Shown: one piece after another, positions 1-64,000 of the stretch | Position numbering within the stretch: the first letter of the stretch is position 1 | Layout of the letters: each line of letters starts with the position of its first letter | NCBI RefSeq assembly: GCF_003790525.1 | Contig: NZ_CP033635.1 | DNA from: Escherichia coli | GTDB taxonomy: Bacteria > Pseudomonadota > Gammaproteobacteria > Enterobacterales > Enterobacteriaceae | Direction: 5' to 3' (one strand) | Length of the DNA: 64,000 nucleotides | Program-made: the position numbers and the translations under genes | Notes under the pieces: model-generated | Seen by the model: the letters and a program-made list of their open reading frames with translations, nothing else | Told to the model about the DNA's origin: nothing | Database searches by the model: none

Positions 1-118
1 CCGCGCGTTCCGATACCAGTTGATAGTTAATGATGAAAAAAAGACCAATAAATGACAGTGCTGCCAATAAAAATAAAATTATCAGCCTTATCTTTATCTT
101 TTCGTATAAACTCAGCAT
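1..118 (-). CDS. pdeI: c-di-GMP phosphodiesterase PdeI (YliE), N-terminal ~39 codons only; gene runs off the left edge
   Basis: Minus-strand translation from an ATG near 118 reads MLSLYEKIKIRLIILFLLAALSFIGLFF..., recognisable as the YliE N-terminus; position downstream of gsiD matches E. coli synteny. Not in ORF track (partial). Confidence 0.7.
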   Translation of the reverse strand, partial: MLSLYEKIKIRLIILFLLAALSFIGLFFIINYQLVSERA

Positions 119-294
119 GTTAATACATTTAACAAAATAACTGTCTGAACGCTGTGCCGCTGCAAAATAGTCCCTTGCTGCGGCTTTTTAACCAAATTAC
201 CCGATTCTACAAAATCAGCAGAAAGTTACAACACTTGCTTAGGGCAATAATTTCCTGTGAGGTGATTACCCTTTCAAGCAATATTCAAACGTAA

Positions 295-1206
295 CTATCC
301 TTTAATTTTCGGATCCAGCGCATCGCGTAAACCATCGCCCAACAAATTGAACGCCAGTACGGTCAGAAAAATAGCCAGGGCCGGAAAAACAGCGACATGC
401 GGCGCGATAACCATATCCGCTCGTGCCTCATTGAGCATTGCTCCCCACTCTGGTGTCGGCGGCTGCGCACCGAGGCCGAGAAATGACAGGCTGGCGGCAG
501 AGATAATCGAGGTACCAATGCGCATGGTGAAAAACACCACGATAGAAGAGACGGTCCCAGGCAGGATATGACGCAATAAAATGGTCATATCGCTGGCACC
601 AATACTGCGTGCTGACTCGATAAAGGTTTGCTGTTTCAACACCAGCGTGTTGCCGCGCACCAGCCGGGCAAACGCGGGGATGGAAAAAATGGCGACTGCG
701 ATAATCACGTTAGCAATGCCGCTTCCCAACACCGCAACAACAGCGATCGCCAGTAAAATACCCGGGAAGGCAAACAGCACATCGCAAATACGCATGATCA
801 GCCGATCCCACCAGCCTTCATAATATCCAGCCAGCAAGCCCAGCAACGTCCCGATCGCCGCACCGATAAACACGGCAAACACGCCCGCCGCCAGCGAGAT
901 TTGCGCACCAACCAGGACACGGCTGAAAATGTCGCGCCCCAGTGAATCGACGCCAAACCAGTGCTGCAAAGAAGGTCCGTTATTCAGATTGTCATAATCA
1001 AAATAATTTTCGGCGTCATAGGGAGCGATCCAGCGTGCAAAAATGGCCACCACAATCAATAAAATAACGAATAATGCGGCGGTCATCGCCATATGCTGAC
1101 GGCGAAATCGTCGCCAGAATTCATACCACGGTGTACGCACCTGGTCAGGTTTGACCAGTGGCATGGCGTTTAACACCGCCTGACGTCGCCAGTTAAATAG
1201 TCGCAT
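295..1206 (-). CDS. gsiD: glutathione ABC transporter permease GsiD
   Basis: 303-aa ORF, DppC-type permease sequence; last gene of gsiABCD cluster. Confidence 0.93.
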
Positions 1207-1208
1207 CC

Positions 1209-2129
1209 TTACTTGTACCTGATAGCCGGGTTAATGGCGGCGTAAAGCACATCCACCACTAAGTTGATAAGAATAAATTCCAGCGAGAAAAGCAGAATTT
1301 CCGCCTGAATCACCGGGTAATCGCGCATTTCTACGGAGTCAACGAGTAAGCGTCCAAGTCCGGGCCAGTTGAAAACTTTCTCCACCACGATAGAACCACC
1401 GAGCAAAAAGCCAAACTGTAAGCCCATCATGGTCACTACCGGGATCATCGCGTTACGTAGCCCGTGTTTGAGGACAACCCAGGTTTCGCTCACCCCTTTC
1501 GCCCTCGCGGTACGCATATAATCTTCGCTTAAAACATCGACAAACGACGCGCGGGTAAAGCGCGCCATCACGGCTGCCACTGCCGCGCCGAGCGTCAGGG
1601 AGGGTAAAATGTAGTGCTGCCAACTGTCTGCTCCCACGGTAGGCAGCCAGCCCAGTTCAACGGAGAATACCTGAATTAAAAGCATCCCCAGAGCAAATGC
1701 CGGAAACGAGATCCCCGACACCGCAATGGTCATACTCAATCGATCCGGCCAACGGTTACGCCAGACGGCGGCGATAATTCCCGCCGCCATACCAAATATC
1801 ACCGCCCAGACCATACTGGTTATGGTCAGCCACAGCGTTGGCATAAAGCGGCTGGCAATCTCATCAGCAACCGGACGACGCGACACCATCGACAGGCCAA
1901 AATCTCCCTGCACAGCATTGCTGATATAGTGCCAGAACTGGTGATACAGCGGCTGATCCAACCCCAGCTGCTGACGCACCAGTTCTATAACCTGCGCATC
2001 AGCTTCGGGCCCGGCAATTAATCGCGCCGGATCGCCGGGCAGCATATGGACAAATAAAAACACCAGCACCGAGACGATAAACAGCGTCGGAATCAACCCC
2101 AGCAAGCGTTTGATAACGTAATTAAGCAT
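1209..2129 (-). CDS. gsiC: glutathione ABC transporter permease GsiC
   Basis: 306-aa ORF, DppB-type permease; 2-bp gap to gsiD. Confidence 0.93.
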
Positions 2130-2146
2130 TCCACTCCCTGCGTTGC

Positions 2147-3685
2147 TTATTGCAAATCTGCGTCTTCAAAGCTGAAGCCGGTGTCTGGCATGATCCAAAA
2201 ACCGGTCAGGTTTTTACTGTGTGCCGACACCAGTTTTTCTACCACCAGCGGGATCCACGGCGACTCTTGCCAGATGATATCCTGCGCCGCCTTATATAAA
2301 CGGGTCTTTTCCGCCGGATCATTAGTTTTTAGTGCCTGAGCCAGGAAGTCATCCACCTGTTTATTGCTGTAAAACGCGGTATTAAACAGCGTTGGTGGCC
2401 AGTTTTGCGAGGCAAACAGCGGCGATAGTGCCCAGTCAGCTTCGCCGGTTGAAGCCGACCAGCCAGTGTAGAACATCCGCACGCCGCTCTCTTTTTGCCC
2501 TTTACCTTCGACTTCTGCCGCCCGCTGTCCGGCATCCATCGCAGTCACCTGGGCTTTAATCCCGACCTGCGCTAACTGCTGCTGGGTAAATTGCAGCACT
2601 TTCTGCGCGGTGCTGTGGTTATGTGACGACCACAGCGTGGTACTGAAACCGTTGGGATATCCCGCCTCTTTCAGTAATTCGCGCGCTTTCACTGGATCGT
2701 AAGGCCACGGTTTATAACTTTGCGCATAGGCGATACTCGGCGGTACCACACCAGTAGCTGGCGTTGCATAGCCCGCGAAGGCCACTTTCACCAGCGCCGG
2801 GCGGTTAATGGCGTAATTCAGCGCCTCACGGACCTTCGGGTTATCGAACGGCTTTTGCGTCACGTTCATACTGATATAACGCTGCATAATTGACGGACTG
2901 GCCATCAACTCGATATTTTTGTTTTTCTCCAGCAATGCGGCCTGCTCGTAAGGAATGGGGAAAGCAAACTGCGCTTCACCGGTTTGTAGCATTGCCGCGC
3001 GGGTGTTGTTATCCGCAACCGGACGCCAGGTTATGCTGTCCAGTTTGGGCAATCCTGGCTGCCAGTAACCCGCGAATTTTTTCACCTTCACAAAATCGGT
3101 CTGATTCCAGGTATCCAGTTCATACGGCCCGGTTCCCACCGGATGAAAACCAATATCCTTGCCATATTTTTCCAGCGCTGCCGGCGAAATCATCGCGGTC
3201 GCCGGATGGGCAAGAATATTAATAAACGCTGAGAACGGCTGTTTGAGGGTAATCTTTACCGTTGTTGGATCGATCGCTTCCGTTTTGGCAATATTCTTAT
3301 ACAGGTTGTAGCGTTTAAGATGATTCGCCGGATCGCTGGCCCGGTCCAGATTCGCTTTTACCGCCGCTGCGTTGAAGTCGGTTCCATCCTGGAATTTAAT
3401 TCCTTCCCGCAGTTTCACGGTGTAAGTAAGGCCGTCATCGGAAACGGTATAACTCTCCGCCAGCACGTTTTTCAGTTTCATCTCTTTATCCAGACCGAAC
3501 AGCCCCTGGTAAAACGATTTCGCTACGGCCTGAGATAACGTGTCATTCGCGTCATATGGATCGAGCGTGGTGAAGTTCGATCCTACCGCCACCACCACAT
3601 CTTTGGCAGCGAATGCACAAGATGCCATCAACGCTGTCGCAATGCCCAGCGCCACTAACCCACTACGGTGTACAGCTCTTGCCAT
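2147..3685 (-). CDS. gsiB: glutathione-binding periplasmic protein GsiB
   Basis: ORF 2147..3952 trimmed to internal Met 90 ([26 protein letters not shown] signal peptide), giving 512 aa; the longer ORF is an in-frame extension that would overlap gsiA. Confidence 0.9.
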
Positions 3686-3704
3686 TTTATTCTCCGCCTG
3701 AATG

Positions 3705-5576
3705 TTATCTACGCATGAATGCGTATTCTGATTGTGGTTGTGCGACGTAATGCCCCGGCCCGACGCATTGCAACGAGACGGCTGCAACCTCTTCGCCACG
3801 CAGATGAATATTGCTGGGAAGATCGTCCGACAGCAGTACACGCTGCGGTCGTTGTCGGGACGGTTCAGCGACCGGAACTGCCGCCAGTAATTTACGCGTA
3901 TAAGGATGCTGCGGGTTTTCGAAGACCGCGCGCCGTGGACCAATTTCAACAATTTGCCCGAGATACATCACCGCCACACGATGACTAATCCGCTCTACCA
4001 CGGCCATATCGTGGGAGATAAACAGATACGCAATGCCGAAATCACGCTGGAGATCGAGCAACAAGTTGATAATCTGCCCGCGAATAGAAACATCCAGCGC
4101 CGAGACGGCTTCGTCGGCAATGATCACTTTTGGATTCAATGCCAACGCGCGAGCAATGCAGATGCGCTGGCGCTGACCGCCGGAAAACTCATGCGGGTAA
4201 CGCCAGGCATGTTCAGGTAACAGGCCCACGCGCTCCAGCAACCACGCAACACGTGCAGCCGCTTCTTTACCTGGCAATAAACCGTGTACGCGCAGCGGTT
4301 CGATAATCGAATCACCGATGGTCTGACGTGGGTCCAGCGAAGCGTAAGGGTCCTGAAAAATAAACTGAATATCGCGGCGCAATGCCTGAAGTTTACCGGA
4401 TGACAAGGTATCGATTCGCTGACCGTTAAAGATAATTTCGCCGCCCTGCGATTCGACCAGGCGCAGCAACGCCCGCCCGGTAGTGGATTTACCGCTGCCA
4501 GACTCGCCCACCAGCGATAGCGTTTCACCAGGCCAGAGATCAAAACTGACTTTCTCAACGGCATGCACTTCCCGCGTTACGCGATTCAACAAACCGCTGC
4601 GCAAAGGGAAACGGGTGACCAGATTACGCACCCGTAAAACAGGTTCGCCATCCACCACCGTTTTCTGCTCGATGGGTGGCTCCTGTTTCGCTGGATGTTC
4701 AAGCGATATCAACGGGAAACGTCGGGGATAATCTAACCCTTTCATCGCACCAAGTTGCGGAACAGCAGCTAACAGCGCACGGGTATAAGGATGTTGCGGT
4801 GCATGAAAAATCTGTTCGACGCTACCCGTTTCCACCGCCTCGCCCTGATACATCACCAGAACCCGATCGGCAATCTCTGCCACCACGCCCATATCGTGAG
4901 TGATAAAGATAACGCCCATCGACATCTCTTTTTGCAATACTTTGATTAATTGCAGGATCTGCGCCTGAATAGTGACATCCAGCGCGGTGGTTGGCTCATC
5001 GGCAATCAGCACCGCCGGGCAGCATGACAGCGCCATCGCAATCATCACTCGCTGGCGCATCCCGCCAGAGAGTTGATGCGGATAACGTGAAAGAATGGTT
5101 TGTGCCTCCGGAATGCGTACCTGATCCAGCATCCGCTTCGCCTCGACCATCGCTTCTTCACGACTGGCGTTCTGATGCAGACGAATTGATTCGGCAATCT
5201 GTTCACCCACAGTAAATACCGGGTTCAGCGATGTCATCGGTTCCTGAAATATCATCGCCATATCCGCACCGCGCACATGGCGCATTTGTGCAGCGCTCTG
5301 CTCGCTAAGTTCAATCACTTCGCGACTGCGCCGCCGCAACAGCATTTTATCGCACTGTACTAAACCGCCCGCCTGTTCCAACAGACGCATCAATGCCAGC
5401 GCAGTCACTGACTTACCGGAGCCGGATTCGCCAACAATTGCCAGCGTCTCACCGCGTTGCAGGCTAAAAGAGAGATTGCGGACCGCAGCTATTTTCTGCT
5501 GGTCCTGCATAAAGGCAATATTCAGATTTTCAACCGCCAGCACATCACCGGCATCAAGTTCATCACTGTGTGGCAA
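3705..5576 (-). CDS. gsiA: glutathione ABC transporter ATP-binding protein GsiA (two fused ABC ATPase domains)
   Basis: Two Walker A motifs (GESGSGKS twice). Conserved N-terminus (L/M)PHSDELD begins at a TTG codon at 5576, 36 codons inside the ORF-track start; overlaps iaaA 3-prime end by 14 nt. Confidence 0.88.
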
Positions 5577-6528
5577 CGGTGTCCCCTTTTTCACGGTAGA
5601 TACCGGTGGTTGGCGTATCGCCTGCGTAGCCCCAGGCGCGATACATTCCTTCGGTGTTAAACGGTAGCGCGACGTTACCTTCATGGTCGATAGCGATTAA
5701 GCCACCGCTACCGCCAAGCGCAGGGAGTTTTTCCATTACTACCCGCTCGCAGGCTTCCGCGAGACTTAATCCGCCGTAATCCATTAACGCGGCGATGTCA
5801 TATGCCGCCAGCGCGCGGATGAAGACTTCGCCCGTGCCGGTACAAGAAACCGCCACACTGGCGTTATTGGCGTAGCATCCGGCACCCACTAAGGGACTAT
5901 CGCCAACTCGTCCGGGTAATTTATTGGTCATTCCGCCCGTGGACGTGGCTGCCGCCAGATTGCCGTCTAAATCCAACGCCACGGCCCCCACGGTGCCCAT
6001 TTTCTGTTTTTCATCCAGTGGCGCACCGCTATGGTCGAGGACTGTTGCCCCTTCCTCGCGCGCTGCCAGTAGTTGTTCATAACGCAAAGGCGTGGAGAAA
6101 ATCTCCGGTGAGACGCGCTCCATGCCATGAGCAAACGCAAAATTTTCTGCCCCTTCGCCAATCATCATCACATGCGGGCTTTGCTCCATCACCAGCCGGG
6201 CGGCAAGAACCGGATTACGCAGATGACTAACGCCCGCCACCGCACCGGCTTTCAGGGTGTTACCATCCATCACACAGGCGTCCAGTTCATGGGTTTCATC
6301 ACGCGTAAAGACAGCGCCAATTCCGGCGTTAAACAGTGGACACTCTTCCAGCAGACGCACCGCTTCCGTCACCACATCCAGCGCACTTTCGCCCGCTTCC
6401 AGCATTTTCTGCCCGGTTTCAACAATGGCAGACAGCGCCTCGATGTAGCGTAATTCCTGTTGCAGACTCATCTGCGCGCGGCTAATTGCACCTGCGCCGC
6501 CATGAATTGCAATGACTGCTTTGCCCAT
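5563..6528 (-). CDS. iaaA: isoaspartyl dipeptidase / L-asparaginase family Ntn-hydrolase IaaA
   Basis: 321-aa ORF with plant-type asparaginase signature; upstream of gsiA. Confidence 0.92.
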
Positions 6529-6731
6529 AGTATTCGTCCATTAAGGGTGGCTCGCCACTTTTGCTATAAATATCAGAATTTTTATGAATTACTCATTCAA
6601 TTTTTGAATATAGAAAGATGGATATGGCATGTAAAGGCAGGAGCCAGCGCTACGCCCGAGGTGGCATACAGTCTGTGGCGTTTTTCTGACATAATAGGCA
6701 AATTCGATTTTGCCTCCGCAGGAGTGTTTTC

Positions 6732-7967
6732 ATGGAATTTACCACCGGATTGATGTCGCTCGACACCGCGCTTAATGAGATGCTTTCTCGCGTTACCCCA
6801 CTGACCGCCCAGGAAACGCTGCCACTGGTTCAGTGTTTTGGTCGTATTCTGGCGAGCGATGTCGTTTCGCCACTGGATGTCCCGGGGTTTGATAACTCCG
6901 CTATGGACGGCTACGCGGTGCGTTTAGCCGATATTGCCTCCGGGCAACCGCTGCCCGTTGCCGGTAAATCCTTTGCCGGTCAGCCGTACCATGGTGAATG
7001 GCCTGCGGGTACCTGCATTCGTATTATGACCGGTGCGCCGGTGCCAGAAGGCTGCGAAGGGGTGGTGATGCAGGAGCAGACTGAACAAACGGACAATGGC
7101 GTGCGTTTTACTGCTGAAGTGCGTAGCGGGCAAAATATTCGCCGTCGCGGTGAAGATATCTCTGCAGGTGCGGTTGTTTTCCCGGCGGGGACTCGCCTGA
7201 CTACCGCTGAACTGCCAGTGATTGCTTCGCTAGGGATTGCCGAAGTTCCGGTGATTCGTAAAGTGCGTGTAGCGCTTTTTTCTACCGGTGATGAACTCCA
7301 GTTGCCCGGTCAGCCGCTGGGCGACGGCCAAATCTACGATACCAACCGTCTCGCCGTACACCTGATGTTAGAACAGTTGGGATGCGAGGTAATCAACTTA
7401 GGGATTATCCGCGACGATCCCCATGCCCTGCGCGCCGCATTTATTGAAGCCGACAGCCAGGCGGATGTGGTGATCAGTTCCGGCGGTGTTTCAGTGGGTG
7501 AAGCGGATTACACCAAAACCATTCTTGAAGAGCTGGGGGAGATCGCCTTCTGGAAGCTGGCGATTAAACCAGGTAAACCGTTCGCGTTCGGTAAACTCAG
7601 CAATAGCTGGTTCTGCGGCCTGCCGGGCAACCCGGTTTCAGCAACGCTGACCTTCTATCAACTGGTACAGCCTTTGCTGGCAAAACTAAGCGGCAATACC
7701 GCCAGCGGCCTGCCCGCGCGCCAGCGTGTGCGCACGGCATCGCCTCTGAAGAAATCGCCAGGACGCCTTGATTTCCAGCGCGGCGTGCTGCAACGCAACG
7801 CCGATGGCGAACTGGAAGTGACGACCACCGGACATCAGGGTTCACATATATTTAGCTCCTTTAGCCTCGGCAACTGCTTTATCGTGCTGGAACGCGATCG
7901 CGGCAATGTGGAAGTGGGCGAATGGGTGGAAGTAGAACCGTTTAACGCGTTGTTCGGAGGCCTGTAA
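6732..7967 (+). CDS. moeA: molybdopterin molybdenumtransferase MoeA
   Basis: 411-aa ORF; stop overlaps moeB start. Confidence 0.95.
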
Positions 7968-8716
7968 TGGCGGAACTCAGCGATCAGGAGATGCTGCGCT
8001 ACAACCGGCAAATCATTCTGCGCGGCTTTGATTTTGACGGCCAGGAGGCGCTGAAAGATTCTCGCGTGCTGGTAGTGGGCCTGGGCGGCCTCGGCTGTGC
8101 AGCCTCGCAGTATCTGGCAAGCGCCGGTGTCGGCAACCTGACGCTGCTCGACTTCGACACGGTTTCGCTCTCCAATCTGCAACGCCAGACGCTGCACAGT
8201 GATGCCACGGTCGGGCAACCGAAGGTGGAATCCGCCCGTGACGCCCTGACGCGGATCAACCCATATATCGCGATTACGCCAGTCAATGCGCTGCTTGATG
8301 ACGCTGAACTTGCTGCGATGATTGCAAAACACGATCTGGTGCTCGACTGTACGGATAACGTTGCAGTACGTAATCAACTGAACGCAGGCTGTTTTGCCGC
8401 GAAGGTGCCGCTGGTTTCCGGCGCGGCAATTCGTATGGAAGGGCAAATCACGGTCTTCACTTATCAGGACGGCGAACCGTGCTATCGCTGCCTTAGCCGT
8501 TTGTTTGGCGAGAACGCGTTAACCTGCGTAGAAGCAGGCGTGATGGCACCGTTAATCGGCGTAATTGGTTCGTTGCAGGCAATGGAAGCAATCAAACTGC
8601 TGGCAGGTTATGGCAAACCAGCCAGCGGGAAAATCGTGATGTACGATGCGATCACCTGTCAGTTTCGCGAAATGAAACTGATGCGCAATCCGGGGTGTGA
8701 GGTGTGCGGGCAGTAA
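7967..8716 (+). CDS. moeB: molybdopterin-synthase adenylyltransferase MoeB
   Basis: 249-aa ORF, ThiF/MoeB fold with GLGGLG nucleotide motif and C-terminal CxxC pair. Confidence 0.95.
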   Translation: MAELSDQEMLRYNRQIILRGFDFDGQEALKDSRVLVVGLGGLGCAASQYLASAGVGNLTLLDFDTVSLSNLQRQTLHSDATVGQPKVESARDALTRINPYIAITPVNALLDDAELAAMIAKHDLVLDCTDNVAVRNQLNAGCFAAKVPLVSGAAIRMEGQITVFTYQDGEPCYRCLSRLFGENALTCVEAGVMAPLIGVIGSLQAMEAIKLLAGYGKPASGKIVMYDAITCQFREMKLMRNPGCEVCGQ

Positions 8717-8791
8717 CTGCCACCTCCAGGCCAGATAAGACGCGGCACTCCGCCACGTCATCAGCAATTTATGAGGATGCAGAACGTCCGG

Positions 8792-9454
8792 TTAAATCGA
8801 CGTTCTGCCAAACGCACCCAGCCAGTCCTGTTCAAACTTCGCCACAGCGGCATCAACCGCCGGATAGCTAATCATCTGTTGTGCCACATCCAGTGGCAGA
8901 GTAATTGATTCACATCCTGCCAGTAAGCAGTCCAGCGCCTGACGCGGGGTTTTGAAACTCGCTGCCAGCACTTTCGCCTGCGGCGCATGCATTTTCAATA
9001 ACTGGTGTAAGTCGGTCACAGTCTGAATACCGCTACCGCCCTGAGCATCAATACGATTAACGTAAAGCGCAACATATTCTGCACCTGCCAGCGCCGACAT
9101 CAACCCTTGTGCCGCGCCATATACCGCGGTTCCCAGCGTCGGAATCCCTTCCGCTTTTAACATCTTAATCGCTGCCAGCCCCTCGGCGGTCACCGGAACT
9201 TTCACCACGATATCCGCAATAATAGAACGCAGCTTAAGCGCGTCATTCACCATCCCTTCGGCAGTGGTAGCCATTACCTGGGCAAACAGACGCCCCTGAC
9301 CGCCCATCGCTTCATGAAGTTGCGGAAGCACAACCTCCAGCGGTTTTTTACCCGCGGCGATAATGCTTGGGTTAGTGGTCACACCCGCTAGCGGAAAAAT
9401 ACGTGACAGCGCCTTCACCGCAACAACGTCTGAAGTATCCAGATACAGTTCCAT
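8792..9454 (-). CDS. fsaA: fructose-6-phosphate aldolase 1
   Basis: ORF 8792..9526 trimmed to Met 25 ([10 protein letters not shown]...), 220 aa, transaldolase-like. Confidence 0.9.
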
Positions 9455-9584
9455 AACCATCCTCAAAATGTACTTTTTGTCTGAATGTAGACTATCACGG
9501 GAAAACTCTCTGAACAGTTGACACACATCAATCTAACTTTCATTCGAAAGTATTTTAATGTTTGAACGAAACAGAGAGGCAACT

Positions 9585-10484
9585 ATGATTTTCAATATTC
9601 AGCGCTACTCGACCCATGATGGCCCCGGTATCCGCACGGTCGTATTTCTTAAAGGCTGTTCGCTGGGCTGCCGCTGGTGTCAGAACCCGGAAAGCCGAGC
9701 CCGCACGCAGGATCTGTTGTATGACGCACGACTGTGTCTGGAAGGCTGCGAGCTGTGCGCTAAGGCCGCGCCGGACGTGATTGAGCGCTCGCTGAATGGT
9801 TTGCTTATTCATCGGGAAAAGTTAACCCCGGAGCATCTGACAGCGTTAACCGACTGCTGTCCGACACAGGCGTTAACCGTGTGTGGTGAAGTGAAAAGCG
9901 TTGAGGAGATCATGGCGACCGTTTTGCGCGATAAACCGTTTTACGATCGCAGCGGCGGCGGCTTAACACTTTCTGGCGGTGAACCCTTTATGCAGCCGGA
10001 AATGGCGACGGAGCTACTGCAAGCCAGCCACGAGGCCGGCATTCATACTGCGGTAGAAACCTGTCTGCATGTGCCGTGGAAATATATCTCCCCTTCTCTG
10101 CCCTATATCGATCTGTTTCTTGCCGATTTAAAACACGTCGCCGACGCGCCGTTTAAACAGTGGACCGACGGTAACGCCGCCAGGGTGCTGGATAATCTGA
10201 AAAAACTCGCTGCGGCGGGGAAAAAAATCATCATCCGCGTACCGCTGATTCAGGGCTTTAATGCCGACGAAACCGCTGTAAAAGCCATTACCGATTTTGC
10301 CGCCGACGAGCTGCACGTTGGCGAAATCCATTTCCTGCCCTACCACACGCTGGGCATCAACAAATATCACTTACTTAATCTGCCCTATGACGCCCCGGAA
10401 AAACCGCTTGATGCGCCAGAACTGCTCGACTTTGCCCAGCAGTATGCCTGCCAGAAAGGGTTAACCGCGACCTTACGAGGATAA
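9585..10484 (+). CDS. ybiY: glycyl-radical enzyme activating protein (PflE/YbiY), radical SAM
   Basis: ORF trimmed to Met 10 ([37 protein letters not shown]); CxxxCxxC radical-SAM cluster plus ferredoxin-like Cys; precedes ybiW. Confidence 0.9.
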
Positions 10485-10489
10485 CAACC

Positions 10490-12922
10490 ATGACCACACT
10501 GAAACTGGACACGCTCAGCGACCGCATTAAAGCGCACAAAAATGCGCTGGTGCATATTGTGAAACCACCAGTCTGTACCGAGCGCGCGCAGCACTATACC
10601 GAGATGTATCAACAACATCTCGATAAGCCGATCCCGGTACGTCGCGCGCTGGCACTGGCGCATCACCTGGCGAATCGCACCATCTGGATCAAGCACGATG
10701 AATTGATCATTGGCAACCAGGCAAGCGAAGTTCGCGCCGCGCCGATCTTCCCGGAATATACCGTCTCCTGGATCGAAAAAGAGATTGATGATCTGGCAGA
10801 TCGTCCCGGTGCTGGTTTTGCGGTGAGCGAAGAGAACAAACGCGTTCTGCATGAAGTGTGCCCGTGGTGGCGCGGTCAGACCGTACAGGATCGCTGCTAC
10901 GGCATGTTTACCGATGAGCAAAAAGGTCTGCTGGCGACCGGCATCATTAAAGCGGAGGGCAATATGACCTCCGGCGATGCGCACCTGGCGGTCAATTTCC
11001 CGCTACTGCTGGAAAAAGGTCTTGATGGTCTGCGTGAGAAAGTGGCGGAACGTCGCTCGCGCATCAATCTGACGGTACTGGAAGATCTGCACGGCGAGCA
11101 ATTCCTGAAAGCGATTGATATCGTGCTGGTGGCAGTCAGTGAACACATTGAACGTTTCGCTGCCCTGGCGCGTGAAATGGCCGCGACCGAAACCCGCGAA
11201 AGCCGTCGCGATGAACTGCTGACGATAGCAGAAAACTGCGATCTTATCGCCCACCAGCCGCCGCAGACTTTCTGGCAGGCGCTGCAACTGTGTTACTTCA
11301 TCCAGTTGATTTTGCAGATCGAATCTAACGGTCACTCAGTATCGTTTGGTCGTATGGACCAGTATCTCTACCCGTACTATCGCCGCGACGTTGAACTGAA
11401 CCAGACACTGGATCGTGAACACGCCATCGAGATGCTGCATAGCTGCTGGTTAAAATTGCTGGAAGTGAACAAGATCCGCTCCGGCTCACACTCAAAAGCC
11501 TCTGCGGGAAGTCCGCTGTATCAGAACGTCACCATTGGCGGGCAAAATCTGGTTGATGGTCAACCAATGGACGCGGTGAATCCACTCTCTTACGCGCTCC
11601 TCGAATCCTGCGGTCGCCTGCGTTCCACTCAGCCTAACCTCAGCGTGCGTTACCATGCAGGAATGAGCAACGATTTCCTCGACGCCTGCGTACAGGTGAT
11701 CCGTTGCGGCTTCGGGATGCCGGCGTTCAACAACGACGAAATCGTGATCCCGGAATTTATTAAACTCGGTATTGAACCGCAGGACGCTTACGACTATGCA
11801 GCGATTGGTTGTATCGAAACCGCCGTCGGTGGCAAATGGGGCTATCGCTGTACCGGCATGAGCTTTATCAACTTCGCCCGTGTGATGCTGGCGGCGCTGG
11901 AAGGCGGTCGTGATGCCACCAGCGGCAAAGTGTTCCTGCCACAAGAAAAAGCGTTGTCGGCAGGTAGCTTCAACAACTTCGATGAAGTGATGGACGCGTG
12001 GGATACGCAAATCCGTTACTACACGCGTAAATCAATCGAAATCGAATATGTCGTCGACACCATGCTGGAAGAGAACGTACACGATATTCTCTGCTCGGCG
12101 CTGGTGGATGACTGCATTGAGCGAGCGAAAAGTATCAAACAAGGCGGCGCGAAGTATGACTGGGTGTCTGGCTTGCAGGTCGGTATCGCCAACCTCGGCA
12201 ACAGCCTGGCGGCAGTGAAGAAACTGGTATTTGAACAGGGCGCGATTGGTCAGCAACAGCTGGCTGCCGCACTGGCGGATGACTTCGACGGCCTGACTCA
12301 CGAGCAGCTGCGTCAGCGGCTGATTAACGGTGCGCCTAAGTACGGCAACGACGATGATACTGTCGATACGCTGCTGGCTCGCGCTTATCAGACCTATATC
12401 GACGAACTGAAACAGTACCATAATCCGCGCTACGGTCGTGGTCCGGTTGGCGGCAACTATTACGCGGGTACGTCATCTATCTCCGCTAACGTACCTTTTG
12501 GCGCGCAGACGATGGCAACGCCGGACGGGCGTAAAGCCCACACCCCGCTGGCAGAAGGCGCAAGCCCGGCCTCCGGTACTGACCATCTTGGCCCTACCGC
12601 GGTCATTGGCTCGGTGGGTAAACTGCCTACGGCAGCGATTCTCGGCGGCGTGTTGCTCAACCAGAAACTGAATCCGGCAACGCTGGAGAACGAATCTGAC
12701 AAGCAGAAGCTGATGATCCTGCTGCGCACCTTCTTCGAGGTGCATAAAGGCTGGCATATTCAGTACAACATCGTTTCCCGCGAAACGCTGCTGGAGGCGA
12801 AAAAACATCCCGATCAGTATCGCGATCTGGTAGTGCGCGTCGCGGGCTATTCCGCCTTCTTCACCGCGCTCTCTCCAGACGCTCAGGACGATATCATCGC
12901 CCGTACTGAACATATGCTGTAA
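10490..12922 (+). CDS. ybiW: glycyl radical enzyme (pyruvate formate-lyase family, PflF/YbiW)
   Basis: 810-aa ORF with C-terminal RVAGYSA glycyl-radical motif. Confidence 0.93.
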   Translation: MTTLKLDTLSDRIKAHKNALVHIVKPPVCTERAQHYTEMYQQHLDKPIPVRRALALAHHLANRTIWIKHDELIIGNQASEVRAAPIFPEYTVSWIEKEIDDLADRPGAGFAVSEENKRVLHEVCPWWRGQTVQDRCYGMFTDEQKGLLATGIIKAEGNMTSGDAHLAVNFPLLLEKGLDGLREKVAERRSRINLTVLEDLHGEQFLKAIDIVLVAVSEHIERFAALAREMAATETRESRRDELLTIAENCDLIAHQPPQTFWQALQLCYFIQLILQIESNGHSVSFGRMDQYLYPYYRRDVELNQTLDREHAIEMLHSCWLKLLEVNKIRSGSHSKASAGSPLYQNVTIGGQNLVDGQPMDAVNPLSYALLESCGRLRSTQPNLSVRYHAGMSNDFLDACVQVIRCGFGMPAFNNDEIVIPEFIKLGIEPQDAYDYAAIGCIETAVGGKWGYRCTGMSFINFARVMLAALEGGRDATSGKVFLPQEKALSAGSFNNFDEVMDAWDTQIRYYTRKSIEIEYVVDTMLEENVHDILCSALVDDCIERAKSIKQGGAKYDWVSGLQVGIANLGNSLAAVKKLVFEQGAIGQQQLAAALADDFDGLTHEQLRQRLINGAPKYGNDDDTVDTLLARAYQTYIDELKQYHNPRYGRGPVGGNYYAGTSSISANVPFGAQTMATPDGRKAHTPLAEGASPASGTDHLGPTAVIGSVGKLPTAAILGGVLLNQKLNPATLENESDKQKLMILLRTFFEVHKGWHIQYNIVSRETLLEAKKHPDQYRDLVVRVAGYSAFFTALSPDAQDDIIARTEHML

Positions 12923-13067
12923 TCTCCTCAGCCCGGCGGCGGCGTCGCCGGGCTAAATCATTCACATCATCAATTTCAGCCTCGCTTTCATTCGAAATAT
13001 AATTTGTGCTCTGCGTCACATTGTTATTACACTGTTACGGTTTCATTTTCGAGCCAGGAGCACACCT

Positions 13068-13883
13068 ATGAGCGTAAAAGTTATCGTCACAGACATGGAC
13101 GGTACTTTTCTTAACGACGCCAAAACGTACAACCAACCACGTTTTATGGCGCAATATCAGGAACTGAAAAAGCGCGGCATTGAGTTCGTTGTCGCCAGCG
13201 GTAATCAGTATTACCAGCTTATTTCGTTCTTTCCTGAGCTAAAGGATGAGATCTCTTTTGTCGCAGAAAACGGCGCACTGGTTTACGAACATGGCAAGCA
13301 GTTGTTCCACGGCGAACTGACCCGACATGAATCGCGGATTGTTATTGGCGAGTTGCTAAAAGATAAGCAACTCAATTTTGTCGCCTGCGGTCTGCAAAGT
13401 GCATATGTCAGCGAAAATGCCCCCGAAGCATTCGTCGCACTGATGGCAAAACACTACCATCGCCTGAAACCTGTAAAAGATTATCAGGAGATTGACGACG
13501 TACTGTTCAAGTTTTCGCTCAACCTGCCGGATGAACAAATCCCGTTAGTGATCGACAAACTGCACATAGCGCTGGATGGCATTATGAAACCCGTCACCAG
13601 TGGTTTTGGCTTTATCGACCTGATTATTCCCGGTCTACATAAAGCAAACGGTATTTCGCGGTTACTGAAACGCTGGGATCTGTCACCGCAAAATGTGGTA
13701 GCGATTGGCGACAGCGGTAACGATGCGGAGATGCTGAAAATGGCGCGTTATTCCTTTGCGATGGGCAATGCTGCGGAAAACATTAAACAAATCGCCCGTT
13801 ATGCTACCGATGATAATAATCATGAAGGCGCGCTGAACGTGATTCAGGCTGTGCTGGATAACACATCCCCTTTTAACAGCTGA
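13068..13883 (+). CDS. ybiV: HAD-family sugar phosphatase YbiV (SupH)
   Basis: 271-aa ORF, N-terminal DMDGT HAD motif. Confidence 0.9.
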
Positions 13884-13892
13884 CCTCTCTAC

Positions 13893-13916
13893 CGGAGCCA
13901 TGCGCTCCGGTTTTCC
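13893..13916 (+). terminator. putative intrinsic terminator downstream of ybiV
   Basis: GC hairpin ccggagc...gctccgg followed by a T-run, about 10 nt after the ybiV stop. Confidence 0.55.
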
Positions 13917-14034
13917 CTTCTTTTTACATCCTGTACATCACATCAAATCATTAAACTTGCATTAACTTATTTATAACTTATATTGTCACATGCAAATCAG
14001 TATAGTTTCGAATGAAAGTTAATGCGAGGTGGTT

Positions 14035-15300
14035 ATGGCTTCTACTTTTACCAGCGACACATTGCCTGCCGATCACAAAGCAGCTATCCGTCAGATGAAG
14101 CACGCGCTGCGGGCGCAGCTTGGCGACGTCCAGCAGATCTTTAATCAGCTAAGCGATGACATTGCCACGCGAGTGGCTGAAATCAACGCACTCAAAGCAC
14201 AGGGCGATGCAGTCTGGCCGGTGCTGTCTTATGCCGATATCAAAGCAGGTCATGTTACTGCAGAGCAACGCGAACAGATTAAACGTCGCGGTTGTGCGGT
14301 GATAAAAGGCCATTTCCCCCGCGAACAAGCGCTAGGCTGGGATCAGTCGATGCTGGACTATCTGGACCGCAACCGCTTTGATGAGGTCTACAAAGGCCCC
14401 GGCGATAATTTCTTCGGGACGCTCAGCGCTTCACGTCCCGAGATTTACCCCATCTACTGGTCGCAGGCGCAAATGCAGGCCCGCCAGAGTGAAGAAATGG
14501 CGAATGCGCAGTCGTTTCTCAATCGTCTGTGGACATTTGAAAGTGATGGAAAGCAATGGTTTAACCCGGATGTGAGCGTCATCTACCCTGACCGTATCCG
14601 CCGCCGTCCGCCCGGAACGGCCTCCAAAGGTCTCGGAGCGCATACCGACTCCGGGGCACTGGAACGCTGGCTGCTTCCAGCGTATCAGCGCGTTTTCGCC
14701 AACGTCTTTAATGGCAATCTGGCGCAATATGATCCCTGGCATGCGGCACATCGTACAGAAGTTGAAGAGTACACGGTGGACAACACCACCAAATGTTCCG
14801 TGTTTCGGACATTCCAGGGCTGGACAGCGCTCTCTGATATGCTGCCTGGTCAGGGACTGCTGCACGTCGTGCCCATTCCTGAAGCCATAGCGTACGTGCT
14901 GTTACGTCCGCTGCTTGATGATGTGCCGGAGGATGAACTGTGCGGCGTAGCGCCCGGAAGAGTGTTGCCGGTATCAGAGCAATGGCATCCACTGTTGATT
15001 GAGGCATTAACCAGCATTCCACAACTCGAAGCCGGAGACTCCGTCTGGTGGCACTGCGACGTCATCCATTCCGTTGCCCCCGTTGAAAATCAACAGGGCT
15101 GGGGCAACGTGATGTACATTCCTGCGGCACCGATGTGCGAGAAAAATCTTGCCTACGCGCACAAGGTGAAGGCCGCACTGGAAAAAGGCGCATCACCTGG
15201 CGACTTCCCGCGGGAAGATTATGAAGCAAACTGGGAAGGCCGCTTTACGCTGGAGGATCTGAACATTCACGGTAAGCGCGCACTGGGCATGGATGTTTGA
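14035..15300 (+). CDS. ybiU: DUF1479 family protein YbiU
   Basis: ORF trimmed to MASTFTSD start; 421 aa. Confidence 0.85.
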   Translation: MASTFTSDTLPADHKAAIRQMKHALRAQLGDVQQIFNQLSDDIATRVAEINALKAQGDAVWPVLSYADIKAGHVTAEQREQIKRRGCAVIKGHFPREQALGWDQSMLDYLDRNRFDEVYKGPGDNFFGTLSASRPEIYPIYWSQAQMQARQSEEMANAQSFLNRLWTFESDGKQWFNPDVSVIYPDRIRRRPPGTASKGLGAHTDSGALERWLLPAYQRVFANVFNGNLAQYDPWHAAHRTEVEEYTVDNTTKCSVFRTFQGWTALSDMLPGQGLLHVVPIPEAIAYVLLRPLLDDVPEDELCGVAPGRVLPVSEQWHPLLIEALTSIPQLEAGDSVWWHCDVIHSVAPVENQQGWGNVMYIPAAPMCEKNLAYAHKVKAALEKGASPGDFPREDYEANWEGRFTLEDLNIHGKRALGMDV

Positions 15301-15383
15301 GAGTTAATGGAAGTGAATTGATGTGGGATTAAGAAAATCGATTCGACGTTACTCAGATTGCTGACAAATGCGCTTTGTTAATG

Positions 15384-15480
15384 CCTGATGCGGCGTTAAC
15401 GCCTTATCCGGCCTACAAAGTCCTGCAGATTCAATATATTGCAGGTACTGCGTAGGCCTGATAAGCATAGCGCATCAGGC
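15384..15480. repeat. REP/BIME-type extragenic palindromes (two inverted REP units)
   Basis: gcctgatgcggcgttaacgccttatccggcctac and the inverted gtaggcctgataagcatagcgcatcaggc in the ybiU-ybiT gap; classic E. coli REP consensus. Confidence 0.7.
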
Positions 15481-15540
15481 AATCTTGCGTTTGTCATCAG
15501 CCGCCGTCACCCCGACAGTATCGGGCTGACGGATAATAAC

Positions 15541-17133
15541 TTACTCGATCCCTTTACTACGCAGATAATCTTCGTAATTACCGCTAAAGTCGATCACGCG
15601 TTCCGGGGTGATTTCCAGAATACGGGTCGCCAGGGAGCTTACGAACTCACGGTCGTGTGAAACAAAGATCAGCGTGCCCTGATACAGTTCCAGCGCCATG
15701 TTCAGCGACTCAATAGATTCCATATCCAGGTGGTTGGTCGGTTCGTCCATGATCAGAATGTTCGGCTTCTGCATCATTAACTTACCAAACAGCATCCGCC
15801 CTTTCTCCCCACCGGAAAGCACTTTCGCTGGCTTTTTGATATCGTCCTGGCTGAACAGCAAACGACCGAGAATGCTGCGTACCGCCTGCTCGTCATCGCC
15901 TTCCTGCTTCCACTGGCTCATCCATTCGAACACGGTCAGATCATTTTCGAACTCATATTCATGGTCCTGGGCGTAGTAACCAATGCGCGCGTTCTCAGAC
16001 CATTTTACGGTGCCGCTGTCCGGTTGCAGATCGCCCACCAGCGTTTTCAGCAGCGTTGATTTACCGACGCCGTTGGTACCCAGTACCGCCAGTTTTTCAC
16101 CGACTTCCAGCAGCAGGTTGAGATTTTTAAACAGTGGACCGTTATCAAACCCTTTGGTCAGACCTTCCACTTCCAGCGCGTTACGGAACAGTTTCTTATC
16201 CTGCTCAAAACGGATGAACGGGTTCTGACGGCTGGAAGCTTTCACCTCTTCCAGTTTGATTTTATCGATCTGGCGCGCACGCGAAGTTGCCTGGCGAGAT
16301 TTCGAGGCGTTGGCGCTAAAGCGGCTAACGAAAGATTGCAGCTCGGCAATCTGCGCTTTCTTCTTGGCATTATCAGCCAGCAGACGTTCACGCGCCTGGG
16401 TCGCCGCCGTCATGTACTCATCGTAGTTACCTGGATAAACGCGCAGCTCGCCGTAATCCAGATCCGCCATATGGGTACAAACCATGTTAAGGAAGTGACG
16501 GTCGTGCGAGATGATGATCATGGTGCTGTCACGCTCGTTCAGCACCTGTTCCAGCCAACGAATGGTGTCGATGTCGAGGTTGTTGGTCGGTTCGTCGAGC
16601 AGGAGAATGTCCGGATCAGCAAACAGCGCCTGCGCCAGCAGCACACGCAGCTTCCAGCCAGGAGCAACTTCACTCATCGGGCCGTAGTGCTGTTCCACTG
16701 GAATTCCCACGCCAAGCAACAGTTCACCGGCGCGAGCTTCCGCAGAGTAACCGTCCATTTCGCCGTATTTTACTTCCAGATCGGCCACTTTATAACCGTC
16801 TTCTTCGCTCATTTCCGGCAAAGCATAGATACGGTCGCGCTCCTGCTTCACTTCCCACAACTCTTTATGCCCCATGATCACCGTATCCAGCACGGTGAAC
16901 TCTTCAAAGGCAAACTGATCCTGACGCAATTTACCAATGCGCTCGTTGGGATCGAGGGAAACGTTACCCAGCGTCGGCTCTAAGTCGCCGCCGAGGATCT
17001 TCATAAAGGTGGATTTACCACTACCGTTCGCGCCAATCAGGCCGTAACGGTTGCCGCCGCCAAACTTGACGGAAATGTTTTCAAACAACGGCTTACTGCC
17101 GAACTGCATGGTGACGTTACTGGAAACTAACAC
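15541..17133 (-). CDS. ybiT: ABC-F family ATPase YbiT (two ABC domains, no permease)
   Basis: 530-aa ORF with two Walker A motifs ([18 protein letters not shown]). Confidence 0.92.
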
Positions 17134-17351
17134 AGGCGTATCCTGAAAAGAGATATGACAAACCGCGTATTATGCCATAAGTCTGAAAGAAGATCCCGTC
17201 CCCCGCTTAAGGTCTACACTCTTCCCAAAGGCAAAAAATGTGATTTCGTACACATCTGATTTCACTGTGAGCTGGAATGAACTTATAATGCGCTTCCAAT
17301 ACTCTAATATTCTCAACCCAATGGCCTGCCAGGCACAAAATCTCGCTTAAC

Positions 17352-18272
17352 ATGAATATGAAATTGAAAACATTATTCGCAGCGGCCTTCGCTGTTGTCG
17401 GCTTTTGCAGTACCGCCTCTGCGGTAACTTATCCTCTGCCAACCGACGGGAGTCGCCTGGTTGGTCAGAATCAGGTGATCACCATTCCTGAAGGTAACAC
17501 TCAGCCGCTGGAGTATTTTGCCGCCGAGTACCAGATGGGGCTTTCCAATATGATGGAAGCGAACCCGGGTGTGGATACCTTCCTGCCGAAAGGCGGTACT
17601 GTACTGAACATTCCGCAGCAGCTGATCCTGCCGGATACCGTTCATGAAGGCATCGTCATTAACAGTGCAGAGATGCGTCTGTATTACTATCCGAAAGGGA
17701 CCAACACCGTTATCGTGCTGCCGATCGGCATTGGTCAGTTAGGCAAAGATACGCCTATCAACTGGACCACCAAAGTTGAGCGTAAGAAAGCAGGCCCGAC
17801 CTGGACGCCGACCGCCAAAATGCACGCAGAGTACCGCGCTGCGGGCGAACCGCTTCCGGCTGTCGTTCCGGCAGGTCCGGATAACCCGATGGGGCTGTAT
17901 GCACTCTACATCGGTCGCCTGTACGCTATCCATGGCACCAACGCCAACTTCGGTATCGGCCTGCGTGTAAGTCATGGTTGTGTGCGTCTGCGTAACGAAG
18001 ACATAAAATTCCTGTTCGAGAAAGTACCGGTCGGTACCCGCGTACAGTTTATTGATGAGCCGGTAAAAGCGACCACCGAGCCAGACGGCAGCCGTTATAT
18101 TGAAGTCCATAACCCGCTGTCTACCACCGAAGCCCAGTTTGAAGGTCAGGAAATTGTGCCAATTACCCTGACCAAGAGCGTGCAGACAGTAACTGGTCAG
18201 CCTGATGTGGATCAGGTCGTGCTGGATGAAGCGATCAAAAATCGTTCCGGGATGCCGGTTCGTCTGAATTAA
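17352..18272 (+). CDS. ldtB: L,D-transpeptidase LdtB (YbiS)
   Basis: 306-aa ORF with signal peptide and YkuD-domain catalytic SHGCVRL motif. Confidence 0.93.
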
Positions 18273-18291
18273 TCGTCAAAACGTAAAACAG

Positions 18292-18320
18292 AGGCGGACT
18301 CATCATCCGCCTTTTTTATT
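18292..18320 (+). terminator. intrinsic terminator after ldtB
   Basis: aggcgga-ctcatca-tccgcct hairpin followed by TTTTTTATTT. Confidence 0.7.
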
Positions 18321-18330
18321 TGGCCAGACC

Positions 18331-19449
18331 CTAGTTGGCCGGGAGCATAACGAATAAAACGTATCCCACCAGCGCCGCCCACAACAGCATCGGTATCGAA
18401 TAAAGATGAAAACGCCACCAGATACGGCGATCGTTCGCCATCCGTAACGCAATCAAATTTGCCAGCGATCCGGGTAATAAACCAAAGCCCCCCACGTTTA
18501 CCGCCCATGCCAGCAGCAACGACGGCGGCACATAGTTCAGCAACAATATGGTACTCGGCACATTACTGATCACCTGCGATAAACCGATTGCCGTTAACCA
18601 TAATCCGGGTTCGGATAAATGGCTCACATTGCTCAACACGCCCTGCAAAGCTGGCAGTTGGGTCAGCAAATGGACGTCGATAAACATCGCCATAAATACC
18701 AGCAGCAGCGTCCAGTCCACACTCAACACCACGCGACGTGCCAGCAGCGCAAAGCCCGCCGCCACAATCACCAGTCCCCACAGCTCTTGTTTTAACTCCA
18801 GCGCCGTCAGAAAGACGATATACAGCCCCAGACAACTCCACACCAGCCGCGGTTTCCACTCCGGTGTTTGCACCCCCGTATGGTATTGGAGTGCCTTTCC
18901 AGGGAAACAACACCAGCACAACAGCAGGAGCGTCAGCATCATTGCGCCAGCCAGCGGTGCCATTTGGGCAATAAATCCGGCAAACGAAAGACCAGAACGT
19001 CCCCAGATAAGAATATTTTGCGGGTTGCCAATTGGCGTCAGTAGCGAACCCGCATTGACTGCCAGCGCCTCAAAAATAATCAGCCGATTAACCGGGATCT
19101 CACACAGTCTTTTTAGCGTGATAGTCAGCGGAACAACTATAAACAGCGCGACATCGTTGGTCAGAAAGGTAGAAAGCAGCGCCGCCGCCAGCACCATAAA
19201 CATCGCCAGCCGACGCTCCGTAGCAAAGCGGCGCACCATTTTGCGCCCCAGCACATCAAAATAACCGCTTAACTCCACACCTTTGGTCAGCAGCATCAGG
19301 CCGCTTAAGGTGATGATGGTGTGCCAGTCGATAGCAGCAGGCCAGGATTTCGGTGCAAAGGGCACGAAAAAGCTTAATCCGATACCAACAAGAATTAATA
19401 ACTGAAAAAAACGATCCCCTTGCAGCGTGCGTAAAAAAGGCAGGCTCAT
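18331..19449 (-). CDS. ybiR: inner-membrane transporter YbiR (ArsB/NhaD-like permease family)
   Basis: 372-aa polytopic membrane ORF; start overlaps mntR stop by 4 nt. Confidence 0.88.
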
Positions 19450-19913
19450 TTGGCACCGTGTTTCTGGGTAAACAAACGAAAAGCGTCGAGCGTCTCTTCA
19501 CTGACATGGTGCTCCATGCCTTCCGCGTCGCGACGGGCGATTTCCGGACTGACGCCCAACACCAACAAGAAATTTTCGACTATCTGATGTCGCTCGCGGC
19601 TTTCCTGCGCCAGCTTCTCTCCTTCTGCCGTTAAAAACACGCCACGCCAGGGGATCATTTCAATCAGCCCCATGGTTGCCAGTCGCTTAAGCATTTTAGC
19701 CACCGTCGGTTGCGAAACTCCCAAACGAGCAGCCATGTCTACCTGACGAGCTTCCCCCACTTCCCTGATCAAGTCAGAAATCAGCTCAACGTAATCATCA
19801 ATAAGCTCGCGCCGATGCGCCTCTCTGACCTGGCGGAACCCTTCAACGTGCTCTTCCACGTTCACTAACTGCGTCACTTTTTTTGCTGTTGGCGTACCTG
19901 CGCGACGACTCAT
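19446..19913 (-). CDS. mntR: manganese-responsive transcriptional regulator MntR (DtxR family)
   Basis: 155-aa ORF with DtxR-type HTH. Confidence 0.93.
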
Positions 19914-20020
19914 TGTGCTTCCTCATTATGGTGACGCATACCTAGCGTTCTCATTTCGTGCGCACATTGTAAACCAGAGTTGCGAAGGTACAAAAAATTA
20001 ACGTTTTAGCAATAGCTATA

Positions 20021-20040
20021 TAATATAGCCTGTGCTATAT
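20021..20040. promoter_or_regulatory. putative MntR operator upstream of mntS
   Basis: Palindrome ATAGC-ctgt-GCTAT inside AT-rich promoter DNA, resembling the MntR box core; about 60 nt upstream of the mntS ATG. Confidence 0.5.
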
Positions 20041-20098
20041 CTGTATGTAATGCAATCATCCCTCAAGGATCGACGGGATTAGCAAGTCAGGAGGTCTT

Positions 20099-20227
20099 AT
20101 GAATGAGTTCAAGAGGTGTATGCGCGTGTTTAGTCATTCTCCCTTTAAAGTACGGTTAATGCTGCTCTCTATGTTGTGCGATATGGTCAACAACAAACCG
20201 CAGCAAGATAAACCTTCCGATAAATAG
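20099..20227 (+). CDS. mntS: small protein MntS (42 aa; same locus as the RybA transcript)
   Basis: Read directly from sequence: MNEFKRCMRVFSHSPFKVRLMLLSMLCDMVNNKPQQDKPSDK with GGAGG RBS; below the ORF-track length cutoff; divergent from mntR as in E. coli. Confidence 0.75.
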   Translation: MNEFKRCMRVFSHSPFKVRLMLLSMLCDMVNNKPQQDKPSDK

Positions 20228-20498
20228 CGGCGTCGCGGTACGCCGCTTCACTCCTGCTTTTATGCAGGCACAACGCGTTTTGGTCTGAAAAACCCCACTT
20301 TTTGTCGGATTTGCAATCCCCTTCGCGAAAGATTTGTTCGTCAGTAGTTGACCTGAACGGCGGCTCGCTCTATCTTCTTGCAGCCCTGCGTATATTGCGG
20401 CTCGCGGATGCGGACCCCTTTCCCCTCTTCACGCACTCTTGCAGGTATTGACCCTTGACGCCAGGGTAAGCACATGGCGTTTGTTACGATAGTGGCAT

Positions 20499-22082
20499 AT
20501 GAATTTAACCCTCAAAGACTCGCTTGTTACCCGTAGCCGGGTATTTAGCCCGTGGACTGCGTTCTACTTTTTACAGTCGCTATTAATTAACCTCGGCTTA
20601 GGTTATCCCTTCAGTTTGCTCTACACCGCTGCGTTTACGGCTATTTTGCTTTTGCTATGGCGAACATTGCCTCGCGTACAAAAAGTTCTGGTCGGTGTCA
20701 GTTCGCTGGTGGCGGCTTGTTATTTCCCTTTTGCTCAGGCCTACGGCGCGCCTAATTTCAATACATTGCTGGCATTGCACTCCACCAATATGGAAGAGTC
20801 GACCGAAATCCTGACGATTTTTCCGTGGTACAGCTACCTGGTCGGCTTATTTATTTTTGCGCTCGGCGTAATAGCAATCAGGCGAAAAAAAGAGAATGAA
20901 AAAGCGCGCTGGAATACCTTCGACAGCCTGTGTCTGGTATTCAGTGTGGCGACATTTTTTGTTGCTCCCGTGCAAAACCTGGCCTGGGGCGGCGTATTTA
21001 AACTGAAAGATACTGGCTATCCGGTATTTCGTTTTGCTAAGGATGTCATCGTCAATAATAACGAGGTGATCGAAGAGCAAGAACGGATGGCAAAACTTTC
21101 CGGAATGAAAGATACCTGGACGGTCACTGCCGTTAAGCCGAAGTATCAGACCTATGTGGTGGTGATCGGTGAAAGCGCGCGTCGCGATGCCCTCGGTGCC
21201 TTTGGCGGTCACTGGGACAATACCCCGTTTGCCAGCAGCGTTAACGGTTTGATATTTGCTGACTACATTGCCGCCAGTGGCTCCACGCAGAAATCGCTTG
21301 GCTTAACGCTCAATCGCGTTGTCGATGGCAAACCACAGTTTCAGGATAACTTTGTCACCCTGGCAAATCGCGCGGGCTTCCAGACCTGGTGGTTTTCCAA
21401 CCAGGGCCAAATCGGCGAATACGATACCGCCATCGCCAGCATCGCCAAACGTGCAGATGAAGTGTACTTCCTGAAAGAAGGTAATTTTGAAGCAGATAAA
21501 AACACGAAAGACGAAGCGTTACTGGATATGACCGCTCAAGTGCTGGCGCAAGAGCACTCGCAACCGCAGCTGATTGTTCTACATCTGATGGGCTCGCATC
21601 CGCAGGCCTGCGACAGGACACAAGGCAAATACGAAACCTTTGTGCAATCAAAAGAAACGTCGTGCTATCTCTATACCATGACGCAAACGGACGATTTACT
21701 GCGCAAACTGTACGATCAGTTACGCAACAGCGGCAGCAGCTTCTCGCTGGTTTACTTTTCTGACCACGGTCTGGCCTTTAAAGAGCGCGGCAAAGACGTG
21801 CAATACCTTGCCCATGATGATAAGTATCAGCAAAATTTCCAGGTGCCTTTTATGGTCATTTCCAGCGACGATAAAGCGCATCGGGTGATTAAAGCCCGCC
21901 GCTCAGCCAATGACTTCTTAGGTTTTTTCTCCCAGTGGACGGGAATTAAAGCGAAGGAAATTAACATCAAATACCCGTTTATATCTGAGAAGAAAGCCGG
22001 GCCGATATACATCACCAACTTCCAGTTACAGAAGGTAGATTACAACCATCTCGGAACCGATATTTTCGACCCGAAACCTTAA
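20499..22082 (+). CDS. opgE: phosphoethanolamine transferase OpgE (YbiP)
   Basis: 527-aa ORF, N-terminal TM segments plus sulfatase-like domain. Confidence 0.9.
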   Translation: MNLTLKDSLVTRSRVFSPWTAFYFLQSLLINLGLGYPFSLLYTAAFTAILLLLWRTLPRVQKVLVGVSSLVAACYFPFAQAYGAPNFNTLLALHSTNMEESTEILTIFPWYSYLVGLFIFALGVIAIRRKKENEKARWNTFDSLCLVFSVATFFVAPVQNLAWGGVFKLKDTGYPVFRFAKDVIVNNNEVIEEQERMAKLSGMKDTWTVTAVKPKYQTYVVVIGESARRDALGAFGGHWDNTPFASSVNGLIFADYIAASGSTQKSLGLTLNRVVDGKPQFQDNFVTLANRAGFQTWWFSNQGQIGEYDTAIASIAKRADEVYFLKEGNFEADKNTKDEALLDMTAQVLAQEHSQPQLIVLHLMGSHPQACDRTQGKYETFVQSKETSCYLYTMTQTDDLLRKLYDQLRNSGSSFSLVYFSDHGLAFKERGKDVQYLAHDDKYQQNFQVPFMVISSDDKAHRVIKARRSANDFLGFFSQWTGIKAKEINIKYPFISEKKAGPIYITNFQLQKVDYNHLGTDIFDPKP

Positions 22083-22085
22083 AAA

Positions 22086-22116
22086 CAAAAATCCGCCCCG
22101 AGAGGCGGATTTTTTA
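22086..22116. terminator. bidirectional intrinsic terminator between convergent opgE and ompX
   Basis: Hairpin atccgcc-ccgagag-ggcggat flanked by an A-run on one side and a T-run on the other. Confidence 0.7.
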
Positions 22117-22130
22117 TATCACCGAAGTGA

Positions 22131-22646
22131 TTAGAAGCGGTAACCAACACCGGCAATCCAGGTGCCTACGTCAACGCTACGAATACGGCTCTGCTCGTAA
22201 GAGAAGTCCAGAGCAACGTTTTCCATCGGGTTGAACTGCAGACCAGCACCGTAGGAGAAACCGTAGTCGCTGGTGTCGTGTTTGTAGGTCGGGTATTCAG
22301 TGGTCTGGAATTTACCATAACCCACACCCACTACACCGTAGATGCTTGCCCAGTCGTTAATGCGGTAAGCCGGACCAGCAGTGATGCCGTAGTACTGGTT
22401 TTTGTTGTAGTCACCAGAGCTTGCAGTACGGCTTTTCTCGGTGTAAGTGAAAGAACCGATCACACCCAGCGGGCTGTTGTCTTCTTCATAGCGGTATTTC
22501 AGGTTGAAACCGCCCATTTTGTTCATTTGGCCCTGAGCGTCGCTCTGTGCGTAACCGCCAGTTACAGTAGAAGTCGCAGCTACGGAAGTACCTGCGGTGA
22601 AAGCCAGAACTGCGGCCAGTGCTGAAAGACATGCAATTTTTTTCAT
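22131..22646 (-). CDS. ompX: outer membrane protein X
   Basis: ORF trimmed to MKKIACLSALAAVLAFTAGTSVA signal peptide; 171 aa; C-terminal ...GVGYRF. Confidence 0.95.
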   Translation of the reverse strand: MKKIACLSALAAVLAFTAGTSVAATSTVTGGYAQSDAQGQMNKMGGFNLKYRYEEDNSPLGVIGSFTYTEKSRTASSGDYNKNQYYGITAGPAYRINDWASIYGVVGVGYGKFQTTEYPTYKHDTSDYGFSYGAGLQFNPMENVALDFSYEQSRIRSVDVGTWIAGVGYRF

Positions 22647-22998
22647 AACCACCTCAAATGTGATTCAAATAAGTCCTAAGTTTTAAATATATCAAAAATT
22701 AATGGGAAACTCTTCGCGATTTATGATGTCTAACGGGCCATTTCATGTAACAGAACGTTTCCATACACCGCTATCCATCTAAATTTAAATCACTTTTTCA
22801 GAGAACTGCGTAAGTATTACGCATGTTTTCCCTGTCATTCATCCAGATTATTCCTAATCACCAGACTAATGATTCCATCAATCCTGGCGCATTTTAGTCA
22901 AAACGGGGGAAAATTTTTTCAACAAATGCTCAACCAGCATTGGGTATATCCAGTACACTCCACGCTTTACTTAGGTTTAGATATTTGTGGGAGAAAGG

Positions 22999-23886
22999 AT
23001 GCCTGGTTCATTACGTAAAATGCCGGTCTGGTTACCAATAGTCATATTGCTCGTTGCCATGGCGTCTATTCAGGGTGGAGCCTCGTTAGCTAAGTCACTT
23101 TTTCCTCTGGTGGGCGCACCGGGGGTCACTGCGCTGCGTCTGGCATTAGGCACGCTGATCCTCATCGCGTTCTTTAAGCCATGGCGACTGCGCTTTGCCA
23201 AAGAGCAGCGGTTACTGCTGTTGTTTTACGGCGTTTCGCTGGGGGGGATGAATTATCTTTTTTATCTTTCTATTCAGACGGTACCGCTGGGTATTGCGGT
23301 GGCGCTGGAGTTCACCGGACCACTGGCGGTGGCGCTGTTCTCTTCTCGTCGCCCGGTAGATTTCGTCTGGGTTGTTCTGGCGGTTCTTGGTCTGTGGTTC
23401 CTGCTACCGCTGGGGCAAGACGTTTCCCATGTCGATTTAACCGGCTGTGCGCTGGCTCTGGGGGCCGGGGCTTGTTGGGCTATTTACATTTTAAGTGGGC
23501 AACGCGCAGGAGCGGAACATGGCCCTGCGACGGTGGCAATTGGTTCGTTGATTGCAGCGTTAATTTTCGTGCCAATTGGAGTGCTTCAGGCTGGTGAAGC
23601 ACTCTGGCACTGGTCGGTTATTCCATTGGGTCTGGCGGTCGCTATTCTCTCGACCGCTCTGCCTTATTCGCTGGAAATGATTGCCCTCACCCGTTTGCCA
23701 ACACGCACATTTGGTACGCTAATGAGCATGGAACCTGCGCTGGCTGCCGTTTCCGGGATGATTTTCCTCGGAGAAACACTGACACCCATACAGCTGCTGG
23801 CGCTCGGCGCTATCATCGCCGCTTCAATGGGTTCTACGCTGACAGTACGCAAAGAGAGCAAAATAAAAGAATTAGACATAAATTAA
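22999..23886 (+). CDS. rhtA: threonine/homoserine exporter RhtA (DMT/EamA family)
   Basis: ORF trimmed to MPGSLRKMPVWLP start; 295 aa, 10-TM EamA-type. Confidence 0.92.
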   Translation: MPGSLRKMPVWLPIVILLVAMASIQGGASLAKSLFPLVGAPGVTALRLALGTLILIAFFKPWRLRFAKEQRLLLLFYGVSLGGMNYLFYLSIQTVPLGIAVALEFTGPLAVALFSSRRPVDFVWVVLAVLGLWFLLPLGQDVSHVDLTGCALALGAGACWAIYILSGQRAGAEHGPATVAIGSLIAALIFVPIGVLQAGEALWHWSVIPLGLAVAILSTALPYSLEMIALTRLPTRTFGTLMSMEPALAAVSGMIFLGETLTPIQLLALGAIIAASMGSTLTVRKESKIKELDIN

Positions 23887-24011
23887 ATTTACATTTCTGC
23901 ATGGTTATGCATAACCATGCAGATTTTCTCGCTACTTTTCCTCTACACCGTCTTTATATATCGAATTATGCAAAAGCATATTTATTCCGAAAATTCCTGG
24001 CGAGCAAATAA

Positions 24012-24689
<678 letters not shown>

Positions 24690-24731
24690 ATCCATCGCTG
24701 ATGGTGCAGAACTTTAGTACCCGATAAAAGC

Positions 24732-24760
24732 GGCTTCCTGACAGGAGGCCGTTTTGTTTT
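24732..24760 (+). terminator. intrinsic terminator after dps
   Basis: ggcttcc-tgaca-ggaggcc hairpin followed by GTTTTGTTTT. Confidence 0.65.
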
Positions 24761-24904
24761 GCAGCCCACCTCAACGCACTTATTTAGTGCATCCATCTGC
24801 TATCTCCAGCTGATTAAGTAAATTTTTTGTATCCATATCATCACACAATCGTTACATAAAGATTGTTTTTTCATCAGGTTTTACGCTAAATAATCACTGT
24901 GTTG

Positions 24905-24950
24905 AGTGCACAATTTTAGCGCACCAGTTTGGTGCCCCAGAATGGTGCAT
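24905..24950. promoter_or_regulatory. putative NtrC binding sites upstream of glnH
   Basis: GCACCAgttTGGTGC palindrome, close to the NtrC consensus TGCACCA-N3-TGGTGCA, with flanking half-sites. Confidence 0.6.
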
Positions 24951-25022
24951 CTTCAGGGTATTGCCCTATAAATCGTGCATCACGTTTTTACCGCATCTCG
25001 ATAAATCAATGAGTTGCAAAAC

Positions 25023-25038
25023 TGGCACGATTTTTTCA
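25023..25038 (+). promoter_or_regulatory. putative sigma-54 (-24/-12) promoter for glnH
   Basis: TGGCAC-N5-TTTCA about 55-70 nt upstream of the glnH ATG, downstream of the NtrC sites. Confidence 0.5.
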
Positions 25039-25077
25039 TATATGTGAATGTCACGCAGGGGATCGTCCCGTGGATAG

Positions 25078-25839
<762 letters not shown>

Positions 25840-25876
25840 TAACGCTACGCCTGTAAGGCGCACTGGCAGTTCCCTC

Positions 25877-25890
25877 TCCCCTCTGGGGAG
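25877..25890. repeat. left copy of island-flanking direct repeat (att core) tcccctctggggag
   Basis: Identical 14-mer recurs at 52665..52678. Confidence 0.75.
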
Positions 25891-26018
25891 GATCTATTGA
25901 TATCAACTGATTTCAACAGAGCTAACCCCTCCCCCTTTAACCCCCTTTGAAATAAGATATCATCAGAAATTCCTTTTCTCTGGGGGTCAATCATATTCCA
26001 TGAACATCAAGATGATTT

Positions 26019-26040
26019 TGGGGGCTATTCTGGGGGCTAC
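26019..26040 (+). repeat. tandem TGGGGGCTAT / TGGGGGCTAC repeats (candidate integrase arm-type sites), left end
   Basis: Two copies 12 bp apart just upstream of int; a related TGGGGGTCAA at 25981; the same pair recurs at the right end. Confidence 0.55.
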
Positions 26041-26056
26041 ATTTCAGGGGTAACTC

Positions 26057-27250
26057 ATGCCACTTACTGTTCGACAAATTGAGTCGGCTAAACCTGCTGA
26101 CAAGGATTACAAACTTTCTGACGGTCAGGGCCTTTATCTTCTTGTCAAAAAATCCGGTGCCCGTTACTGGAATCTGAAGTACCGGTTTGCCGGTAAGGAA
26201 AAGAAACTGGTGATTGGTGTCTATCCTGACATATCACTGGCTCAGGCTCGTCAGAAGCGGGATGAAGCACGTAAACTTCTGGCTGAAGGTAAAGATCCGT
26301 CGTATGAAAAACAGGCGCGAAAACTTGCCATCAGGGAAAGTATGGCCTGCACATTTCGCACCATTGCAGAGGAGCTGCTTACTCATATGGCACGTCGATG
26401 GACAACAGGTTACCAGGCAGACCAGCGTGCAAGACTTGAAAATCATGTTTTCCCTGCTCTTGGAAACCGTCCTGTGACCGGGATCCGCCCCATGGAAATA
26501 CTGAACGTCCTGAGGACTATAGAAGAACAGGGAAAACTTGAAGCACTGCGTAAAACACGCCAGCTCTGTGCGCAGGTTTTTGATTATGCCATAGCAACAG
26601 GGCGTGCAACCGTTAATCCGGCATCGACACTCAGCGGGGTACTGCTTCCTCCTGAAAAACAACAGCGCAGGACGCTTTCTGAAGAACAGATAGGAGCTTT
26701 CATGTATCAGATAACGGCTTCCGGAAATCTGATGTCGCTGGCAACGCGGATGCTGGTTCTGACCGCTGTTCGCACCGGAGAACTGCGACTGGCAACCTGG
26801 GACGAAATTAATTTCACGGAGGCCCTGTGGGTTATTCCGAAAGAAAGAATGAAAATGCGACGACCGCACGTTGTGCCGCTTTCACGGCAGGTACTGGCGT
26901 TACTGGAGGAGATAAAAACACGCACTGAATCGCGTAATTCCGCCTTTATTATTCCTGGTGCATTCAGAAAAGATCTCCCGCGAAACCGCAAGTGTATCAA
27001 TGAATTCCTTGAGCAGTCAGGCTGGCATGCCCTGACAACAGCCCACGGATTTCGTCATACCTTCAGCACCATTCTCCATGACCATGATTTCAGCTCAGCC
27101 TGGATTGAACTCCAGCTTGCTCATGTTGATAAAAACGTCATGCGTGGCACTTATAACCATGCGCAATATCTGGATGGACGTCGTGAAATGATGCAGTGGT
27201 ACGCTGATTACATTGATTCACTTATGGAGAAAAACGTAAAAACGAAATAA
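26057..27250 (+). CDS. tyrosine site-specific integrase, phage P4 / CP4-57 IntA type
   Basis: 397-aa ORF with P4-integrase-like N-terminus and C-terminal catalytic HGFRHTF ... HxxR ... Y motifs. Confidence 0.9.
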   Translation: MPLTVRQIESAKPADKDYKLSDGQGLYLLVKKSGARYWNLKYRFAGKEKKLVIGVYPDISLAQARQKRDEARKLLAEGKDPSYEKQARKLAIRESMACTFRTIAEELLTHMARRWTTGYQADQRARLENHVFPALGNRPVTGIRPMEILNVLRTIEEQGKLEALRKTRQLCAQVFDYAIATGRATVNPASTLSGVLLPPEKQQRRTLSEEQIGAFMYQITASGNLMSLATRMLVLTAVRTGELRLATWDEINFTEALWVIPKERMKMRRPHVVPLSRQVLALLEEIKTRTESRNSAFIIPGAFRKDLPRNRKCINEFLEQSGWHALTTAHGFRHTFSTILHDHDFSSAWIELQLAHVDKNVMRGTYNHAQYLDGRREMMQWYADYIDSLMEKNVKTK

Positions 27251-27258
27251 GCCATCAC

Positions 27259-27308
27259 CCCCACCAACCACAGCGGTTGGTGGGGAGTTAACTACCATTT
27301 GTATTTTT
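27259..27308 (+). terminator. possible terminator after int
   Basis: 11-bp stem ccccaccaacc/ggttggtgggg with 5-nt loop; the T-run lies about 18 nt downstream, so it is non-canonical. Confidence 0.4.
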
Positions 27309-27616
27309 TGATTTCTGCCTTCAGGCGACATACTCAATATCATCTGATGAGCGAAGATACCCCACCCAAAATGATGGTAGCTTCACATCGTCATTTTCAT
27401 ATAGCAGCACACTGCTGTTCTGACCTCGTAGTCACATTTCTACAGCATCATTACCAGTCAGGCTGATTGCTCCTCATTGAAAGAATGAATCCATGACTAA
27501 CACAAAAATAGCTCTGGCCGGCTGTTACCGGTGTGAGAAGAAACTTGATACAAACTGCCGTGGGCTTTATTCTTGGAGAACTATAAGTTTTTCCAGATTT
27601 ACAACAGATTCAGCAT

Positions 27617-28672
27617 ATGAACAGATTACGCTTTGAAGTGAAGAATAATCAGGGCTGCTTCATTTTCCCGGAAACCTGGTATGAATCACTACTGGAGAAG
27701 TTTAACGAACTGCTTGACTCCTTTGACGAGGATGAGATCAGCGACAGGTCTTATATCAATGCCCTGAAGCGTATCACACAACAGGAACCGGATTTTATTG
27801 ATGCGTATGCATACATGGCATATGCCTTTCTGGAGCAGGAGACACCGCGAAAAGCGCTGAATATTGCACTCAAAGGACTGGCGGCAGGTAACCGACTGAT
27901 ACCTGAAGGTTTCACCGGTGAAATCAGCTGGTTACATCCGGAAAACAGGCCCTTTCTGAATGCCCTTTACGCCGCCATCCTCGCGAATGTGCACCTGCAG
28001 CATCATCAGAATGCTGTCATGCTCATTGATAAAATTCTGGCTTACAATCCTTCAGATAATCCGGGAGCACGCTGGTTACTGGGACCGGAACTGTTGCGTT
28101 CTGGTGACCATGAACGGGCTCTCTGTGTTCTCCGGCAGTATGCAGATGAATTTTCGCCTTACTGGTATGAGCTTGGTCTTCTGCATTTTATTAATGGAGA
28201 GCCGGTGAAGGCAGCGACAGCTTTCCGGCGCGGCTTTGCAGAAAATACTTATATCGCGGAGATTCTATGCGGAAATCTGTACCCCTTCCCGCTTGCCCTT
28301 TGGCATGATTATTCATCTGAGCCGGATACAGCCAGACAGTATTATGAAACATTCTGCCCGTTATGGGGAAAATATCCCGAGGCATTGTTATTTGTTAACT
28401 GGCTCTACAACCAGTCTGGCGTACTGAGCGAACGGGCTGAATTCATGAAGTGTGCTGAAATGCTGTTAAGGGCAGATGATCAGGAAATGAATGAAAGCAT
28501 TTTTCAGCAGCGGGAGCTCTTACGGGAAAGAATTGATGATCGTCTTTCTGAGGAAATCGTTCAGAAATTACGGACATTGAACGGGGAGGAGATCTGGCCC
28601 TGGATGTTACCGTTTTCCGGAGAACTGATCCCCGCAGACATTTGCTTTCAGAACAGTCTGAAATATCAGTAA
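27617..28672 (+). CDS. hypothetical protein, TPR-like helical repeats by eye
   Basis: 351-aa ORF; repeated A/L/Y-rich helical segments; no family recognised. Confidence 0.6.
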   Translation: MNRLRFEVKNNQGCFIFPETWYESLLEKFNELLDSFDEDEISDRSYINALKRITQQEPDFIDAYAYMAYAFLEQETPRKALNIALKGLAAGNRLIPEGFTGEISWLHPENRPFLNALYAAILANVHLQHHQNAVMLIDKILAYNPSDNPGARWLLGPELLRSGDHERALCVLRQYADEFSPYWYELGLLHFINGEPVKAATAFRRGFAENTYIAEILCGNLYPFPLALWHDYSSEPDTARQYYETFCPLWGKYPEALLFVNWLYNQSGVLSERAEFMKCAEMLLRADDQEMNESIFQQRELLRERIDDRLSEEIVQKLRTLNGEEIWPWMLPFSGELIPADICFQNSLKYQ

Positions 28673-28773
28673 TATCTGCACCAGGATGCCATTCCGGGGT
28701 CAGTAAGGATCTTCCCCCTGACCTGGACAAATGTAATGAAACTCAGCTAAGCCCCAGAAGAGCAGGCATATAG

Positions 28774-29154
28774 TCAACCGAGGTCGCTGCAATAAACCAT
28801 CGCGCTTTGATTCCCCCGATGAAGAGGTGACTGGCAGCGACTTCCTGAGCGACGACTTGTCTTTCCATCAATAGCGACTACCTGAGAAGATAAAACAGGA
28901 AGGACTTCTGAACCCCATCGCCGGAACGCAGCTTCAAACTGCTCAGGGACAATCAGCCCAAAAAGACGGGCGAATGTATCATGGGAAGGTATGCCATTTT
29001 TTAGAGGTAAAAAACTGGCGGAGCCACTCAATGCGTTGCCTGCCCAGAGCTCAATTTCCTGAAAATTATCCGCACCGACCAGCACACCACAAACGGCAAT
29101 GGTCAATGTATCAACCAGAGTGTGCCTGACTTGTCCAGGGCTGACAGGGATCAT
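28774..29154 (-). pseudogene. ISAs1-family (H-repeat type) transposase N-terminal fragment
   Basis: DTLTIAVCGVLVGADNFQEIELWAGN...GIPSHDTFARLF...VAIDGKT resembles the N-terminus of ISAs1/YhhI-type transposases; only ~126 codons, C-terminal DDE region absent. Confidence 0.6.
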
Positions 29155-29299
29155 GTATTGAGATGAATATATCGGTAACCGGCGGTATATGAGACATAAT
29201 ATATCCCTTTGATAAAAAAGGTTATGTTGACATATTTATCCTGCATGTCACGTATCATTATTTTTCATGCGATTGCCCTGCGGTTACCACCGCTCACAG

Positions 29300-29404
29300 T
29301 TAGTAAAGGACTGGGCGGAAGTGGTCAATATAAGGTTGCATTACCTTCCTCCTTATAGTCCGAATCTGAATCCGATTGAACGGATGTGGAAAAATGCTGC
29401 TTAA
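29300..29404 (+). pseudogene. IS630-family transposase C-terminal remnant
   Basis: Reading frame ending ...YLPPYSPNLNPIERMWKNAA* matches the conserved DDE-proximal YSP(D/E)LNPIE motif of IS630/Tc1 transposases; no upstream ORF. Confidence 0.55.
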
Positions 29405-29716
29405 TAGTATTGATGTTCATCTTTATGCCTCTAAAAGAAAGCATAAGATCACAACAGGCTCAGCAGGTCAATCACTCTATTTTTGTTCAAAAAACGTTCA
29501 TGATCTTGCCCTACCCAATTTTGTGGGTAAGGATATGCGATGAAATTCTCCTTGCAGTTTAATACAACCTTTCCATATTAAGCGGCAGTATTACCTGCCA
29601 GTCAGGATAATTTTACACCTAATGTTAGTTAAAATTTGTGCAACTTGAAACAATAATACTACAGTATCCACTATCGTCAGCACACCTCAAATACTATTTT
29701 TTATGAAACGTTTATT

Positions 29717-30373
29717 TTATAAATCATTATCAATCAAACTCAGGAATGTATCTCTGGCATAATTACCAACGATGTTGGTTGTTATCGCATCAAGACTACC
29801 ACCAACGATTCCTCCTACAACAGGAACAAACTTTGACATATTAATAACACCAGTAGCACCTGTTTTTGTAAGCAGTCTGAAACCGACTGCCTTATTTATC
29901 TTTACAATAATATCTTTACTAATACATCTAATTGCATTTGTTGTCAACTTTTGTCCTATCTGAATTCCTGCTTCCTTCAAAATATCTTTCGCAGCATTAC
30001 CTACAAGACAGGTATAAACAATAGTTCTGACTTTATCATCACGAATATCCTGGCCACACATGATCGCAATAGATGCAACCATCCTGACCTGAATGAAAAG
30101 GACACTTGAAATATTGGTCGGTATAGTTACTGGTAATGTAATAATTCCTCCAAGACCAGTAAGAAAACCTGATGTGGCTGACTTGGTATTTTGCCATCGA
30201 ATAAGGCTATTTATCTGTTCTTTTAAACTACTACCCGTTTTCAGATAACTTTCCGCAAGACTATGTGCCGTATCAATTCCTGGGATACCAATACCATCGA
30301 TGGATTTTTCATAAGCGTAATCCAGAAATTTTATGATTTTTGATGGCGTGAGAATATTTTCATTATCAGTCAT
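29717..30373 (-). CDS. hypothetical protein, possibly EcsC-family; glycine-rich hydrophobic segments
   Basis: ORF trimmed to first internal ATG (MTDNENIL); motifs TSGFLTGLGGIITLPVTIP and VPVVGGIVGG; AT-rich by eye; family assignment from memory only. Confidence 0.55.
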   Translation of the reverse strand: MTDNENILTPSKIIKFLDYAYEKSIDGIGIPGIDTAHSLAESYLKTGSSLKEQINSLIRWQNTKSATSGFLTGLGGIITLPVTIPTNISSVLFIQVRMVASIAIMCGQDIRDDKVRTIVYTCLVGNAAKDILKEAGIQIGQKLTTNAIRCISKDIIVKINKAVGFRLLTKTGATGVINMSKFVPVVGGIVGGSLDAITTNIVGNYARDTFLSLIDNDL

Positions 30374-30464
30374 ACAACAAAACACCTAAAAATTTCACGA
30401 TCACTTTCTAAAAACTATCTCCGACAGATATCGGAACACCAGTATTATCACCAATTAAATAATA

Positions 30465-30656
30465 TTATTTTTTGAGAAACAATTGTATTGCTCTGGCAAA
30501 AAGATTTTCTGTAATTGTAGCCTTACGTTTATAAATAACTTTCTCTCCACACACAGGACATTCATAAAATCCTGCTGTACAATTCATATGAATAATAGTT
30601 TTACTCCATTGACAATTTGTACAGATAAATGTAATGGGTGGACAGGGAAAAATCAT
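30465..30656 (-). CDS. small zinc-ribbon protein (two Cys pairs)
   Basis: ORF trimmed to internal ATG (MIFPCPPITFICTNCQ...ECPVCGEK); CxxC-type pairs; sits between the 117-aa and EcsC-like genes on the same strand. Confidence 0.45.
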   Translation of the reverse strand: MIFPCPPITFICTNCQWSKTIIHMNCTAGFYECPVCGEKVIYKRKATITENLFARAIQLFLKK

Positions 30657-30746
30657 TGGCTCACACTCTCGATATATAAATAACACTTACAGGGACATGT
30701 AAATATTTTCGATTTATCCCTATAAAAATAACTTCACCTCCAGTAA

Positions 30747-31100
30747 TCAATTCAGTTCTGTAAGACGATCGATTATTTTACGTAGTTCATCTGCAGAATC
30801 ACATGTATCCAGTGAAATTTTTATTCTAAAATTCTTTAACCAATTAGCAGCCTCCTGATCTTCACGCCATAAACGCTCCCCGCTCCAATCCCCCCTAAAA
30901 CATAGAGCAGCAATAGCCAATCCTCTGCATGCTGGCCGATTATGCTCAGATGTATTATTTTGGTTATAAAAATCGTTAATTCTTTCTACCGGAGATGATT
31001 TTATTTTATCCCACACATTGAAATTAGCTTTTTTCATCGTTTCAGCAGCAGCATTAGAAGCAAGCTTACCGAATCCCATTATAGCATCCCAAAATCCCAT
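30747..31100 (-). CDS. hypothetical protein (117 aa)
   Basis: ATG start with AAGGTG RBS; no recognisable family; AT-rich. Confidence 0.5.
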   Translation of the reverse strand: MGFWDAIMGFGKLASNAAAETMKKANFNVWDKIKSSPVERINDFYNQNNTSEHNRPACRGLAIAALCFRGDWSGERLWREDQEAANWLKNFRIKISLDTCDSADELRKIIDRLTELN

Positions 31101-31312
31101 ATATCACCTTATGCTATATAATATCTAAATGAGTATCTAATCTTTTAGAACCACTATTTGGACAATGGTTTTACGCCACTTACATCTGGTACAAATGAAT
31201 GTAACCGGGGGCTGAGGAAGTGCCATGAAGGTACGTGTCTGTTGTATTAAACTATCAAATCAGACCACACGCTGCGATTTTGAATTTAACAACGTGTAGT
31301 CAGATATTACAT

Positions 31313-32062
31313 TCAGAAGCTGTATGTAGCACCTAACGTAAATTCGTTACTTCTGACATCAACAGAGGATTTATATGTATCCTGCCCGTCTTCATACGTC
31401 AGGGTTGAATCACCTGCATCAAGATAGCGATAAGCAAGGTCAAGACTGAAATCCGGGGTGACCTCATATTTCACGCCAACACCAAGGCTCCATGCGAAAT
31501 TGTTATCATATCCCGAGTAATGTAATGAAGAAGCATCACTTACTTCACCTGATTTATTCCAGGAGGTATCGGTGTATGTTGCCTTATGATGTACCCGCGC
31601 ATAACCCAGTCCGGCTGATACCCACGGAGTGAAAGCACTGCTGTTTCTGAAATCATAATACGTGTTCACCATCAGGGTATTCACGCTGAGCCTGTTTTGT
31701 GTGTCTTCCTTCCAACCATTATCTCCAGACGGGGACTCCCATGTATCCAGTGGATAGCGGGAATTCGCAGAGCCGCGACCATAGAATTCAACTTCCGTGC
31801 GTACAGGGACATTGTAGTGCTGATAAAAGTCGTATCCCACCGCAAGGCCAGCACCAAAAACCGTATCGCTCTTGTCACCGCCTTTATACTTATAAACATC
31901 ATCCCCAAAGTCCTGACTAAAGCGCTGATTATCCTGAGTGATAACAGATGCACCAGCCTTACCCGTGATATAGAAACCGGTTTTATCCGCATCTGCCAGC
32001 GTCAGCGTTGAAAACGTACCGGTAAGCGCAGCTACCGCAGTGAGTGCCAGTAACTTTTTCAC
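31313..32062 (-). CDS. outer-membrane beta-barrel protein, OmpA/opacity-like; possibly Hra/Tia/Hek adhesin-invasin family
   Basis: Signal peptide MKKLLALTAVAALTGTFSTLTLA, alternating amphipathic strands, C-terminal ...GATYSF with terminal aromatic; GTG start; ~249 aa as for Tia/Hek-type proteins. Confidence 0.6.
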   Translation of the reverse strand: MKKLLALTAVAALTGTFSTLTLADADKTGFYITGKAGASVITQDNQRFSQDFGDDVYKYKGGDKSDTVFGAGLAVGYDFYQHYNVPVRTEVEFYGRGSANSRYPLDTWESPSGDNGWKEDTQNRLSVNTLMVNTYYDFRNSSAFTPWVSAGLGYARVHHKATYTDTSWNKSGEVSDASSLHYSGYDNNFAWSLGVGVKYEVTPDFSLDLAYRYLDAGDSTLTYEDGQDTYKSSVDVRSNEFTLGATYSF

Positions 32063-32377
32063 AATCCACCTCTCCTGATGTTTCCTTCAGACATATGAAT
32101 TTGTCCAATTTTAAGACGGATTTCTCATTGGTAAAATGAATTGTACAGATCGTATCGATCGACAAAGTCGATCGTTAAGCAGAAAAAAGATTTATCGTCA
32201 GCGAAGATTTGTTTATGGAAATGACTGAAAAAACGGGTTAAAAAACAGACTGTTCTGTCCATGTGAAACGGGAAGTGACGGGATAAGACGTTATGTGAGG
32301 ATTGTTACGGGAAATGCTGTTTTACGTTGTTAAAATGTAACTCCGCAATGAAACTATCCCCTGTGGAGGTCCTGTAA

Positions 32378-32731
32378 ATGAACAAAGCACTCTCTTCCAT
32401 TCTGCTCATCTTCGGTATCTGTGCATCATCACTGGCCGCTGAAAAAAACAGAACCGTCAGTTTTCCACGATGTGAAGTACAGGAAGCATCAGCTGTTGCA
32501 GCCAGCGTCAAACGGGACTATCTCCAGAAACAGGTATTTCAGTGGAAAGATGATCAGGAAATTCTCGGTCAGCAGCGTCCCGTTGTCTGGGTGAATCTTC
32601 GTGAGCCGGTAAATAAAGGTGATAATGTCATCACAGTGCATCTCACTGCCCGTGGAAAGAAAGCAGATATTCAGTATCGTGTGCGCGTTGACTGTAAGAA
32701 CGGAAGTGCTACCTGGCAACGCCAGGGATGA
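32378..32731 (+). CDS. small secreted hypothetical protein
   Basis: 117-aa ORF with N-terminal signal peptide (ILLIFGICASSLAA). Confidence 0.45.
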   Translation: MNKALSSILLIFGICASSLAAEKNRTVSFPRCEVQEASAVAASVKRDYLQKQVFQWKDDQEILGQQRPVVWVNLREPVNKGDNVITVHLTARGKKADIQYRVRVDCKNGSATWQRQG

Positions 32732-32777
32732 ACGGGTGAAGTTGAATACAGAGCCCGAACGAACGGGCTCTCCATAC

Positions 32778-33350
32778 TCATCGTATATAACTGAATGCGG
32801 TGATGACGTGTTTCACCCCCGCCACGCGACTGGCGATATCAGCAGCAGCCTGTCCTTCCTTCTCTGTAACTCTCCCCATAAGAAAGACTTCACCATTCTC
32901 CGTCAGTACCTTTACATCTGACAGTTTCACCCTGCTGCTCTTCAGTAACTGTGCCCGGATTTTTGTGGTCAGCCACGCATCAGTAGCTGTTTTATCAGCC
33001 CGAAGTGGTTTTCCCGTCCTTATTTCATTCCATACCTGCACAGTCCCCTCAACACCATCTGCAATCTGACGGGCTTTTTCACCTGCACTACGGTCTGGTG
33101 CCTGCCCTGTCAGCAGTACAGTGCCCTGGTATGCTGTGACGATGATTCGCGCATCCCCCCTGAGTTGTGAGTCCTTCGACAGCGCACGGCTGACCCTTGC
33201 TTCCAGAATTTCATCATCAATCTGCGTTCCCGCACTTCGGGGGTCCACTGACACTTTAGTACCCACAGCAGCCGTACCGACCAGCGCAGCGGCAACACAA
33301 CCCTGTAACAGCAACAGAGTCGAAAGAAAAGGCAGAAACCAGCGTTGCAT
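32778..33350 (-). CDS. BON-domain lipoprotein, DolP (YraP) paralog
   Basis: Trimmed to MQRWFLPFLSTLLLLQGC lipobox start with GGAGG RBS; sequence closely parallels DolP/YraP (two BON domains, ...ASRVAGVKHVITAFSYIR). Confidence 0.75.
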   Translation of the reverse strand: MQRWFLPFLSTLLLLQGCVAAALVGTAAVGTKVSVDPRSAGTQIDDEILEARVSRALSKDSQLRGDARIIVTAYQGTVLLTGQAPDRSAGEKARQIADGVEGTVQVWNEIRTGKPLRADKTATDAWLTTKIRAQLLKSSRVKLSDVKVLTENGEVFLMGRVTEKEGQAAADIASRVAGVKHVITAFSYIR

Positions 33351-33673
33351 GGCAGAATCCTCCACGGTCTGATATCCGGAATTTCGCAGTATGACGGCAG
33401 GAATCAGCCATCACAGATACCACAAGCTTCAGAGAGTAACGAAAACGTTAAAGGAAACGGAAGTGCCTGAATGTAAAGAACGGGGAACCACACAGGGTAT
33501 GGACAAACATAATAACAATAACAGGATGAAAATATTGAATAAAAAATAAAAACCGAGACATCATCATTTGCAGTAATAGCCACCTCCTTACCGAAAAGTG
33601 TGAGTTGCCGGACATTTTTTAAACGCATGATAAGGTCTGATGATACAGTCACCCTGCAACCAGGAGGTACATC

Positions 33674-33967
33674 ATGCGTATACGTGTTTTTGGTTACCGG
33701 CACTGCCCTTCAGTCCATCGCATCATGCATCACGCAACGCGAATCCCCGATGAAATGGAACCGGATGTTGTGTTTATTGATGTCGCGAAGCACAGTGTGA
33801 CGCTGCGGGATATGGCTGACCGTGCAGGCTGCCCGGTGGATAACTTCCCGTGTGTGTTTGTTGATGATGTCTATCTGGAGCCCCTCCACCAGAACCGGGC
33901 AAACCGCACTTTACATACTGCTGAATATTTATTACCGGATATGGACAATCGCTTTCATTCGGGATAA
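33674..33967 (+). CDS. hypothetical protein, possibly thioredoxin-fold / glutaredoxin-like
   Basis: 97-aa ORF with strong AGGAGG RBS; MRIRVFGYRHCPSV... layout resembles a glutaredoxin-type N-terminus with single Cys; weak. Confidence 0.4.
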   Translation: MRIRVFGYRHCPSVHRIMHHATRIPDEMEPDVVFIDVAKHSVTLRDMADRAGCPVDNFPCVFVDDVYLEPLHQNRANRTLHTAEYLLPDMDNRFHSG

Positions 33968-34091
33968 AAAATACTGCGCGTTCCTGGTTTATTTTGCGTT
34001 GCTGTCATGACGTGTTTGCCTTCATTGCCGGGATCGCGCACTTTTTGTTATAACTCCCCGGAGGACACTGTCTGTAATCAGATGGAAACCT

Positions 34092-34526
34092 TTATCTCAG
34101 TGATGTCCTGGTTAATACAGAATACTGCCCCGGACCAAGTAACATAATGGCAATCCCCCCCATGAAATACAGCATTTCATTTTCAAGCCCCCACGCCCCT
34201 ACTTCAGTCAGTGTGAAAAACTTCCCTGTTCCGACCAGAAGCGTGGCAACAATCAGTGTCAGCGCATAAATCAGAGCAGCAGGTCTGGTAAATATCCCAA
34301 GAATGATAAGTACCGGAGCCACGATTTCACCAATATACACACCATAGGCAATAAATCCTGGCAAACCAGCATCCTGCAACATTGATATAATCCAGTTGAC
34401 ACCGTGCTCTATTTTGGCCACACCATGGAACAGCATCAATATACCAAATGTCAGTCTCAGCAACAGAAGACCTGTATCCGGGTAGTCTGTCAGTCTGGTA
34501 AAGAACATATTTATTCTTGCTGGCAT
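34092..34526 (-). CDS. DoxX-family inner membrane protein
   Basis: 144-aa ORF, 4 hydrophobic helices, DoxX-like pattern. Confidence 0.65.
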   Translation of the reverse strand: MPARINMFFTRLTDYPDTGLLLLRLTFGILMLFHGVAKIEHGVNWIISMLQDAGLPGFIAYGVYIGEIVAPVLIILGIFTRPAALIYALTLIVATLLVGTGKFFTLTEVGAWGLENEMLYFMGGIAIMLLGPGQYSVLTRTSLR

Positions 34527-35126
34527 AAAAAACCTCGTTAAACGATAACAGATAATGAAGAAACTATTATCGTTGAGTCGACACCATCAATTGACCAGAT
34601 ATTTCTGACATTCATAATCAAAAAATTTGACAAAACTGTAAACGTTCGCTTTTTATACCAACACAGAATCCACTCAGTCACACAACCTGTATGCGTCATT
34701 TCCTGCTGTTATTTAAAAAATTTCTCACGTAACAGACATTTCAAAAAAACACTAAAAAATACCAGAACAATTAAGATAATATTACGATCAAATAAGTAAA
34801 AGTCTTTTGTCTGTTATTTTTATTTTCTGTGATTACTGTCATTCTTTCACCACTTTAATTAACATCGCATAATAATCCGGGAGGTGGATAAGATATGAAA
34901 ATTAACTATCCTTTACTGGCGCTGGCGTTGAATTATTACCTGTAGAGCTCACTCCGGATGAGCAGAAAGAACCGATGGTGGCTCTTACTCCACTTTTATC
35001 CACTCCTTCACACAGCACTGTCAGTGCAGGTGCCTGAAAGATCTCGTTCCGTCACGGTAAAATGACGCTGGAAAATTCTTCACCAGAACTGCTCACTGTG
35101 TTAATTCGTGAACTGACCTGGGGGGA

Positions 35127-35285
35127 ATGCGTGGTACCCTGCTGTACGGACTAATCGGAACCTGTCGGTTGAACGGTATCGATCCGGAAGCGTATCTGCG
35201 CCATATCCTGAACGTTCTACCGGAATGGCCTTCCTGCATGGTTGATGAACTCCTGCCATGGAATATGGTGCTCCCATTGGGGTAA
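35127..35285 (+). pseudogene. IS66-family transposase C-terminal remnant
   Basis: MRGTLLYGLIGTCRLNGIDPEAYLRHILNVLPEWPSCMVDELLPWN matches the conserved C-terminal tail of IS66-family TnpC; upstream frames are disrupted. Confidence 0.6.
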
Positions 35286-35411
35286 GCGTCAATACGGCGT
35301 TCGCTTAACTTAACACTTACTTTCAAAGCCTGATATCTGTCCTACGCTTTTCCTCAATACCACATCGCCAGCAGGAAACAACCTAATGCCTGTGTTGGGG
35401 TCTGAATTACT

Positions 35412-35430
35412 AATGATAATCATTTGCATT
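35412..35430. promoter_or_regulatory. Fur box upstream of the sitA-like gene
   Basis: AATGATAATCATTTGCATT, close to the Fur consensus GATAATGATAATCATTATC. Confidence 0.65.
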
Positions 35431-35433
35431 GTG

Positions 35434-35471
35434 TATAGCTTATGCTATAAAACATAGCCGTTGCTATGTTT
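35434..35471. promoter_or_regulatory. tandem MntR operators upstream of the sitA-like gene
   Basis: AAACATAGC-cgtt-GCTATGTTT, a perfect match to the MntR box architecture, preceded by TATAGC-ttat-GCTATA. Confidence 0.7.
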
Positions 35472-35503
35472 GTTCTAATTTTACTCACTATAGGTACTGA
35501 ATT

Positions 35504-36418
35504 ATGCACTCAATAAAAAAAGTAACCATGCTCCTGGGGTGCCTCGCCCTCACCTGCTCGATAGCATTTCAGGCGAGTGCAACTGAAAAATTCAAGGTCA
35601 TTACAACATTTACCATCATCGCAGATATGGCCAAAAACGTGGCTGGAGATGCTGCAGAAGTCTCATCCATAACCAGGCCCGGTGCAGAAATTCATGAGTA
35701 TCAGCCTACCCCTGGCGATATTAAACGTGCGCAGGGGGCACAACTGATTCTCGCCAACGGTATGAATCTGGAATTGTGGTTCCAGCGCTTTTACCAGCAT
35801 CTCAGTGGGGTTCCAGAAGTGATTGTCTCTTCGGGTGTGACGCCAGTAGGGATCACCGAAGGCCCCTACGAGGGAAAACCTAACCCTCATGCCTGGATGT
35901 CGCCAGATAATGCTTTGATTTACGTCGATAATATTCGTGATGCGTTGATAAAATACGATCCGGCAAATGCAAAAACATACCAACGTAATGCCGATACTTA
36001 TAAAGCCAAGATTACCCAAACCCTTGCCCCCCTGCGTAAGCAGATTGCTGAACTCCCTGAGAATAAAAGATGGATGGTCACCAGTGAAGGGGCTTTTTCT
36101 TATCTCGCACGCGATTTGGGGCTAAAAGAGCTTTATCTGTGGCCGATAAATGCCGATCAACAAGGAACACCCCAGCAGGTACGTAAAGTGGTTGATATAG
36201 TGAAGAAAAATAATATCCCAGCGGTATTTAGTGAGAGTACGGTTTCCGATAAACCAGCGCGTCAGGTTGCGCGTGAAACCGGCGCACACTACGGCGGTGT
36301 GCTCTATGTCGATTCCCTGAGCACAGAAAACGGCCCGGTACCTACGTATATCGACCTTCTGAAGGTTACTACCAGTACGCTGGTGCAGGGAATTAAAGCC
36401 GGGAAAAGGGAGAAGTAA
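35504..36418 (+). CDS. sitA: metal (Mn/Fe) ABC transporter periplasmic binding protein, SitA/YfeA/MntC (TroA) family
   Basis: 304-aa ORF with signal peptide and TroA-like metal-binding fold; Fur and MntR boxes upstream as in sitABCD/yfeABCD operons. Confidence 0.75.
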   Translation: MHSIKKVTMLLGCLALTCSIAFQASATEKFKVITTFTIIADMAKNVAGDAAEVSSITRPGAEIHEYQPTPGDIKRAQGAQLILANGMNLELWFQRFYQHLSGVPEVIVSSGVTPVGITEGPYEGKPNPHAWMSPDNALIYVDNIRDALIKYDPANAKTYQRNADTYKAKITQTLAPLRKQIAELPENKRWMVTSEGAFSYLARDLGLKELYLWPINADQQGTPQQVRKVVDIVKKNNIPAVFSESTVSDKPARQVARETGAHYGGVLYVDSLSTENGPVPTYIDLLKVTTSTLVQGIKAGKREK

Positions 36419-36552
36419 TGATGCAATCTGCGGGTATTGTCGTTAATGGCGTTACTGTCACCTGGCGAAACGGGCAGAAAGCACTGCGCGATGCATCCTT
36501 CACAGTACCAGGCGGATCTATTGCCGCTCTGCTTGGGGTAAACGGTTCCGGT
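36418..36552 (+). pseudogene. truncated metal ABC transporter ATPase (sitB-like), first ~45 codons only
   Basis: ATGA overlap with sitA stop; N-terminus typical of an ABC ATPase (VTVTWRNGQKALRDASFTVPGGSIAALLGVNGSG) breaks inside Walker A (GSGE in place of GSGKST); downstream sequence is unrelated. Confidence 0.7.
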
Positions 36553-36900
36553 GAAATCGTCTTGACACGTTTCTGGGCTCGTCATCAGCGGTTGTTGCGA
36601 ATGATCGCCGCCCTGCGATGGTTGATTTATTTTATTGCGCCCCGGCGTCTGCCTTGCCAGGTACCGGAGGCGGGCTCTGAAGGACTGAGTAGGGTGAGCG
36701 CGTCAGGCCGCGAAGTACTGACACGGGAGTTTGTGGCAGGCAGTGAAGTCCTGACCAGGGTAAGGGAGGCGCTGACGTGCAGGTCCTGACTGTCAGCCAG
36801 GCGCATGGTGACTGACTTTCTCAATAACCCGCTGTCAGGCGCTCAACGCCCGACAGCAGGCCATGGCCCGGTGTGCAAAGACCTGACGGCAGGTGTTGTG

Positions 36901-37221
36901 TCACCCGGAGAAGGTAAATCCCTCAAGAGGCAGCAGCTCAGCCAGTCGGTCCTCAGGCCACTCCGGCAGGCGCGTCAGTACGTCCGTCAGCCAGGCATGT
37001 GGCTCCAGACCATTACGCTTTGCTGTTTCCAGAAGACTCATTATCTGTGCCGCGCGTTTGCCGGCCATCAGCGAGCCTGCGAATAACCATGCCTTTCGCC
37101 CCAGCGTGACCGGGCGGATGGCTCGTTCGCAGATATTGTTGTCCGGTGGCACAGAGCCATCATCCAGAAAACGGCACAGCTCATCAGGTCGTTTCAGGAT
37201 ATAGCTGATAGCCTTATGCAA
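36901..37221 (-). pseudogene. IS66-family transposase C-terminal fragment
   Basis: NNICERAIRPVTLGRKAWLFAGS...LLETAKRNGLEPHAWLTDVLTRLPEWP matches the conserved IS66 TnpC C-terminal region; N-terminal two-thirds missing. Confidence 0.65.
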
Positions 37222-37694
37222 TGGACTGTCTGGCGGACCGCCTGCTCCTGCTCTTGACGGTTTTTTGCCTTGTATATCAGGTTATAGACGAGAAGATTGT
37301 CGTCTTCGTGGTTTCCGTCAGGAAAAGAGAATGCTCAAAAGTGTATAGTAAGGCGGTCAAACGCATTCGCTGAAATAAGATGTGTCACTTCAGCTTTGCG
37401 TTAACACGACTATTTTTCATCACTCAAGCGGTAGTCCCGGTGACTCACACGTATACGAGTCACCGCTTCAGATTTGAGTATCCGAATTTAAATCAGGGAC
37501 ACAATGGAAGAAGCGAACACTTTCGCATCCTCTTCCTGCAATTCGCAGACTGTCACTCTGCGTCCAGTTCCCTCTTTCCTCAGCAGGTACCAACGCCAGG
37601 CTCCCGACAAAGGTTGACCTGAAACGACCAAATACACAGGAAACAAAATACTGTCAGACAGAACGAGGCGTGCTATACATCACGCCTCAATGCT

Positions 37695-38684
37695 TCAGTG
37701 GCTGATTTTTTTCAGCTGTTCTTCACTCAATCCCGTGATTTTCATGATGGTCTGAAGCCCCATTCCTTCAGCCAACATATTACGCGCCGTTTCCAGTTTG
37801 CCTTCCAGTTGTCCTTCGAGTCGCCCTTCGGCACGGCCTTCCATTCTGCCTTCCATTCTGCCTTCTAGCTTACCGCGCTCCATACCCTGGGCAATACCGC
37901 GCTCAAATCCCTTGACTTCCCCTTCCTGCTTCAGTTGTTCAGCCAGTGTCATTATGTTGCCCTCATGCTGTGGCAGCCGCTCCGCCAGCGTCTGCAAAAA
38001 CCTTACCGTCACATGTTCACTGCCGTTCAGCAGATAGTGGAACAGAGCCTTCGCCAGCTCTTCATTCAGTGAAGTCTGTATCAGCTGAACCAGCCTGTCC
38101 ATCTGCAGCATGATGTCGCGGCTGCGGCTGTGTTTCATCAGCAGCGTCAGTGCCCCCATTCGGCGGTGTTGCATTATCTCATCGTCATCCAGTACCGTCA
38201 CGTCCACCAGGTGGAACGGTCTGGTGTAGATTTTAGCAGCAAGTTCCGGATTTCTGAAACACTCCAGCCAGTTCATGCTGTACGGGTACGGGCTCCGCTC
38301 ACCGTGGTAGAATAACAGCGGGATCACCAGCGGCAGCTCATGGTGCTGTTCAAAGTGACGCTGCATCGCCGCCACCGCATATCTGAGCATCCTGAACGCC
38401 ATAAACGCGTTTTCCGTACTCTGGTGTTCCGCGAGGCAATAAATATACCCCTCCTCACCGCTGACGGTCTTCATGCTGAACAGCGCATCGCACGCATACT
38501 GTTTCAGATCCTGGTCCACAAAGGTACAGGGCTCCAGCCGCAGCGTCGACAGATCACACAACTGCCGGTATTCCGCCGGAAGATGCAGTTCAACAAAATC
38601 ACGGGCCACCTCTGCTGAGGCCATAAACGCCCTGAAGGCGGCATCATGCGGCGTGGGCGTATTTTTCTCTTTCCTGCTGCTCAC
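37695..38684 (-). CDS. Rpn-family (YhgA-like) recombination-promoting nuclease / PD-(D/E)XK putative transposase
   Basis: 329-aa ORF with characteristic Rpn N-terminus (HDAAFRAFMASAEVARDFVELHLP) and C-terminal EGR(M/A/L) tetrapeptide repeats. Confidence 0.7.
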   Translation of the reverse strand: MSSRKEKNTPTPHDAAFRAFMASAEVARDFVELHLPAEYRQLCDLSTLRLEPCTFVDQDLKQYACDALFSMKTVSGEEGYIYCLAEHQSTENAFMAFRMLRYAVAAMQRHFEQHHELPLVIPLLFYHGERSPYPYSMNWLECFRNPELAAKIYTRPFHLVDVTVLDDDEIMQHRRMGALTLLMKHSRSRDIMLQMDRLVQLIQTSLNEELAKALFHYLLNGSEHVTVRFLQTLAERLPQHEGNIMTLAEQLKQEGEVKGFERGIAQGMERGKLEGRMEGRMEGRAEGRLEGQLEGKLETARNMLAEGMGLQTIMKITGLSEEQLKKISH

Positions 38685-38918
38685 TGTTTATCTCTTCTGA
38701 ACCAGGTAACATTAACAGAACATGTTTCAGGATATCCGCGCAGTGCGGAACATTACGGCTCACCACTGTGACGGCGGATCATCGCCACCCAGTATCCGAC
38801 AGACCCCTTACTTTGTTCGTAAACATCCTTCCTGCCCCCCTGAATCTCCAGACAACCAATATCACTTAAATAAGTGATAGTCTTAATACTAGTTTTTAGA
38901 CTAGTCATTGGAGAACAG

Positions 38919-39284
38919 ATGATTGATGTCTTAGGGCCGGAGAAACGCAGACGGCGTACCACACAGGAAAAGATCGCAATTGTTCAGCAGAGTTTTGAAC
39001 CGGGAATGACGGTCTCCCTTGTAGCCCGGCAACACGGTGTGGCAGCCAGCCAGCTATTTCTCTGGCGCAAGCAATACCAGGAGGGAAGTCTTACTGCTGT
39101 GGCCGCAGGAGAACAGGTCGTTCCTGCCTCTGAACTTGCTGCTGCCATGAAGCAGATTAAAGAACTCCAGCGCCTGCTCGGCAAAAAAACGATGGAAAAT
39201 GAACTCCTCAAAGAAGCCGTTGAATATGGACGGGCAAAAAAGTGGATAGCGCACGCGCCCTTATTGCCCGGGGATGGGGAGTAA
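38919..39284 (+). CDS. insC: IS2 transposase OrfA (InsC)
   Basis: [56 protein letters not shown]...; ORF-track ORF trimmed to Met 16. Confidence 0.9.
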
Positions 39285-40147
39285 GCTTAGTCAGCCGTTG
39301 TCTCCGGGTGTCGCGTGCGCAGTTGCACGTCATTCTCAGACGAACCGATGACTGGATGGATGGCCGCCGCAGTCGTCACACTGATGATACGGATGTGCTT
39401 CTCCGTATACACCATGTTATCGGAGAGCTGCCCACGTATGGTTATCGTCGGGTATGGGCGCTGCTTCGCAGACAGGCAGAACTTGATGGTATGCCTGCGA
39501 TCAATGCCAAACGTGTTTACCGGATCATGCGCCAGAATGCGCTGTTGCTTGAGCGAAAACCTGCTGTACCGCCATCGAAACGGGCACATACAGGCAGAGT
39601 GGCTGTGAAAGAAAGTAATCAGCGATGGTGCTCTGACGGGTTCGAGTTCCGCTGTGATAACGGAGAAAAACTGCGAGTCACGTTCGCGCTGGACTGCTGT
39701 GACCGTGAGGCACTGCACTGGGCGGTCACTACGGGCGGCTTCAACAGTGAAACAGTACAGGACGTCATGCCAGGAGCGGTGGAACGCCGCTTCGGCAACG
39801 ATCTTCCGGCGTCTCCAGTAGAGTGGCTGACGGATAATGGTTCATGCTACCGGGCTAATGAAACACGGCAGTTTGCCCGGATGTTGGGGCTTGAACCGAA
39901 GAGCACGGCGGTGCGGAGTCCGGAGAGTAACGGCATAGCAGAGAGCTTCGTGAAAACGATAAAGCGTGACTACATCAGTATCATGCCTAAACCAGACGGG
40001 TTAACGGCAGCAAAGAACCTTGCAGAGGCGTTCGAGCATTATAACGAATGGCATCCGCATAGTGCACTGGGTTATCGCTCGCCACGGGAATATCTGCGGC
40101 AGCAGGCCAGTAATGGGTTAAGTGATAACAGGTGTCTGGAAATATAG
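39242..40147 (+). CDS. insD: IS2 transposase OrfB (InsD), DDE catalytic subunit
   Basis: 301-aa ORF overlapping insC in the -1 frame, as in IS3-family frameshift arrangement. Confidence 0.9.
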
Positions 40148-40291
40148 GGGCAAATCCACCTGAATCTGAGGCAGCACCTGGCACGGCTGGGACGGAAGTC
40201 GCTGTCGTTTTCAAAATCGGTGGAGCTGCATGACAAAGTCATCAGGCATTATCTGAACATAAAACACTATCAATAAGTTGGAGTCATTACC

Positions 40292-40441
40292 GTGTTCCCG
40301 ACAGACGACTCGGTGAAAAAAGTGGTGTGGCTGGCAATCCAGTCTGCGTCCCAGAAATGGACGATGCCGTTGAAGGACTGGCGAATGGCAATGAGCCGCT
40401 TTATTATCGAGTTCGGTGACCGCCTGGACGGTCACTTCTGA
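40292..40441 (+). pseudogene. IS256-family (mutator-type) transposase C-terminal remnant
   Basis: VFPTDDSVKKVVWLAIQSASQKWTMPLKDWRMAMSRFIIEFGDRLDGHF* matches the conserved C-terminal tail of IS256-family transposases; immediately right of IS2. Confidence 0.6.
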
Positions 40442-40473
40442 GAAAAGGCATTTACACAGAATCCTAAACAGGC

Positions 40474-41211
40474 TCATGTACAGCGCTGTACCGGGCAATG
40501 GGTAATACCGGTCACAACCGGTAACCCCAGAGACAATGCAACTGTTTTTAACGCAATATACTGGCCGGATGTATCACCCCGGGCAGCCTGAAAACACCTT
40601 TCCACCCGGCATTGTCCGTCAGCACTTATCACCCGCCATGTCTGTTGCAATAAATCCACCCGTTGCGAACATTCTTCATCAACCGTGGCACTGACCCGTG
40701 GATGGCAAATGCTCGTCTGGCTGAGCAGCAACAGGCATCGCATTGTTGCTCCTCCATGTTGTTCCCGCAACCAGCGTAATACCACCGGTGGTGCTGGACT
40801 GGCCGTGTGATTACGTTCAGTAATACGCTCGTGCACCTGTCGGTAAAAGGAAGTACAGAATGCATGAATCTGTTGTCCGTTGATGTTTCCTTCTGCCGAA
40901 TGGAGTGTGAAGTGGACGGCCAGCAGACGCGGCCAGTGATCCACCGCCTGCTGAATAAAACGCCGGATTTCCACCGGCTCTGAAAGTACGGTTTCGGTTA
41001 TTTGCACGATTTGATCCCCTTGAATGTTGCTGAACCGGTGTCGGTACGCAGGAAAGCACGCCGAGACCGGTACGATGCCTGTTACAGCGAAGAACGAGGA
41101 ATGACAGACGGGGGCAGCAGGTCGCCAGCACCAGGGACAGGGCTGATTTCCACAATACCAACGCTGGTATTTTGCACATTGCCAGCGTACCGGCATTACA
41201 ACACGTTTCAT
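40474..41211 (-). CDS. hypothetical protein, weakly YagK/YfjJ-like (third paralog)
   Basis: 259-aa ORF trimmed to Met 15; central segment RLLAVHFTLHSAEG... resembles the RVDLRFP-type region of the two adjacent YagK/YfjJ-like proteins; competing frames exist. Confidence 0.4.
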   Translation of the reverse strand: MKRVVMPVRWQCAKYQRWYCGNQPCPWCWRPAAPVCHSSFFAVTGIVPVSACFPAYRHRFSNIQGDQIVQITETVLSEPVEIRRFIQQAVDHWPRLLAVHFTLHSAEGNINGQQIHAFCTSFYRQVHERITERNHTASPAPPVVLRWLREQHGGATMRCLLLLSQTSICHPRVSATVDEECSQRVDLLQQTWRVISADGQCRVERCFQAARGDTSGQYIALKTVALSLGLPVVTGITHCPVQRCT

Positions 41212-41432
41212 GCTGCTGCCCCTCGTGATGCCTCGATTCGTTGCTGCATCCACTGCTCCACTTCACTTTTGTACCAGCGGCTGCTGCGCCCCAGTTTGAT
41301 GGGTTTAGGGAAATGGCCTTCACTGATCAGCTTGTAAAACCATTTGTCGGTCATACCAGTGAAGCTGGTGATGTAGTTCATGTCGATCAGGGGATCGTCG
41401 GCACGCAGCAATACGCTGTCGTGACCTGTCAT
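41208..41432 (-). CDS. alpA: AlpA-family (P4 Vis-like) transcriptional regulator
   Basis: Small ORF with FTGMTDKWFYKLISEGHFPKPIKLGRSSRWYKSEVEQWM, the AlpA/Vis HTH signature; start codon uncertain (Met 5 or Met 22). Confidence 0.7.
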   Translation of the reverse strand: MTGHDSVLLRADDPLIDMNYITSFTGMTDKWFYKLISEGHFPKPIKLGRSSRWYKSEVEQWMQQRIEASRGAAA

Positions 41433-41512
41433 TGAGGTCAACATGGTCAGAATGTCCTCTGTGAGATTTATGAATGTTGGGCAAATGCGGGTGAATCTGC
41501 TGAGCTGAGCTT

Positions 41513-42115
41513 TCAGAGCTGGCCTGCTACGGGATACCAGGGATTACCGGCGAGGTAACGGGCTTCCGGATCGCGCACACCACGACGATCGCGGGCGAAA
41601 TCACTGAACGCCCATATCAGCTCTTTGAGTCTCTCTTCGCAGTCCGGTGAACAACTGTCCAGCACCACATCCCGGGTTATCTGTTTCTGGTACGGTGCCG
41701 CTTCACCCGGTGAGGCGAAGCCCAGCACGTTGCTCCAGGCATCCAGAATCAGCCGATCCAGTTCAGGGCCGTCGAAATACTCCTGCCTGACGCACAGCAC
41801 CACGTGGTATTCCGGCTTTTCAGGATGACGTGTCAGGAGCCAGCAGAGGTCACGTCCGGGGGTTGCATTCATCAGGTCACTGACGGTTTCAATAAAGGCC
41901 ATACCGAACCAGGTCCTGCGGCTGCTGAAGGTATTATCGGGTTCCCACGGCAGACGAAGCAGGATACGTCGTATCCGGGAGCCGGACTGCTCACGCAGCG
42001 CACGGTCAAGAACGCCAATAACTTTGTTCTGATACGAGGGCCAGAAGGGTGCCATGCTGTCGTCGAAATAAGAGAAAGTATTCACAGGATATGCTCCGTT
42101 ATGCGCAGCCCACAA
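41513..42115 (-). CDS. YagK/YfjJ-family protein (inovirus Gp2-like domain)
   Basis: 200-aa ORF, TTG start; island-associated family typically next to alpA. Confidence 0.6.
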   Translation of the reverse strand: MWAAHNGAYPVNTFSYFDDSMAPFWPSYQNKVIGVLDRALREQSGSRIRRILLRLPWEPDNTFSSRRTWFGMAFIETVSDLMNATPGRDLCWLLTRHPEKPEYHVVLCVRQEYFDGPELDRLILDAWSNVLGFASPGEAAPYQKQITRDVVLDSCSPDCEERLKELIWAFSDFARDRRGVRDPEARYLAGNPWYPVAGQL

Positions 42116-42417
42116 CGCGTCCTGCCCGGGGATGGATGGGCTGACGGGTTACAGGCTGCGGATGAGGTTGATGGAACAGGTGAAGAACCGACGCTGAGCG
42201 GGAATATCAGGGAAGAACATTCAGGGTGAATGAACTCCGTTGACTTCGGTTCACATCATTAAGCAGGGCGGTAAGGTTTTACCGACAGATTGTTTCCGGG
42301 TGCGGAAGCAGATACCGCTGCTGACTTCATGACGGGTTATCAGAATACGGGATAAGGGCATTGGCTGACTCTCTTACCGTGGCATAAGTTCAGGTACCGG
42401 ATACCGTTTTACCGACC

Positions 42418-43149
42418 TCACCTGCCATCCAGCAAACGCCCCGGCCCACGGCTGCAACCATAATTACGCTGACCGGAACCATTATGCTGCTTCGTTTTAT
42501 TTTTCACGAGATAACTGGCTCTGTTCCTGGCTTTCTGCATCGCTGCCACATCACCACGCTTGATCCAGAGAACAGCGGCTTCACCCGGCTTTTTTTCTGA
42601 AGCCTTCCTGGTATCAGAACATCCACCCGACAAAGGCGTGTCATCGGAAGAAGGGCGAGCATCAGACGATGCTGGTTTACGAAAAGGCTTCCACCTGGAA
42701 AAATGGACCAGGCCATCGCCTTGCCAGGGCTCAAGATGCAGAGCGCTGCACCATGCCTCCTGGATCATCGCCGCCAGCGAAGACGGTTCGCTGAAATCCC
42801 CGAGCGAGCACCAGGTATCTTTGTTGAGCAGCAATATCACGTGATAATGTTTCCTGTTTTCTTCCTCTCCGAACTCCCGGCACCAGAAATAACGCAGGCT
42901 GGTTGCATGCACACGCTGACTGGCACGTCGCTTATGCTGCTGGTAAGCCTGGATTTTGGCTTTCAGGGATTCGAAAAAACGAGAAATCACCGCTGAATCC
43001 GGATCGGGATCCATGATGGTGACAGGCATATACTCAGGGAAACGTAAATCCACCCGGATTAACGAGACGGCACGGTGCTGCGACAGGGCACTGTCGAGAA
43101 GGCTGTCAAAACGGGATAACCAGTAAGCATTGTGTATTGGTTGATTCAT
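42418..43149 (-). CDS. YagK/YfjJ-family protein (inovirus Gp2-like domain)
   Basis: 243-aa ORF; ...SLIRVDLRFPEY... motif; paralog of 41513..42115. Confidence 0.65.
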   Translation of the reverse strand: MNQPIHNAYWLSRFDSLLDSALSQHRAVSLIRVDLRFPEYMPVTIMDPDPDSAVISRFFESLKAKIQAYQQHKRRASQRVHATSLRYFWCREFGEEENRKHYHVILLLNKDTWCSLGDFSEPSSLAAMIQEAWCSALHLEPWQGDGLVHFSRWKPFRKPASSDARPSSDDTPLSGGCSDTRKASEKKPGEAAVLWIKRGDVAAMQKARNRASYLVKNKTKQHNGSGQRNYGCSRGPGRLLDGR

Positions 43150-44722
43150 GATGAGAGATCTCCGTTGATTTGGATTGACTTCACATCATTAATCACCGCG
43201 GTAAAACTTTACGGCATCATGTCATTAAGCAATGCTACAACTCTCTGATTAAGAGTGATTGAAACGGAACAAACCATCCCGGAACGAAAAGATAATCCTG
43301 CACACAGCAGCAAAACACGCAACAACAGCATGAATGGATTTAAAAACGACATGGACGACGAGAAAAGCCTGAAGGGAAAAGGATCCACAGAACATTCGAA
43401 CAAAACACCAGAAACGCAACCAGAACGCTTCCTGGCAATGCAAATCAACAACAACACCAAAACCTACAGCTTAATCACACAACTCAATCACGAATGCGAA
43501 TGACACGTTTAAAACCTGTTTACAGATAACGTCGTAACAAGATCATCCCCATCAGAATCGATTTTCTTATCTTGAGTATGTTACTTTTCAACATACCTAA
43601 ACGATTAACCACCGATAACGTAAATCTCATCTGAATCAAAACACCAAAACCAATCATCACGTTTTCGACAGAAGAAAAACACCACATCATGACAAAAAGA
43701 ATGACCTTACACGGAAAAGAAAAACGTCAGGAATCGTTAATGCATACCTCAATCTGATTGTTATCAAAACATCCAGAAAGTCGTTTAACAGAATCGTCGT
43801 AAGCACATCGAAAAGAACGTCAGATCACCTCAGGAAAGTTCGGGTTGATTTAGCGTAAAGATACTTTTCTCAGCTTAACGTCGAAACACAAACCAAAAAC
43901 CACAAACAACCAAAGCTCAGGAAAGGTTAAACGTCACATCAGTAAAATCGAATAGCAGATTGATTGCTTAAACAGGAAGGATTGTTTTACAGCAGCATTA
44001 AACTGATTTAGTTAACGTAAAATCAGAACTGACAGGTTTACTAACTTGGATGTGTATCAGTTCAAAAATGTGTACAGCAATGCGTAATGAAACACATTTA
44101 AAGGAGATTAATGGGAAAAGTGTGTAAATGCGTAAACATGCACTAATGAATCACTGAAGGAATACATACAAAACGACTTAATGAAAACATAAAAGGACCT
44201 AATGGAAAAGGTGTATATAATACCATATCCGACATTCTCAACATCTTAAGACATCCATGCAGACTGAATGTTGGTTTCAGTTTTTCACGGTAAGCATGAA
44301 TCTTTTCTGTTCAAAAGCAGAGCAGATTTACTCTGGAATTATTTTTCTTACTCCGTATTCTGTACAGCAAAAACTTGTGCTAACTTTACAGCAAACCATC
44401 ATAATCAGCGTCTGTAGTCCCATCGCTTTACCCCATGAAAGTGAATCCATATGATGCGAGAGAGATAAGTCATCGTATCCGGTAAACACTGCTAACCATA
44501 ACATAAGATCATTCAGTCAGTTTTATCTCTGAACTGACGATTATGGCATGCTCATTTATATGGCTCACAGAGGAGTGTTATTATCTGTAAGCTTTAATCA
44601 TCAAATCACATGACCATACCAAACTGGCGCTATATCAGCTCATTTGACACCCCTTCCCTTTAGATTTCTTTATGTGTTTTTTGTCGATAATTAAAATGTA
44701 ATATGAATTTAATATTTTTACA

Positions 44723-45946
44723 TCATAAACACCATTTAAAACCATTATCCTGAACATCATACAACAATATATTTTTACTAAAGCATGAATTGTATATTTC
44801 TATTAATTCAGGAAAATTATCAGGATTCACCTTTAAATTCACCTGAATGTTACGCCTAATTTCACCCAGCAGTTTTTCATGCGTGAATTTTATTATTTCT
44901 TTATCATAATCTATAAATTCACACATGTTTTTTATGAATTCAAACCCTTTTCCTGTATACAGTTTGATGAATGCCACAAGAGCAAACATTTCAAGATGCA
45001 GCCATAATGCCACGTGAGTTTTTCGCAAAGTATAAAAAATTGAATTCACCTCTTTTTTACTTATTGCTCTTTTGTACTGTGAGTGTGCCAGATTCAGTAG
45101 TGGCAATTCTCTCTCGATAAATGAAAGTGAAAAAGGCGGGTAAATTGATGTCGGAAATATTTTAGGTCTTATGATATTTTCTATTTCCACCATAAATCTA
45201 TCCATAGAAAGAAAATCATTTTCTTTTTTTATTCTGGTATAGAGACCGCCTTTATTTCTTACTGCGACTTTTTTTCGTGCTACCCCCCCCAACACTTCCT
45301 CTAATTGTTTATTTATCTTCGTATCATTAAATACAACCATTCTTCTTATCATCCTGGGAAGGATGATAATATCAGAGCTTGAATCACTTGAACGGTAATT
45401 ATTATTGATCCATGCAACTTCAAGTTGAAGTATCGGAACATTAAATTCTCTGGGGTTAATAACTCTCTGATATTGTTTTTTGTATGCGTTTTTATTAAGA
45501 TATTCTCTGCTGTAGAGAAACTTATAGCAATATAATCTGACAATATCCTTTATGTAAGATTTAAATGAGTCACCTGTAACAGATATATTTTTTCTGCTCA
45601 GTAACTCCTGTGTATTGAGCCATTCCCGTGACCGGAGTACTCCCTTATGAAGACTTTTTCTTACTTGCATTGAACTGCGCAATTGATGTAATATTTTTGC
45701 GTCCTCAACAATTCTCTTTCCCGTTTGATTTCTTGCAGCATCTATTACTCTGTCAAATATCTCCCGGTCCAGACTTTTGTCATATTTACTGATTATACGA
45801 CAAATATTCCTGACCCGACGGTTCTCTTTATTTCGTTTCCATAACTGATAATGATCATCACATAACCTCAGGGCATTTGCCTCATCAAATTCTGAAACAG
45901 GATTGCTGCATTTTTTATTCCGACAGATACCTTTGTTTTTAGCCAT
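44723..45946 (-). CDS. hypothetical protein (407 aa), AT-rich orphan with Cys-rich N-terminus
   Basis: Long uninterrupted ORF in strongly AT-rich DNA; N-terminal CRNKKCSNP...CDDHY suggests a metal-binding motif; no family recognised. Confidence 0.6.
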   Translation of the reverse strand: MAKNKGICRNKKCSNPVSEFDEANALRLCDDHYQLWKRNKENRRVRNICRIISKYDKSLDREIFDRVIDAARNQTGKRIVEDAKILHQLRSSMQVRKSLHKGVLRSREWLNTQELLSRKNISVTGDSFKSYIKDIVRLYCYKFLYSREYLNKNAYKKQYQRVINPREFNVPILQLEVAWINNNYRSSDSSSDIIILPRMIRRMVVFNDTKINKQLEEVLGGVARKKVAVRNKGGLYTRIKKENDFLSMDRFMVEIENIIRPKIFPTSIYPPFSLSFIERELPLLNLAHSQYKRAISKKEVNSIFYTLRKTHVALWLHLEMFALVAFIKLYTGKGFEFIKNMCEFIDYDKEIIKFTHEKLLGEIRRNIQVNLKVNPDNFPELIEIYNSCFSKNILLYDVQDNGFKWCL

Positions 45947-46046
45947 ACTCTTCTTCCCGTCAATGGAAAATTTTTCACGTCCATATTACCTGACTGAGAG
46001 ACCGGATTAATGTGATCCGGTTCAGTGAAATCAACAGGATACCGGT

Positions 46047-46931
46047 ATGTCATTCAGCCATTCTTCCCTTTCCGCACACGTAAAATCACATCTGACCTTT
46101 CTTCCTGAAGAAATACGCCAGAAAATCCTTGAATATCTTCACAGCGTCATTCAGTACGAACCCGTGATTGGCATTATGGGTAAATCCGGTGCCGGAAAAA
46201 GCAGCCTGTGCAATGCCATTTTTCAGTCCCGTGTCTGCGCCACGCATCCACTGAACGGCTGCACCCGTCAGGCTCATCGTCTTACCTTTCAGCCTGGTGA
46301 ACGCAGAATGACGCTCGTCGATCTGCCCGGCACTGGCGAAACACCACAGCATGATCAGGAATACCGGGCACTTTACCGTCAGTTACTGCCCGAACTGGAT
46401 CTGATTATCTGGATCCTGCGTGCTGATGAACGTGCGTATGCTGCCGACATCGCCATGCATCAGTTTTTACTGAATGAAGGTGCCGATCCCTCGCGTTTTC
46501 TGTTTGTTCTCAGCCATGCTGATCGCATCCACCCGGCTGAAGAATGGAACAGCCAGAGCAACACGCCATCCCGTCAGCAGGAACTCTCACTGGCAACAGT
46601 AACAGCCCGGGTGGCAACCCTGTTCCCTTCATCATTTCCGGTACTCCCCATAGCTGCCCCTGCAGGCTGGAATCTTCCGGCATTTGTGTCACTGATGATC
46701 CACGCCCTGCCACCACAGGCAACCAGCACGGTTTATTCGCATATCCGGAATGAAAAGCGCACTGCGCAGGATCAGCAACACGCACAGCAGGCTTTTGGTG
46801 ACGCCATCGGCCAGAGCTTTGACGCGGCCATTGCCCGGTTCAGCTTTCCGGCCTGGATGCTGCAGCTTCTGCGTAAAGCCCGTGATCGCATTATCCGCCT
46901 GCTGGTCACACTGTGGGATCGCCTGTTCTGA
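46047..46931 (+). CDS. YfjP/YeeP/YkfA-family GTPase (CP4-type island protein)
   Basis: 294-aa ORF with P-loop GKSGAGKSS and DLPG switch motif. Confidence 0.8.
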   Translation: MSFSHSSLSAHVKSHLTFLPEEIRQKILEYLHSVIQYEPVIGIMGKSGAGKSSLCNAIFQSRVCATHPLNGCTRQAHRLTFQPGERRMTLVDLPGTGETPQHDQEYRALYRQLLPELDLIIWILRADERAYAADIAMHQFLLNEGADPSRFLFVLSHADRIHPAEEWNSQSNTPSRQQELSLATVTARVATLFPSSFPVLPIAAPAGWNLPAFVSLMIHALPPQATSTVYSHIRNEKRTAQDQQHAQQAFGDAIGQSFDAAIARFSFPAWMLQLLRKARDRIIRLLVTLWDRLF

Positions 46932-47116
46932 ATTTCCCCGCTTTTTGACCGGCACAGACGATGACCAGGGAACGCATTTCCGGCGGCTTTACCACAATGC
47001 TGAAGGGCTTTTGGTAAACCTCATTCATTTCATCCATCAGGCAGCGTCTTCTCCGGGAGATGCGGCTTTTTCATTGATTACGTCAGTCAGTCTTAACCAC
47101 TGATAAGGAGCAAAGT

Positions 47117-47935
47117 ATGCGATTAGCCAGTCGTTTTGGTTATGCGAACCAGATACGCCGTGACCGTCCGCTGACACATGAAGAGCTGATGCACCATGTG
47201 CCCGGGATTTTCGGGGAGGATAAGCACACCTCCCGGAGCCGGAACTATACATACATCCCCACCATCACCGTGCTGGAAAGCCTGCAACGGGAAGGCTTTC
47301 AGCCGTTCTTTGCCTGCCAGACCCGCGTGCGTGACCCGGGACGCCGGGGATACACAAAGCACATGCTGCGTCTGCGCCGTGACGGGGAGATAAACGGACA
47401 GCATGTCCCTGAAATCATCCTGCTCAACTCCCATGACGGCACCTCCAGCTACCAGATGCTGCCGGGTTACTTCCGGTTCGTGTGTCAGAACGGATGTGTC
47501 TGTGGTCAGTCTCTCGGAGAGGTGCGTGTCCCGCACCGGGGAGACGTGGTGGACAGGGTCATTGAAGGGGCTTACGAGGTGGTGGGCGTGTTTGACCGGA
47601 TAGAGGAAAAGCGTGATGCCATGCAGTCACTGATTTTACCACCACCGGCTCGTCAGGCGCTGGCACAGGCCGCCCTGACTTACCGTTATGGTGACGAACA
47701 TCAGCCCGTCACCACCGCCGACATTCTGACACCACGACGCCGGGAGGATTACGGTCAGGACCTGTGGAGTGCTTATCAGACCATCCAGGAGAATATGCTG
47801 AAAGGCGGGATTTCCGGTCGCAGTGCAAAAGGAAAACGTATCCATACCCGGGCCATTCACAGCATTGATACCGATATAAAACTCAACCGCGCATTGTGGG
47901 TGATGGCAGAAACGCTGCTGGAGAGCATGCGCTGA
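47117..47935 (+). CDS. DUF932-family protein (YfjQ-like)
   Basis: 272-aa ORF in the canonical position after the GTPase. Confidence 0.65.
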   Translation: MRLASRFGYANQIRRDRPLTHEELMHHVPGIFGEDKHTSRSRNYTYIPTITVLESLQREGFQPFFACQTRVRDPGRRGYTKHMLRLRRDGEINGQHVPEIILLNSHDGTSSYQMLPGYFRFVCQNGCVCGQSLGEVRVPHRGDVVDRVIEGAYEVVGVFDRIEEKRDAMQSLILPPPARQALAQAALTYRYGDEHQPVTTADILTPRRREDYGQDLWSAYQTIQENMLKGGISGRSAKGKRIHTRAIHSIDTDIKLNRALWVMAETLLESMR

Positions 47936-48016
47936 TGCCGTTTCCCTGAGTGAGGGAATCATTCAGCTTTCGTTCCTGAAAAACACACATTTATTTGTTA
48001 TTTAAGGAGTTATCTC

Positions 48017-48457
48017 ATGAAAACCGTTTCTCAGAATACCCCCACAATTTATTCAGCTACAACACCAGAGAATAATCCGCCTCAGTTGGTTGCCAGCCTC
48101 GTCCCTGATGAACAGCGCATCAGCTTCTGGCCGCAGCATTTTGGCCTCATTCCACAGTGGGTGACCCTGGAGCCCCGTGTCTTCGGCTGGATGGACCGTC
48201 TGTGCGAAGACTACTGCGGTGGTATCTGGAATCTGTACACCCTGAACAACGGCGGCGCATTTATGGCCCCCGAACCGGATGATGATGATGACGAAACATG
48301 GGTACTGTTCAATGCCATGAACGGTAACCGCGCTGAAATGAGCCCGGAAGCCGCCGGCATTGCTGCCTGTCTGATGACGTACAGTCATCATGCCTGTCGT
48401 ACGGAGTGTTATGCCATGACGGTTCATTATTACCGTCTGCGGGATTACGCCCTGTAG
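48017..48457 (+). CDS. antirestriction protein, KlcA/ArdB family (YfjX/YeeR-like)
   Basis: 146-aa ORF with acidic stretch (PEPDDDDDE) and pattern typical of CP4-island antirestriction proteins. Confidence 0.7.
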   Translation: MKTVSQNTPTIYSATTPENNPPQLVASLVPDEQRISFWPQHFGLIPQWVTLEPRVFGWMDRLCEDYCGGIWNLYTLNNGGAFMAPEPDDDDDETWVLFNAMNGNRAEMSPEAAGIAACLMTYSHHACRTECYAMTVHYYRLRDYAL

Positions 48458-48511
48458 CATCCGGAATGCAGCGCCATTATGCGCATCATTGACTGAAAGG
48501 GGGCCGGAACA

Positions 48512-48988
48512 ATGCAACAGATTTCCTTTCTGCCCGGAGAAATGACAACCAGAGAGCGCAGCCTCATTCAGCGGGCCCTGAAAGCCCTGGACCGCCATCT
48601 TCATGAACCCGGCGTGGCCTTCACCTCCACCCGTGCGGCACGGGAATGGCTGATTCTGAACATGGCGGGACTGGAGCGGGAAGAGTTCCGGGTGCTGTAC
48701 CTGAACAACCAGAATCAGCTGATTGCCGGTGAAACCCTCTTCACCGGCACCATCAACCGCACGGAAGTCCATCCCCGGGAGGTGGTTAAACGCGCCCTGT
48801 ACCACAATGCCGCTGCCGTGGTGCTGGCACACAATCATCCGTCCGGTGAAGTCACACCCGGTAAGGCAGACCGGCTTATCACTGAACGTCTGGTACAGGC
48901 ACTGGCCCTGGTGGATATCCGGGTGCCGGACCATCTGATAATCGGTGGCAGCCGGGTGTTCTCCTTTGCCGAACACGGTCTGCTTTAA
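48512..48988 (+). CDS. RadC-like JAB/MPN domain protein (YfjY/YeeS/YkfG-like)
   Basis: 158-aa ORF with JAMM-like HNHPSGEVTPGKAD motif. Confidence 0.8.
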   Translation: MQQISFLPGEMTTRERSLIQRALKALDRHLHEPGVAFTSTRAAREWLILNMAGLEREEFRVLYLNNQNQLIAGETLFTGTINRTEVHPREVVKRALYHNAAAVVLAHNHPSGEVTPGKADRLITERLVQALALVDIRVPDHLIIGGSRVFSFAEHGLL

Positions 48989-49077
48989 TCCGTCACCGTC
49001 ACAACCACCTTCATATTGTCACTTCAGTTTCTCTTTCTCAGCTGTTTCTCACTTTCACATTCAGGAGGACTGTTCTC

Positions 49078-49299
49078 ATGAAAATCGTCACCCGTGGTGA
49101 AGCCATGCGCGTTCACCGTCAGTATCCGTCATCCCGTCTTTTTCCGTTCTGCACCGGTAAGTACCGCTGGCACGGCGGCACTGAGGCGTATACCGGTCGT
49201 GAAGTGCAGGATATCCCCGGCGTACTGGCCGTGTTTGCCGAACGCCGCAAGGACAGTTTTGGCCCGTATGTCCGGCTGATGAGCGTCACCCTGAACTGA
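49078..49299 (+). CDS. DUF987-family small protein (YeeT/YpjJ-like)
   Basis: 73-aa ORF, MKIVTRGEAMRVHRQYP...; canonical position upstream of the antitoxin. Confidence 0.65.
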   Translation: MKIVTRGEAMRVHRQYPSSRLFPFCTGKYRWHGGTEAYTGREVQDIPGVLAVFAERRKDSFGPYVRLMSVTLN

Positions 49300-49309
49300 G
49301 TCAGTGGAG

Positions 49310-49960
49310 ATGCTGATGAGCAGCATTATCACCACCACCGTGTATACGCTGAATGAACTTTCCGCCACAGCACGGGAAAAAGCCCGCGGCTGGTACCGTC
49401 AGCATCATGCTGACAGCCGCTGGTATGAAAACGTGTATGAGGACTTCAGGGCGGTCTGTGAGATTGTCGGGATTGTCCTCCGCCAGCGTGTTATCCGGCT
49501 CAGCAGCGGCAGGTTTATGGAAGAGCCGTGCATCTGGTTCAGCGGATTCTGCAGCCAGGGGGACGGAGCCTGTTTTGAAGGGCGCTGGCACTGGCAGCCG
49601 GCAACAGCCAGGCGAGTCCGGGAATATGCCCCGCAGGACCGTGAGCTTCATCGTATCACGGATGCCCTGCAGGCGGTGCAGAAGCATAACTTCCGGCAGT
49701 TACAGGCTGAAATCCGTCACCGGGGACGCTACTGCCATCCGTACAGCATGGATATCACCGTCACCCGGGACAGCCCGACCGGACAGGCAATGACAGCCGG
49801 CGCGGAAACCGTTGTCTGTGACGCCCTGCGGGACCTGGCCTTCTGGTTATACAGTCAACTGGAAAACGAGTACGACTGGCTGACCTCAGATGACGCCGTG
49901 GATGAGGCGCTTCTCATCAACGGATACACCTTCACCGAAGCCGGTCTGCGCGCCGGCTGA
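49310..49960 (+). CDS. hypothetical protein (~216 aa)
   Basis: ORF in a GC-rich segment between DUF987 and the antitoxin; start ambiguous (GTG 49304, ATG 49310 or 49316); no family recognised. Confidence 0.5.
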   Translation: MLMSSIITTTVYTLNELSATAREKARGWYRQHHADSRWYENVYEDFRAVCEIVGIVLRQRVIRLSSGRFMEEPCIWFSGFCSQGDGACFEGRWHWQPATARRVREYAPQDRELHRITDALQAVQKHNFRQLQAEIRHRGRYCHPYSMDITVTRDSPTGQAMTAGAETVVCDALRDLAFWLYSQLENEYDWLTSDDAVDEALLINGYTFTEAGLRAG

Positions 49961-50010
49961 CCCGTCATTGTTAAAACCATTCTTAACCGATTATCAGTGA
50001 GGACTTTATC

Positions 50011-50388
50011 ATGTCAGACACACTCACCGGGACAACGCATCCCGACGACAACAGCGACCGCCCCTGGTGGGGGCTGCCCTGCACCGTGACGCCCTGTTTC
50101 GGTGCCCGTCTGGTGCAGGAGGGTAACCGCCTGCATTACCTTGCAGACCGCGCCGGCATCAGAGGCCGGTTCAGCGACGCAGATGCGTACCACCCGGACC
50201 AGGCCTTTCCGCTGCTGATGAAACAGCTGGAACTCATGCTCACCAGTGGTGAACTCAGTCCCCGCCATCAGCATACCGTCACACTGTATGCGAAAGGGCT
50301 GACCTGCGAAGCCGACACCCTCGGCAGTTGTGGTTACGTGTATATCGCCATTTATCCGACACCGGCAACACCCGGAACCACCGCATAA
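50011..50388 (+). CDS. type IV antitoxin, CbeA/YeeU/YfjZ family
   Basis: 125-aa ORF; ...[20 protein letters not shown]...[19 protein letters not shown] matches the YeeU family. Confidence 0.85.
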
Positions 50389-50434
50389 CCCCGGACAGCA
50401 CTTCTTTATCACCACCTGTTACAGAGTACTTAAG

Positions 50435-50809
50435 ATGAAAACATTCCCCGACACACATGTACGGGCAACATCGCGCTGCCCGTCTCCGGTTGAAATCTGG
50501 CAGACACTGCTCACCCGGTTGCTGGACCAGCACTACGGCCTCACGCTGAATGACACACCGTTCGCCGATGAACGTGTGATTGAACAGCATATTGAGGCAG
50601 GTATTTCACTGTGTGATGCGGTGAACTTTCTCGTGGAAAAATACGCACTGGTGCGTACCGACCAGCCGGGATTCAGTGCCTGCACCCGCTCTCAGTTAAT
50701 CAACAGCATTGATATCCTCCGGGCCCGCCGGGCAACCGGCCTGATGACCCGCAGCCACTACCGAATGGTGAGCAACATCACCCTGGGTAAACACTGTGAG
50801 GTGAAATGA
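50435..50809 (+). CDS. type IV toxin, CbtA/YeeV/YpjF family (cytoskeleton-binding)
   Basis: Trimmed to [48 protein letters not shown]..., near-identical in pattern to CbtA. Confidence 0.85.
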
Positions 50810-51297
50810 TGAAACTGTCCCTGACGCTGGAAGCAGACAGCGTTAACGTCCGGGCACTGAACATGGGGCGCATTGTCGCTGACGTCGATGGTGTTAATCT
50901 CGCTGAACTGATTAACGTGGTCTGCGATAACGGCTGTTCCCTTCGTGTTGTTGATGAATCTGACCGGACCTCAGCAGACTGCATGCCACCATTTACTGCC
51001 CTTACCGGCATACGCTGCAGTACCGCACATATCACGGAACAGGACAATGCCTGGCTGTACTCGCTGTCGCATCAGACGAATGACAACGGCGAATCAGAAT
51101 GGATTCATTTTACAGGCAGCGGATATCTGTTACGTACTGATGCGTGGTCGTACCCGGCTCTGCGGCTTAAACGCCTGGGGCTGTCAAAAACCTTCCGCCG
51201 TCTGGTTGTCACACTTATCCGGCGTTATGGCGTCAGTCTCATTCATCTGGATGCCGGCGCTGAATGTCTGCCGGGTTTACCCACTTTCGACTGGTAA
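50806..51297 (+). CDS. hypothetical protein downstream of toxin (YeeW-position protein)
   Basis: 163-aa ORF, ATGA overlap with the toxin stop. Confidence 0.5.
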
Positions 51298-51316
51298 CCG
51301 GGACAAAAGACACCGT

Positions 51317-51514
51317 ATGAAATCATTAACCACAGAAACGGCACCGGATATTCTGATTGCGTGGCTGCAGGACAATATCGACTGCGGCTCCGGCATTATC
51401 TTCGACAACGATGAGGATAAAACGGATTCGGCAGCACTGCTGCCCTGTATCGAACAGGCCAGAGCGGATATCCGCACCCTGCGCCACCTGCAGCTTCAGC
51501 ACCAGAACCGGTGA
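51317..51514 (+). CDS. small hypothetical protein (possibly DUF957-type)
   Basis: 65-aa reading frame from internal ATG of ORF 50945..51514 (MKSLTTETAPDILIAWLQDNIDCG...). Confidence 0.4.
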   Translation: MKSLTTETAPDILIAWLQDNIDCGSGIIFDNDEDKTDSAALLPCIEQARADIRTLRHLQLQHQNR

Positions 51515-51609
51515 GTCTCACTCATCATCTCACTCACCACGATTCATTCCCCTGACGCCAGTCCGAATACGGCTGGCGTTTTCATTTATAAACCACAAGG
51601 AAAAATGTA

Positions 51610-52458
51610 ATGTCTGATATCACAATCCCTTATCCGGAAGCGGTCAACGGACATACGGACGTTATCTGCTCCACAGATATCCGGCACGTTGTGACGGTAC
51701 GGAATGAAGCACTGCAACAAACCGAAAGGGTTATCCGGCAACTGGCAGAAATCTCAGCAATGACAGAAAGCATAGGCGGTAAAACGGCGCGGGACTGGGC
51801 CGTGAAACAGGATTTTCGCTGTGGCTGCTGGCTGATGGAAAAACCGGAAACCGCAATGAAAGCCATCACCCGGAACCTTGACCGTGAAATCTGGCGTGAC
51901 CTGATGCAACGCTCCGGGATGCTGAGTCTGATGGATGCACAGGCGCGTGATGAATGGTACCGTTCACAGGAGGACGATAATTTCCCGGAAATCAGCGAAG
52001 CGAATATCCTGAGCACGTCTGAACAACTGCACCGTAACAGGGATGAAATGGCTGAACGGGGCGTCATCAACCTCTTCAGGGGACTGAGCCGGACGCAAAA
52101 CAGCGGGTCACCCTGTAAATTCGGCAGCAAGATTATCCTCAACAACCTGGTGAAATGGGACTGGTGGGGATTTGGTCTGAACCATGGCCCGCAGGCCGGG
52201 CGGCTTGCCGACCTGGAAAGAATGTTGTATCTGTTCAGTGGTAAACCCATACCCGATTACAGGGACAATATCCTCATTCGTCTGGATGAGCACATCCGGT
52301 CCGTTCAGGGTGAAGCGTGTTATGAAGATGAGATGTTCAGCATCAGATACTTCAGGAAAGGCTCTGCGCATATCACGTTTAAACACCCGGAACTGGTGGA
52401 GAAGCTGAATGCTGTTCTGGCGAAACATTATTCGGTAAAGTTCCATTCTTCTGTATAA
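51610..52458 (+). CDS. hypothetical protein (possibly DUF4942-type), last island gene
   Basis: 282-aa ORF; same strand as the downstream glnP. Confidence 0.55.
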   Translation: MSDITIPYPEAVNGHTDVICSTDIRHVVTVRNEALQQTERVIRQLAEISAMTESIGGKTARDWAVKQDFRCGCWLMEKPETAMKAITRNLDREIWRDLMQRSGMLSLMDAQARDEWYRSQEDDNFPEISEANILSTSEQLHRNRDEMAERGVINLFRGLSRTQNSGSPCKFGSKIILNNLVKWDWWGFGLNHGPQAGRLADLERMLYLFSGKPIPDYRDNILIRLDEHIRSVQGEACYEDEMFSIRYFRKGSAHITFKHPELVEKLNAVLAKHYSVKFHSSV

Positions 52459-52583
52459 ACTTACAGATCACGGGTATTGTGTCTCGTCCTGAACAGGGCC
52501 GACAGGTATACTGCATTCGCTGAGCCATTACAGATAATGCCTCAACTGAGTTCAATCTACCTCCATGTACAACAACAATACGA

Positions 52584-52605
52584 TGGGGGCTACATTGGGG
52601 GCTAT
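52584..52605 (+). repeat. tandem TGGGGGCTAC / TGGGGGCTAT repeats (candidate integrase arm-type sites), right end
   Basis: Same motifs and 12-bp spacing as at 26019..26040, same orientation. Confidence 0.55.
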
Positions 52606-52664
52606 ACTTTCAAGTAAAACTGATATAACCAAGATTAAACAATAAGATAGAGAATTTTCACCAT

Positions 52665-52678
52665 TCCCCTCTGGGGAG
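52665..52678. repeat. right copy of island-flanking direct repeat (att core) tcccctctggggag
   Basis: Identical to 25877..25890. Confidence 0.75.
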
Positions 52679-52765
52679 AGGATTAGGGTGAGGGGCGCAA
52701 ACCCGCTCCGGGGCCATTAATTACCCTGAATTTGATTATTTACACCACGGTAACAGGAACAACAT

Positions 52766-53425
52766 ATGCAGTTTGACTGGAGTGCCATCTGGCCAGCCAT
52801 TCCGCTTCTGATTGAAGGTGCCAAAATGACCCTGTGGATCTCGGTCCTCGGTCTGGCTGGCGGCCTGGTGATCGGATTGCTGGCAGGTTTTGCACGCACC
52901 TTCGGTGGTTGGATAGCCAACCACGTCGCGCTGGTCTTTATTGAAGTGATCCGCGGCACACCTATCGTCGTCCAGGTGATGTTTATCTATTTCGCCCTGC
53001 CGATGGCGTTTAACGACTTACGCATCGACCCGTTTACTGCGGCGGTGGTCACCATCATGATCAACTCTGGCGCGTACATTGCGGAAATCACGCGTGGTGC
53101 GGTGCTGTCTATTCACAAAGGTTTTCGTGAAGCAGGACTGGCGCTCGGTCTTTCACGTTGGGAAACCATTCGCTACGTCATTTTACCGCTGGCACTGCGT
53201 CGTATGCTGCCGCCGCTGGGTAACCAGTGGATCATCAGCATTAAAGACACCTCGCTGTTTATTGTTATCGGTGTGGCGGAACTGACCCGTCAGGGGCAAG
53301 AAATTATTGCCGGTAACTTCCGCGCCCTTGAGATCTGGAGCGCCGTGGCGGTGTTCTATCTGATTATTACCCTGGTGCTGAGCTTTATTCTGCGTCGTCT
53401 GGAAAGAAGGATGAAAATCCTGTGA
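52766..53425 (+). CDS. glnP: glutamine ABC transporter permease GlnP
   Basis: 219-aa ORF. Confidence 0.95.
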
Positions 53426-54144
53426 TTGAATTTAAAAACGTCTCCAAGCATTTTGGTCCAACCCAGGTGCTGCACAATATCGATTTGAACATTGCTCAGG
53501 GCGAAGTCGTGGTGATTATCGGGCCGTCCGGTTCCGGTAAATCGACCCTGCTGCGCTGCATCAACAAACTGGAAGAAATCACTTCCGGCGATCTGATTGT
53601 CGATGGCCTGAAGGTTAACGATCCGAAAGTTGACGAGCGCCTGATTCGCCAGGAAGCAGGTATGGTGTTCCAGCAGTTTTACCTCTTCCCGCATCTGACG
53701 GCGCTGGAAAACGTCATGTTTGGTCCGCTACGCGTGCGTGGCGCGAACAAAGAAGAGGCGGAAAAACTGGCGCGTGAGCTGCTGGCGAAAGTCGGTCTGG
53801 CAGAACGTGCACATCACTACCCTTCCGAACTTTCTGGTGGTCAACAGCAGCGTGTGGCGATCGCACGCGCGCTGGCGGTGAAGCCGAAAATGATGCTGTT
53901 TGATGAACCGACTTCCGCTCTTGACCCGGAACTGCGCCATGAAGTGCTGAAGGTTATGCAGGATCTGGCTGAAGAAGGGATGACGATGGTGATCGTGACA
54001 CACGAAATCGGTTTTGCCGAGAAAGTAGCTTCGCGCCTGATCTTTATCGACAAAGGCCGGATTGCGGAAGATGGCGATCCGCAGGTGTTGATCAAGAACC
54101 CACCGAGCCAGCGCTTGCAGGAATTTTTGCAGCACGTCTCTTAA
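53422..54144 (+). CDS. glnQ: glutamine ABC transporter ATP-binding protein GlnQ
   Basis: 240-aa ORF with Walker [10 protein letters not shown] and LSGGQQQR signature; 4-nt overlap with glnP. Confidence 0.95.
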
Positions 54145-54260
54145 CTTCTCAGCCTCCCTTTCCCCCGAAAGGGAGGCACACCAGATTCCTCTCATTTAAA
54201 ATCGCCCCTCCTCCAGCATCTATACTTATCTTTTTGCTCTGTTTTCTCACTGGAGGAGTC

Positions 54261-56486
54261 ATGCGGTGGATCCTGTTCATCCTCTTCTGCCTGCTGGGCG
54301 CACCTGCCCACGCGGTATCCATACCCGGCGTTACAACCACAACGACAACGGACTCAACGACTGAACCGGCCCCGGAACCGGATATCGAACAAAAAAAAGC
54401 GGCCTATGGCGCACTGGCGGATGTGCTGGATAATGACACCTCGCGTAAAGAGTTGATCGACCAGTTGCGCACCGTCGCCGCGACGCCCCCGGCAGAACCC
54501 GTACCGAAGATCGTGCCGCCGACGCTGGTTGAAGAGCAAACCGTGCTGCAAAAGGTCACCGAAGTCAGCCGCCATTATGGTGAAGCCCTTTCCGCCCGCT
54601 TCGGGCAACTTTATCGCAATATCACCGGCTCCCCGCATAAGCCGTTTAATCCACAAACCTTCAGCAATGCGTTGACCCATTTTTCAATGTTAGCGGTATT
54701 AGTGTTTGTTTTTTACTGGCTGATTCGCCTGTGCGCACTTCCGCTGTATCGCAAAATGGGCCAGTGGGCGCGGCAAAAAAATCGTGAGCGCAGTAACTGG
54801 TTGCAGCTTCCGGCGATGATTATCGGGGCGTTTATTATCGACCTGCTGTTACTGGCACTGACATTGTTTGTCGGCCAGGTATTAAGCGACAACCTGAATG
54901 CGGGCAGTCGCACCATCGCTTTCCAACAAAGTTTGTTTCTCAACGCCTTTGCCCTGATTGAATTTTTCAAAGCCGTACTACGCCTGATTTTTTGCCCAAA
55001 CGTGGCTGAACTGCGCCCGTTCACGATTCATGACGAGACCGCCCGTTACTGGAGCCGTCGCCTGAGCTGGTTAAGCAGCCTGATTGGCTATGGCCTGATT
55101 GTGGCCGTGCCGATTATCTCTAATCAGGTGAATGTACAGATAGGTGCGCTGGCGAACGTCATCATTATGCTGTGCATGACGGTCTGGGCGCTGTACCTGA
55201 TCTTTCGTAATAAAAAAGAGATTACCCAGCATTTGCTCAACTTCGCGGAGCATTCGCTGGCCTTTTTCAGCCTGTTTATCCGCGCCTTTGCGCTGGTGTG
55301 GCACTGGCTGGCAAGCGCCTATTTTATCGTGCTGTTTTTCTTTTCGTTGTTCGATCCGGGCAACAGCCTGAAATTTATGATGGGTGCAACGGTGCGCAGC
55401 CTGGCGATTATTGGTATCGCAGCATTTGTTTCCGGTATGTTTTCCCGCTGGCTGGCGAAAACCATCACCCTCTCGCCACATACTCAGCGTAACTATCCGG
55501 AGCTGCAAAAACGGTTGAATGGCTGGCTGTCGGCGGCGCTGAAAACGGCGCGTATTCTGACAGTCTGCGTGGCGGTAATGCTGCTGTTGAGCGCATGGGG
55601 ATTGTTCGATTTCTGGAACTGGCTGCAAAACGGCGCGGGGCAGAAAACCGTAGATATCCTGATCCGTATCGCACTCATTCTTTTCTTCTCGGCGGTTGGC
55701 TGGACAGTGCTCGCCAGTTTGATCGAAAACCGGCTGGCTTCGGATATTCATGGCCGCCCGCTACCCAGCGCCCGTACGCGTACCCTGCTGACGCTGTTTC
55801 GTAACGCGCTGGCGGTGATTATCAGTACCATCACCATCATGATTGTGTTGTCGGAAATCGGCGTTAATATCGCGCCATTGCTGGCAGGTGCCGGGGCATT
55901 AGGTCTGGCTATCTCGTTTGGTTCGCAAACGCTGGTGAAAGATATTATCACCGGGGTATTTATTCAGTTTGAAAACGGCATGAACACTGGAGATTTGGTG
56001 ACTATCGGGCCGTTGACCGGCACTGTGGAACGGATGTCGATTCGCTCCGTGGGCGTGCGTCAGGATACCGGGGCGTATCACATCATTCCGTGGTCTTCGA
56101 TAACTACCTTTGCTAACTTCGTCCGCGGCATTGGTTCGGTGGTGGCAAATTACGATGTTGATCGCCATGAAGATGCTGATAAAGCCAATCAGGCACTGAA
56201 AGATGCGGTAGCGGAATTAATGGAAAACGAAGAAATTCGCGGGCTGATTATTGGTGAACCGAATTTTGCCGGGATTGTCGGCTTAAGCAATACCGCGTTT
56301 ACACTGCGTGTTTCGTTCACCACGCTGCCACTCAAACAGTGGACGGTCCGCTTTGCCCTCGACAGCCAGGTGAAAAAACATTTCGACCTGGCGGGCGTTC
56401 GCGCGCCAGTGCAGACTTATCAGGTGCTGCCTGCTCCGGGCGCGACCCCGGCTGAACCGTTGCCGCCGGGGGAACCAACGCTTTAA
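54261..56486 (+). CDS. ybiO: MscS-family mechanosensitive channel YbiO
   Basis: ORF trimmed to [18 protein letters not shown] signal start with GGAGG RBS; 741 aa. Confidence 0.9.
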
Positions 56487-57409
56487 CGCTGGCGATTGAC
56501 AAAACGGCGGCGCTGCTCGTCGTTCATAAAGGTCCAGGCTATAAAGCGGCTCTGCTTTTGCCCCTGGGCCATCTCTTTTTTGACCACTTTCACCGCGCCC
56601 ACTTCCGTCAGAGCACGATACAACGGCGGTAAGTTTTCGCCACGAGATACCAGCGAGGTAAACCACATCACCTGCTTCGCGAAGCCTTTGCTCTCTTCAA
56701 TCATCTTTTTAATAAAAGCGACTTCACCGCCTTCACACCACAACTCCTGTTGCTGACCACCAAAATTCAGTGCATCGTCTTTGTTTAGCCCCAGGTTACG
56801 GCGTTTACGTTCACTACCTGCCCGTGCCGCAGCGGCGGAATCGTGGAATGGCGGGTTACACAAGGTCGCGTCGTATTGCTCGTTTTTATGGATGATGCCG
56901 TTAAAAATCGCCCCACTCTCTTTTTGCCGACGCAGACGAATGGCGCGGTTAAGCCCCGGATTAGCACTGATGATCGCCTGCGCACTGCTTAACGCCTGGC
57001 TGCTGGTTTCACTACCAGTAAAACGCCAGCCATATTCATGTACGCCAATCAGCGGATAAATACAGTTCGCACCAACGCCGATATCCAGAATGCTGGCATT
57101 AGCTAGAATTGATCCTGTTGCTTCTGCCAGTAAATCGGCAAGGTGATGAATATAATCCGCCCGGCCCGGTACTGGTGGGCAGAGAAAACCGTCGGGGATA
57201 TCCCAGTTCGCTACGGCGTAAAAATGGGCCAGCAACGCCTTATTGAGCGCCTTCACCGCCAGCGGATTGGCAAAGTCTACGCTTTGCTCCCCGGCGGGTG
57301 TAAGCGTGAGGAATTGCCTGAGTTCAGGATTGACCTGACAAAGCGTGGCGAGATCGTAGCGGCTGTGATGACGGTTGCGCGGATGCAACCCCGGTTTCTG
57401 GGCGGACAT
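56483..57409 (-). CDS. rlmF: 23S rRNA m6A1618 methyltransferase RlmF (YbiN)
   Basis: ORF trimmed to Met 31 ([19 protein letters not shown]...), 308 aa; SAM-MTase with NPPF motif. Confidence 0.9.
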
Positions 57410-57684
57410 AGCATTCTCCTTTAAGCAGCGGCGTAAGATACCCGCATAACGCGACAGGGTAAATATCTGGCTGCGTTTATCATTTCTATAAACCTTCACA
57501 TGGCTATGTTTTATGGCAATTCATCATAAAAATCAGCATTATGCATATCATTGATTTGTCTTGTTTTGTAAAAATATATCGTTCAAAAAACAAGCACATC
57601 TCTGTCAATTTTTTGCGTCATTTTCATCGCCCAGGCGACCTACACTTATCAGGCACTACCCGTTGTATTTATGAGGATGTCATT

Positions 57685-57945
57685 ATGAAAAAGTGCCTCA
57701 CACTACTGATTGCCACCGTCCTGAGCGGAATCTCTCTCACGGCTTATGCCGCGCAACCGATGAGTAACCTGGACAGCGGTCAGCTACGGCCCGCCGGTAC
57801 CGTTTCGGCAACTGGCGCATCAAACCTAAGCGATCTGGAGGATAAACTGGCAGAAAAAGCGCGCGAACAAGGCGCGAAAGGTTATGTCATTAATTCCGCA
57901 GGCGGAAATGACCAGATGTTCGGTACTGCAATCATCTACAAATAA
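57685..57945 (+). CDS. mcbA: DUF1471 (YdgH/BhsA/McbA) family periplasmic protein McbA (YbiM)
   Basis: 86-aa frame from internal ATG of ORF 57541..57945; signal peptide and C-terminal ...GTAIIYK. Confidence 0.85.
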   Translation: MKKCLTLLIATVLSGISLTAYAAQPMSNLDSGQLRPAGTVSATGASNLSDLEDKLAEKAREQGAKGYVINSAGGNDQMFGTAIIYK

Positions 57946-58080
57946 CCCCACCAACGTAACTGCATTCGCCTCTGGATGCAGTTTTCGTCCGATTTGTAAG
58001 CAAAAAACATCAAATATGAACGCAATGTAAATAAATGTATTTCTTTTTCGCGCAATGGGTGATAGAAAATCGCGCCAAGT

Positions 58081-58105
58081 GATAATGCTTATCAAAATTA
58101 TTATC
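58081..58105. promoter_or_regulatory. Fur box in the fiu promoter region
   Basis: GATAATGCTTATCAAAATTATTATC, strong match to the Fur consensus, ~100 nt upstream of fiu. Confidence 0.7.
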
Positions 58106-58209
58106 ACTTGCACGAACGCTATCACGAGATTAACAATGGCATCGCATCCGCAGAGATGCTTTCTCGTGGCAGTGAAAATTTCAACATATAAGAAAAAGTC
58201 ACCTGCAAA

Positions 58210-60492
58210 ATGGAAAACAATCGCAATTTCCCTGCCAGACAATTTCATTCGCTCACGTTCTTTGCCGGTCTTTGTATTGGCATCACGCCTGTGGCTCAGG
58301 CTCTCGCCGCCGAAGGGCAAATTAACGCGGATGACACGCTGGTTGTCGAAGCATCAACGCCTTCGCTTTATGCGCCACAACAATCTGCCGATCCGAAATT
58401 CTCGCGTCCGGTAGCGGATACTACCCGCACGATGACGGTGATTTCTGAACAAGTGATTAAAGATCAGGGTGCAACCAACCTTACCGACGCGCTCAAAAAC
58501 GTCCCCGGCGTGGGTGCGTTTTTTGCGGGTGAGAACGGTAACTCCACCACTGGCGACGCCATTTATATGCGTGGTGCCGATACCTCTAACAGTATTTATA
58601 TTGATGGCATTCGCGATATCGGCAGCGTCTCGCGCGACACCTTCAATACCGAGCAGGTCGAAGTGATTAAAGGGCCGTCCGGCACCGACTACGGGCGCAG
58701 CGCACCGACGGGCTCGATCAATATGATCAGCAAGCAGCCGCGCAATGATTCGGGCATTGACGCCTCCGCGAGTATTGGCAGCGCCTGGTTCCGCCGCGGC
58801 ACGCTGGACGTCAATCAGGTCATTGGTGATACCACCGCGGTGCGCCTGAATGTAATGGGCGAAAAAACGCACGATGCCGGACGCGACAAAGTCAAAAATG
58901 AGCGTTACGGCGTCGCCCCTTCTGTCGCTTTTGGCCTTGGTACAGCGAATCGTTTGTATCTTAATTATCTGCATGTCACCCAGCACAACACGCCAGACGG
59001 TGGCATTCCGACTATCGGTTTACCGGGCTATTCTGCCCCATCTGCGGGAACAGCGGCCCTGAATCATTCCGGAAAAGTTGATACGCATAACTTTTACGGC
59101 ACGGATTCCGATTACGACGATTCGACCACCGACACCGCTACCATGCGTTTTGAGCACGACATCAACGATAACACCACCATTCGCAATACTACCCGTTGGT
59201 CGCGCGTGAAGCAGGATTACCTGATGACGGCGATTATGGGTGGGGCGTCGAATATTACCCAGCCCACCAGCGATGTGAATAGCTGGACGTGGTCACGCAC
59301 GGCGAATACCAAAGATGTGAGTAACAAAATTCTCACCAACCAGACCAACCTGACCTCGACGTTCTATACCGGCGCTATCGGTCATGATGTCAGTACCGGC
59401 GTGGAATTTACCCGTGAAACGCAGACTAACTATGGCGTTAATCCGGTGACGTTACCGGCGGTAAATATTTATCATCCTGACAGCAGCATTCATCCCGGCG
59501 GCCTGACGCGCAACGGCGCAAACGCCAATGGTCAGACGGATACCTTCGCAATTTACGCCTTCGATACGCTGCAAATCACCCGTGATTTTGAGCTGAACGG
59601 CGGGATCCGTCTGGATAATTATCATACTGAATATGACAGTGCCACCGCCTGCGGCGGCAGCGGACGCGGTGCCATCACCTGCCCAGCTGGTGTGGCAAAA
59701 GGTTCTCCGGTCACCACCGTCGACACCGCCAGGTCGGGCAATCTGGTGAACTGGAAAGCCGGGGCGCTGTATCACCTGACGGAAAACGGCAATGTCTATA
59801 TTAACTATGCCGTTTCCCAGCAGCCTCCGGGCGGCAACAACTTCGCCCTTGCGCAGTCTGGCAGCGGTAACAGTGCCAACCGCACCGATTTTAAACCGCA
59901 AAAAGCCAACACCAGCGAGATTGGCACCAAATGGCAGGTTCTGGATAAACGCCTGTTGCTCACCGCCGCGCTGTTCCGTACTGATATCGAAAATGAAGTT
60001 GAGCAAAATGATGACGGAACTTACTCGCAATACGGTAAGAAACGCGTCGAAGGCTATGAGATATCCGGGGCCGGGAATATCACCCCCGCGTGGCAGGTGA
60101 TTGGCGGCTATACCCAGCAAAAAGCAACCATCAAAAACGGCAAAGATGTTGCCCAAGATGGTTCCTCATCGCTGCCCTATACGCCGGAGCACGCCTTTAC
60201 CTTATGGAGCCAATATCAGGCAACCGATGATATTTCCGTTGGTGCGGGCGCACGGTATATCGGCAGTATGCATAAAGGTTCTGACGGCGCGGTGGGAACG
60301 CCAGCGTTTACCGAAGGTTATTGGGTCGCCGACGCTAAACTGGGGTATCGGGTTAATCGCAATCTCGACTTCCAGCTAAACGTCTACAACCTGTTTGATA
60401 CCGATTACGTCGCCTCAATCAACAAGAGCGGCTACCGTTATCACCCGGGCGAGCCAAGAACCTTCTTGCTCACGGCCAATATGCATTTCTGA
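58210..60492 (+). CDS. fiu: TonB-dependent catecholate siderophore receptor Fiu
   Basis: 760-aa ORF with signal peptide, plug and barrel, C-terminal ...TANMHF. Confidence 0.95.
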
Positions 60493-60499
60493 TTCAGAT

Positions 60500-60523
60500 G
60501 TGGGGCGCAGGCCCCACTTTTTG
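60500..60523 (+). terminator. hairpin plus T-run between fiu and ybiX (possible terminator or attenuator)
   Basis: gtggggc-gcag-gccccac followed by TTTTTGG, 8 nt after the fiu stop and 10 nt before the ybiX ATG. Confidence 0.5.
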
Positions 60524-60533
60524 GAGAACTTGT

Positions 60534-61211
60534 ATGATGTACCACATTCCCGGCGTGCTATCGCCACAGGACGTCGCCCGGTTTCGCGAACAACTGGAAC
60601 AAGCCGAATGGGTGGATGGACGCGTCACCACCGGCGCACAAGGTGCGCAAGTTAAGAACAATCAACAGGTAGACACCCGCAGCACGTTATACGCCGCCCT
60701 GCAAAATGAGGTGCTGAACGCGGTTAATCAACATGCTTTATTCTTTGCCGCGGCCTTGCCGCGTACCCTTTCCACGCCGCTGTTTAATCGCTATCAGAAC
60801 AATGAAACCTATGGTTTCCATGTGGATGGCGCAGTACGCAGCCATCCACAAAACGGCTGGATGCGCACTGACCTTTCTGCCACGCTGTTTTTAAGCGATC
60901 CAGAAAGCTACGACGGCGGCGAACTGGTCGTTAATGACACCTTCGGGCAACATCGGGTAAAACTCCCGGCAGGCGATCTGGTGTTGTATCCCTCCAGCAG
61001 CCTGCATTGCGTGACACCCGTAACCCGCGGCGTGCGAGTGGCATCATTTATGTGGATCCAGTCGATGATCCGCGATGATAAAAAGCGCGCCATGCTGTTT
61101 GAACTGGACAACAATATTCAGTCGCTGAAAAGCCACTACGGCGAAAGTGAAGAGATCCTGTCGCTGCTCAATCTTTATCATAATCTGCTGCGGGAATGGT
61201 CGGAGATCTGA
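60534..61211 (+). CDS. ybiX: PKHD-type Fe(II)/2-oxoglutarate hydroxylase YbiX
   Basis: ORF trimmed to [10 protein letters not shown] start; 225 aa. Confidence 0.88.
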
Positions 61212-61284
61212 CGCTTGAACTGCCCGAGTTCGTCCCTATATTAGCTACACTTAACTGTACAAGCATTGATATGGGGAGGACGAT

Positions 61285-61551
61285 ATGGCATCCGGTTGGG
61301 CTAACGATGACGCCGTCAACGAACAGATCAACAGTACAATTGAAGATGCGATTGCTCGTGCCCGGGGTGAAATTCCGCGTGGCGAGAGCCTGTATGAATG
61401 TGAAGAGTGCGGCGCCCCCATCCCGCAGGCCCGTCGGGAAGCCATTCCTGGCGTGCGCTTATGCATTCATTGTCAGCAGGATAAAGATTTACAAAAATCA
61501 GCTTATACAGGATATAATCGCAGAGGTTCGAAAGACAGCCAGTTACGTTAA
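61285..61551 (+). CDS. ybiI: DksA/TraR-family C4-type zinc-finger protein YbiI
   Basis: 88-aa ORF with CEEC...CIHC zinc finger. Confidence 0.88.
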   Translation: MASGWANDDAVNEQINSTIEDAIARARGEIPRGESLYECEECGAPIPQARREAIPGVRLCIHCQQDKDLQKSAYTGYNRRGSKDSQLR

Positions 61552-61815
61552 CTACAACTGGCGGGATGTATAGCGAGTATAATTTGTGTTTTGCGTGGCA
61601 TTCCGTGCCTTTAACGCTGTCGTGACTGCCACGCTGCATAAAACAAGTCCATAAGTTCAACAAATAAATGGATTATCAGTATGTTAGATATCAATCAATT
61701 TATTTGAACAAGGCGGTCAATTCTCTTCGATTTTATCTCTCGTAAAAAAACGTGATACTCATCACATCGACGAAACAACGTCACTTATACAAAAATCACC
61801 TGCGAGAGATTAATT

Positions 61816-62076
61816 ATGAAAACTATCAATACTGTTGTTGCTGCTATGGCTCTTTCAACTCTGTCATTTGGCGTGTTCGCGGCGGAACCGGTAACGACAT
61901 CCCAGGCACAGAACATGAATAAAATCGGCGTGGTTTCTGCCGATGGCGCATCCACCCTCGATGCCCTGGAAGCGAAACTGGCTGAGAAAGCCGCGGCGGC
62001 CGGTGCCAGTGGATACAGCATCACTTCTGCCACCAACAACAATAAATTAAGCGGTACTGCGGTAATTTATAAGTAA
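61816..62076 (+). CDS. ybiJ: DUF1471-family periplasmic protein YbiJ
   Basis: 86-aa ORF, paralog of mcbA (signal peptide, ...GTAVIYK). Confidence 0.88.
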   Translation: MKTINTVVAAMALSTLSFGVFAAEPVTTSQAQNMNKIGVVSADGASTLDALEAKLAEKAAAAGASGYSITSATNNNKLSGTAVIYK

Positions 62077-62187
62077 TTCGTATGCTAGATCAGGCGTTTA
62101 CGCTACATTCAGCACAAGTATTTCCCTGTCTGTTTGCCGACAGACGCATATGCTCTAACCCTCATTGATCCTATGTTACCCTTGTTT

Positions 62188-62214
62188 GCCCGTCCGCCAC
62201 TGGACGGGCTTTTT

Positions 62215-62216
<2 letters not shown>
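62188..62216 (+). terminator. intrinsic terminator downstream of ybiJ (overlaps ybiC stop codon)
   Basis: gcccgtcc-gccactg-ggacgggc hairpin followed by TTTTTTT. Confidence 0.65.
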
Positions 62217-63434
<1,218 letters not shown>

Positions 63435-63440
63435 AAAGAA

Positions 63441-64000
<560 letters not shown>

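Follow-up and report, generated by a model that had tools for sequence, protein, structure and literature searches.

The 12-bp tandem repeats within an rpn-like gene of this stretch of Escherichia coli DNA (the window, 64,000 nucleotides in all, by whose positions features are given here) correspond, with a probability that we put at about 85%, to the published hypervariable four-amino-acid repeat of the RpnL/RpnS helix, the number of which sets toxin–antitoxin pairing. The assignment draws on the observed anatomy of the tract, the homology of its gene, the fold similarity of the domain that contains it and its copy-number polymorphism, recent changes included. The feature is already known: it is an ordinary example of the published RpnS/RpnL repeat and adds no new biology.

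In each of the five rpn genes of E. coli K-12 (5/5), transcription and translation both also start within the gene, and a small C-terminal protein, RpnS, is produced in this way (PMC10327210); this protein is the antitoxin to RpnL, the toxic full-length nuclease (Zhong et al., PNAS 2023; PMC10400941 / PMC10327210). For RpnA, the internal start is M244 and the ribosome-binding site (RBS) lies in codons K240/E241, both of which have been proven by mutation (PMC10327210). The repeats of RpnS are described as units of four residues, one hydrophobic and the others charged or glycine, that start 8–20 residues past the internal Met and belong to helix 1 (PMC10327210); the number of repeats in helix 1 tunes the pairing of RpnL toxin with RpnS antitoxin in an antiphage system (Zhong et al., PNAS 2023). 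A search of the literature for subsequent studies of the RpnS/RpnL repeats yields only the 2023 paper and its commentary. The tract in the window agrees with the published description in its start offset (8 residues), in its units (L/M/A-E-G-R/K/Q), in its location within the predicted helix 1 and in its variable number.

The rpnL gene and its predicted internal antitoxin

The 329-aa protein that contains the tract is a member of the Rpn family, as illustrated by its matches to PF04754 (Transposase_31, YhgA-like; E = 6.5e-74, 248.3 bits versus a cutoff of 21) and to TIGR01784 (Rpn family recombination-promoting nuclease; 175.7 bits versus a cutoff of 52.1). Pairwise alignment with K-12 RpnA gives 44% identity (E = 4e-97) and places the RpnA residues D11, D63, E82, Q84 and R94, which are needed according to mutational data (PMC5350276), opposite D14, D66, E86, Q88 and R98 of the window protein. 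The PDDEI motif is identical in all K-12 paralogs; the corresponding region reads LDDDEI in the window protein versus MPDDEI in RpnA, with the DDEI acidic cluster retained and the proline replaced by aspartate. Since the equivalog models NF007361 and NF007418 (RpnA / PRK09956) each score the window protein at ~303 bits versus a cutoff of 583, it is an Rpn paralog that is neither RpnA nor PRK09956 and, judged by its sequence scores, a distinct accessory member of the family that is not the equivalog of any K-12 Rpn protein.

The gene is carried on an E. coli chromosomal island that is found mostly in poultry-associated strains. On one side of rpnL are sitA, a truncated sitB, an IS66 fragment and a RelE/StbE fragment, and on the other are a copy of IS2, hypothetical genes, a YagK/YfjJ (inovirus Gp2-like) gene, a GTPase and a DUF932 gene, the gene content on the IS2 side being typical of CP4-like cryptic elements. 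This island setting, adjoining IS2, IS66 and RelE fragments, distinguishes the window gene from RpnA–E and the plasmid-borne RpnP2. The IS2 copy is located upstream of rpnL, some 150–170 bp from its start codon, and might disturb rpnL transcription. Within the 64-kb window, no second rpn copy (tblastn) and no tRNA were found, and a PADLOC scan of the Rpn gene and four neighbours, with a library that is without an Rpn model, returned 0 matches. Relatives in a plasmid collection show at most 91% identity and none of them reaches the repeat end, so that, on present data, the window allele is a chromosomal one.

At the start of the region encoding its C-terminal domain, the gene has what, by its sequence, is an internal in-frame start with an RBS. 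M245 (ATG at 37952) aligns with RpnA M244, and the position of the RBS is common to both genes, with AAGGAG in K240/E241 of RpnA and GAGGG in E241–G242 of the window gene. The Shine-Dalgarno core GAGG and the internal ATG do not vary among six alleles, the most distant of which have about 84% DNA identity (alignment A1). Furthermore, the internal Met is kept within an (L/I)MT(I/L)A motif in 113 homologs, these being cluster representatives that extend down to 51% identity. The first repeat unit, at residue 253, is 8 residues past M245. Consensus scanning also finds two sigma-70-like sites inside the gene (Table 1), a number that is not above background (2 versus 1.1 ± 1.2 expected in shuffles).

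Table 1. Positions of the rpnL gene, of the repeat tract and of predicted elements within the window.
Feature	Position	Strand	Details or basis
rpnL, 329-aa Rpn (YhgA-like) PD-(D/E)XK nuclease ORF, GTG start, stop codon included	37695..38684	−	ORF list and Pfam/NCBIfam
Transposase_31 / PD-(D/E)XK nuclease domain, residues 11–207	38064..38654	−	Pfam envelope and RpnA alignment
Two sigma-70-like sites, candidate internal rpnS promoter	38258..38230 and 38201..38173	−	Consensus scan alone
GAGGG, Shine-Dalgarno-like, 7 nt upstream of the internal ATG, within codons E241–G242	37960..37964	−	Sequence
Predicted rpnS, in-frame internal ORF from M245 to stop, 85 aa, putative intragenic antitoxin	37695..37952	−	Alignment to RpnA
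Full 4-aa (12-bp) periodic tract, 11 xxGx units, residues 253–296, in predicted helix 1	37797..37928	−	
Youngest core, 2.5 perfect dodecamers	37836..37865	−	+ strand GCCTTCCATTCT, − strand GAAGGCAGAATG; codes for two RMEG/GRME units
Conserved helices 2 and 3 of the RpnS domain, RpnL residues 310–327, helix-turn-helix-like, invariant TGL motif	37704..37757	−	AlphaFold2 model, 7TH0 match
Terminator-like hairpin, 9-bp stem, directly 3' of the stop codon	37664..37689	−	Consensus scan alone

Anatomy of the tract and fold of predicted RpnS

The minus-strand ORF at 37695..38684 encodes a protein that includes GKLEGRMEGRMEGRAEGRLEGQLEGKLE and, in a fuller quotation, ERGKLEGRMEGRMEGRAEGRLEGQLEGKLETARN, within which a glycine is found at each fourth residue through 11 units (residues 253–296). 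In register, the units are QEGE VKGF ERGI AQGM ERGK LEGR MEGR MEGR AEGR LEGQ LEGK. At the DNA level, Tandem Repeats Finder calls a perfect period-12 array of 2.5 copies at 37836–37865, where the plus strand reads gccttccattctgccttccattctgccttc, and a diverged one of 3.2 copies with 81% matches at 37791–37829. The perfect copies are central in the tract and are flanked by units of growing divergence.

The 12-bp periodicity of the tract is well above chance. Its lag-12 identity is 0.575, in comparison with 0.316 ± 0.042 for codon shuffles, none of which (0/20,000) was as high. In fact, the best 132-nt stretch by this measure (start 37791, 0.617) is the maximum within the 64-kb window, for which the mean is 0.27 (SD 0.046) and the runner-up 0.425. 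An earlier note on this DNA had described tandem 12-bp repeats within an Rpn-family gene, a description that is borne out by the sequence, by Tandem Repeats Finder, by the PF04754 and TIGR01784 matches and by the shuffles, and the EGR(M/A/L) tetrapeptide array that it quoted (GKLEGRMEGRMEGRAEGRLEGQLEGKLE) is exactly what is encoded. Repeats are indeed present in the interval 37790-37880, which it gave as the extent of the array, yet the array is longer, with 11 units over 37797–37928.

The tract falls within a predicted three-helix domain. An AlphaFold2 model of the predicted RpnS, calculated as a monomer from a 37-sequence alignment (A2), contains a long helix at residues 3–61 and short helices at residues 66–73 and 77–83. 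The mean pLDDT is 68, with values of 82–85 for the C-terminal part and low values (52–62) for the repeat helix. Foldseek comparison of the model with the PDB gives as top match the crystal structure of RpnA-S (7TH0), with an rmsd of 0.6 Å over 38 columns, a target-normalised TM score of 0.79 and 47% identity, and a phmmer search independently of the model pairs residues 288–327 with the same entry (7th0_A, E = 0.0062). With moderate confidence, the predicted RpnS may be described as a three-helix domain with a long first helix, like RpnA-S. A match of Pfam HTH_7 to residues 296–327 is below threshold (17.8 versus 23.8 bits) and is consistent with the helix-turn-helix-like character reported for RpnS.

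A soluble helix in which each fourth residue is a glycine, and in which the number of units varies between organisms, is also known from the GxxxG repeats of FliH/YscL (Trost & Moore 2009, PMC2674601) and from the deca-GX3 motifs of Yae1/Lto1 (PMC4523923), with a suggested role in helix–helix association in both cases. NCBIfam FliH models do weakly match residues 243–306 of the window protein (E = 1.5e-7), with a best score of 30.9 bits versus a cutoff of 192. Homology to FliH was rejected on the basis of this score, of coverage that is confined to the repeat and of the missing flanking alanines of the AxxxG(xxxG)m xxxA pattern, the tract being flanked by L251 and T299, neither of which is an alanine; the FliH matches are a compositional and pattern resemblance, not homology.

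Copy number among isolates and homologs

Among E. coli alleles of >95% identity, tracts of 7, 10, 11 and 15 units are found. The locus is identical to the window in the complete E. coli genomes LH50-c, GF60 and CM2, and AR_0085 has a tract of the same length in which the first four units are of a different version. In 23CRST013 the tract is 48 bp shorter (7 units), and in Br_112_kylling it has four extra perfect dodecamers (+48 bp), giving 6 × GRME and 15 units. Outside the repeat, Br_112_kylling shows 0 substitutions relative to the window in 3171 + 2311 bp (about 5.4 kb), which makes its copy-number change younger than any point substitution there; the only differences are the additional 48 bp and a 1-nt change of an A run (A7→A6) near the stop codon. 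The part that differs between isolates is the perfect core, of which there are 1, 2 or 6 copies.

Allele frequencies were estimated by exact look-ups in a collection of 15 billion proteins, in which a perfect full-length match is required and variants are consequently undercounted. As a lower bound, the window protein (11 units) is found on 329 contigs, with a further 125 on which it is annotated from M21, and the 7-unit allele is found on 341 contigs. A version with 1 × GRME (10 units, 325 aa, EFU9184202.1), otherwise identical to the window protein, is found on one contig. Exact look-up in this collection returned neither the window protein with 0 or 3–8 × GRME nor the Br_112_kylling protein. 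Most isolates carry one of two stable alleles, of 11 or 7 units.

The variation among more distant relatives takes the same form. The distance from the internal Met to the TGL motif is a multiple of 4 residues in 113/113 of the homologs and falls into 10 length classes, the shortest of 36 and the longest of 72 residues, the window with its 11 units being at the maximum among these cluster representatives. All gaps among the homologs in alignment A2 fall within helix 1, as does the whole of the 36-residue gap (9 units) in the alignment with RpnA. Copy-number variability among isolates, as anticipated in the earlier note, is therefore real, and the identical repeat number that it named as a refutation is found neither among homologs nor among isolates. 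Of the length-variable C-termini that it foresaw, the variable length is confirmed; the variable part is an internal helix, and the last ~33 residues are conserved. Its interpretation is supported but incomplete, in that the gene-within-gene antitoxin RpnS, which holds the tract, was overlooked.

These observations also bear on three other explanations of the repeats. An in-frame microsatellite that is neutral, i.e. a tolerated low-complexity linker in a variable nuclease tail that drifts by slippage with no functional effect, would fit the small number of perfect copies (just 2.5), the dominance of two length alleles in the population and the steps of 4 residues, by which a 12-bp repeat necessarily varies. 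We consider it improbable, because even diverged units, in lineages down to 51% identity, have a glycine in third place and a hydrophobic residue in first, which indicates constraint, and because the tract is predicted to be helical and continuous with the conserved RpnS fold. Furthermore, a single unit matters in a homolog: addition of one KGIE unit to RpnC-S or RpnC-L alone abolishes neutralisation, and addition to both restores it, so that one added unit alters toxin–antitoxin compatibility (PMC10327210).

Simple-sequence-repeat contingency loci of bacterial pathogens likewise have tandem repeats in coding regions, the copy number of which shifts by slippage-type events, and a tandem repeat in a defence-type gene on a mobile island might suggest a phase-variable locus of this kind, at which slippage frequently switches the gene or the antitoxin between on and off states among the cells of a clone. 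This is very unlikely here. The 12-bp unit is frame-neutral, so that all changes are in frame and would have a graded structural effect rather than an on/off one, and in none of the observed alleles does the repeat cause a frameshift. The run of perfect copies is short, and the alleles are stable, identical ones being found on hundreds of contigs; the dominance of two alleles at such numbers indicates that copy change is an occasional event and not a high-frequency switch.

Least credible of all is that the copy-number differences are artefacts of repeat mis-assembly or sequencing, for although the A7→A6 change of Br_112_kylling near the stop codon resembles a homopolymer error and some partial proteins of the cluster stop within the tract, at contig breaks, the tract is at most 180 bp and its perfect part at most 78 bp, under normal read length, each of the four lengths was obtained in a separate assembly and one recurs on 341 contigs, every indel is a whole multiple of 12 bp and falls where one unit meets the next, and the pattern of 4-residue steps recurs in the 113 cluster representatives.

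Proposed toxin–antitoxin pairing and probable origin of new units

The favoured reading, that the tract is the published RpnL/RpnS repeat, brings with it a mechanism, most of which is carried over from characterised relatives. The full-length RpnL (329 aa) would be a toxic PD-(D/E)XK DNA endonuclease, with the Mg-dependent, nonspecific activity and the toxicity upon overexpression that go with membership of the Rpn nucleases, and RpnS, predicted at 85 aa, would be made in the same frame from M245 and would fold into the three-helix domain, with the 11 xxGx units lengthening its long first helix. Helix 1 would be, as in RpnA, the dimerisation interface by which RpnS binds and blocks RpnL. In an alpha-helix, four residues correspond to a rise of about 6 Å and a net rotation of 40°. 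The gain or loss of a unit would accordingly displace the helix by about 6 Å and about 40° and re-register the interface. Since the same codons specify both toxin and antitoxin, the two would change together and stay matched to each other, and a changed repeat number would produce a mismatch with the products of other Rpn alleles or paralogs, or with a phage factor, should there be one. Because the change is a joint one, repeat variation would be tolerated and could insulate co-resident paralogs from one another or allow escape from a phage factor. For the window gene, RpnS translation, toxicity, neutralisation, repeat-number specificity and phage defence are to be expected by homology to RpnA, RpnC and RpnP2, the last of which is protective against T-even phages (PMC10327210).

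The resemblance to the characterised RpnL/RpnS systems (RpnA–E and the plasmid-borne RpnP2) extends to the Pfam family, the catalytic residues, the position of the internal Met and of the Shine-Dalgarno sequence and the three-helix C-terminal domain, as well as to 4-aa repeats in helix 1 that begin 8 residues past the internal Met and vary in number between strains of a species. RpnA is itself without repeats, in comparison with 11 units in the window allele and 15 in its sister allele. A parallel outside the family is provided by the TAEL repeats of the HsdS specificity subunits of the type I restriction enzymes EcoR124I and EcoR124II, in which a helix sets the spacing of two DNA-recognition domains, with recognition of a 6- versus a 7-bp gap (PMC10327210). 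There, too, a 12-bp, 4-residue in-frame repeat occupies an alpha-helical spacer of a defence protein, and the gain of one unit changes specificity, not expression. The two are not homologous, however, and the window tract is proposed to set the register between a toxin and an antitoxin protein.

As for the origin of the units, the central position of the perfect copies, the diverged flanks and the location of isolate variation within the perfect copies suggest that units are gained or lost where perfect dodecamers adjoin, through slippage during replication or through unequal recombination, and that new ones would then decay by point mutation. Slipped-strand mispairing, which the earlier note had invoked, is plausible, as the perfect adjacent 12-mers are the very ones that vary.

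It is also conceivable, if unlikely, that the tract is a self-diversifying specificity module, in which the RpnL nuclease provokes the gain and loss of its own dodecamers and thereby re-keys the toxin–antitoxin interface. RpnL would in that case act as a nonspecific double-strand cutter that promotes RecA-independent recombination, and re-keying would be much faster than by point mutation. The change of +4 units with zero substitutions in about 5.4 kb is compatible with self-diversification and is no proof of it, and the same can be said of the −1-unit variant, in which the protein is otherwise identical. A secondary idea under this reading is that, since GGAAGG-CAGA-ATG is present in each GRME unit, expansions would introduce weak nested starts, from which shorter RpnS isoforms could arise.

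For the gene itself, the value of the published RpnL/RpnS reading is mainly one of annotation, in that the gene would be annotated as two proteins, a toxin RpnL and an antitoxin RpnS, rather than as a "putative transposase", and its repeat number is best treated as a specificity allele. Beyond this, the only added value is a clean natural series of alleles, with 7, 10, 11 and 15 units and with the 11- and 15-unit alleles on otherwise identical DNA, on which repeat-number specificity and the mechanism of expansion may be tested. The series is ready material for two questions that were left open by Zhong et al., namely how the dodecamers expand and contract and how large a mismatch, in units, toxin–antitoxin pairing tolerates.

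Mosaic structure of the repeat tract

Gain and loss of units is not the only process that appears to have shaped the repeat tract of the rpn gene. The first four units (window 37881–37928) read QEGEVKGFERGIAQGM in the window versus QSGREEGIALGMAQGM in both strain AR_0085 and the homolog P0001, the two alleles being equal in length. As the QSGREEGIALGMAQGM version is also common to more distant Rpn lineages (P0002–P0005, 77–83% identity), the alignments suggest that recombination or gene conversion among rpn paralogs has contributed as well.

On the coding strand, each GRME unit (within window 37833–37868) reads GGAAGG-CAGA-ATG, which places a Shine-Dalgarno-like purine run 4 nt ahead of an in-frame ATG. 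An array with more GRME units would consequently carry more potential weak internal starts, the function of which is doubtful because of the short spacing between the purine run and the ATG. Some partial Rpn proteins from public assemblies (cluster members P0130 and P0131) stop within the tract (...GRMEGR, ...LEGQLEGK), indicating that contigs sometimes break at this point; longer arrays could be masked in short-read assemblies.

Termini and domain assignment of the Rpn protein

The RefSeq start of the LH50-c gene, which is identical to that of the window, is placed at M21 (window 38624; 12930 in the LH50-c locus, L004), giving a product of 309/310 aa. In AR_0085 the RefSeq start is a GTG that yields 329 aa (equivalent to window 38684 and L004 12990). 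The M21 start removes D14, which aligns with D11 of the E. coli K-12 paralog RpnA, a residue required for RpnA activity (PMC5350276); on the strength of this alignment, the 329-aa GTG start is the more likely of the two.

At the opposite end of the gene, Br_112_kylling carries a run of six A residues versus seven (L001 ~3000–3025, corresponding to window ~37700–37715), which replaces the protein tail KKISH* with KKSATEALRRDV*. The shortened run could represent either a homopolymer sequencing error or a genuine change to the RpnS/RpnL C-terminus.

The precomputed annotations of the Rpn homologs list PF27070.1, which may be a model of the C-terminal (RpnS) domain, in addition to PF04754, but a Pfam search with a local copy did not report PF27070.1 for the window protein. 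Either this model is newer than the Pfam copy used, or its score was lowered by the long repeat insert.

Mobile elements around rpn

The fragments that separate sitB′ from rpn adjoin the Rpn module and are leftovers of older elements of the mobile or toxin–antitoxin kind. Searches of Pfam and PADLOC gave no match for three further island ORFs, the equivalents of which in related genomes are labelled either as hypothetical or as 'UCP030791 family putative phage-derived protein'.

Features flanking the rpn gene in the window
Feature	Window position	Strand	Remarks
IS66-family transposase fragment and RelE/StbE toxin fragment	36900–37650		Between sitB′ and rpn; annotation of matching RefSeq loci
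IS2, complete copy	~38836–40158		orfA from 38874; orfB 39242–40147
ORF, 259 aa	40474–41253	−	Island
ORF, 200 aa	41513–42115	−	Island
ORF, 407 aa	44723–45946	−	Island

The complete IS2 lies upstream of rpn, about 150–170 bp from its start codon, and in LH50-c its place is taken by a frameshifted gene encoding a UvrD-helicase domain (L004 13059–15966). The IS2 copy could have severed or replaced the rpnL promoter, leaving the putative internal rpnS promoter intact. If it affects the rpnL promoter alone, the toxin:antitoxin ratio would shift.

Follow-up and report, generated by a model that had tools for sequence, protein, structure and literature searches.

The question raised by this locus is whether its IS2 copy marks a recent insertion or a place where insertion sequences have been cut and rejoined. 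In the window, a 64,000-nucleotide stretch of an Escherichia coli contig (NZ_CP033635.1), a sequence-only reading had recognized an IS2 at 38828-40158 with both terminal inverted repeats and intact insC and insD, judged it probably active, and placed it in or beside an older IS remnant, a 50-codon C-terminal tail of IS256-family type beyond an anonymous spacer of 134 bp. The likely answer, with that likelihood applying jointly to the whole of the four-step explanation given below, is that region 38828-40475 consists of four stacked IS junctions, each a rearrangement scar, and a recent IS2 insertion is ruled against. The island is an ordinary decayed one, the same annotation being present in strain CM2. 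Immediately upstream, the CM2 annotation has transposase fragments, of ISAs1 and IS66 among others, in keeping with the earlier description of the island's centre as an IS graveyard, and deletions of the kind that was expected there do distinguish related genomes, precisely at the IS ends described here. The site is a point at which related avian and human E. coli islands vary by deletions.

The IS2 itself comprises the following.

38832-40158, plus strand: IS2 positions 5-1331 of the 1331-bp element, with the canonical first four bases, TAGA, missing.
38919-39284, plus strand: insC (orfA), 121 aa, intact, Pfam HTH_Tnp_1.
39236-39242, plus strand: A6G programmed -1 frameshift window, GGGCAAAAAAGTGG, identified by sequence and as in Lewis et al. 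2012 (PMC3299598).
39242-40147, plus strand: insD (orfB), 301 aa, intact, with the DDE integrase core, Pfam rve, rve_3 and HTH_21.
40118-40158, plus strand: IS2 right inverted repeat (IRR), the donor end, 41 bp with a CA-3' end, its tip as in K-12 IS2A (inverted-repeat pair I1).

The reading of insC and insD as intact holds: the overlapping orfA (HTH) and orfB (DDE/rve) are joined by the A6G -1 frameshift expected of IS2, their Pfam domains are found, and PGAP, on the identical sequence in CM2, annotates a complete IS2-family transposase with programmed frameshift. IS2 belongs to the IS2 group of the IS3 family; nucleotide identity to K-12 IS2A (MG1655) is 97.06% over 1327 bp, and the A6G window, the 41-bp IRR, the internal part of the left inverted repeat (IRL) and the P(IRL) region are shared with it. 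The InsC protein is exactly that of K-12, all nucleotide differences being synonymous, and InsD has seven residue differences from its K-12 counterpart. Synonymous changes that six other IS2 copies do not have are clustered in the 5′ 360 bp, and the first 419 nt have a 100% match only in CM2 and Br_112, the next best being 98.3%. Among 5,426 complete E. coli genomes there is no identical sister copy. The right end is canonical, ...GGGGCAAATCCA, and stops exactly at 40158, as had been proposed; its tip, ...TATAGGGGCAAATCCA, is the same as in K-12, with one substitution 27 bp inward. While K-12 IS2A has ATTAC on both sides as its 5-bp duplication, the window's IS2 is without a matching one, having ACATC or CCTTC on the left and CCTGA on the right.

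What adjoins that right end is not the IS256-family remnant. The spacer is 133 bp (40159-40291), one less than had been counted, and it is IS1.

40159-40291, plus strand: IS1 fragment, terminal 133 bp, positions 636-768, an exact match to complete IS1A (CM2 locus L010).
40292-40475, plus strand: 3′ 184 bp of IS1414 (IS256 family), holding transposase codons 354-402 with their stop, and the right terminal repeat, which ends ...AAACAGGCTC.
40474-41253, minus strand: Gp2/YfjJ-like gene of the island backbone, from the ORF list, with homologues annotated as inovirus Gp2 family.

The IS1 terminal inverted repeat, GGTAATGACTCCAACTTATTGAT, gives one 47-nt exact match, at 40245-40291 on the minus strand, where none is expected by chance, and the terminal repeat lies at 40269-40291. 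Identity to complete IS1A is 100% across these 133 bp, inverted repeat included, but of the 768 bp with insA and insB only they are left; the fragment is without coding capacity and is cut exactly at the IS2 IRR tip. PGAP in CM2 calls it 'IS1 family transposase, incomplete', with the N-terminus missing. In about 24 genomes a complete IS1A stands at the identical IS1::IS1414 junction, 100% identical. The transposase gene of IS1414 is cut by IS1, not by IS2.

The family assignment of the tail was right, with one codon fewer than had been given: the 49-codon ORF at 40292-40441 is identical at 48 of its 49 residues to residues 354-402 of the 402-aa IS1414 transposase (E=6e-34), and the DNA is 99.5% identical to annotated IS1414 copies, so the fragment flanking on this side is IS-derived, as had been read. 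The identification comes from direct comparison with the annotated IS1414 transposase, the 49-aa piece alone giving no Pfam match. Compared with IS1414, the last 49 codons and the 34-bp 3′ end including the terminal repeat are kept, but only 184 of about 1357 bp are left, the cut by IS1 falling at codon 353/354; it is not a complete IS256-family element, which would have a terminal repeat at each end and a duplication of 8-9 bp. As the first step of the proposed history, IS1 would have entered the IS1414 transposase gene between codons 353 and 354, and what lay upstream in IS1414 would have been lost later.

At the other end of the tail, five loci share sequence up to 40475 and diverge beyond, the IS1414 tip having at least three different right flanks. 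The window's right flank starts at a point that is continuous in LH50-c and TUM1886 DNA. The stop codon of the Gp2/YfjJ-like gene (40474-40476) spans the tip junction, and the native last five or so codons are lost, the native stop in LH50-c lying 17 nt past the breakpoint (positions 4984 and 5001 of locus L014). The breakpoint itself, with the IS1414 tip at the ProQ|Gp2 intergenic point, is observed; the last of the four steps would be this joining, with the removal of several kilobases by a mechanism that may be of the tip-anchored kind considered below. The window's exact right flank is in no genome of the collection, the best match being about 94-95%, and the last steps are for this reason reconstructed from paralogous islands. 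Two candidate earlier states were set aside. The complete IS1414 of TUM1886 is not the in-situ ancestor of the tail: at base level it inserted independently, 42 bp away, and is flanked by an 8-bp duplication, GGTCACAA, whereas the window's IS1414 tip junction shows no evidence of one; the IS256-family element by the sigma-HTH gene of LH50-c is only about 76% identical to IS1414, a different element and not a pre-IS1 state.

On the left, the start at 38828 is nominal. IS2 homology begins at 38832, and of the two inverted repeats that had been read as present the right one stands and the left has an altered tip, without TAGA.

37695-38684, minus strand: Rpn-family (YhgA-like) nuclease gene, intact, the left neighbour of the IS cluster, Pfam Transposase_31 E=6.5e-74.
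38753-38845, minus strand: remnant of a UvrD-like helicase/ankyrin-repeat gene, its last approximately 31 codons, truncated by the fusion to IS2.
38832-38852, plus strand: hybrid 21-mer CTGCCCCCCTGAATCTCCAGA, an IRL-like host sequence fused in register to IRL positions 5-25.

The canonical 42-bp IRL starts TAGACTGGCCC (the 11-bp cleavage domain) and the window has CTTCCTGCCCC: positions 1-4 (TAGA to CTTC) and position 8 (G to C) differ, positions 9-42 being canonical. In six other IS2 copies the start is TAGACTGG throughout, and alignments of other IS2 copies, from E. coli genomes and plasmids, to the window start only at 38832. Some matches start 12-15 bp further left, and an origin of the left end from a different IS2-like element was considered; these are chance flank similarity beside canonical TAGACTGG ends. 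The hybrid was mapped in an alignment of three canonical IS2 copies with the LH50-c locus that is free of IS2, CM2 and the window, which places the crossover somewhere from 38835, a host C, to 38845/38846, where the T is that of IS2. In a scan for IRL matches the host 21-mer scores 19/21 and that of the window 20/21.

Comparison with islands lacking IS2, suggested earlier as a route to the sequence before insertion, gave the left side through LH50-c. The IS2-free locus of LH50-c and GF60 reads ...CATCCTTCCTGCCCCCCAGAATCTCCAGAATGTAC..., with which the window agrees as far as the C-run, changing to IS2 at the T. The host 21-mer is at the 3′ end of the helicase gene, adjoining the Rpn gene, itself annotated as Rpn family in CM2, Br_112_kylling and LH50-c. 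The full (frameshifted) helicase of LH50-c has the C-terminus ...YILEILGGRKDVYEQSKGSVGYWVAMIRRHSGEP before its stop, which matches the window ORF at 38753-38962 (minus strand), ...LEIQGGRKDVYEQ...GEP before its stop. In LH50-c the 21-mer is genuine coding sequence (ILEILGGRK), colinear and without indels with paralogues about 85% identical (LVEMLGGKK). A plasmid search did not find a copy of the left junction, and two species-representative scans, one with the conserved flanks and one with a codon-degenerate peptide pattern, did not find the helicase site outside E. coli.

LH50-c and GF60 also have a canonical IS2 (TAGACTGG...), in the same orientation and about 62 kb downstream of the 21-mer, adjoining genes for a TRAP transporter. 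As these two genomes keep both the host 21-mer and, downstream of it and directly oriented, the canonical IS2, a short-homology deletion scar is the best reading of the left junction. In the second step of the proposed history, an IS2 whose relatives lie just left of the TRAP-transporter operon would have lost its left neighbourhood, with about 62 kb deleted, perhaps by recombination between IRL positions 5-25 and the 19/21-identical, directly oriented 21-mer in the UvrD-like gene. The hybrid IRL without TAGA and the precursor configuration are both observed; the recombination mechanism itself we only infer. RecA usually requires more homology than 21 bp with two mismatches, and 62 kb is a long distance for replication slippage to span. 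The a priori chance of a 19/21 IRL look-alike within 62 kb, about 6e-4, also counts against the model. If the reading is right, the junction is a clean natural case in which an IS end and its look-alike in host DNA recombined in register, with the precursor arrangement still present elsewhere, and it is suited to testing whether transposase binding aids long-range, short-homology deletions.

Br_112_kylling has the hybrid junction and a 100%-identical IS2, followed by the gene for the TRAP small permease, and its TRAP flank starts 1.57 kb beyond the IRR position of LH50-c and GF60. The window's IS2 differs from the TRAP-side IS2 of LH50-c at only three sites over positions 556-1331, but the IS2 copies of LH50-c and GF60 are overall only 96.7-98.0% identical to it, so that orthology would need gene conversion across the 5′ 40% at a later time. 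The TRAP breakpoint of Br_112 is present without IS2 in strain 144 and some 12 more genomes, which the model leaves unexplained. The IRR has four kinds of right flank, those of LH50-c, of GF60 (11 bp further), of Br_112 (1.57 kb further) and of CM2 and the window (IS1). Several neighbours at the right tip of IS2, and likewise at the tip of IS1414, are as expected for IS-tip-anchored deletions, in which, as here, the endpoint at the IS tip is constant while related genomes differ in the other.

In the third step, the intact IRR, as the donor end of IS2, would then have been joined to IS1 position 636, either by an intramolecular event anchored at the IRR tip or by recombination with a sister IS2 inserted there. 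The latter route can be taken as a full alternative for this junction: a sister IS2 transposed into IS1 at the target CCTGA, and homologous recombination between the two IS2 copies followed, with no one-ended event at the IRR. IS2 copy numbers are high, and the IS1 by the IS1414 tail is a repeated target of insertion sequences, 24A16CRGN010 having independent IS2 and IS100 insertions in the same IS1. However, the Br_112 and window IS2 copies are 100% identical to the last base, while in other copies differences appear no more than 27 bp from the tip, so the partner must have been a near-identical copy and none was seen. The reciprocal product was not found either, and CM2 is absent among the 30 genomes listed with the TRAP flank, out of 1,476 matching records. 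We regard this alternative as possible but rather unlikely.

A different alternative concerns the left hybrid, which may have been transposase-dependent: OrfA and OrfAB would bind the host look-alike and synapse it with real IS2 ends, with resolution in register by a strand switch during copy-out replication or by IEE-type microhomology joining. Binding by transposase would explain so improbable a partner sequence, and the likeness is concentrated in the transposase-bound part of the IRL (positions 12-25, 13 of 14 bases identical). The IRR, moreover, adjoins a 9-mer in IS1, CCTGAATCT, that is the same as IRL positions 12-20. IS911 is known for insertion beside IR-like sequences. Strand switching to near-end microhomologies, with deletions intruding into the IS, has been proposed for copy-out/paste-in elements (bioRxiv 10.1101/2023.06.07.543989). 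As in the IEE-associated events of IS629 and ISApl1, one junction lies on shared homology a few bases inside the IS, but those cases use microhomologies of 2-6 bp, whereas the homology here is unusually long, at 19/21, and falls on the very part of the IRL that transposase binds. In canonical strand transfer, however, it is tips that are joined, which gives no in-register exchange, and the dependence on transposase is unlikely. A bolder form is a good deal less probable still, namely that the host mimic of the IRL acts as a decoy end which IS2 proteins synapse with an IS2 tens of kilobases away, promoting in-register exchange. Were it true, inverted-repeat look-alikes in host genes would be predictable hotspots for deletions driven by IS3-family elements, and the same preference would have left another footprint in the IRL-like 9-mer beside the IRR.

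The reverse direction, with the 21-mer of LH50-c and GF60 as an IS2 footprint and the window as the older state, is scarcely credible: all seven differences of the LH50-c 21-mer from its paralogues are toward the IS2 sequence, but this '7 of 7' is the same 19/21 similarity recounted, the LH50-c gene is colinear with those paralogues with frame and a conservative peptide kept, and the window is without the other 2.8 kb of the helicase gene, which LH50-c could not have regained.

Equally improbable is the simple insertion of an active IS2 in or directly beside an IS256-family remnant, the explanation first offered: it has in its favor the intact genes and IRR and the IS256-family tail 133 bp to the right, and against it the absent 5-bp duplication, the hybrid IRL tip, the left flank, which is the 3′ end of the helicase gene and not IS DNA (the LH50-c empty site refutes this side), and the IS1 that adjoins IS2 and had cut IS1414 before IS2 came. 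Older IS debris does lie nearby, as had been stated.

That the element is probably active is doubtful, as its IRL cleavage domain is damaged and it has no identical sister copy. In IS2 the outer 11 bp at each end form the cleavage domain, and accuracy of the 1-bp spacer, the only one from which a functional Pjunc arises, depends on the IRL A element (Lewis et al. 2012, PMC3299598). Five of these 11 bases in the window's IRL are foreign, and they would include the -10 hexamer of the minicircle-junction promoter. With its cleavage domain so altered, autonomous and accurate transposition of this copy is probably impaired; as minicircles were reported to form in no lower yield when the IRL A element was mutated at random (Lewis et al., PMC3299598), the loss of activity is something we infer. 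The copy still encodes OrfA and OrfAB and remains able to supply transposase, and rearrangements beside it can still be promoted by its IRR. The correct annotation is an IS2 whose left end is a hybrid lacking its tip and whose flanks are non-cognate; an IS1 end fragment comes next, and after it the tail of IS1414. The copy is not to be counted as evidence for recent IS2 activity.

A large chromosomal inversion across the window, suggested by CM2, where the left part of the island is beside lptG, was also considered and rejected: the flanks are contiguous core genes and the island is simply inserted. In the window the flank is glnH, the glnPQ side being taken from the gene order of K-12 and KFu014.

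Both genes of the IS2 copy are intact, as the sequence-only reading had claimed: the two ORFs and the A6G frameshift window are present, and Pfam detects HTH_Tnp_1 in InsC and, in InsD, the domains rve, rve_3 and HTH_21. The features of the cluster are as follows.

38832-40158, plus strand: IS2, 97.06% identical to E. coli K-12 IS2A over 1327 bp
38919-39284, plus strand: insC, protein identical to K-12 InsC
39242-40147, plus strand: insD, 7 of 301 residues differing from K-12
39236-39242: A6G frameshift window
40159-40291: IS1 fragment of 133 bp (IS1 positions 636-768), identical to complete IS1A, with the terminal repeat at its end
from 40292: IS1414 tail, codons 354-402 of the 402-residue transposase (48 of 49 identical), stop codon and 34 bp to the tip

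The further claim, that both terminal inverted repeats are present, holds for the right one (IRR, the donor end), which has the canonical tip ...GGGGCAAATCCA, but not for the left one (IRL). Canonical IS2 starts TAGACTGGCCCCCTGAATCTCCAGA and the copy here CTTCCTGCCCCCCTGAATCTCCAGA, its first four bases and position 8 differing from six other IS2 copies; among 5,426 complete E. coli genomes and the plasmid collection, the homology of all other IS2 copies starts only at 38832. K-12 IS2A is bordered by the 5-bp duplication ATTAC; a 5-bp target duplication was sought at the flanks of the present copy and is absent (left ACATC or CCTTC versus right CCTGA). The proposed simple insertion of IS2 in or beside an IS256-family remnant needs three corrections: this was no simple insertion, IS1 is what lies directly beside IS2, and the left tip is a recombination hybrid.

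Strains LH50-c and GF60 have the same left flank without IS2, and there the sequence runs on as ...CATCCTTCCTGCCCCCCAGAATCTCCAGAATGTACGG...; the host 21-mer at this point is identical to IRL positions 5-25 at 19 of 21 bases. In the window, IRL position 8 is C as in the host and position 14 is T as in IS2, so the exchange point lies in the C-run between them, in register; the left end is hybrid instead of a true terminus. Outside the window this exact junction is found in only two genomes, CM2 and Br_112_kylling. The 21-mer lies, on the minus strand, within the last 30 codons of a gene for a UvrD-like helicase with ankyrin repeats, of which the window retains only the final ~31 codons (38753-38845), and encodes ILEILGGRK; about 110 genomes have paralogues ~85% identical that align without indels and have LVEMLGGKK at the equivalent place, where their DNA is like IRL at only 12 of 21 positions. 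The reverse direction, an IS2 origin of the 21-mer, is rejected, as an IS2 scar would not keep frame, length and a conservative peptide, all of which are kept.

The apparent precursor survives. LH50-c and GF60 have a canonical IS2 (TAGACTGG...) directly left of a TRAP-transporter operon; it has the same orientation as the 21-mer and lies ~62 kb downstream of it. In Br_112_kylling the hybrid junction leads into an IS2 with 100% identity to that of the window, and right after IRR comes the TRAP small-permease gene, its sequence beginning 1.57 kb past the IRR point of LH50-c and GF60; Br_112_kylling thus corresponds to LH50-c with two stretches removed, the 62 kb from 21-mer to IRL and 1.57 kb beside IRR. 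Recombination between the two 21-bp direct repeats would explain the left junction most economically; the hybrid is in register and both partners stand in direct orientation, while the enzymology we infer. A chance 19/21 match has a probability of 4.4e-10 per site, ~6e-4 over 62 kb in all IRL registers and ~0.1 for a whole genome. Homology clearly guided the event, and the prior presence of the 21-mer was either a lucky accident or a reflection of something more. The window IS2 and the LH50-c TRAP-side IS2 differ at just three sites in positions 556-1331, with the 23 remaining internal differences clustered in positions 88-555, and we read the two as probable orthologues whose 5′ part was later gene-converted. 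At 38915-39185 (IS2 positions ~88-358) there is a dense cluster of ~17 insC substitutions, all synonymous and none present in six other IS2 copies, which suggests that the copy is a mosaic, formed by gene conversion with a diverged IS2 relative as donor.

On the right, the 134 bp said to precede an IS256-family tail are a 133-bp IS1 end, and the tail itself is confirmed as that of IS1414, its tip ...AAACAGGCTC at 40475. An identical IS1::IS1414 junction with complete IS1A occurs in ~24 genomes, and so IS1 cut IS1414 first and the joining of IS2 to IS1 came later; the junction of IRR with IS1 position 636 is found only in CM2 besides the window. CM2 is 99.9% identical over the whole region, and its NCBI annotation gives, consecutively, a complete IS2-family transposase (programmed frameshift) followed by two incomplete ones, of IS1 and of the IS256 family. 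IS2, IS1 and IS1414 are all well-known types, and a public genome already carries an annotation of their arrangement, so the finding, though real, is an ordinary one; what is mildly unusual is only the long in-register IRL look-alike junction and its surviving precursor. The nine IS1 bases right after the IRR tip (40159-40167, CCTGAATCT) equal IRL positions 12-20 (38839-38847), for which the chance is ~5e-4 to 5e-3 by a post-hoc estimate. IS3-family elements tend to insert beside end-like sequences, and the match could reflect this tendency or coincidence. In strain 24A16CRGN010 (L012 2710-6700) the same IS1 beside the IS1414 tail has independently taken up an IS100 and a further IS2, the latter inserted elsewhere than here, making this IS1 a repeated landing pad.

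Among related genomes IRR has four distinct right neighbours: GTCTGAGAATTCATCG in LH50-c, CATCGTTCG in GF60 (11 bp further on in the same DNA), ATACCTG in Br_112_kylling (1.57 kb further) and IS1 from position 636 in CM2 and the window. None of these IS2 copies has a target duplication, and the left flanks in LH50-c and GF60 are unlike each other. For the IS1414 tip the number of neighbours is at least three. In the window the tip is joined to a point that, in LH50-c and TUM1886, lies in unbroken DNA with a ProQ/FinO pseudogene on one side and a Gp2/YfjJ-like gene on the other, so several kb of those genomes are missing here. A series of junctions that share an IS tip while their distal endpoints vary is the classical mark of adjacent deletions promoted by the IS, as is well established for IS1 and IS2. 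A model of such deletions by copy-out/paste-in elements is summarised in bioRxiv 10.1101/2023.06.07.543989; individual steps may alternatively have occurred by recombination between IS copies. At 40474-40491 the Gp2/YfjJ-like ORF (minus strand) stops at a TGA spanning the IS1414 tip junction, with its native last ~5 codons lost. A perfect 14-bp palindrome, GTACAGCGCTGTAC, begins 2 nt past the breakpoint, and LH50-c has a related palindrome, AACAGCGCTGTT, 20-30 bp across it on the other side. In strain 144 (L019 3500/3501) and ~12 other genomes the TRAP small-permease gene is truncated at the exact nucleotide that abuts IRR in Br_112_kylling (L002 7459/7460). In these genomes IS2 is absent at that point, and to the left lies other DNA, an MgtC/SapB gene; this may represent IS2 loss with adjacent deletion.

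Whether this IS2 is probably active, as had been supposed, has two sides. Its coding capacity is intact and apparently under purifying selection, since every insC nucleotide change is synonymous. The cleavage domain is the outer 11 bp of each end, and IRL is the recipient end during circle formation; its A element, positions 2, 5 and 7 above all, sets the 1-bp spacer, from which alone comes the functional minicircle-junction promoter (Pjunc) needed at the insertion step; random A-element mutations do not reduce circle yield (Lewis et al. 2012, PMC3299598). From the geometry, in which the 1-bp junction spacer yields a 17-bp promoter spacer, we (not that paper) infer that the Pjunc -10 hexamer is TAGACT, IRL positions 1-6, where the window has CTTCCT. 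With five of the 11 IRL cleavage-domain bases foreign, and the first 419 nt 100% identical only in CM2 and Br_112_kylling (next best 98.3%), accurate autonomous transposition is probably impaired. IRR has evidently taken part in rearrangements after the hybrid arose.

The surroundings are laid out as follows.

first ~25.8 kb: core genes gsiAB ... ybiW ... opgE ... dps, glnH, 100% identical to many strains
~25869: island start, ~30 bp past glnH
26057-27250: tyrosine recombinase
last ~14 kb: core genes ybiO, rlmF and fiu, annotated under matches

By K-12/KFu014 gene order glnPQ would also fall in the last ~14 kb. An ARAGORN scan of the window gives no tRNA gene. CM2 has this end of the island (99.8% identity from 25869 onward) 63 bp past lptG instead, so the same integrase module sits at two different non-tRNA chromosomal sites. 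The island holds sitA, truncated sitB, fragments of ISAs1, IS66 and further transposases and one of RelE, then the Rpn gene (an Rpn-family, YhgA-like nuclease gene) and the IS cluster, and the description of its centre as decaying and IS-rich was fair. At ~35500-36750 (CM2 annotation L001 8804-9864) sitA is intact, sitB is cut after ~49 codons and sitCD are absent, followed by IS66 and RelE fragments; judged by gene content this metal-uptake operon is non-functional. LH50-c has a complete sitABCD in another island. In the 3′ part of the Rpn gene (37700-37870, minus strand) the protein terminates in successive EGR(M/A/L)/EGQL/EGKL repeats, to which Br_112_kylling aligns in overlapping segments, its gene being longer (1059 versus 930-990 nt), which indicates that the repeats probably vary in copy number.

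Follow-up and report, generated by a model that had tools for sequence, protein, structure and literature searches.

In CP4-57 of Escherichia coli K-12, intA, yfjH, alpA, yfjI, and yfjJ are adjacent, and alpA-yfjI-yfjJ is co-oriented with intA, whereas in an E. coli island on contig NZ_CP033635.1 (assembly GCF_003790525.1) alpA and its YfjJ-like neighbors lie on the strand opposite the integrase gene and 14 kb away from it. This locus raises the question of whether the module was displaced by an inversion or by a fusion of two elements, as the initial annotation proposed, and of what its genes may do. Reported here is a computational analysis of the 64,000-nucleotide stretch of the contig that contains the island (the window). 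The orientation of the module, opposite the integrase, is the normal and ancestral one, and the module is already known as a common backbone block, annotated in RefSeq, of E. coli and Shigella islands.

The island is about 26.8 kb long, encodes a P4-type integrase, and occupies the intergenic hairpin between glnH and glnP of its E. coli host. Its borders were drawn by comparison with the unoccupied glnH-glnP site of K-12. The att core is a 14-bp direct repeat, TCCCCTCTGGGGAG, present in 2 copies in the window versus 0 expected; attL (25877 to 25890, plus strand) lies within the hairpin 3′ of glnH, and attR (52665 to 52678, plus strand) lies 5′ of glnP. The left end of the island carries the tyrosine integrase gene (26057 to 27250, plus strand), the product of which matches Arm-DNA-bind_3, Phage_int_M, Phage_integrase, and NF007246 (3.6e-80). 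At the right end, a block of genes (46047 to 52458, plus strand) was assigned with Pfam to a YeeP/YfjP-like GTPase, DUF932, antirestriction, RadC, CbeA/CbtA, DUF5983, and DUF4942. The same block is annotated in relatives; it is conserved and is divergent from the alpA module.

The alpA module consists of four co-oriented ORFs on the minus strand (40474 to 43149), an operon-like array that forms the distal backbone module of the island. The ORF coordinates and the Pfam integrase match bear out its placement ~14 kb from int on the other strand. The DNA between the two, described earlier as IS rich, is mostly cargo, with IS material concentrated at 36.8 to 40.5 kb. The order of transcription is G1 (42418 to 43149), G2 (41513 to 42082), alpA (41208 to 41444), and G3 (40474 to 41007). 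The initial annotation was right to place alpA on one strand with three related genes, but alpA is third in the order and not first. Searches of the window with tblastn found no second AlpA-like gene and no homolog of yfjI or yfjH (E > 0.4). NCBIfam gave no family for G1, G2, or G3, and a PADLOC defense-system search gave no match for these three proteins or for a 407-aa orphan.

G1 encodes a 243-aa YagK/YfjJ ("inovirus Gp2 family") protein that passes the cut-off of Pfam YagK_YfjJ_C (PF11726; 129.2 bits versus 25.8; E = 1.9e-37) over profile positions 2 to 170 of 170 and is 30% identical to K-12 YfjJ (E = 4.5e-26). It also matches Pfam REP_ORF2-G2P (2.3e-7), PHROG replication-initiation families (5e-5 to 6e-4), and Microviridae VP4 (BLASTP, 1e-11, with LTLTYD and HYHLIVF aligned). 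Three rolling-circle Rep motifs are intact in G1 (IRVDLRFP, HYHVILLL, and YLVK), and motifs I, II (HUH), and III (YxxK) follow the same order as in the Microviridae VP4 and REP_ORF2-G2P initiators. Motif II is HYH, nearly invariant in the family, aligned to the HYH of VP4, and with its histidines kept in all G1 relatives except one frameshifted sequence; Y213 and K216 of motif III (YLVK) are invariant in the family. Across genera from Escherichia to Providencia, H101, H103, Y213, and K216 are invariant or nearly so. By these motifs, G1 is a genuine homolog of HUH rolling-circle Rep proteins, and none of the catalytic motifs is missing. Unlike the single-stranded DNA phage initiators, G1 resides in a chromosomal island without phage structural genes.

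G1 carries a low-complexity insertion of ~40 residues. A PDB sequence search with the G1 family profile found no solved relative, and tblastn with G1 matched three phage records, with no Pf-phage among them. The 4.5-kb phage record OR844780.1, which contains a YagK-like gene, was considered as a possible minimal mobile element and rejected, since it is a bacterial contig of low coverage that carries IS66 and part of an autotransporter. The literature on yfjJ and yagK yielded only listings and an iModulon name, with no mechanism and no YagK/YfjJ experiment found.

G2 encodes a divergent 189-aa YagK/YfjJ paralog that starts with GTG, in a frame that is open up to a TTG at 42115. It does not reach the PF11726 cut-off (11.6 bits; E = 0.26), and 3 of the 11 members of its family match YagK_YfjJ_C weakly (best, 0.014). 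BLASTP aligned G2 with K-12 YfjJ (8e-5) and with G1 (0.002), and hhalign gave 65% and 6e-5, or 86% and an E value of 4.7e-6 over 117 columns against an expanded YagK alignment. These comparisons, with E values of only 1e-4 to 1e-6, identify G2 as a weak but real YagK/YfjJ relative that falls outside the family by Pfam's rule. Its HUH motif is EYH, and the motif III Tyr is unconserved (His in the 23CRST013 allele). The homolog search found G2 homologs in E. coli only; G2 is a duplicate of old origin that is specific to this species, and its HUH motif has degenerated.

G3 encodes a 177-aa YagK/YfjJ homolog of the UCP030791 family (PF27752), and its orthologue is named "UCP030791 family putative phage-derived protein" in RefSeq. 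The family assignment was made through PF27752 as precomputed on all relatives among the matches listed (71% to 98-100% identical) and on distant ones; the Pfam-A copy that was scanned, apparently lacking PF27752, gave no direct match for G3. Neither G3 nor any of its 17 close relatives matched PF11726 at E ≤ 1; among 24 distant relatives, 11 matched it. Homology of G3 with the G1 family was resolved only by a deep alignment built from a representative search (hhalign, 98.3%, E = 1.3e-14, 149 columns, versus 4% and E = 0.0096 with a shallow alignment). The UCP030791 family, with 69 representatives at 50% clustering and conserved motifs, has no His at either HUH position and no conserved Tyr at the aligned motif III site. 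AF2 models from shallow alignments were too poor for a fold search for both G2 (pLDDT, 46) and G3 (pLDDT, 40).

The conserved G3 domain begins at a GTG at 41007. The longer frame of the initial annotation, 40474 to 41211, is a genuine open frame, the ATG of which (41211) shares bases with the stop codon of alpA in the sequence ATGA. By allele comparison, its upstream extension (41008 to 41211, minus strand) is a degenerate CxxC...CxxC zinc-ribbon remnant. Other alleles use different reading frames over these 68 codons; in 23CRST013 the extension is a separate 42-codon ORF with CANC...CPWC, and in the window the second Cys is replaced by Tyr and the extension is fused in frame to G3. Distant modules hold two Zn_ribbon_11/DUF7828 genes at this position, and tblastn found no full zinc-ribbon (DUF7828) gene in the window, where only the short Cys-motif remnant was recognized, by eye and allele comparison. 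Alleles of G3 have mosaic sequences, and annotations disagree on where they start.

The last 5 codons of G3 were removed by a junction with IS1414. The 3′ remnant of this element (40292 to 40475) abuts G3, matches the end of IS1414 in L002 at 100% identity, and is itself cut by IS2. The IS2 copy (38832 to 40159, plus strand; 97% over 1,328 bp versus an annotated IS2) lies between an Rpn gene and the remnant; in an IS-free relative, the Rpn gene comes straight after G3. The insertion of IS1414, and later of IS2, at the 3′ end of G3 are the sole local events. The island carries IS damage and may have lost its mobility.

The initial annotation described two clear YagK/YfjJ-like copies and a possible third, resulting from paralog expansion. 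All three proteins, including the product of the 40474 to 41211 frame, proved homologous by hhalign and BLASTP, which confirmed their membership in the YagK/YfjJ superfamily at the sequence level; by Pfam, however, G1 alone is clear, the only one of the three with a match at E ≤ 0.01. Pairwise BLASTP gave 0.002 for G1 and G2, 0.21 for G1 and G3, and just a 7-residue match at E = 44 for G2 and G3, and the aligned regions are at most about 24% identical. Separate sets of orthologues, each spread over hundreds to thousands of genomes, exist for the three proteins. These are ancient subfamilies, conserved separately, and not the product of an expansion within the island.

The alpA product is a 78-aa AlpA/Vis-family winged-helix protein that passes the cut-off of Pfam Phage_AlpA (PF05930; 40.8 bits versus 21; E = 2e-10) and matches the PHROG "excisionase and transcriptional regulator" (6e-10). 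It has no BLAST-level similarity to K-12 AlpA and is 75% identical to the AlpA protein of the module in the distant contig L011. We consider it a candidate recombination directionality factor (RDF) and activator. RDF and/or activator roles are established elsewhere for AlpA, Rox, and Hef, and Hef of the Yersinia HPI is an RDF encoded far from the integrase. In ROD21, the AlpA/Vis-like RDF SEN1998, which binds both att regions, is likewise encoded well away from the integrase, SEN1970, as indicated by locus-tag number (PMC8844411); ROD21 belongs to a different island family, and that paper, the text of which contains no "Gp2," reports no YagK/YfjJ genes there. XisF4 of Pf4 combines excisionase activity with activation of a replication-initiator gene, and it is silenced by H-NS-family proteins (PMC7379572). 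The pairing of XisF4 with PA0727 offers a working likeness to the module, with an excisionase-type winged-helix protein and a replication initiator in one integrated element; Pf4 is a true phage, unlike the island described here.

Upstream of G1 and G2 lie two directly repeated copies of a conserved element of ~50 nt. Copy 1 (43160 to 43214, minus strand) is repeated at 42250 to 42282 and has GGAG at its end, 10 nt 5′ of the ATG of G1; copy 2 (42235 to 42284, minus strand) lies ~150 nt before the G2 start. The two share an exact 13-mer, TTAATGATGTGAA, which is found nowhere else in the window. In all of the related E. coli islands that were examined, the element stands before both G1 and G2, and it is recognizable before the 38%-identical YagK gene of contig L011; folding gave no significant hairpin. 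The stretch of 1.5 kb 5′ of G1 (43215 to 44722) is AT rich and noncoding, with a GC content of 0.33 to 0.41 and A-rich on the plus strand, and is conserved in 23CRST013. This stretch may be regulatory or silenced; we found in it no Rfam family and nothing convincing as iterons or tandem repeats. Repeat, Rfam, and folding searches identified no origin-like iterons, nick-site hairpin, or oriT, and scans for sigma-70 promoters and terminators did not exceed chance.

The arrangement was compared with those of known systems. CP4-57 and the window share the AlpA (Phage_AlpA) and YfjJ families and a GTPase-DUF932-antirestriction-RadC right end; the CP4-57-type order, with alpA beside int and then a DUF3987 YfjI, was not found in the window. 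The SRL PAI of Shigella flexneri (orf38 to orf46) resembles the window in gene order, with YfjJ-like (orf39) and Vis/AlpA-like (orf41) genes that are distant from the integrase and are followed after a few ORFs by the YeeP-like orf46 of the GTPase block (PMC6980539). It differs in having an Hha-like gene in place of G2 and, according to a table in the same paper, also has an int-proximal YfjI/Gp2 set. Equivalent RefSeq-annotated island blocks of E. coli have the same distal arrangement as the window, and in Pseudomonas tmRNA islands AlpA and a Gp2-like gene lie at the integrase-distal end (10.1101/2024.08.29.610337). The int-proximal position taken earlier as the norm does occur in CP4-57 but is merely one of two common layouts.

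More distantly, contigs L010 to L013 and the Klebsiella plasmid pRWS291.s3 carry the same module as YagK, AlpA, two Zn_ribbon_11/DUF7828 genes, UCP030791, and DUF2913. The order and strand of YagK, AlpA, and UCP030791, the divergent upstream cargo, and the position of the nearest integrase on the opposite strand are as in the window, and the proteins of the distant contigs are 38% (YagK), 75% (AlpA), and 26% (UCP030791) identical to those of the window. Unlike the window, these modules lack G2 and have two full zinc-ribbon genes versus the ~40-codon remnant, and their YagK lacks the low-complexity insertion of G1.

An IS-mediated inversion or a fusion of two islands that moved the alpA/YfjJ module from a CP4-57-like place next to int would accord with the CP4-57 order itself, with a Salmonella contig in which int, AlpA, and two Gp2 genes are co-oriented, and with the IS2 copy and IS1414 remnant at one module border. 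Yet no inverted repeats were found near 27.3 and 43.2 kb, and there are no paired IS copies at the putative borders. The integrase gene, alpA, and the pair of 14-bp direct repeats each occur just once in the island, and the window contains no yfjI or yfjH homolog and an AlpA and a G1 that are distant from the CP4-57 proteins. The layout taken to be inverted is moreover shared by relatives. In strain 23CRST013, where an island likewise occupies the glnH-glnP site, the module is oriented identically, and no IS lies within it or separates it from its neighbors; the pap island of strain 2/0 also has this orientation, with no IS between integrase and module; and islands adjoining setC/yicL and ynjB have the same layout. 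The 3.3-kb module is present in 282 genomes, and alpA, G2, G1, the spacer, and the GTPase gene are contiguous in 264 complete E. coli genomes. Because inverted repeats are missing, the integrase, alpA, and att pair are single, and both IS-free and distant relatives share the layout, the inversion or fusion is refuted, and we give it next to no probability. It fails also by the condition that the initial annotation itself set for refutation, an identical arrangement in related islands as the ancestral state.

With rearrangement set aside, we regard as probable a conserved distal module in ancestral orientation that comprises a Rep homolog (G1), the degenerate G2, AlpA, and the noncatalytic G3, with roles that we infer as follows. 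AlpA would be the RDF of the island and/or an activator. G1 would nick a specific site on the excised circle, starting rolling-circle replication or transfer, and G2 and G3 may be noncatalytic proteins that bind DNA as accessories or act as regulators. Control or target sites could be provided by the AT-rich stretch 5′ of G1 and by the ~50-nt element. That the module is instead decaying junk, with pseudogene-like and functionless G2 and G3 hitchhiking on the island, is suggested by the IS truncation of G3 in the window, the pseudogenization of G1 in strain 2/0, and the mosaic alleles and inconsistent start calls of G3; this is very improbable, given intact ORFs in sequence clusters with hundreds to thousands of members, synteny across genera at 26 to 38% protein identity, and the breadth and conserved motifs of the UCP030791 family. 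A stronger competitor, which we still hold to be unlikely, is that G1, G2, and G3 are all nonenzymatic DNA-binding regulators or nucleoid-associated factors, controlling for example alpA, the integrase, or the neighboring block, and that G1 retains its Rep-like motifs for DNA binding only. G2 and G3 are conserved despite the loss of catalytic residues, the element before G1 and G2 is operator-like, the searches described above returned no origin or oriT signature, and islands of this type are generally held to be cryptic. Retention of HYH in all but one frameshifted sequence and of an invariant YxxK Tyr and Lys from Escherichia to Providencia is, however, hard to explain without catalysis, and the motif order of G1 is that of Microviridae VP4.

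The Rep-homolog reading can be extended, tentatively and with a low probability in our estimate, to G1-type proteins in general. These would be active HUH nickases that replicate or mobilize excised CP4-like islands, with the ~50-nt element or the AT-rich 1.5 kb as nick or operator site and the catalytically dead G2 and G3 as specificity or regulatory subunits; the antirestriction/RadC/DUF932 block would then resemble a plasmid leading region. Parallels exist in the rolling-circle Rep of pSAM2-type integrative elements and in the Rep-like relaxases of integrative mobilizable elements.

As it stands, the finding has little significance of its own, since the module is familiar and the proposed rearrangement did not occur. 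It may help annotators in three respects: the YagK/YfjJ family of HUH Rep-like proteins has degenerate relatives in the "hypothetical" protein G2 and in G3, a UCP030791 protein; an alpA gene that lies on the strand opposite the integrase and distant from it is normally placed and no sign of rearrangement; and P4-type integrases recurrently use the glnH-glnP hairpin as an integration site outside tRNA genes. If G1-type proteins do prove to be active nickases, they would provide a transfer or replication mechanism for those islands of E. coli and Shigella that have long been called "cryptic prophages."

The window is E. coli chromosome; in glnH, the integrase and the TPR gene it is 100% identical to two complete E. 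coli genomes. Positions 40474 to 43149 hold four open reading frames, all on the minus strand. In the direction of transcription these are G1 (42418 to 43149, 243 aa), G2 (41513 to 42082, 189 aa from a GTG start, in a frame open back to a TTG at 42115), alpA (41208 to 41444, 78 aa) and G3 (40474 to 41007, 177 aa from a GTG start). The initial annotation had described AlpA followed by up to three tandem YagK/YfjJ-like paralogs, two of them clear copies, separated from the integrase by IS-rich DNA. That observation stands in part: AlpA is third of the four, and corrections are needed to the order of the genes, to "two clear copies" and to "IS-rich." AlpA matches Phage_AlpA (2e-10) and the PHROG "excisionase and transcriptional regulator" (6e-10), is encoded by the only AlpA-like gene within the window, and has no BLAST-level similarity to K-12 AlpA.

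G1 belongs unambiguously to the YagK/YfjJ proteins ("inovirus Gp2 family"). It matches Pfam YagK_YfjJ_C at 1.9e-37, with REP_ORF2-G2P also above its cutoff, and shares 30% identity with K-12 YfjJ (E = 4.5e-26). Four PHROG replication-initiation families match G1, and the Microviridae replication initiator VP4 aligns to it (tblastn, 8e-5 and 4e-4; pairwise, 1e-11), pairing IRVDLRFP of G1 with LTLTYD at motif I and HYHVILL with HYHLIVF at motif II; motif III is present as YLVK. Y213 and K216 never vary in an alignment of the G1 family that covers Escherichia, Rouxiella, Enterobacter, Brenneria, Serratia and Providencia, and H101 and H103 are kept in all sequences except one, which is frameshifted. 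No PDB relative of G1 was found by sequence.

Pfam and NCBIfam scans at 0.01 gave no match for G2 or G3, and pairwise BLASTP was weak (G1-G2, 0.002; G1-G3, 0.21; G2-G3, just a 7-residue match with E = 44). For G2, kinship to YagK/YfjJ is suggested by several results that are weak but concordant and colinear: a BLASTP match to K-12 YfjJ (8e-5), hhalign of the G2 family to the G1 family (6e-5, 65%) and of G2 to an expanded YagK alignment (4.7e-6, 86%, 117 columns), and hits to PF11726 by 3 of 11 G2-family members. Homologs of G2 were found in E. coli only. EYH replaces HYH throughout the family, and the candidate tyrosine of G2 (RYLAG) is histidine in another allele. Structural confirmation failed, the AF2 models of G2 and G3 having pLDDT values of 46 and 40.

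G3 belongs to a family of its own, Pfam PF27752 (UCP030791). With a shallow alignment hhalign gave 4%, and none of 18 close relatives had a Pfam match. When 1.84 billion representatives were searched with a profile, 69 relatives emerged, and the diverse alignment built from this search matched the G1 family with a probability of 98.3% (E = 1.3e-14, 149 columns); of its 24 members, 11 matched YagK_YfjJ_C (best, 5.5e-10). The "possible divergent third copy" is therefore real. The G3 family has no histidine at either HUH position and no conserved tyrosine at the aligned motif III position. The trio thus comprises one catalytically plausible HUH protein, G1, and two degenerate relatives, G2 and G3.

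The longer frame previously noted for G3 (40474 to 41211) exists, its ATG sharing bases with the alpA stop codon in the sequence ATGA. We place the start of the conserved domain at 41007 because the 68 codons upstream are not read in the same frame in other alleles; strain 23CRST013 has this stretch as a separate 42-codon frame with a CxxC...CxxC motif. RefSeq annotation in relatives likewise starts G3 at the position matching 41007. In other alleles, the small frame at 41085 to 41211 (minus strand) encodes a zinc-ribbon motif, CxxC...CxxC; the window's version has tyrosine for the second cysteine and runs in frame into G3. Two 140-aa Zn_ribbon_11/DUF7828 genes take this place in distant modules.

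The last five codons of G3 are lost, the gene now ending in a stop codon where it meets a 184-bp IS1414 remnant (40292 to 40475), beyond which is a complete IS2 (38832 to 40159). An IS1414 end also abuts G3 in strain TUM1886 (window 40476 to 40508 versus 15150 to 15180), 33 bp apart from the window's junction, which indicates that insertion happened twice independently at this end of the gene or that an IS-adjacent deletion took place there. The window and 23CRST013 are 93% identical in DNA over G1, G2, alpA and the first ~40 codons of G3, past which megablast similarity stops (window 40477 to 40886 versus 15137 to 15646). The 23CRST013 G3 resembles another relative, P0305, whose identity to the window's G3 is 55%. 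G3 is mosaic, with a break that suggests recombination inside the gene.

The initial annotation had also proposed paralog expansion. Paralogy at the superfamily level holds; a recent local expansion does not, as G1, G2 and G3 are ancient, separately conserved subfamilies with 24% identity or less. An element of ~50 nt before G1 (43160 to 43214) recurs before G2 (42235 to 42284) with the pattern C[CG]GTAAA..TTACCG..TG.TTAATGATGTGAA..TCAACGGAG. It is far better kept than the proteins G1 and G2 (24% identical), and its presence upstream of both genes points to an old tandem duplication that took in the 5′ region. It was found in all related E. coli islands examined, is recognizable in one distant relative, and neither folds significantly nor matches sigma-70 well. 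It is the best candidate for a cis site. Between G1 and the next gene lies a 1.5-kb noncoding AT-rich stretch (43215 to 44722; GC, 0.33 to 0.41; AT skew, +0.29 on the plus strand), conserved in 23CRST013, in which no Rfam family, iterons or tandem repeats were found.

Comparison with the empty K-12 site delimits an island of ~26.8 kb (25891 to 52664), flanked by a 14-bp direct repeat, TCCCCTCTGGGGAG (25877 to 25890 and 52665 to 52678), within the intergenic hairpin between glnH and glnP. The insertion thus splits the glnHPQ operon; the window contains no tRNA gene. The island has one P4-type integrase (26057 to 27250, plus strand), a single alpA and, on the plus strand, the usual CP4-like right end (GTPase, DUF932, antirestriction, RadC, CbeA/CbtA, DUF5983 and DUF4942). 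Other E. coli strains carry islands with other cargo at this site (pap fimbriae; sucrose/alpha-glucoside genes), with integrases 91 to 100% identical. The slot between G1 and the GTPase gene encodes here a 407-aa AT-rich orphan (44723 to 45946, minus strand; GC, ~0.34) with no Pfam, PADLOC or PHROG match and an NCBIfam match far below cutoff; in other islands it holds other genes, e.g., a restriction endonuclease, and looks like a variable cargo hotspot. An EcsC-family protein (29717 to 30385, minus strand) matches the PADLOC candidate defense family PDC-S29 (6e-86). Judged from translations, positions 35504 to 36789 encode a SitA-like periplasmic metal-binding protein (304 aa) and then a SitB-like frame cut short where IS66-related sequence sets in, at about 36.6 to 37.2 kb.

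The module had been read as the product of an inversion or a fusion of two elements. In the K-12 island CP4-57 it is integrase proximal and co-oriented with the integrase, whereas in the window it is distal and on the opposite strand; the window has neither yfjI nor yfjH. No inverted repeats occur near 27.3 or 43.2 kb, there is one integrase and one alpA, and relatives carry the identical arrangement, which the initial annotation had named as a refutation; neither reading holds. The 23CRST013 island shares the insertion site and has identical ends but sugar-utilization cargo; its module keeps the order and orientation, an Rpn gene comes directly after G3, and neither the module nor the DNA joining it to its neighbors has an IS. 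In strain 2/0, the pap island at glnH reads int(+), TPR(+), pap genes, alpA(−), G2(−), G1(−), with no IS from integrase to module, and in islands adjoining setC/yicL and adjoining ynjB the module diverges from the GTPase block. The 3.3-kb module occurs in 282 complete genomes, and alpA-G2-G1-spacer-GTPase is contiguous in 264. Distant relatives have the order YagK, AlpA, two Zn-ribbon genes, UCP030791 and DUF2913 (YagK, AlpA and UCP030791 38%, 75% and 26% identical to the window proteins), the nearest integrase being on the opposite strand about 6 kb beyond. The module of these relatives is also on a Klebsiella IncFIB/HI1B plasmid.

In published islands the placement is the same. The SRL PAI has orf39 (YfjJ-like) and orf41 (Vis/AlpA-like) a few frames ahead of orf46 (YeeP-like) (PMC6980539), in Pseudomonas tmRNA islands a Gp2-like gene and AlpA occupy the end distant from intY (10.1101/2024.08.29.610337), and in ROD21 the recombination directionality factor (RDF) SEN1998 is far from the integrase SEN1970, judged by locus-tag number (PMC8844411). 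Like CP4-57, a Salmonella contig shows the integrase-proximal, co-oriented layout, there with two tandem Gp2 genes; this is a second common configuration and not the ancestor of the window's layout. The GenBank record OR844780.1 (1 to 4468, "Escherichia phage", UNVERIFIED_ORG, coverage 3.7), which has a YagK-like gene, was rejected as a phage genome; it holds island DNA from bacteria, including IS66 genes and part of an autotransporter. The module itself has been described before and is annotated widely; in the window it is an ordinary copy with IS1414 and IS2 damage at one end.

Identities, motif status, synteny and island borders are observed directly; we infer the function of the module from characterized relatives. 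SEN1998 of ROD21 binds both att regions (PMC8844411), and XisF4 of Pf4 promotes excision, binds and activates the replication-initiator promoter, and is silenced by H-NS-family proteins (PMC7379572). By analogy, AlpA may be the RDF of the island, a transcriptional activator or both, and the AT-rich spacer upstream of G1 may be a silenced control region. G1 would nick the excised circle, beginning rolling-circle replication or transfer, and G2 and G3 would serve as noncatalytic DNA-binding partners. No origin, iterons or nick hairpin was identified, and we consider it unlikely that G1 is an active nickase with this role. That G1, G2 and G3 are all regulators only seems equally improbable.

Follow-up and report, generated by a model that had tools for sequence, protein, structure and literature searches.

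A strand-skewed, non-coding stretch in the backbone of a CP4-57/CP4-44-type island of Escherichia coli

Islands whose core genes include IntY, AlpA, RadC and an inovirus-Gp2-like gene have been described in Pseudomonas (PMC12595487). The stretch analysed here (positions 43150–44722 of a window of 64,000 nucleotides, that is, the whole DNA examined) lies in the backbone of an E. coli island of the CP4-57/CP4-44 type, between a Gp2/YagK gene and a gene for a protein of 407 amino acids (aa), and searches of the literature on YagK/YfjJ and inovirus Gp2 turned up neither a description of this region nor a function for it. We describe its anatomy and distribution, its neutral-like rate of change, its missing coding and structural signals and the conservation of short blocks across genera. 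The non-coding stretch is real but probably ordinary: the reading we prefer, with about an even chance of being right, is that a divergent control region between two core modules encloses a spacer that is nearly neutral. If that is true, what is gained is mostly housekeeping knowledge: annotators can treat the gap, of which about 1.2 kb is common to the islands, as truly non-coding throughout an E. coli island family that is widespread.

Setting of the stretch in the island

The features discussed below are, in window coordinates:
42418–43149, minus strand: HUH Rep-like gene of the 'inovirus Gp2 family' (YagK_YfjJ_C), 243 aa, from Pfam and PHROG matches.
43150–43250, no strand: putative Gp2 5′ control region, with conservation of 1.0–0.9 in 30 variants and invariant columns in alignment A1.
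43250–44040, no strand: non-coding spacer, A/C-rich on the top and G/T-rich on the bottom strand, delimited by composition and with no ORF, RNA structure or protein homology.
43337–43625, no strand: most skewed 289-nt sub-segment, an exchangeable cassette swapped in some islands.
44085–44207, plus strand: iteron-like array of short same-strand repeats, here of the TAATGRRA type.
44214–44252, plus strand: block A′, a perfect TATAAT (44216–44221) followed by a conserved CCGACATTCTCAACATCTTAAGAC.
44328–44342, plus strand: block B, the 15-mer TTACTCTGGAATTAT, at the edge of a variable cargo slot.
44343–44722, no strand: unskewed 3′ flank of the 407-aa gene, present only in islands that carry this gene.
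44723–45946, minus strand: orphan 407-aa gene, GC about 33%, with an N-terminal Cys/His cluster.
46047–46931, plus strand: YeeP/YkfA/YfjP-like GTPase gene, from NCBIfam GTPase matches and the RefSeq annotation of a 99.7%-identical copy.

The Gp2 gene matches Pfam PF11726 (6.9e-37), REP_ORF2-G2P (3.6e-6) and replication-initiation families of PHROG, and its translation displays HYHVILLL (HUH) and YLVK motifs; with a dN/dS of 0.27–0.31 and an intact ORF in 24 of 26 copies, it heads a leftward module that continues, following the RefSeq annotation, with a hypothetical gene, an AlpA-like HTH gene and a second YagK/YfjJ gene. The rightward module begins with the GTPase, followed by DUF932, antirestriction, RadC and CbeA/CbtA genes. 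The 407-aa protein has no match in Pfam, PADLOC or PHROG, and its AF2 model (pLDDT 69.7) matches no PDB fold, but homologues at 32–37% identity occur in Citrobacter and Klebsiella, where they lie upstream of AlpA and a Gp2-like gene on the same strand. One homologue cluster is labelled 'Reverse transcriptase' in UniRef, a label that finds no support in Pfam or PADLOC matches or in a YxDD motif. The 3′ flank of the gene (44343–44722) shares a 38-nt similarity with the 3′ flank of the Klebsiella homologue.

Composition, rate of change and coding potential

Between 43250 and 43950 the top strand consists of A 0.417, C 0.237, G 0.155 and T 0.191, and the AT skew over these 700 nt, +0.374, is the maximum of the 64-kb window (mean 0.019, s.d. 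0.10), equalled in absolute value, with opposite sign, only over the membrane-protein gene rhtA (22987–23886). The A-rich, T-poor top strand that an earlier note on this DNA had seen over about 1 kb is a property of about 43250–44040 and not of the whole of 43150–44722, with 44360–44722 unskewed (A 0.31, T 0.33). GC content is 0.36–0.43, compared with 51% in the host. Every E. coli haplotype compared has the skew, which is weak overall in the corresponding gaps of Enterobacter and Serratia (+0.09 to +0.10) and weak or absent in the gene-free gaps of Rouxiella, Brenneria, Morganellaceae, Klebsiella and Citrobacter. By these comparisons the strong skew is essentially E. coli-specific, and an ORF-free gap of 0.4–1.7 kb is general across genera.

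Among 5426 complete E. coli genomes, 1877 (35%) have pieces of the stretch, the first 187 nt most widely, and query positions 1–870 or 1–1211 recur in many genomes; at least 80% of the query is covered in 53. Some APEC strains carry copies at 97%. DNA similarity extends to four plasmids, all from E. coli, and to no phage, and a protein-pattern scan of species genomes returned only two close copies, both in metagenome-assembled genomes. The spacer is a recombination mosaic of haplotypes 65–75% identical, and many of its indels have lengths not divisible by three. Its most skewed 289 nt give way, in islands of the L009/L012 type, to about 1150 nt that contain a gene for 176 aa; this cassette is found in 1388 of the 5426 genomes at 78–92% identity.

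Relative to the homologous copy L005, the raw difference of the window's spacer is 0.23 (Jukes–Cantor about 0.27), and dS (Nei–Gojobori) is 0.27 for Gp2 and 0.32 for the GTPase; on these estimates spacer divergence is close to the synonymous rate of the flanking genes, that is, about neutral. Some internal blocks (for example, 43390–43490 and 43550–43650) are nonetheless conserved at 0.92–0.96, contrary to plain neutrality. The earlier description of unusual strand-biased non-coding DNA thus stands for composition, but this is DNA that changes at a roughly neutral rate. Counts of major-to-minor allele changes, among which G>A on the top strand is the commonest per site, put the skew near compositional equilibrium, which suggests that it is not decaying. 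Since it is near equilibrium, selection or a strand-specific mutation bias is conceivable, and either could account for an excess of A over T and C over G beyond what neutrality alone explains; the unexplained skew would matter only if it is shown to be selected.

The claimed poverty in ORFs is borne out, as ORFs are only 39–83 aa long and none keeps its position or frame across seven homologous copies; on the preferred reading, the short ORFs sometimes annotated here, such as a 57-aa 'hypothetical protein', would be spurious. Six-frame protein searches returned no real homologue for the plus frames in a set of 5.8 billion proteins and, for the minus frames, nothing from 1.8 billion representatives but junk ORF calls made on this very locus. 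Spacer frames had no homologue in PHROGs, and tblastn with every neighbouring protein from relatives gave no match to the spacer. In the majority consensus of 30 variants, the longest stop-free run is 89 codons, compared with 86 ± 20 in shuffled sequences.

These results leave the suggestion of a decayed gene without support from the protein searches, tblastn or the consensus, and we consider it unlikely that the stretch is the remnant of one or more ancient genes in which frameshifts and stops piled up, with the bottom strand as the former sense strand. Such a remnant would fit the bottom-strand composition (T 0.42, G 0.24), which is that of a membrane-protein sense strand, co-directional with the flanking genes and matched in skew elsewhere in the window only by the coding strand of RhtA; it would also fit the neutral-like rate, the plentiful indels and the real genes that the slot holds in relatives (176, 270 and 352 aa). 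Yet the searches are empty, the consensus brings back no longer ORFs, the period-3 signal of the spacer is not distinctive and the substitution pattern suggests a skew that is maintained, not decaying.

Conserved edges and the repeat array

Constraint sits at the edges of the stretch: in roughly 60–100 nt beside Gp2, in the iteron-like array, in the TATAAT box with its block, and in the 15-mer. The first 60 nt or so next to Gp2 do not differ between the E. coli variants; they contain a palindrome, ACCGCGGT (43195–43202), and a GGAG Shine–Dalgarno sequence. In Enterobacter and Morganellaceae the DNA upstream of Gp2 has a like layout (GTTGATTT, palindrome, TAAAA). Scans of this 5′ region gave no canonical sigma-70 promoter.

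Block A′ is a candidate rightward promoter and start region, and a divergent minus-strand −10-like element (TATGGT/TATGAT) abuts it. All seven copies retrieved without the pattern (L003–L008 and L011) have its 24-mer, identical but for one position that is A in the window and C in the seven others; metagenome copies were retrieved by the 24-mer pattern itself, and conservation of the 24-mer among them is by construction. A related TATA(A/T)TACCA(A/T)T-CC(G/A)ACA aligns to block A′ in Enterobacter, Serratia and Rouxiella. Simple sigma-70 scans found no conserved plus-strand promoter, one weak minus-strand promoter and no strong conserved one; a minus-strand promoter-like match falls at block A′ in 15 of 30 variants.

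Block B occurs once in the window. Enterobacter ludwigii and Serratia marcescens have an exact match at the syntenic site, and Rouxiella has one with three mismatches. It always lies 473–559 nt upstream of an RHH/CopB-like regulator gene, the C-terminal domain of whose product weakly matches replication-regulatory repressors of the RepA2/CopB type (NCBIfam NF010256, 1.3e-4; Pfam RepB-RCR_reg, 0.0019). To the right of block B, sequences split at once into several cargo types.

The earlier note had reported dispersed repeats that contain AACGTC. This hexamer occurs five times against 0.5 expected, which is not significant after correction for 4096 hexamers, and in alignment A1 the homologous copies do not keep its sites; we therefore rejected it as a binding motif. 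Internal direct similarity is weakly in excess (top five self-hits summing to 117 compared with 89 ± 6.5), but profile HMMs for repeat units gave E ≥ 0.07, and degenerate tandem units of about 128/250 nt, suggested by self-BLAST offsets, found no support in them. What does survive among the short motifs is the pair taatgggaaaagtgtg / taatggaaaaggtgta, part of a real local array in which TAATG recurs at 44085, 44109, 44144, 44179 and 44200, and TAATGRRA occurs four times within 123 nt, compared with 13 times on both strands of the whole window (128 kb of strand). In the L003/L004/L005 lineage the array is of an AAAYACKT type, clustered only here within 9-kb loci, and L003 has five copies of one 9-mer (shuffle mean 2.4, maximum 4). 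Repeats are spaced by 21–35 nt in the window and by 11–24 nt in L003. Among 30 variants the array is the least conserved sub-region (0.41–0.75).

Such an array resembles the 'bind' loci, made of direct repeats, in the origins of rolling-circle plasmids, and it resembles iteron origins; the stretch may possibly be an iteron-type origin. The earlier note had raised this, rightly in that an array exists in the neighbourhood of a HUH Rep-like gene, but the array is at 44085–44207 and not in the AACGTC motifs. As an origin for the excised island, Gp2 would bind the array and nick nearby, for example in the conserved block 44229–44252; the strand-asymmetric, AT-rich tract would be an unwinding or displaced-strand region, and the G/T richness of the bottom strand a trace of time spent single-stranded. 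The HUH and YxxK motifs and Rep-family matches of Gp2, the same-strand repeats with their spacings and the constrained block adjoining them are in line with this, as is G>A as the commonest top-strand change, which is consistent with deamination of C on the bottom strand. However, some 0.9–1.1 kb separate array and rep-like gene, and neither the skewed core nor the array has a DnaA box or IHF site. An IHF consensus is absent throughout 43100–44750, and the sole DnaA-box match at up to one mismatch, a 9-mer with one mismatch, falls at 44682, where it belongs to the 407-aa gene's 3′ flank and is about 470 nt away from the array. A GATC scan of the stretch was unremarkable. The candidate nick region has the conserved 24-mer (44229–44252) but no conserved hairpin, and an ATCCTG-like hexamer of the consensus, ATCTTG in the window (43574–43579), is expected by chance. 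Array type does not co-vary with Rep lineage (at 26 loci, distances between Gp2 genes and distances between arrays have a Spearman correlation of 0.04), the conserved blocks keep a fixed distance from the RHH regulator gene and not from Gp2, the skewed tract is missing in other genera with the same Gp2 module, and the region is not found in phage records. We give this origin model a low probability.

Under the preferred reading of a spacer within a divergent control region, the backbone segment would part the leftward module (407-aa gene, Gp2, AlpA-like gene) from the rightward one, from the YeeP GTPase onward. The 60–100 nt adjoining Gp2 would be its control region, and 43250–44040 an E. coli-specific A/C-rich spacer that evolves at about a neutral rate, recombines freely, is partly exchangeable and gives no hint of a sequence-specific product, whether protein or structured RNA. 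The array, the TATAAT box with its block and the 15-mer (44085–44342) would form a cis-regulatory module, most likely the promoter/operator of the GTPase module, bound by an island-encoded DNA-binding protein. In the putative ancestral layout this module lies 0.5–0.6 kb upstream of the RHH/CopB-like regulator gene heading the GTPase module; in the window a reverse-oriented 407-aa gene would have replaced the regulator, so that 44343–44722 would be merely the 3′ flank of the newcomer. Minus-strand transcription probably crosses the spacer, which would make it an untranslated tract between two cistrons; Rho would act poorly on the resulting G/U-rich, C-poor RNA and well on its A/C-rich antisense counterpart. 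The elements shared across genera (the TATAAT box with its CCGACA block, and block B about 0.5 kb upstream of the regulator), together with the lineage-variable array, would then offer handles on the control of the poorly understood Gp2/AlpA and YeeP–DUF932–antirestriction modules of CP4-type islands, and may help to show why this position is a hot spot of cargo exchange.

RNA-based readings and resemblance to known systems

The earlier note had also proposed a long non-coding RNA. An Rfam 15 scan at E ≤ 1 gave no match in the stretch and only one in 40000–48000, a chance miRNA inside the 407-aa gene (23.7 bits against a gathering score of 70), and nine homologous or syntenic loci gave none at gathering thresholds. 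Folding of single sequences (sliding RNAfold, both strands) gave z of about 0 (range −1.75 to +2.7). For 13 diverse variants, RNAalifold gave consensus energies between 0 and −15 kcal/mol, which were equalled after shuffling of the columns (z > −2.6); the stretch lacks the conserved structure of long RNAs of the OLE/GOLLD/ROOL kind. Candidate hairpins at 44263–44283 and 44306–44335 are not maintained across variants. We rejected an sRNA of about 120 nt running from the TATAAT box to terminator-like hairpins (44229–44348), as the arms vary without compensation and the U-tract is missing in some variants. A ToxI-like type III toxin–antitoxin RNA is matched neither by repeats, TRF finding no tandem array in the skewed tract, nor by position, the region being downstream of the 407-aa gene.

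Another reading is a long RNA that is unstructured by design. A transcript with little besides A and C has nothing to pair with, and the predicted plus-strand MFE across the skewed core is weak (−12 to −24 kcal/mol per 150 nt). In 78-nt windows the plus-strand C/G ratio has a median of 1.38 and exceeds 1.5 in 44%, compared with 11% window-wide; on this strand only, the RNA would be C-rich, G-poor, unstructured and untranslated like a rut tract, a compositional resemblance only. It could act as an A/C-rich titrator or loader of Hfq or Rho, or the tract could be selected as 'one-way', letting minus-strand transcription pass from the 407-aa gene to Gp2 with Rho killing antisense transcripts. Co-directional flanking genes on the minus strand, the tight same-strand series of 407-aa homologue, AlpA and Gp2 in Klebsiella and Citrobacter, and a skew near equilibrium would suit such a role, but the tract has no defining promoter or terminator (the hairpins at 44306–44335 are weak, with no compensatory changes), its sequence drifts at a neutral rate, its most skewed 289 nt are dispensable and other genera do without the skew. 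GGA motifs are only mildly enriched (18 compared with 11.5 expected). Of the signals of an RfaH/ops or boxA antitermination leader, ops (GGCGGTAG) has no match at up to one mismatch in 43100–44750, and only a partial boxA-like TTTAACA at about 43784 was spotted by eye. We regard both versions as very unlikely, and it is similarly a long shot that the A/C versus G/T asymmetry is selected and not accidental, as a compositional transcription 'diode' or insulator of about 0.8 kb. Such a diode, G/U-rich, C-poor and Rho-resistant toward Gp2 and A/C-rich, unstructured and Rho- or Hfq-loading the other way, would be present in between a quarter and a third of E. coli genomes. A leader of the 407-aa gene is not supported, because that gene runs leftward (minus strand, start 45946, stop 44723), which places the stretch 3′ of it.

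Among known systems, CsrB/RsmZ and CrcZ sRNAs share with the stretch an A-rich RNA with repeated short motifs (GGA, and AAC/CAA runs), but it has no hairpin-presented motifs, defined transcript or Rfam match and drifts at a neutral rate. Rut tracts and targets of Rho/H-NS silencing are similar in that the top-strand RNA is A-rich and unstructured with C over G and the DNA AT-rich, whereas here the C/G bias is of moderate size and recurs elsewhere in the window, and Rho has no need of the feature that stands out, A>>T. Iteron and rolling-circle (HUH Rep) origins have in common with the stretch same-strand direct repeats, a constrained block and a HUH Rep-like gene; unlike them, it has no DnaA or IHF site near the array and no conserved nick hairpin, and its array, about 1 kb from the rep gene, does not co-vary with Rep. 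The int–alpA–rep control regions of P4, CP4-57 and PICI-like elements differ in that the stretch is unusually long (1.2–1.7 kb) and, in E. coli only, strongly skewed; as in those regions, it sits between oppositely oriented core modules, combines the 5′ control region of a rep-like gene with a repeat array and a promoter-like box, and borders a variable cargo slot.

Distribution and island setting of the stretch

The gene-free stretch at 43150-44722 is a real, widespread and unannotated feature of an ordinary kind, and no description of it was found in the literature searched. Parts of it occur in 1,877 of 5,426 complete E. coli genomes, in up to seven copies per genome; the portion found most widely is its first 187 nt, many genomes hold nt 1-870 or 1-1211, and the whole 1,573 nt was found only alongside the 407-aa gene (53 genomes). 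Among plasmids only four carry it, all from E. coli, and the stretch was not found in phage records.

The window carries a mosaic pathogenicity-type E. coli island with a CP4-57/CP4-44-type backbone. An annotated copy of the stretch in strain HCM-24C-3, 99.7% identical, gives the surrounding features.

Features annotated in the HCM-24C-3 copy, in window coordinates
42418-43149 (-): 'inovirus Gp2 family protein' (Gp2)
1573-nt gap between the Gp2 and 407-aa genes: sole call, a 57-aa 'hypothetical protein'
44723-45946 (-): 407-aa hypothetical protein
beyond the 407-aa gene (+): YeeP-like GTPase, DUF932, antirestriction protein, RadC, DUF987, CbeA/CbtA, DUF5983, DUF957, DUF4942

With both flanking genes on the minus strand, Gp2 has the stretch on its 5' side and the 407-aa gene has it on its 3' side, which excludes the earlier note's proposal of a leader for the latter. 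The Gp2 protein matches YagK_YfjJ_C (6.9e-37), REP_ORF2-G2P (3.6e-6) and phage replication-initiator PHROGs, and carries the motifs HYHVILLL (HUH) and YLVK. Two genes past it is a frameshifted ProQ/FinO-family gene (matching RefSeq records), and left of the Gp2 module (window ~24000-40200) lie a tyrosine integrase, a TPR protein, sitABCD and several IS elements, a segment that matches other APEC-type genomes. ARAGORN found no tRNA genes in the whole 64 kb.

Constrained edges of the stretch

The best-supported reading, to which we give about an even chance, is a composite non-coding control region with cis-element edges and a drifting, E. coli-specific middle. One edge would be the Gp2 control region: the ~60-100 nt adjoining the Gp2 start are invariant or almost so, and their layout recurs upstream of Enterobacter and Morganellaceae Gp2 homologues with a protein identity of only 37-43%. 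The other edge, probably the operator/promoter of the rightward module, combines a repeat array, a promoter-like box and a 15-mer.

Elements of the right edge
44085-44207: same-strand array of five TAATG(R)-type repeats
44216-44221: perfect TATAAT, then the block CCGACATTCTCAACATCTTAAGAC, directly right of the array
44328-44342: TTACTCTGGAATTAT, single occurrence in the window

The array, of which a TAATGG.. pair had been noticed earlier, is genuine and local. Its sequence is the least conserved of any sub-region while the repeat architecture is retained: the lineage of comparison loci L003/L004/L005 has, in the same place, five to six AAAYACKT repeats, with almost none elsewhere in 9 kb. The block CCGACATTCTCAACATCTTAAGAC is present in all seven copies that were not retrieved by pattern, varying at one position (A in the window, C in the others). 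Enterobacter ludwigii and Serratia marcescens each have an exact TTACTCTGGAATTAT at the syntenic site, with its orientation unchanged, and Rouxiella has a version with three mismatches. The element always lies 473-559 nt upstream of the same gene; in these three genera a related TATA..TACCAAT-CCAACA block is found to its left, at a distance of 75-100 nt. A search for strong conserved sigma-70 promoters found none.

Iteron-like repeats near an HUH Rep gene would also suit a replication origin, as had been proposed, in this case a Gp2-dependent one, and the array does stand beside such a gene. The array and Rep do not co-vary, however, and origin hallmarks were not found, making an origin improbable. 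Neither ops, IHF nor DnaA sites occur in the skewed core (43250-44040) or the array; a lone DnaA-box 9-mer with one mismatch, at 44682, lies in the 3' flank of the 407-aa gene.

Composition and drift of the middle

Between these edges, the composite control region would hold an E. coli-specific spacer that can freely drift, recombine and be exchanged. Its A-rich, T-poor top strand was borne out (43250-43950: A 0.417, C 0.237, G 0.155, T 0.191), and the AT skew over these 700 nt, +0.374, is the highest in the window (mean 0.019, s.d. 0.10). The skew spans ~43250-44040, and 44360-44722 is unskewed. Within the window it is equalled in size only on the coding strand of rhtA, a membrane-protein gene (EamA-family exporter, 22987-23886 (+), AT skew -0.365), which shows that membrane-protein coding does produce such values. 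The neighbours of rhtA are eptA-like (20499-22082), ompX-like (22131-22652) and dps (24045-24689) genes.

The membrane-protein-like composition of the bottom strand would fit an ancient decayed gene, a reading made equally doubtful by the lack of homology: family and protein searches gave no match in any frame, with minus-frame matches limited to short junk ORFs that annotations of other genomes place on this same DNA, and tblastn with neighbouring proteins from relatives found no trace. Per-site change from G/T to A/C exceeds the reverse, G>A being commonest, in major-to-minor allele counts that are not properly polarised; this suggests, as a lead and not a result, a composition near equilibrium rather than decaying. 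The same lead points to strand-specific mutation bias (for example, a non-template or displaced bottom strand) or weak selection.

A known or structured RNA found no backing, as Rfam had no match in the window or nine related loci, neither strand folded better than its shuffled versions and consensus energies of 13 diverse variants were near zero; the least likely reading is an RNA unstructured by design or a one-way Rho-polarised tract.

ORF poverty also held: the ORFs are 39-83 aa, vary from one homologous copy to another and do not exceed the length expected from composition. The RefSeq 57-aa call at 43330-43503 (+) (WP_157806645.1 or WP_023150487.1 in other genomes) is probably spurious, because it is broken or out of frame in L005, L006, L007 and L008. 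The dispersed AACGTC repeats did not stand up, with five observed against 0.5 expected, not significant over 4,096 hexamers, at sites unconserved in other copies. Self-similarity only weakly exceeds shuffles, and profile HMMs gave no support for internal repeat units. Two repeated sites, 43723-43740 and 43816-43830, show a parallel GT-to-AC change between haplotypes, AACGTCAG(G/A) in the window/L004 type versus ACACCAGG or ACGCCAGG in the L003/L005/L006 type, which could be concerted evolution of a putative binding site or chance (rough P ~0.01-0.05).

Across 30 distinct copies aligned from E. coli genomes and gut-metagenome contigs, identity is 76-100% and many indels are not multiples of three. 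Identity per 100-nt bin flips between ~100% and 65-75% in different pairs, indicating a recombination mosaic of deep haplotypes. Against L005, 23% of aligned positions differ (~0.27 after Jukes-Cantor), close to the dS of Gp2 (0.27) and the GTPase (0.32), whose dN/dS values are 0.2-0.3; the bulk of the stretch thus evolves at about the neutral rate. At the skew peak, 43337-43625 (289 nt) is swapped in L009/L012-type islands for ~1,150 nt with a 176-aa gene (L009 4178-5330, E. coli strain 100416), with no repeats seen at the breakpoints. The A/C-rich version is the commoner (1,388 genomes), and ~13 metagenome loci also have the alternative (anchor-to-block distance ~1,840-1,900). From its motif W..ADE..L......LGRTP..V, the cassette protein looks Myb/SANT-like.

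Gene order in related islands

Islands across Enterobacterales set a leftward module of Gp2 and AlpA against a rightward one, and an ORF-free gap of varying length separates the two.

Length of the ORF-free gap
Morganellaceae: 407 nt
Brenneria: 745 nt
Rouxiella: 1105 nt
Serratia: 1423 nt
Enterobacter: 1686 nt
E. coli: about 1700 nt

The gap is strongly A-rich only in E. coli; the other genera have overall AT skews of -0.11 to +0.10. The Enterobacter and Serratia tracts upstream of the regulator (L013 2217-3902, L064 2343-3765; 1.4-1.7 kb) have C>G and little A>T skew, with GC skew as low as -0.40, and the Enterobacter tract has its own short repeats (TGATA(A/G)TA-like; ATGGTTTTATC three times).

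The rightward module runs from a 262-323-aa protein, the regulator, through GTPase and DUF932 to antirestriction genes. The regulator family has weak matches in a C-terminal CopB/RepA2-like (ribbon-helix-helix-type) segment (NCBIfam NF010256, 1.3e-4; Pfam RepB-RCR_reg, 0.0019); it heads the module in five genera and is absent from the window's island.

Members of the 262-323-aa family in comparison loci
L004: 5698-6486
L013: 1248-2216
L015: 3634-4593
L063: 3927-4895
L064: 1374-2342
L065: 4284-5255

The 407-aa gene (GC ~33%), a true orphan, encodes a conserved N-terminal C..C...C..H cluster, and its product has no match in Pfam, PADLOC, PHROG or a PDB-fold search; the name 'Reverse transcriptase', given to one UniRef cluster of a homologue, is supported by nothing in this analysis. 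Its family (316-439 aa) adjoins the YeeP GTPase gene in islands of E. coli, Citrobacter and Klebsiella. In the latter two it is encoded upstream of AlpA and a Gp2-like gene, all on one strand, and the gaps there measure only ~320-370 nt and are unskewed. Judged by this comparative gene order, the window's island is a hybrid, in which the rightward control module has been kept and the regulator gene replaced by the reverse-oriented 407-aa gene.

Follow-up and report, generated by a model that had tools for sequence, protein, structure and literature searches.

The 407-aa gene analysed here is a real, intact and uncharacterised gene of E. coli genomic islands, and its protein belongs to a small, undescribed family found only in Enterobacterales. 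Alignments indicate that the allelic types of the family are deeply divergent and have been reshuffled beside a GTPase operon that stayed nearly constant, and that in the clade of the query the HNH-type core retains neither the catalytic His nor the two Asn residues. Our best guess, tentative and more apt to be wrong than right, is that the protein has no catalytic activity and serves that operon as a type-specific DNA-binding switch or specificity factor. Coordinates of the features discussed are collected in Table 1 and refer to the window, by which we mean the whole 64,000-nucleotide stretch of DNA that was analysed.

Table 1. Features of the 407-aa gene and its surroundings (window coordinates)
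Feature	Position	Strand	Remarks
407-aa gene	44723..45946	-	WP_042039149.1-like; basic, pI 9.7; small Enterobacterales-restricted family
N-terminal zinc finger, C8-x4-C13-x15-C29-x2-H32	45851..45925	-	ligands invariant in alignment A2
Putative degenerate beta-beta-alpha (HNH-like) core, residues 175-204, LEVAW179...D192IIILP...R201RMV	45335..45424	-	alignment to relatives
C-terminal all-helical domain, residues 233-407	44726..45250	-	motifs GGLY, IE..LPL..LA, LE.FA, YNS.FS
Type-specific cassette, approximate extent	44360..45969		gene + 3' flank + ~23 bp 5' flank
Divergent intergenic region, 100 bp	45947..46046		between 407-aa gene and GTPase gene
CCATATTACC box	45981..45990		ATATTAC invariant in eight aligned loci carrying a family member
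Leader hairpin or palindrome, ACCGGAT-N7-ATCCGGT	46001..46021	+	stem at equivalent place in other loci
YfjP-family (MMR_HSR1/Era-like) GTPase gene	46047..46931	+	first gene of rightward operon; family's constant neighbour

The open frame starts with ATG, runs intact for 407 codons and is annotated in RefSeq as a coding sequence for a 'hypothetical protein'; its UTI89 orthologue is UniProt Q1R2M8. At the composition of the gene about 7.4% of random codons would be stops (arithmetic from composition), so that a 407-codon open frame would arise by chance with a probability of only about 3e-14. GC content is 0.335 (0.541 in the GTPase gene), and in a sliding window it stays at 0.30-0.37 over 44250-46000, part of a wider AT-rich tract (~43200-46000) that exceeds the length of the gene and is flanked by DNA of 0.50-0.60. 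Low GC is retained in the family, at 0.28-0.37 in six orthologues measured and 0.36-0.45 in three more diverged members. An earlier, sequence-only reading of the window had described a long intact ORF, AT-rich beside GC-richer neighbours and with a Cys-rich N-terminus, and this description stands: the N-terminus reads MAKNKGICRNKKCSNP...LCDDHY and its Cys and His residues are conserved. The arrangement it gave is likewise accurate, with the gene divergent from the GTPase gene across a gap put at ~100 bp, which is exactly that, and lying between the GTPase gene and a YagK/YfjJ-like gene of the 'inovirus Gp2 family' (42418-43149, minus strand).

Of 5426 complete E. coli genomes, 974 have a family member, and 967 have the 407-aa gene itself at a coverage of at least 80%. 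Alleles are not mostly frameshifted or absent, and length was unchanged in 38 of 40 rows taken at even spacing through the ranking of E. coli matches. The gene had been called an orphan, which it is not, as homologues occur in Klebsiella, Citrobacter, Trabulsiella, Hafnia and Salmonella; that it falls into no recognised family was correct, the protein being without a match in Pfam, NCBIfam, PADLOC, PHROG or the PDB. The Pfam search was empty for the query and for sets of 16 and then 4 relatives, NCBIfam was empty for the 407-aa protein, and sequence and profile searches of the PDB gave no match for family proteins. A PADLOC search (PADLOC-DB 2.0), proposed by the earlier reading as a check, matched neither the query nor eight relatives to any known or candidate defence model, and no housekeeping homology was seen. 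The family is encoded on chromosomal islands only, tblastn of the query against phage and plasmid collections, and of its relative P0036 against phages, having returned nothing. Three database labels were set aside: an NCBIfam rSAM_yydG match (18 bits against a cut-off of 300) and a Pfam Tex match (E 0.16) are noise, and the UniRef name 'Reverse transcriptase' on a K. michiganensis homologue was dropped, as neither an RT family match nor an RT motif was seen.

The four ligands of the N-terminal zinc finger are invariant across all 16 full-length members of the alignment, and the finger is absent altogether from some family forms (the ~310-aa types). It resembles finger modules in PHROG families of phage HNH endonucleases, and a helical linker separates it from the HNH-type core. 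At the columns of that core the P0034, P0036, P0039 and L013 proteins carry E-[VI]-[SC]-H...P-N-x-K-G-G...N...N-R. P0036 matches PHROG 8660 (E 8.8e-7), and its motif segment alone matches five PHROG HNH/endonuclease VII families (best E 3.2e-4); it has no Pfam or PDB match. The corresponding segment of the query matched no PHROG family, and none of its scores against HNH profiles was significant (best PHROG 5351, E 0.65 at full length and 0.075 with the finger only). The position of the catalytic His is still His only in those four proteins and in L010; it is Trp179 in the query and Trp, Phe, Tyr or Lys across the query clade, where Asp replaces the first Asn and Arg the second (Asp192 and Arg201 in the query). 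We read the core as a dead nuclease because relatives carry H, N and N at the positions of W179, D192 and R201. An AF2 model (pLDDT 78, pTM 0.69) places strands at 175-179 and 193-197 and a helix at 198-219, and remote structural relatives in AFDB bear the name 'HNH endonuclease'. Binding of nucleic acid is suggested by the basic charge, the pI reaching ~10 in residues 1-232, together with the invariant Cys/His ligands. The C-terminal domain has no recognisable fold relatives beyond the family.

Comparison with the UTI89 allele gives a dN/dS of 0.30 for the whole gene, which indicates purifying selection. Constraint is strongest at the zinc-finger end (0.05 for residues 1-60) and firm in the C-terminal domain (0.24); the central region is relaxed (0.54-0.66, with 0.66 for residues 146-232), and the 310-aa type gives 0.52-0.56. 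Motifs other than HNH persist down to 21% protein identity.

At all loci with enough context, 17 of 17, a family member directly adjoins a YfjP-type GTPase gene, in both orientations and down to 21% identity. The gap is 94-105 bp in six divergent loci; the HNH-intact relatives L005 and L013 are co-directional with the GTPase gene rather than divergent. The family is present wherever the GTPase is at least 49% identical to that of the window and absent from all 75 loci with a GTPase at most 44% identical. Downstream, the operon continues through DUF932, antirestriction, RadC, DUF987, CbeA/CbtA and onward. The earlier description of a variable slot is true of the wider GTPase superfamily, where many unrelated genes occupy the upstream position, including OLD-like ATPases or helicases at some distant loci, but it fails for this island lineage, in which comparison of the same slot found one family throughout and no interchangeable cargo. 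A single superfamily upstream of all GTPases was considered and rejected, as hhalign probabilities for the genes upstream of distant GTPases were at most 0.5%.

It could be argued that the gene is a decaying free-standing HNH homing endonuclease, like T4 Mob, lodged upstream of the GTPase gene without any island function. HNH ancestry, zinc fingers and low GC would suit such an element, as would an intergenic site beside a conserved gene in either orientation, the loss of catalytic residues in most clades and the unrelated genes at the equivalent site in other GTPase clades. We nevertheless regard it as very improbable: the dN/dS values, above all those of the zinc finger and the C-terminal domain, the conservation of non-HNH motifs, the presence at all 17 loci of the GTPase clade rather than sporadically and the intact 407-aa alleles in 967 genomes all argue against it.

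In E. coli islands the partner of the GTPase comes in 407-aa, 376-aa and about 310-aa types, which do not track the GTPase tree and share just 20-25% identity next to GTPases that share 94-97%; this disparity defines a hypervariable cassette of a single family. Beyond its two breakpoints, islands with other types are again homologous, at 74-80% on the left and through a near-identical leader on the right, and the cassette is the only hypervariable element beside an otherwise strongly conserved operon. Such allelic diversity suggests a role in specificity or regulation and is also compatible with one in conflict.

In the window and in all related loci the family gene lies in the island backbone, with Gp2/YagK-like and AlpA-like genes on one side and GTPase, DUF932, antirestriction, RadC and CbeA/CbtA on the other. 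The island is of the CP4-57-like, satellite-like type, which, in E. coli and its relatives, is among the commonest carriers of cargo for defence, virulence and resistance and for which rolling-circle replication has been proposed (PMC12458937). This proposal, with the zinc-finger and HNH ancestry, would fit a DNA-processing accessory for island replication or transfer, one that recognises an origin or oriT and recruits the HUH initiator (YagK/YfjJ, 'inovirus Gp2 family'), its HNH-active relatives perhaps nicking DNA themselves. In Klebsiella, Citrobacter and metagenomic loci, alpA and a YagK/YfjJ-like gene come after the family gene, in the same direction, and in E. coli a conserved 1.2-kb non-coding tract lies between the 407-aa gene and the Gp2-like gene. 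However, the type of the gene changes while the adjacent spacer and the Gp2-like gene stay homologous, and where loci are rearranged it is the GTPase gene that stays linked, rather than alpA or the Rep-like gene. With 1.5 kb and the Gp2-like gene itself intervening in E. coli, and the catalytic residues lost, we think a DNA-processing role distinctly unlikely.

The sequence-only reading had put the gene forward as a candidate for an undescribed defence or accessory function; its diversity does fit a conflict or specificity role, but nothing points specifically to anti-phage defence. The broader version would be a conflict gene with an undescribed part in anti-phage defence, anti-defence or exclusion; it would act alone or with the GTPase and be diversified by an arms race, HNH-active relatives being nuclease effectors and dead forms sensors or adaptors. 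Extreme allelic diversity beside a conserved neighbour speaks for this, as do relaxed selection in the central region and the 310-aa type, maintained low GC, the defence cargo of the host islands, the OLD-like ATPases or helicases noted above and a resemblance of the GTPase C-terminus to LeoBC of the Eleos system (E 1.2e-6, partial, 93 of 601 profile positions). The equivalent slot of CP4-57 holds AbpAB and RnlAB, and the earlier reading was correct in placing yfjK/yfjL (= abpBA) and rnlAB there; K-12 YfjP is just 36% identical to the GTPase of the window, so the two islands are distant relatives, and neither tblastn nor the family HMM found a family member in CP4-57. Several points weigh against a conflict gene, namely the empty PADLOC searches, the loss of the nuclease motif in the query clade, a location in the conserved backbone beside the 'moron' operon and outside the turnover cargo (in related islands type I R-M, McrBC, TIR and HEPN sit away from the GTPase-side slot), and occurrence throughout the islands of the GTPase clade, which is not typical of defence cargo. 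On balance we consider it a real possibility, albeit a doubtful one.

The intergenic region divides at the edge of the cassette: its left ~23 bp (to about 45969) are specific to the partner type and the remainder is conserved GTPase leader. An imperfect palindrome, ATGGA-N12-TCCAT, lies at 45963-45984, and boxes related to the one in Table 1 (AGATATTATC) occur in most YfjP-family GTPase leaders. The reverse complement of the box contains TAATAT, which we infer to be a -10-like hexamer, about 35 nt upstream of the ATG of the 407-aa gene; with so short a distance between ATG and conserved box, the promoter of the gene would have to overlap the GTPase leader. The leader stem differs in sequence between loci, being for example TCCTGGC-N7-GCCAGGA in Citrobacter, and RNAalifold gave no consensus on MAFFT-aligned leaders because the variable stems fail to align in register; Rfam returned nothing in the AT-rich tract or in the GTPase leaders. 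Box and hairpin are also found in islands that lack the family, so the GTPase promoter does not in general need a 407-aa-family protein. No operator-like motif is repeated beyond chance in the intergenic region, the 10-mers it has in common with the rest of the window being close to chance expectation (an estimate, about 14), and a sigma-70 scan found no consensus promoter there. H-NS silences AT-rich acquired DNA, and a missing consensus promoter within an AT-rich tract might be taken to mean that the ORF is a leftover, silenced by H-NS and now without function. Purifying selection, and the survival of an intact gene while the proteins diverged to 21% identity, make this scarcely credible.

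The DNA-binding switch that we tentatively prefer would work as follows. The 407-aa protein would no longer cut DNA but would bind nucleic acid through its zinc finger together with the dead nuclease core, acting at the back-to-back promoter region common to its own gene and the GTPase operon in the manner of an immunity or master repressor. The C-terminal domain may provide oligomerisation, or sensing of a partner or inducer, and selection for distinct specificities would account for the diversification of types over the long term. Intact alleles, purifying selection, fixed GTPase linkage, the hypervariable cassette, the basic charge with the invariant Cys/His ligands, the dead nuclease core, the promoter geometry and the kept low GC favour a switch; against it are the absence of a helix-turn-helix from the 407-aa protein, the co-directional HNH-intact clade, the ~310-aa types without a zinc finger, the leader in family-less islands and the lack of an operator-like motif repeated beyond chance. 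It also should be considered that ~400 aa is large for a repressor.

A more specific proposal, which we hold to be rather unlikely, is that the cassette determines specificity in a very common, uncharacterised class of enterobacterial satellite-like islands, as an Stl-like master repressor or inducer sensor that arose by domestication of an HNH protein with a dead nuclease. If so, the helper, inducer or competitor to which an island answers would depend on its type (407-aa, 376-aa, ~310-aa or HNH-intact), through control of the GTPase/antirestriction/RadC/CbtA operon. Counting just the 407-aa type, about 18% of complete E. coli genomes have the gene; sister types occur in many more. Regulatory or inducer specificity set by the cassette would offer a handle on island activation, a conflict gene would represent a new domesticated-nuclease family, and either way a testable role is provided for a large block of 'hypothetical protein' annotations, including that in UTI89.

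Among known systems, zinc-finger phage HNH endonucleases (PHROG 8660, 1271, 15471 and 5351; beta-beta-alpha-Me superfamily) have a similar C-x4-C...C-x2-H finger, the E-V-S-H...P-N-x-K-G-G...N...N-R motif of distant family members and, at the homologous place in the model of the query, what may be a beta-beta-alpha element; the query clade differs in its Trp, Asp and Arg residues, in its lack of a significant HNH profile match, in an added 175-residue helical C-terminal domain and in its restriction to chromosomal islands. T4 MobA-E homing endonucleases have in common HNH ancestry, low GC, insertion between conserved genes and a decayed motif in many copies, but the 407-aa gene is under purifying selection, is found in every island of the clade and has conserved motifs outside the nuclease core. 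AbpAB (YfjK/YfjL) and RnlAB of CP4-57 are alike in position, between YfjJ-like and GTPase genes in a similar island architecture, and have no sequence relationship to the family. SaPI Stl and the lambdoid CI repressors serve us as a working analogy and not as a claim of membership. The 407-aa protein is larger than these, has a zinc finger and a putatively dead nuclease core in place of a helix-turn-helix, and has some relatives that are co-directional with the operon. Two repressor-type features are nonetheless present: as with Stl and CI, the gene and the main operon diverge from a short common control region, here 100 bp, and the gene occurs as discrete, very divergent types of low GC with conserved flanks.

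The 407-aa gene codes for protein and is under purifying selection, which is strongest at its two ends. Its intact frame, its AT-richness (GC 0.335 vs 0.541 for the GTPase gene, which begins on the opposite strand after a gap of 100 bp) and its cysteine-rich N-terminus are all as the sequence-only reading described them. Random codons of such composition would be stops in about 7.4% of cases, giving a calculated probability of ~3e-14 for such an open frame, which is therefore not a product of chance. In a near-identical chromosome the ORF is annotated as the hypothetical protein WP_042039149.1, with an 'inovirus Gp2 family' (YagK/YfjJ-like) gene on one side and a 'GTPase family protein' gene on the other, the latter followed by DUF932, antirestriction, RadC, DUF987, CbeA/CbtA, DUF5983, DUF957 and DUF4942 genes. 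A search with the gene alone hit 974 of the 5426 complete E. coli genomes (967 at 80% coverage or more), and 1065 of 1066 placements were chromosomal. The 40 matches listed all carried a hypothetical-protein CDS, and among 40 matches sampled evenly down the ranking the length was unchanged in 38. Measured against the UTI89 allele (UniProt Q1R2M8, 85% protein identity), dN/dS was 0.30 overall, 0.05 for residues 1-60, 0.54 and 0.66 in the middle and 0.24 for residues 233-407; values for the neighbouring GTPase were 0.10-0.21. These ratios are what identify the gene as coding and selected, and that it is a silent relic is hardly credible.

Coordinates of features in the window and in compared loci
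Feature	Position	Strand	Description
407-aa gene	44723-45946	-	ATG-initiated unbroken 407-codon ORF, Cys-rich N-terminus
GTPase gene	46047-46931	+	YfjP-family
Type-specific cassette	~44360-45969		~1.6 kb; homology limits between islands of different type
Conserved GTPase leader	45970-46046		in L015-L089 (other loci compared), ~55-85 nt upstream of GTPase start codons
Gp2/YagK-like gene	42418-43149	-
Non-coding tract	43150-44359		~1.2 kb, A+C-rich, upstream of the Gp2/YagK-like gene
Repeats within the tract	43527-43936		short, AACGTC-containing
IS3-family transposase-like ORF	39242-40147		left breakpoint vs HCM-24C-3
Extra 269-aa gene, locus L091	3156-3965	+	GC 0.38
Extra 269-aa gene, locus L092	3145-3954	+	GC 0.38

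The protein had been called an orphan, a label that no longer holds, since homologues at 23-37% identity exist across the Enterobacterales. Its family, an undescribed one, is small and confined to one lineage. No significant match came from Pfam, NCBIfam, PADLOC or PDB sequences, while a search among 5.8 billion proteins returned 16 clusters, HMMER run in full over 1.84 billion cluster representatives gave 26 matches, the full-length relatives being 23-37% identical, and profile searches added few more. Identifiable hosts and contexts are all Enterobacterales (E. coli, Klebsiella michiganensis, K. oxytoca, Citrobacter, Trabulsiella and Hafnia), and structural matches extend the family to Salmonella, Serratia, Enterobacter, Providencia, Lelliottia and Kosakonia. 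The sole functional name on any homologue, 'Reverse transcriptase' (UniRef), is unsupported.

Four residues, C8, C13, C29 and H32 (C-x4-C-x15-C-x2-H), are invariant across the 16 full-length members of the family alignment, which also conserves SREWxNTQEL, SREYL, LEV, P197, IRRMV, GGLY, IE..LPL..LA, LE.FA and YNS.FS. The protein is basic (pI 9.7 overall, ~10 for residues 1-232). In the AlphaFold2 model (21 sequences, pLDDT 78.3, pTM 0.69) a zinc knuckle and a helix come first; a helical linker then leads to a beta(175-179)-beta(193-197)-alpha(198-219) element, and the C-terminal domain is all-helical. Foldseek against AFDB50 returned only 21 proteins, those with a named organism all from Enterobacterales, and several of the remote relatives (15-20% identity, TM ~0.5) bear the name 'HNH endonuclease'. 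The most distant relatives (the family proteins P0034, P0036 and P0039 and that of the Trabulsiella locus L013) share at the beta-beta-alpha element the motif L-E-[VI]-[SC]-H-x-Y-P-N-x-K-G-G-x-N-x3-N-x-[IL]-I-x-P-x3-N-R, a classical HNH/HNN pattern. P0036 matches PHROG 8660 'HNH endonuclease' (E 8.8e-7); taken by itself, its motif segment of 98 residues has five matches, all to HNH or endonuclease VII families (best 3.2e-4), and the zinc-finger part of P0036 and the L013 protein matches HNH PHROGs 1271 and 15471. The query and its closest 13 members carry Trp/Phe/Tyr/Lys, Asp and Arg at the three key HNH positions, and the query's motif segment matched no HNH profile; Pfam and PDB searches did not confirm the assignment, even for the HNH-intact relatives. 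We conclude from alignments and model that the family probably derives from a zinc-finger HNH endonuclease whose canonical active site appears to have been lost in the query clade, and we classify the 407-aa protein as a domesticated, inactivated zinc-finger HNH protein.

Linkage of the family to one GTPase clade is obligate. Homologues in K. michiganensis, Citrobacter and three metagenomic contigs (26-37% identity) lie divergent from a YfjP-like GTPase gene across a gap of 94-105 bp, with alpA and then a YagK/YfjJ-like gene on their other side; P0039 (21% identity) is upstream of its GTPase gene and co-directional. A scan by GTPase alignment, one genome per species, gave 80 loci, and a family member was present in only five, those with a GTPase at least 52% identical to the window's, always immediately upstream, and in none of the 75 with a GTPase at most 44% identical. 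E. coli loci with GTPase DNA ~88% identical but no megablast match to the 407-aa gene still carry family members: either a ~310-aa form that lacks the zinc finger and comes with an extra 269-aa gene, or a 376-aa form that has the finger (P0041, which as a 90% cluster comprises 3400 sequences) and is interrupted by IS66 in one genome. The extra 269-aa gene is convergent with the finger-less partner gene; it lacks a counterpart in the window, and PHROG gave no match for it. Across the 17 loci with enough context the family always adjoins the GTPase gene, with no second copy elsewhere in those loci. A decaying homing endonuclease is very unlikely, given purifying selection on the gene and its presence in every island of the clade.

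The position had been described as a variable slot, and what varies is the type of partner, not the family that occupies it. E. coli GTPases are 94-97% identical, yet their partners are only 20-25% identical; the 407-aa type is nearer (34-37%) to Citrobacter and Klebsiella partners whose GTPases are only 51-69% identical, and the 376-aa type is closest (32%) to a C. freundii form. On this evidence the partner types are old lineages reshuffled against the GTPase backbone. Low GC (0.28-0.37) is kept in the six orthologues measured, with 0.36-0.45 in three more diverged members. Homology between islands of different type resumes ~10 nt left of the CCATATTACC box of the GTPase leader and, on the other side, at ~44360. 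The A+C-rich non-coding tract (GC 0.35-0.39, AT skew +0.3 to +0.4, no ORF above 82 aa, no Rfam match) is 74-80% conserved in other E. coli islands, including those with a different partner type, is absent from Klebsiella and Citrobacter loci, and might serve as an origin or encode a long leader or an ncRNA. Collinearity between the window and E. coli HCM-24C-3 is limited to 40476-49340 (96.8%) and 49976-52379 (86%); the IS3-family ORF at the breakpoint indicates that the island's left part is rearranged relative to that strain.

The GTPase-proximal ~65 nt of the gap form a leader common to YfjP-family GTPase genes, whatever gene lies upstream. Its box reads CCATATTACC in the window and is the palindrome AGATATTATC in most clades; 59 of 87 loci have it. 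A hairpin follows, its stem sequence varying by locus, and then, in most clades, a T-run. The form AATAATTTCAGAcAGATATTATC of the box contains AGATA-T-TATCT, a palindrome; after the box come GTGAAT, the hairpin (with 36 different stem starts), usually a T-run and finally TTTCACGCTGAGA-N10-ATG, and GTGAA and TTCAC elements can pair around the hairpin. The leader, which has no Rfam entry, resembles a terminator or attenuator close to a promoter, or else a small RNA. Pseudomonas AlpA is an antiterminator, and by analogy island-encoded AlpA-type proteins might act here. With only ~35 nt between the box and its ATG, the promoter of the 407-aa gene must overlap the leader on the opposite strand; TAATAT in the reverse complement of the box is a candidate element, and a consensus promoter scan found nothing in the 100-bp gap.

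The evidence thus far shows a real, selected, basic protein with a zinc finger and a degenerate HNH core, tied to one GTPase clade and lying in a hypervariable cassette. Our tentative preference is that it would bind nucleic acid without cutting and might serve, where its gene and the GTPase operon lie back to back and share a control region, as a type-specific switch or specificity factor, although some partner types lack the zinc finger, HNH-intact relatives are co-directional with the GTPase gene and the leader occurs without the family. Recognition of an origin or oriT together with the HUH protein is unlikely. The main rival, and a somewhat doubtful one, is a conflict gene (defence, anti-defence or exclusion), an idea favoured by partner diversity and island biology but opposed by the gene's backbone position and the absence of any supporting database match. 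The islands' obvious defence cargo (type I R-M, McrBC, TIR, HEPN, ScoMcrA-like) sits past the YagK/YfjJ genes or past DUF4942, not in the slot of the 407-aa gene. A recent description (PMC12458937) presents islands of this type as uncharacterised mobile elements, satellite-like and with defence cargo, and leaves the 407-aa gene unmentioned; we found no literature on that gene or on YfjP function.

Elsewhere in the GTPase superfamily unrelated genes take the upstream position: helicases, OLD-like ATPases and, among L015-L089, uncharacterised families of lower GC, one of 285-380 aa that is co-directional in 21 loci and smaller ones in 6, 4 and 2 loci. None of these other families was related to the 407-aa family by hhalign, and seven representative upstream genes (including those of L028, L043, L061 and L046) had no significant PADLOC, NCBIfam or PHROG match. 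In K-12 the CP4-57 slot holds abpBA, yfjM and rnlAB, much as the sequence-only reading stated; CP4-57 YfjP, however, is only 36% identical to the window's GTPase. Residues 183-286 of that GTPase, its C-terminal third, match PADLOC LeoBC of the Eleos dynamin-like defence system (E 1.2e-6, 93 of 601 profile positions), a partial likeness that does not establish membership. As a putative switch, the 407-aa protein would be analogous to the immunity or master repressors found in phages and satellites.
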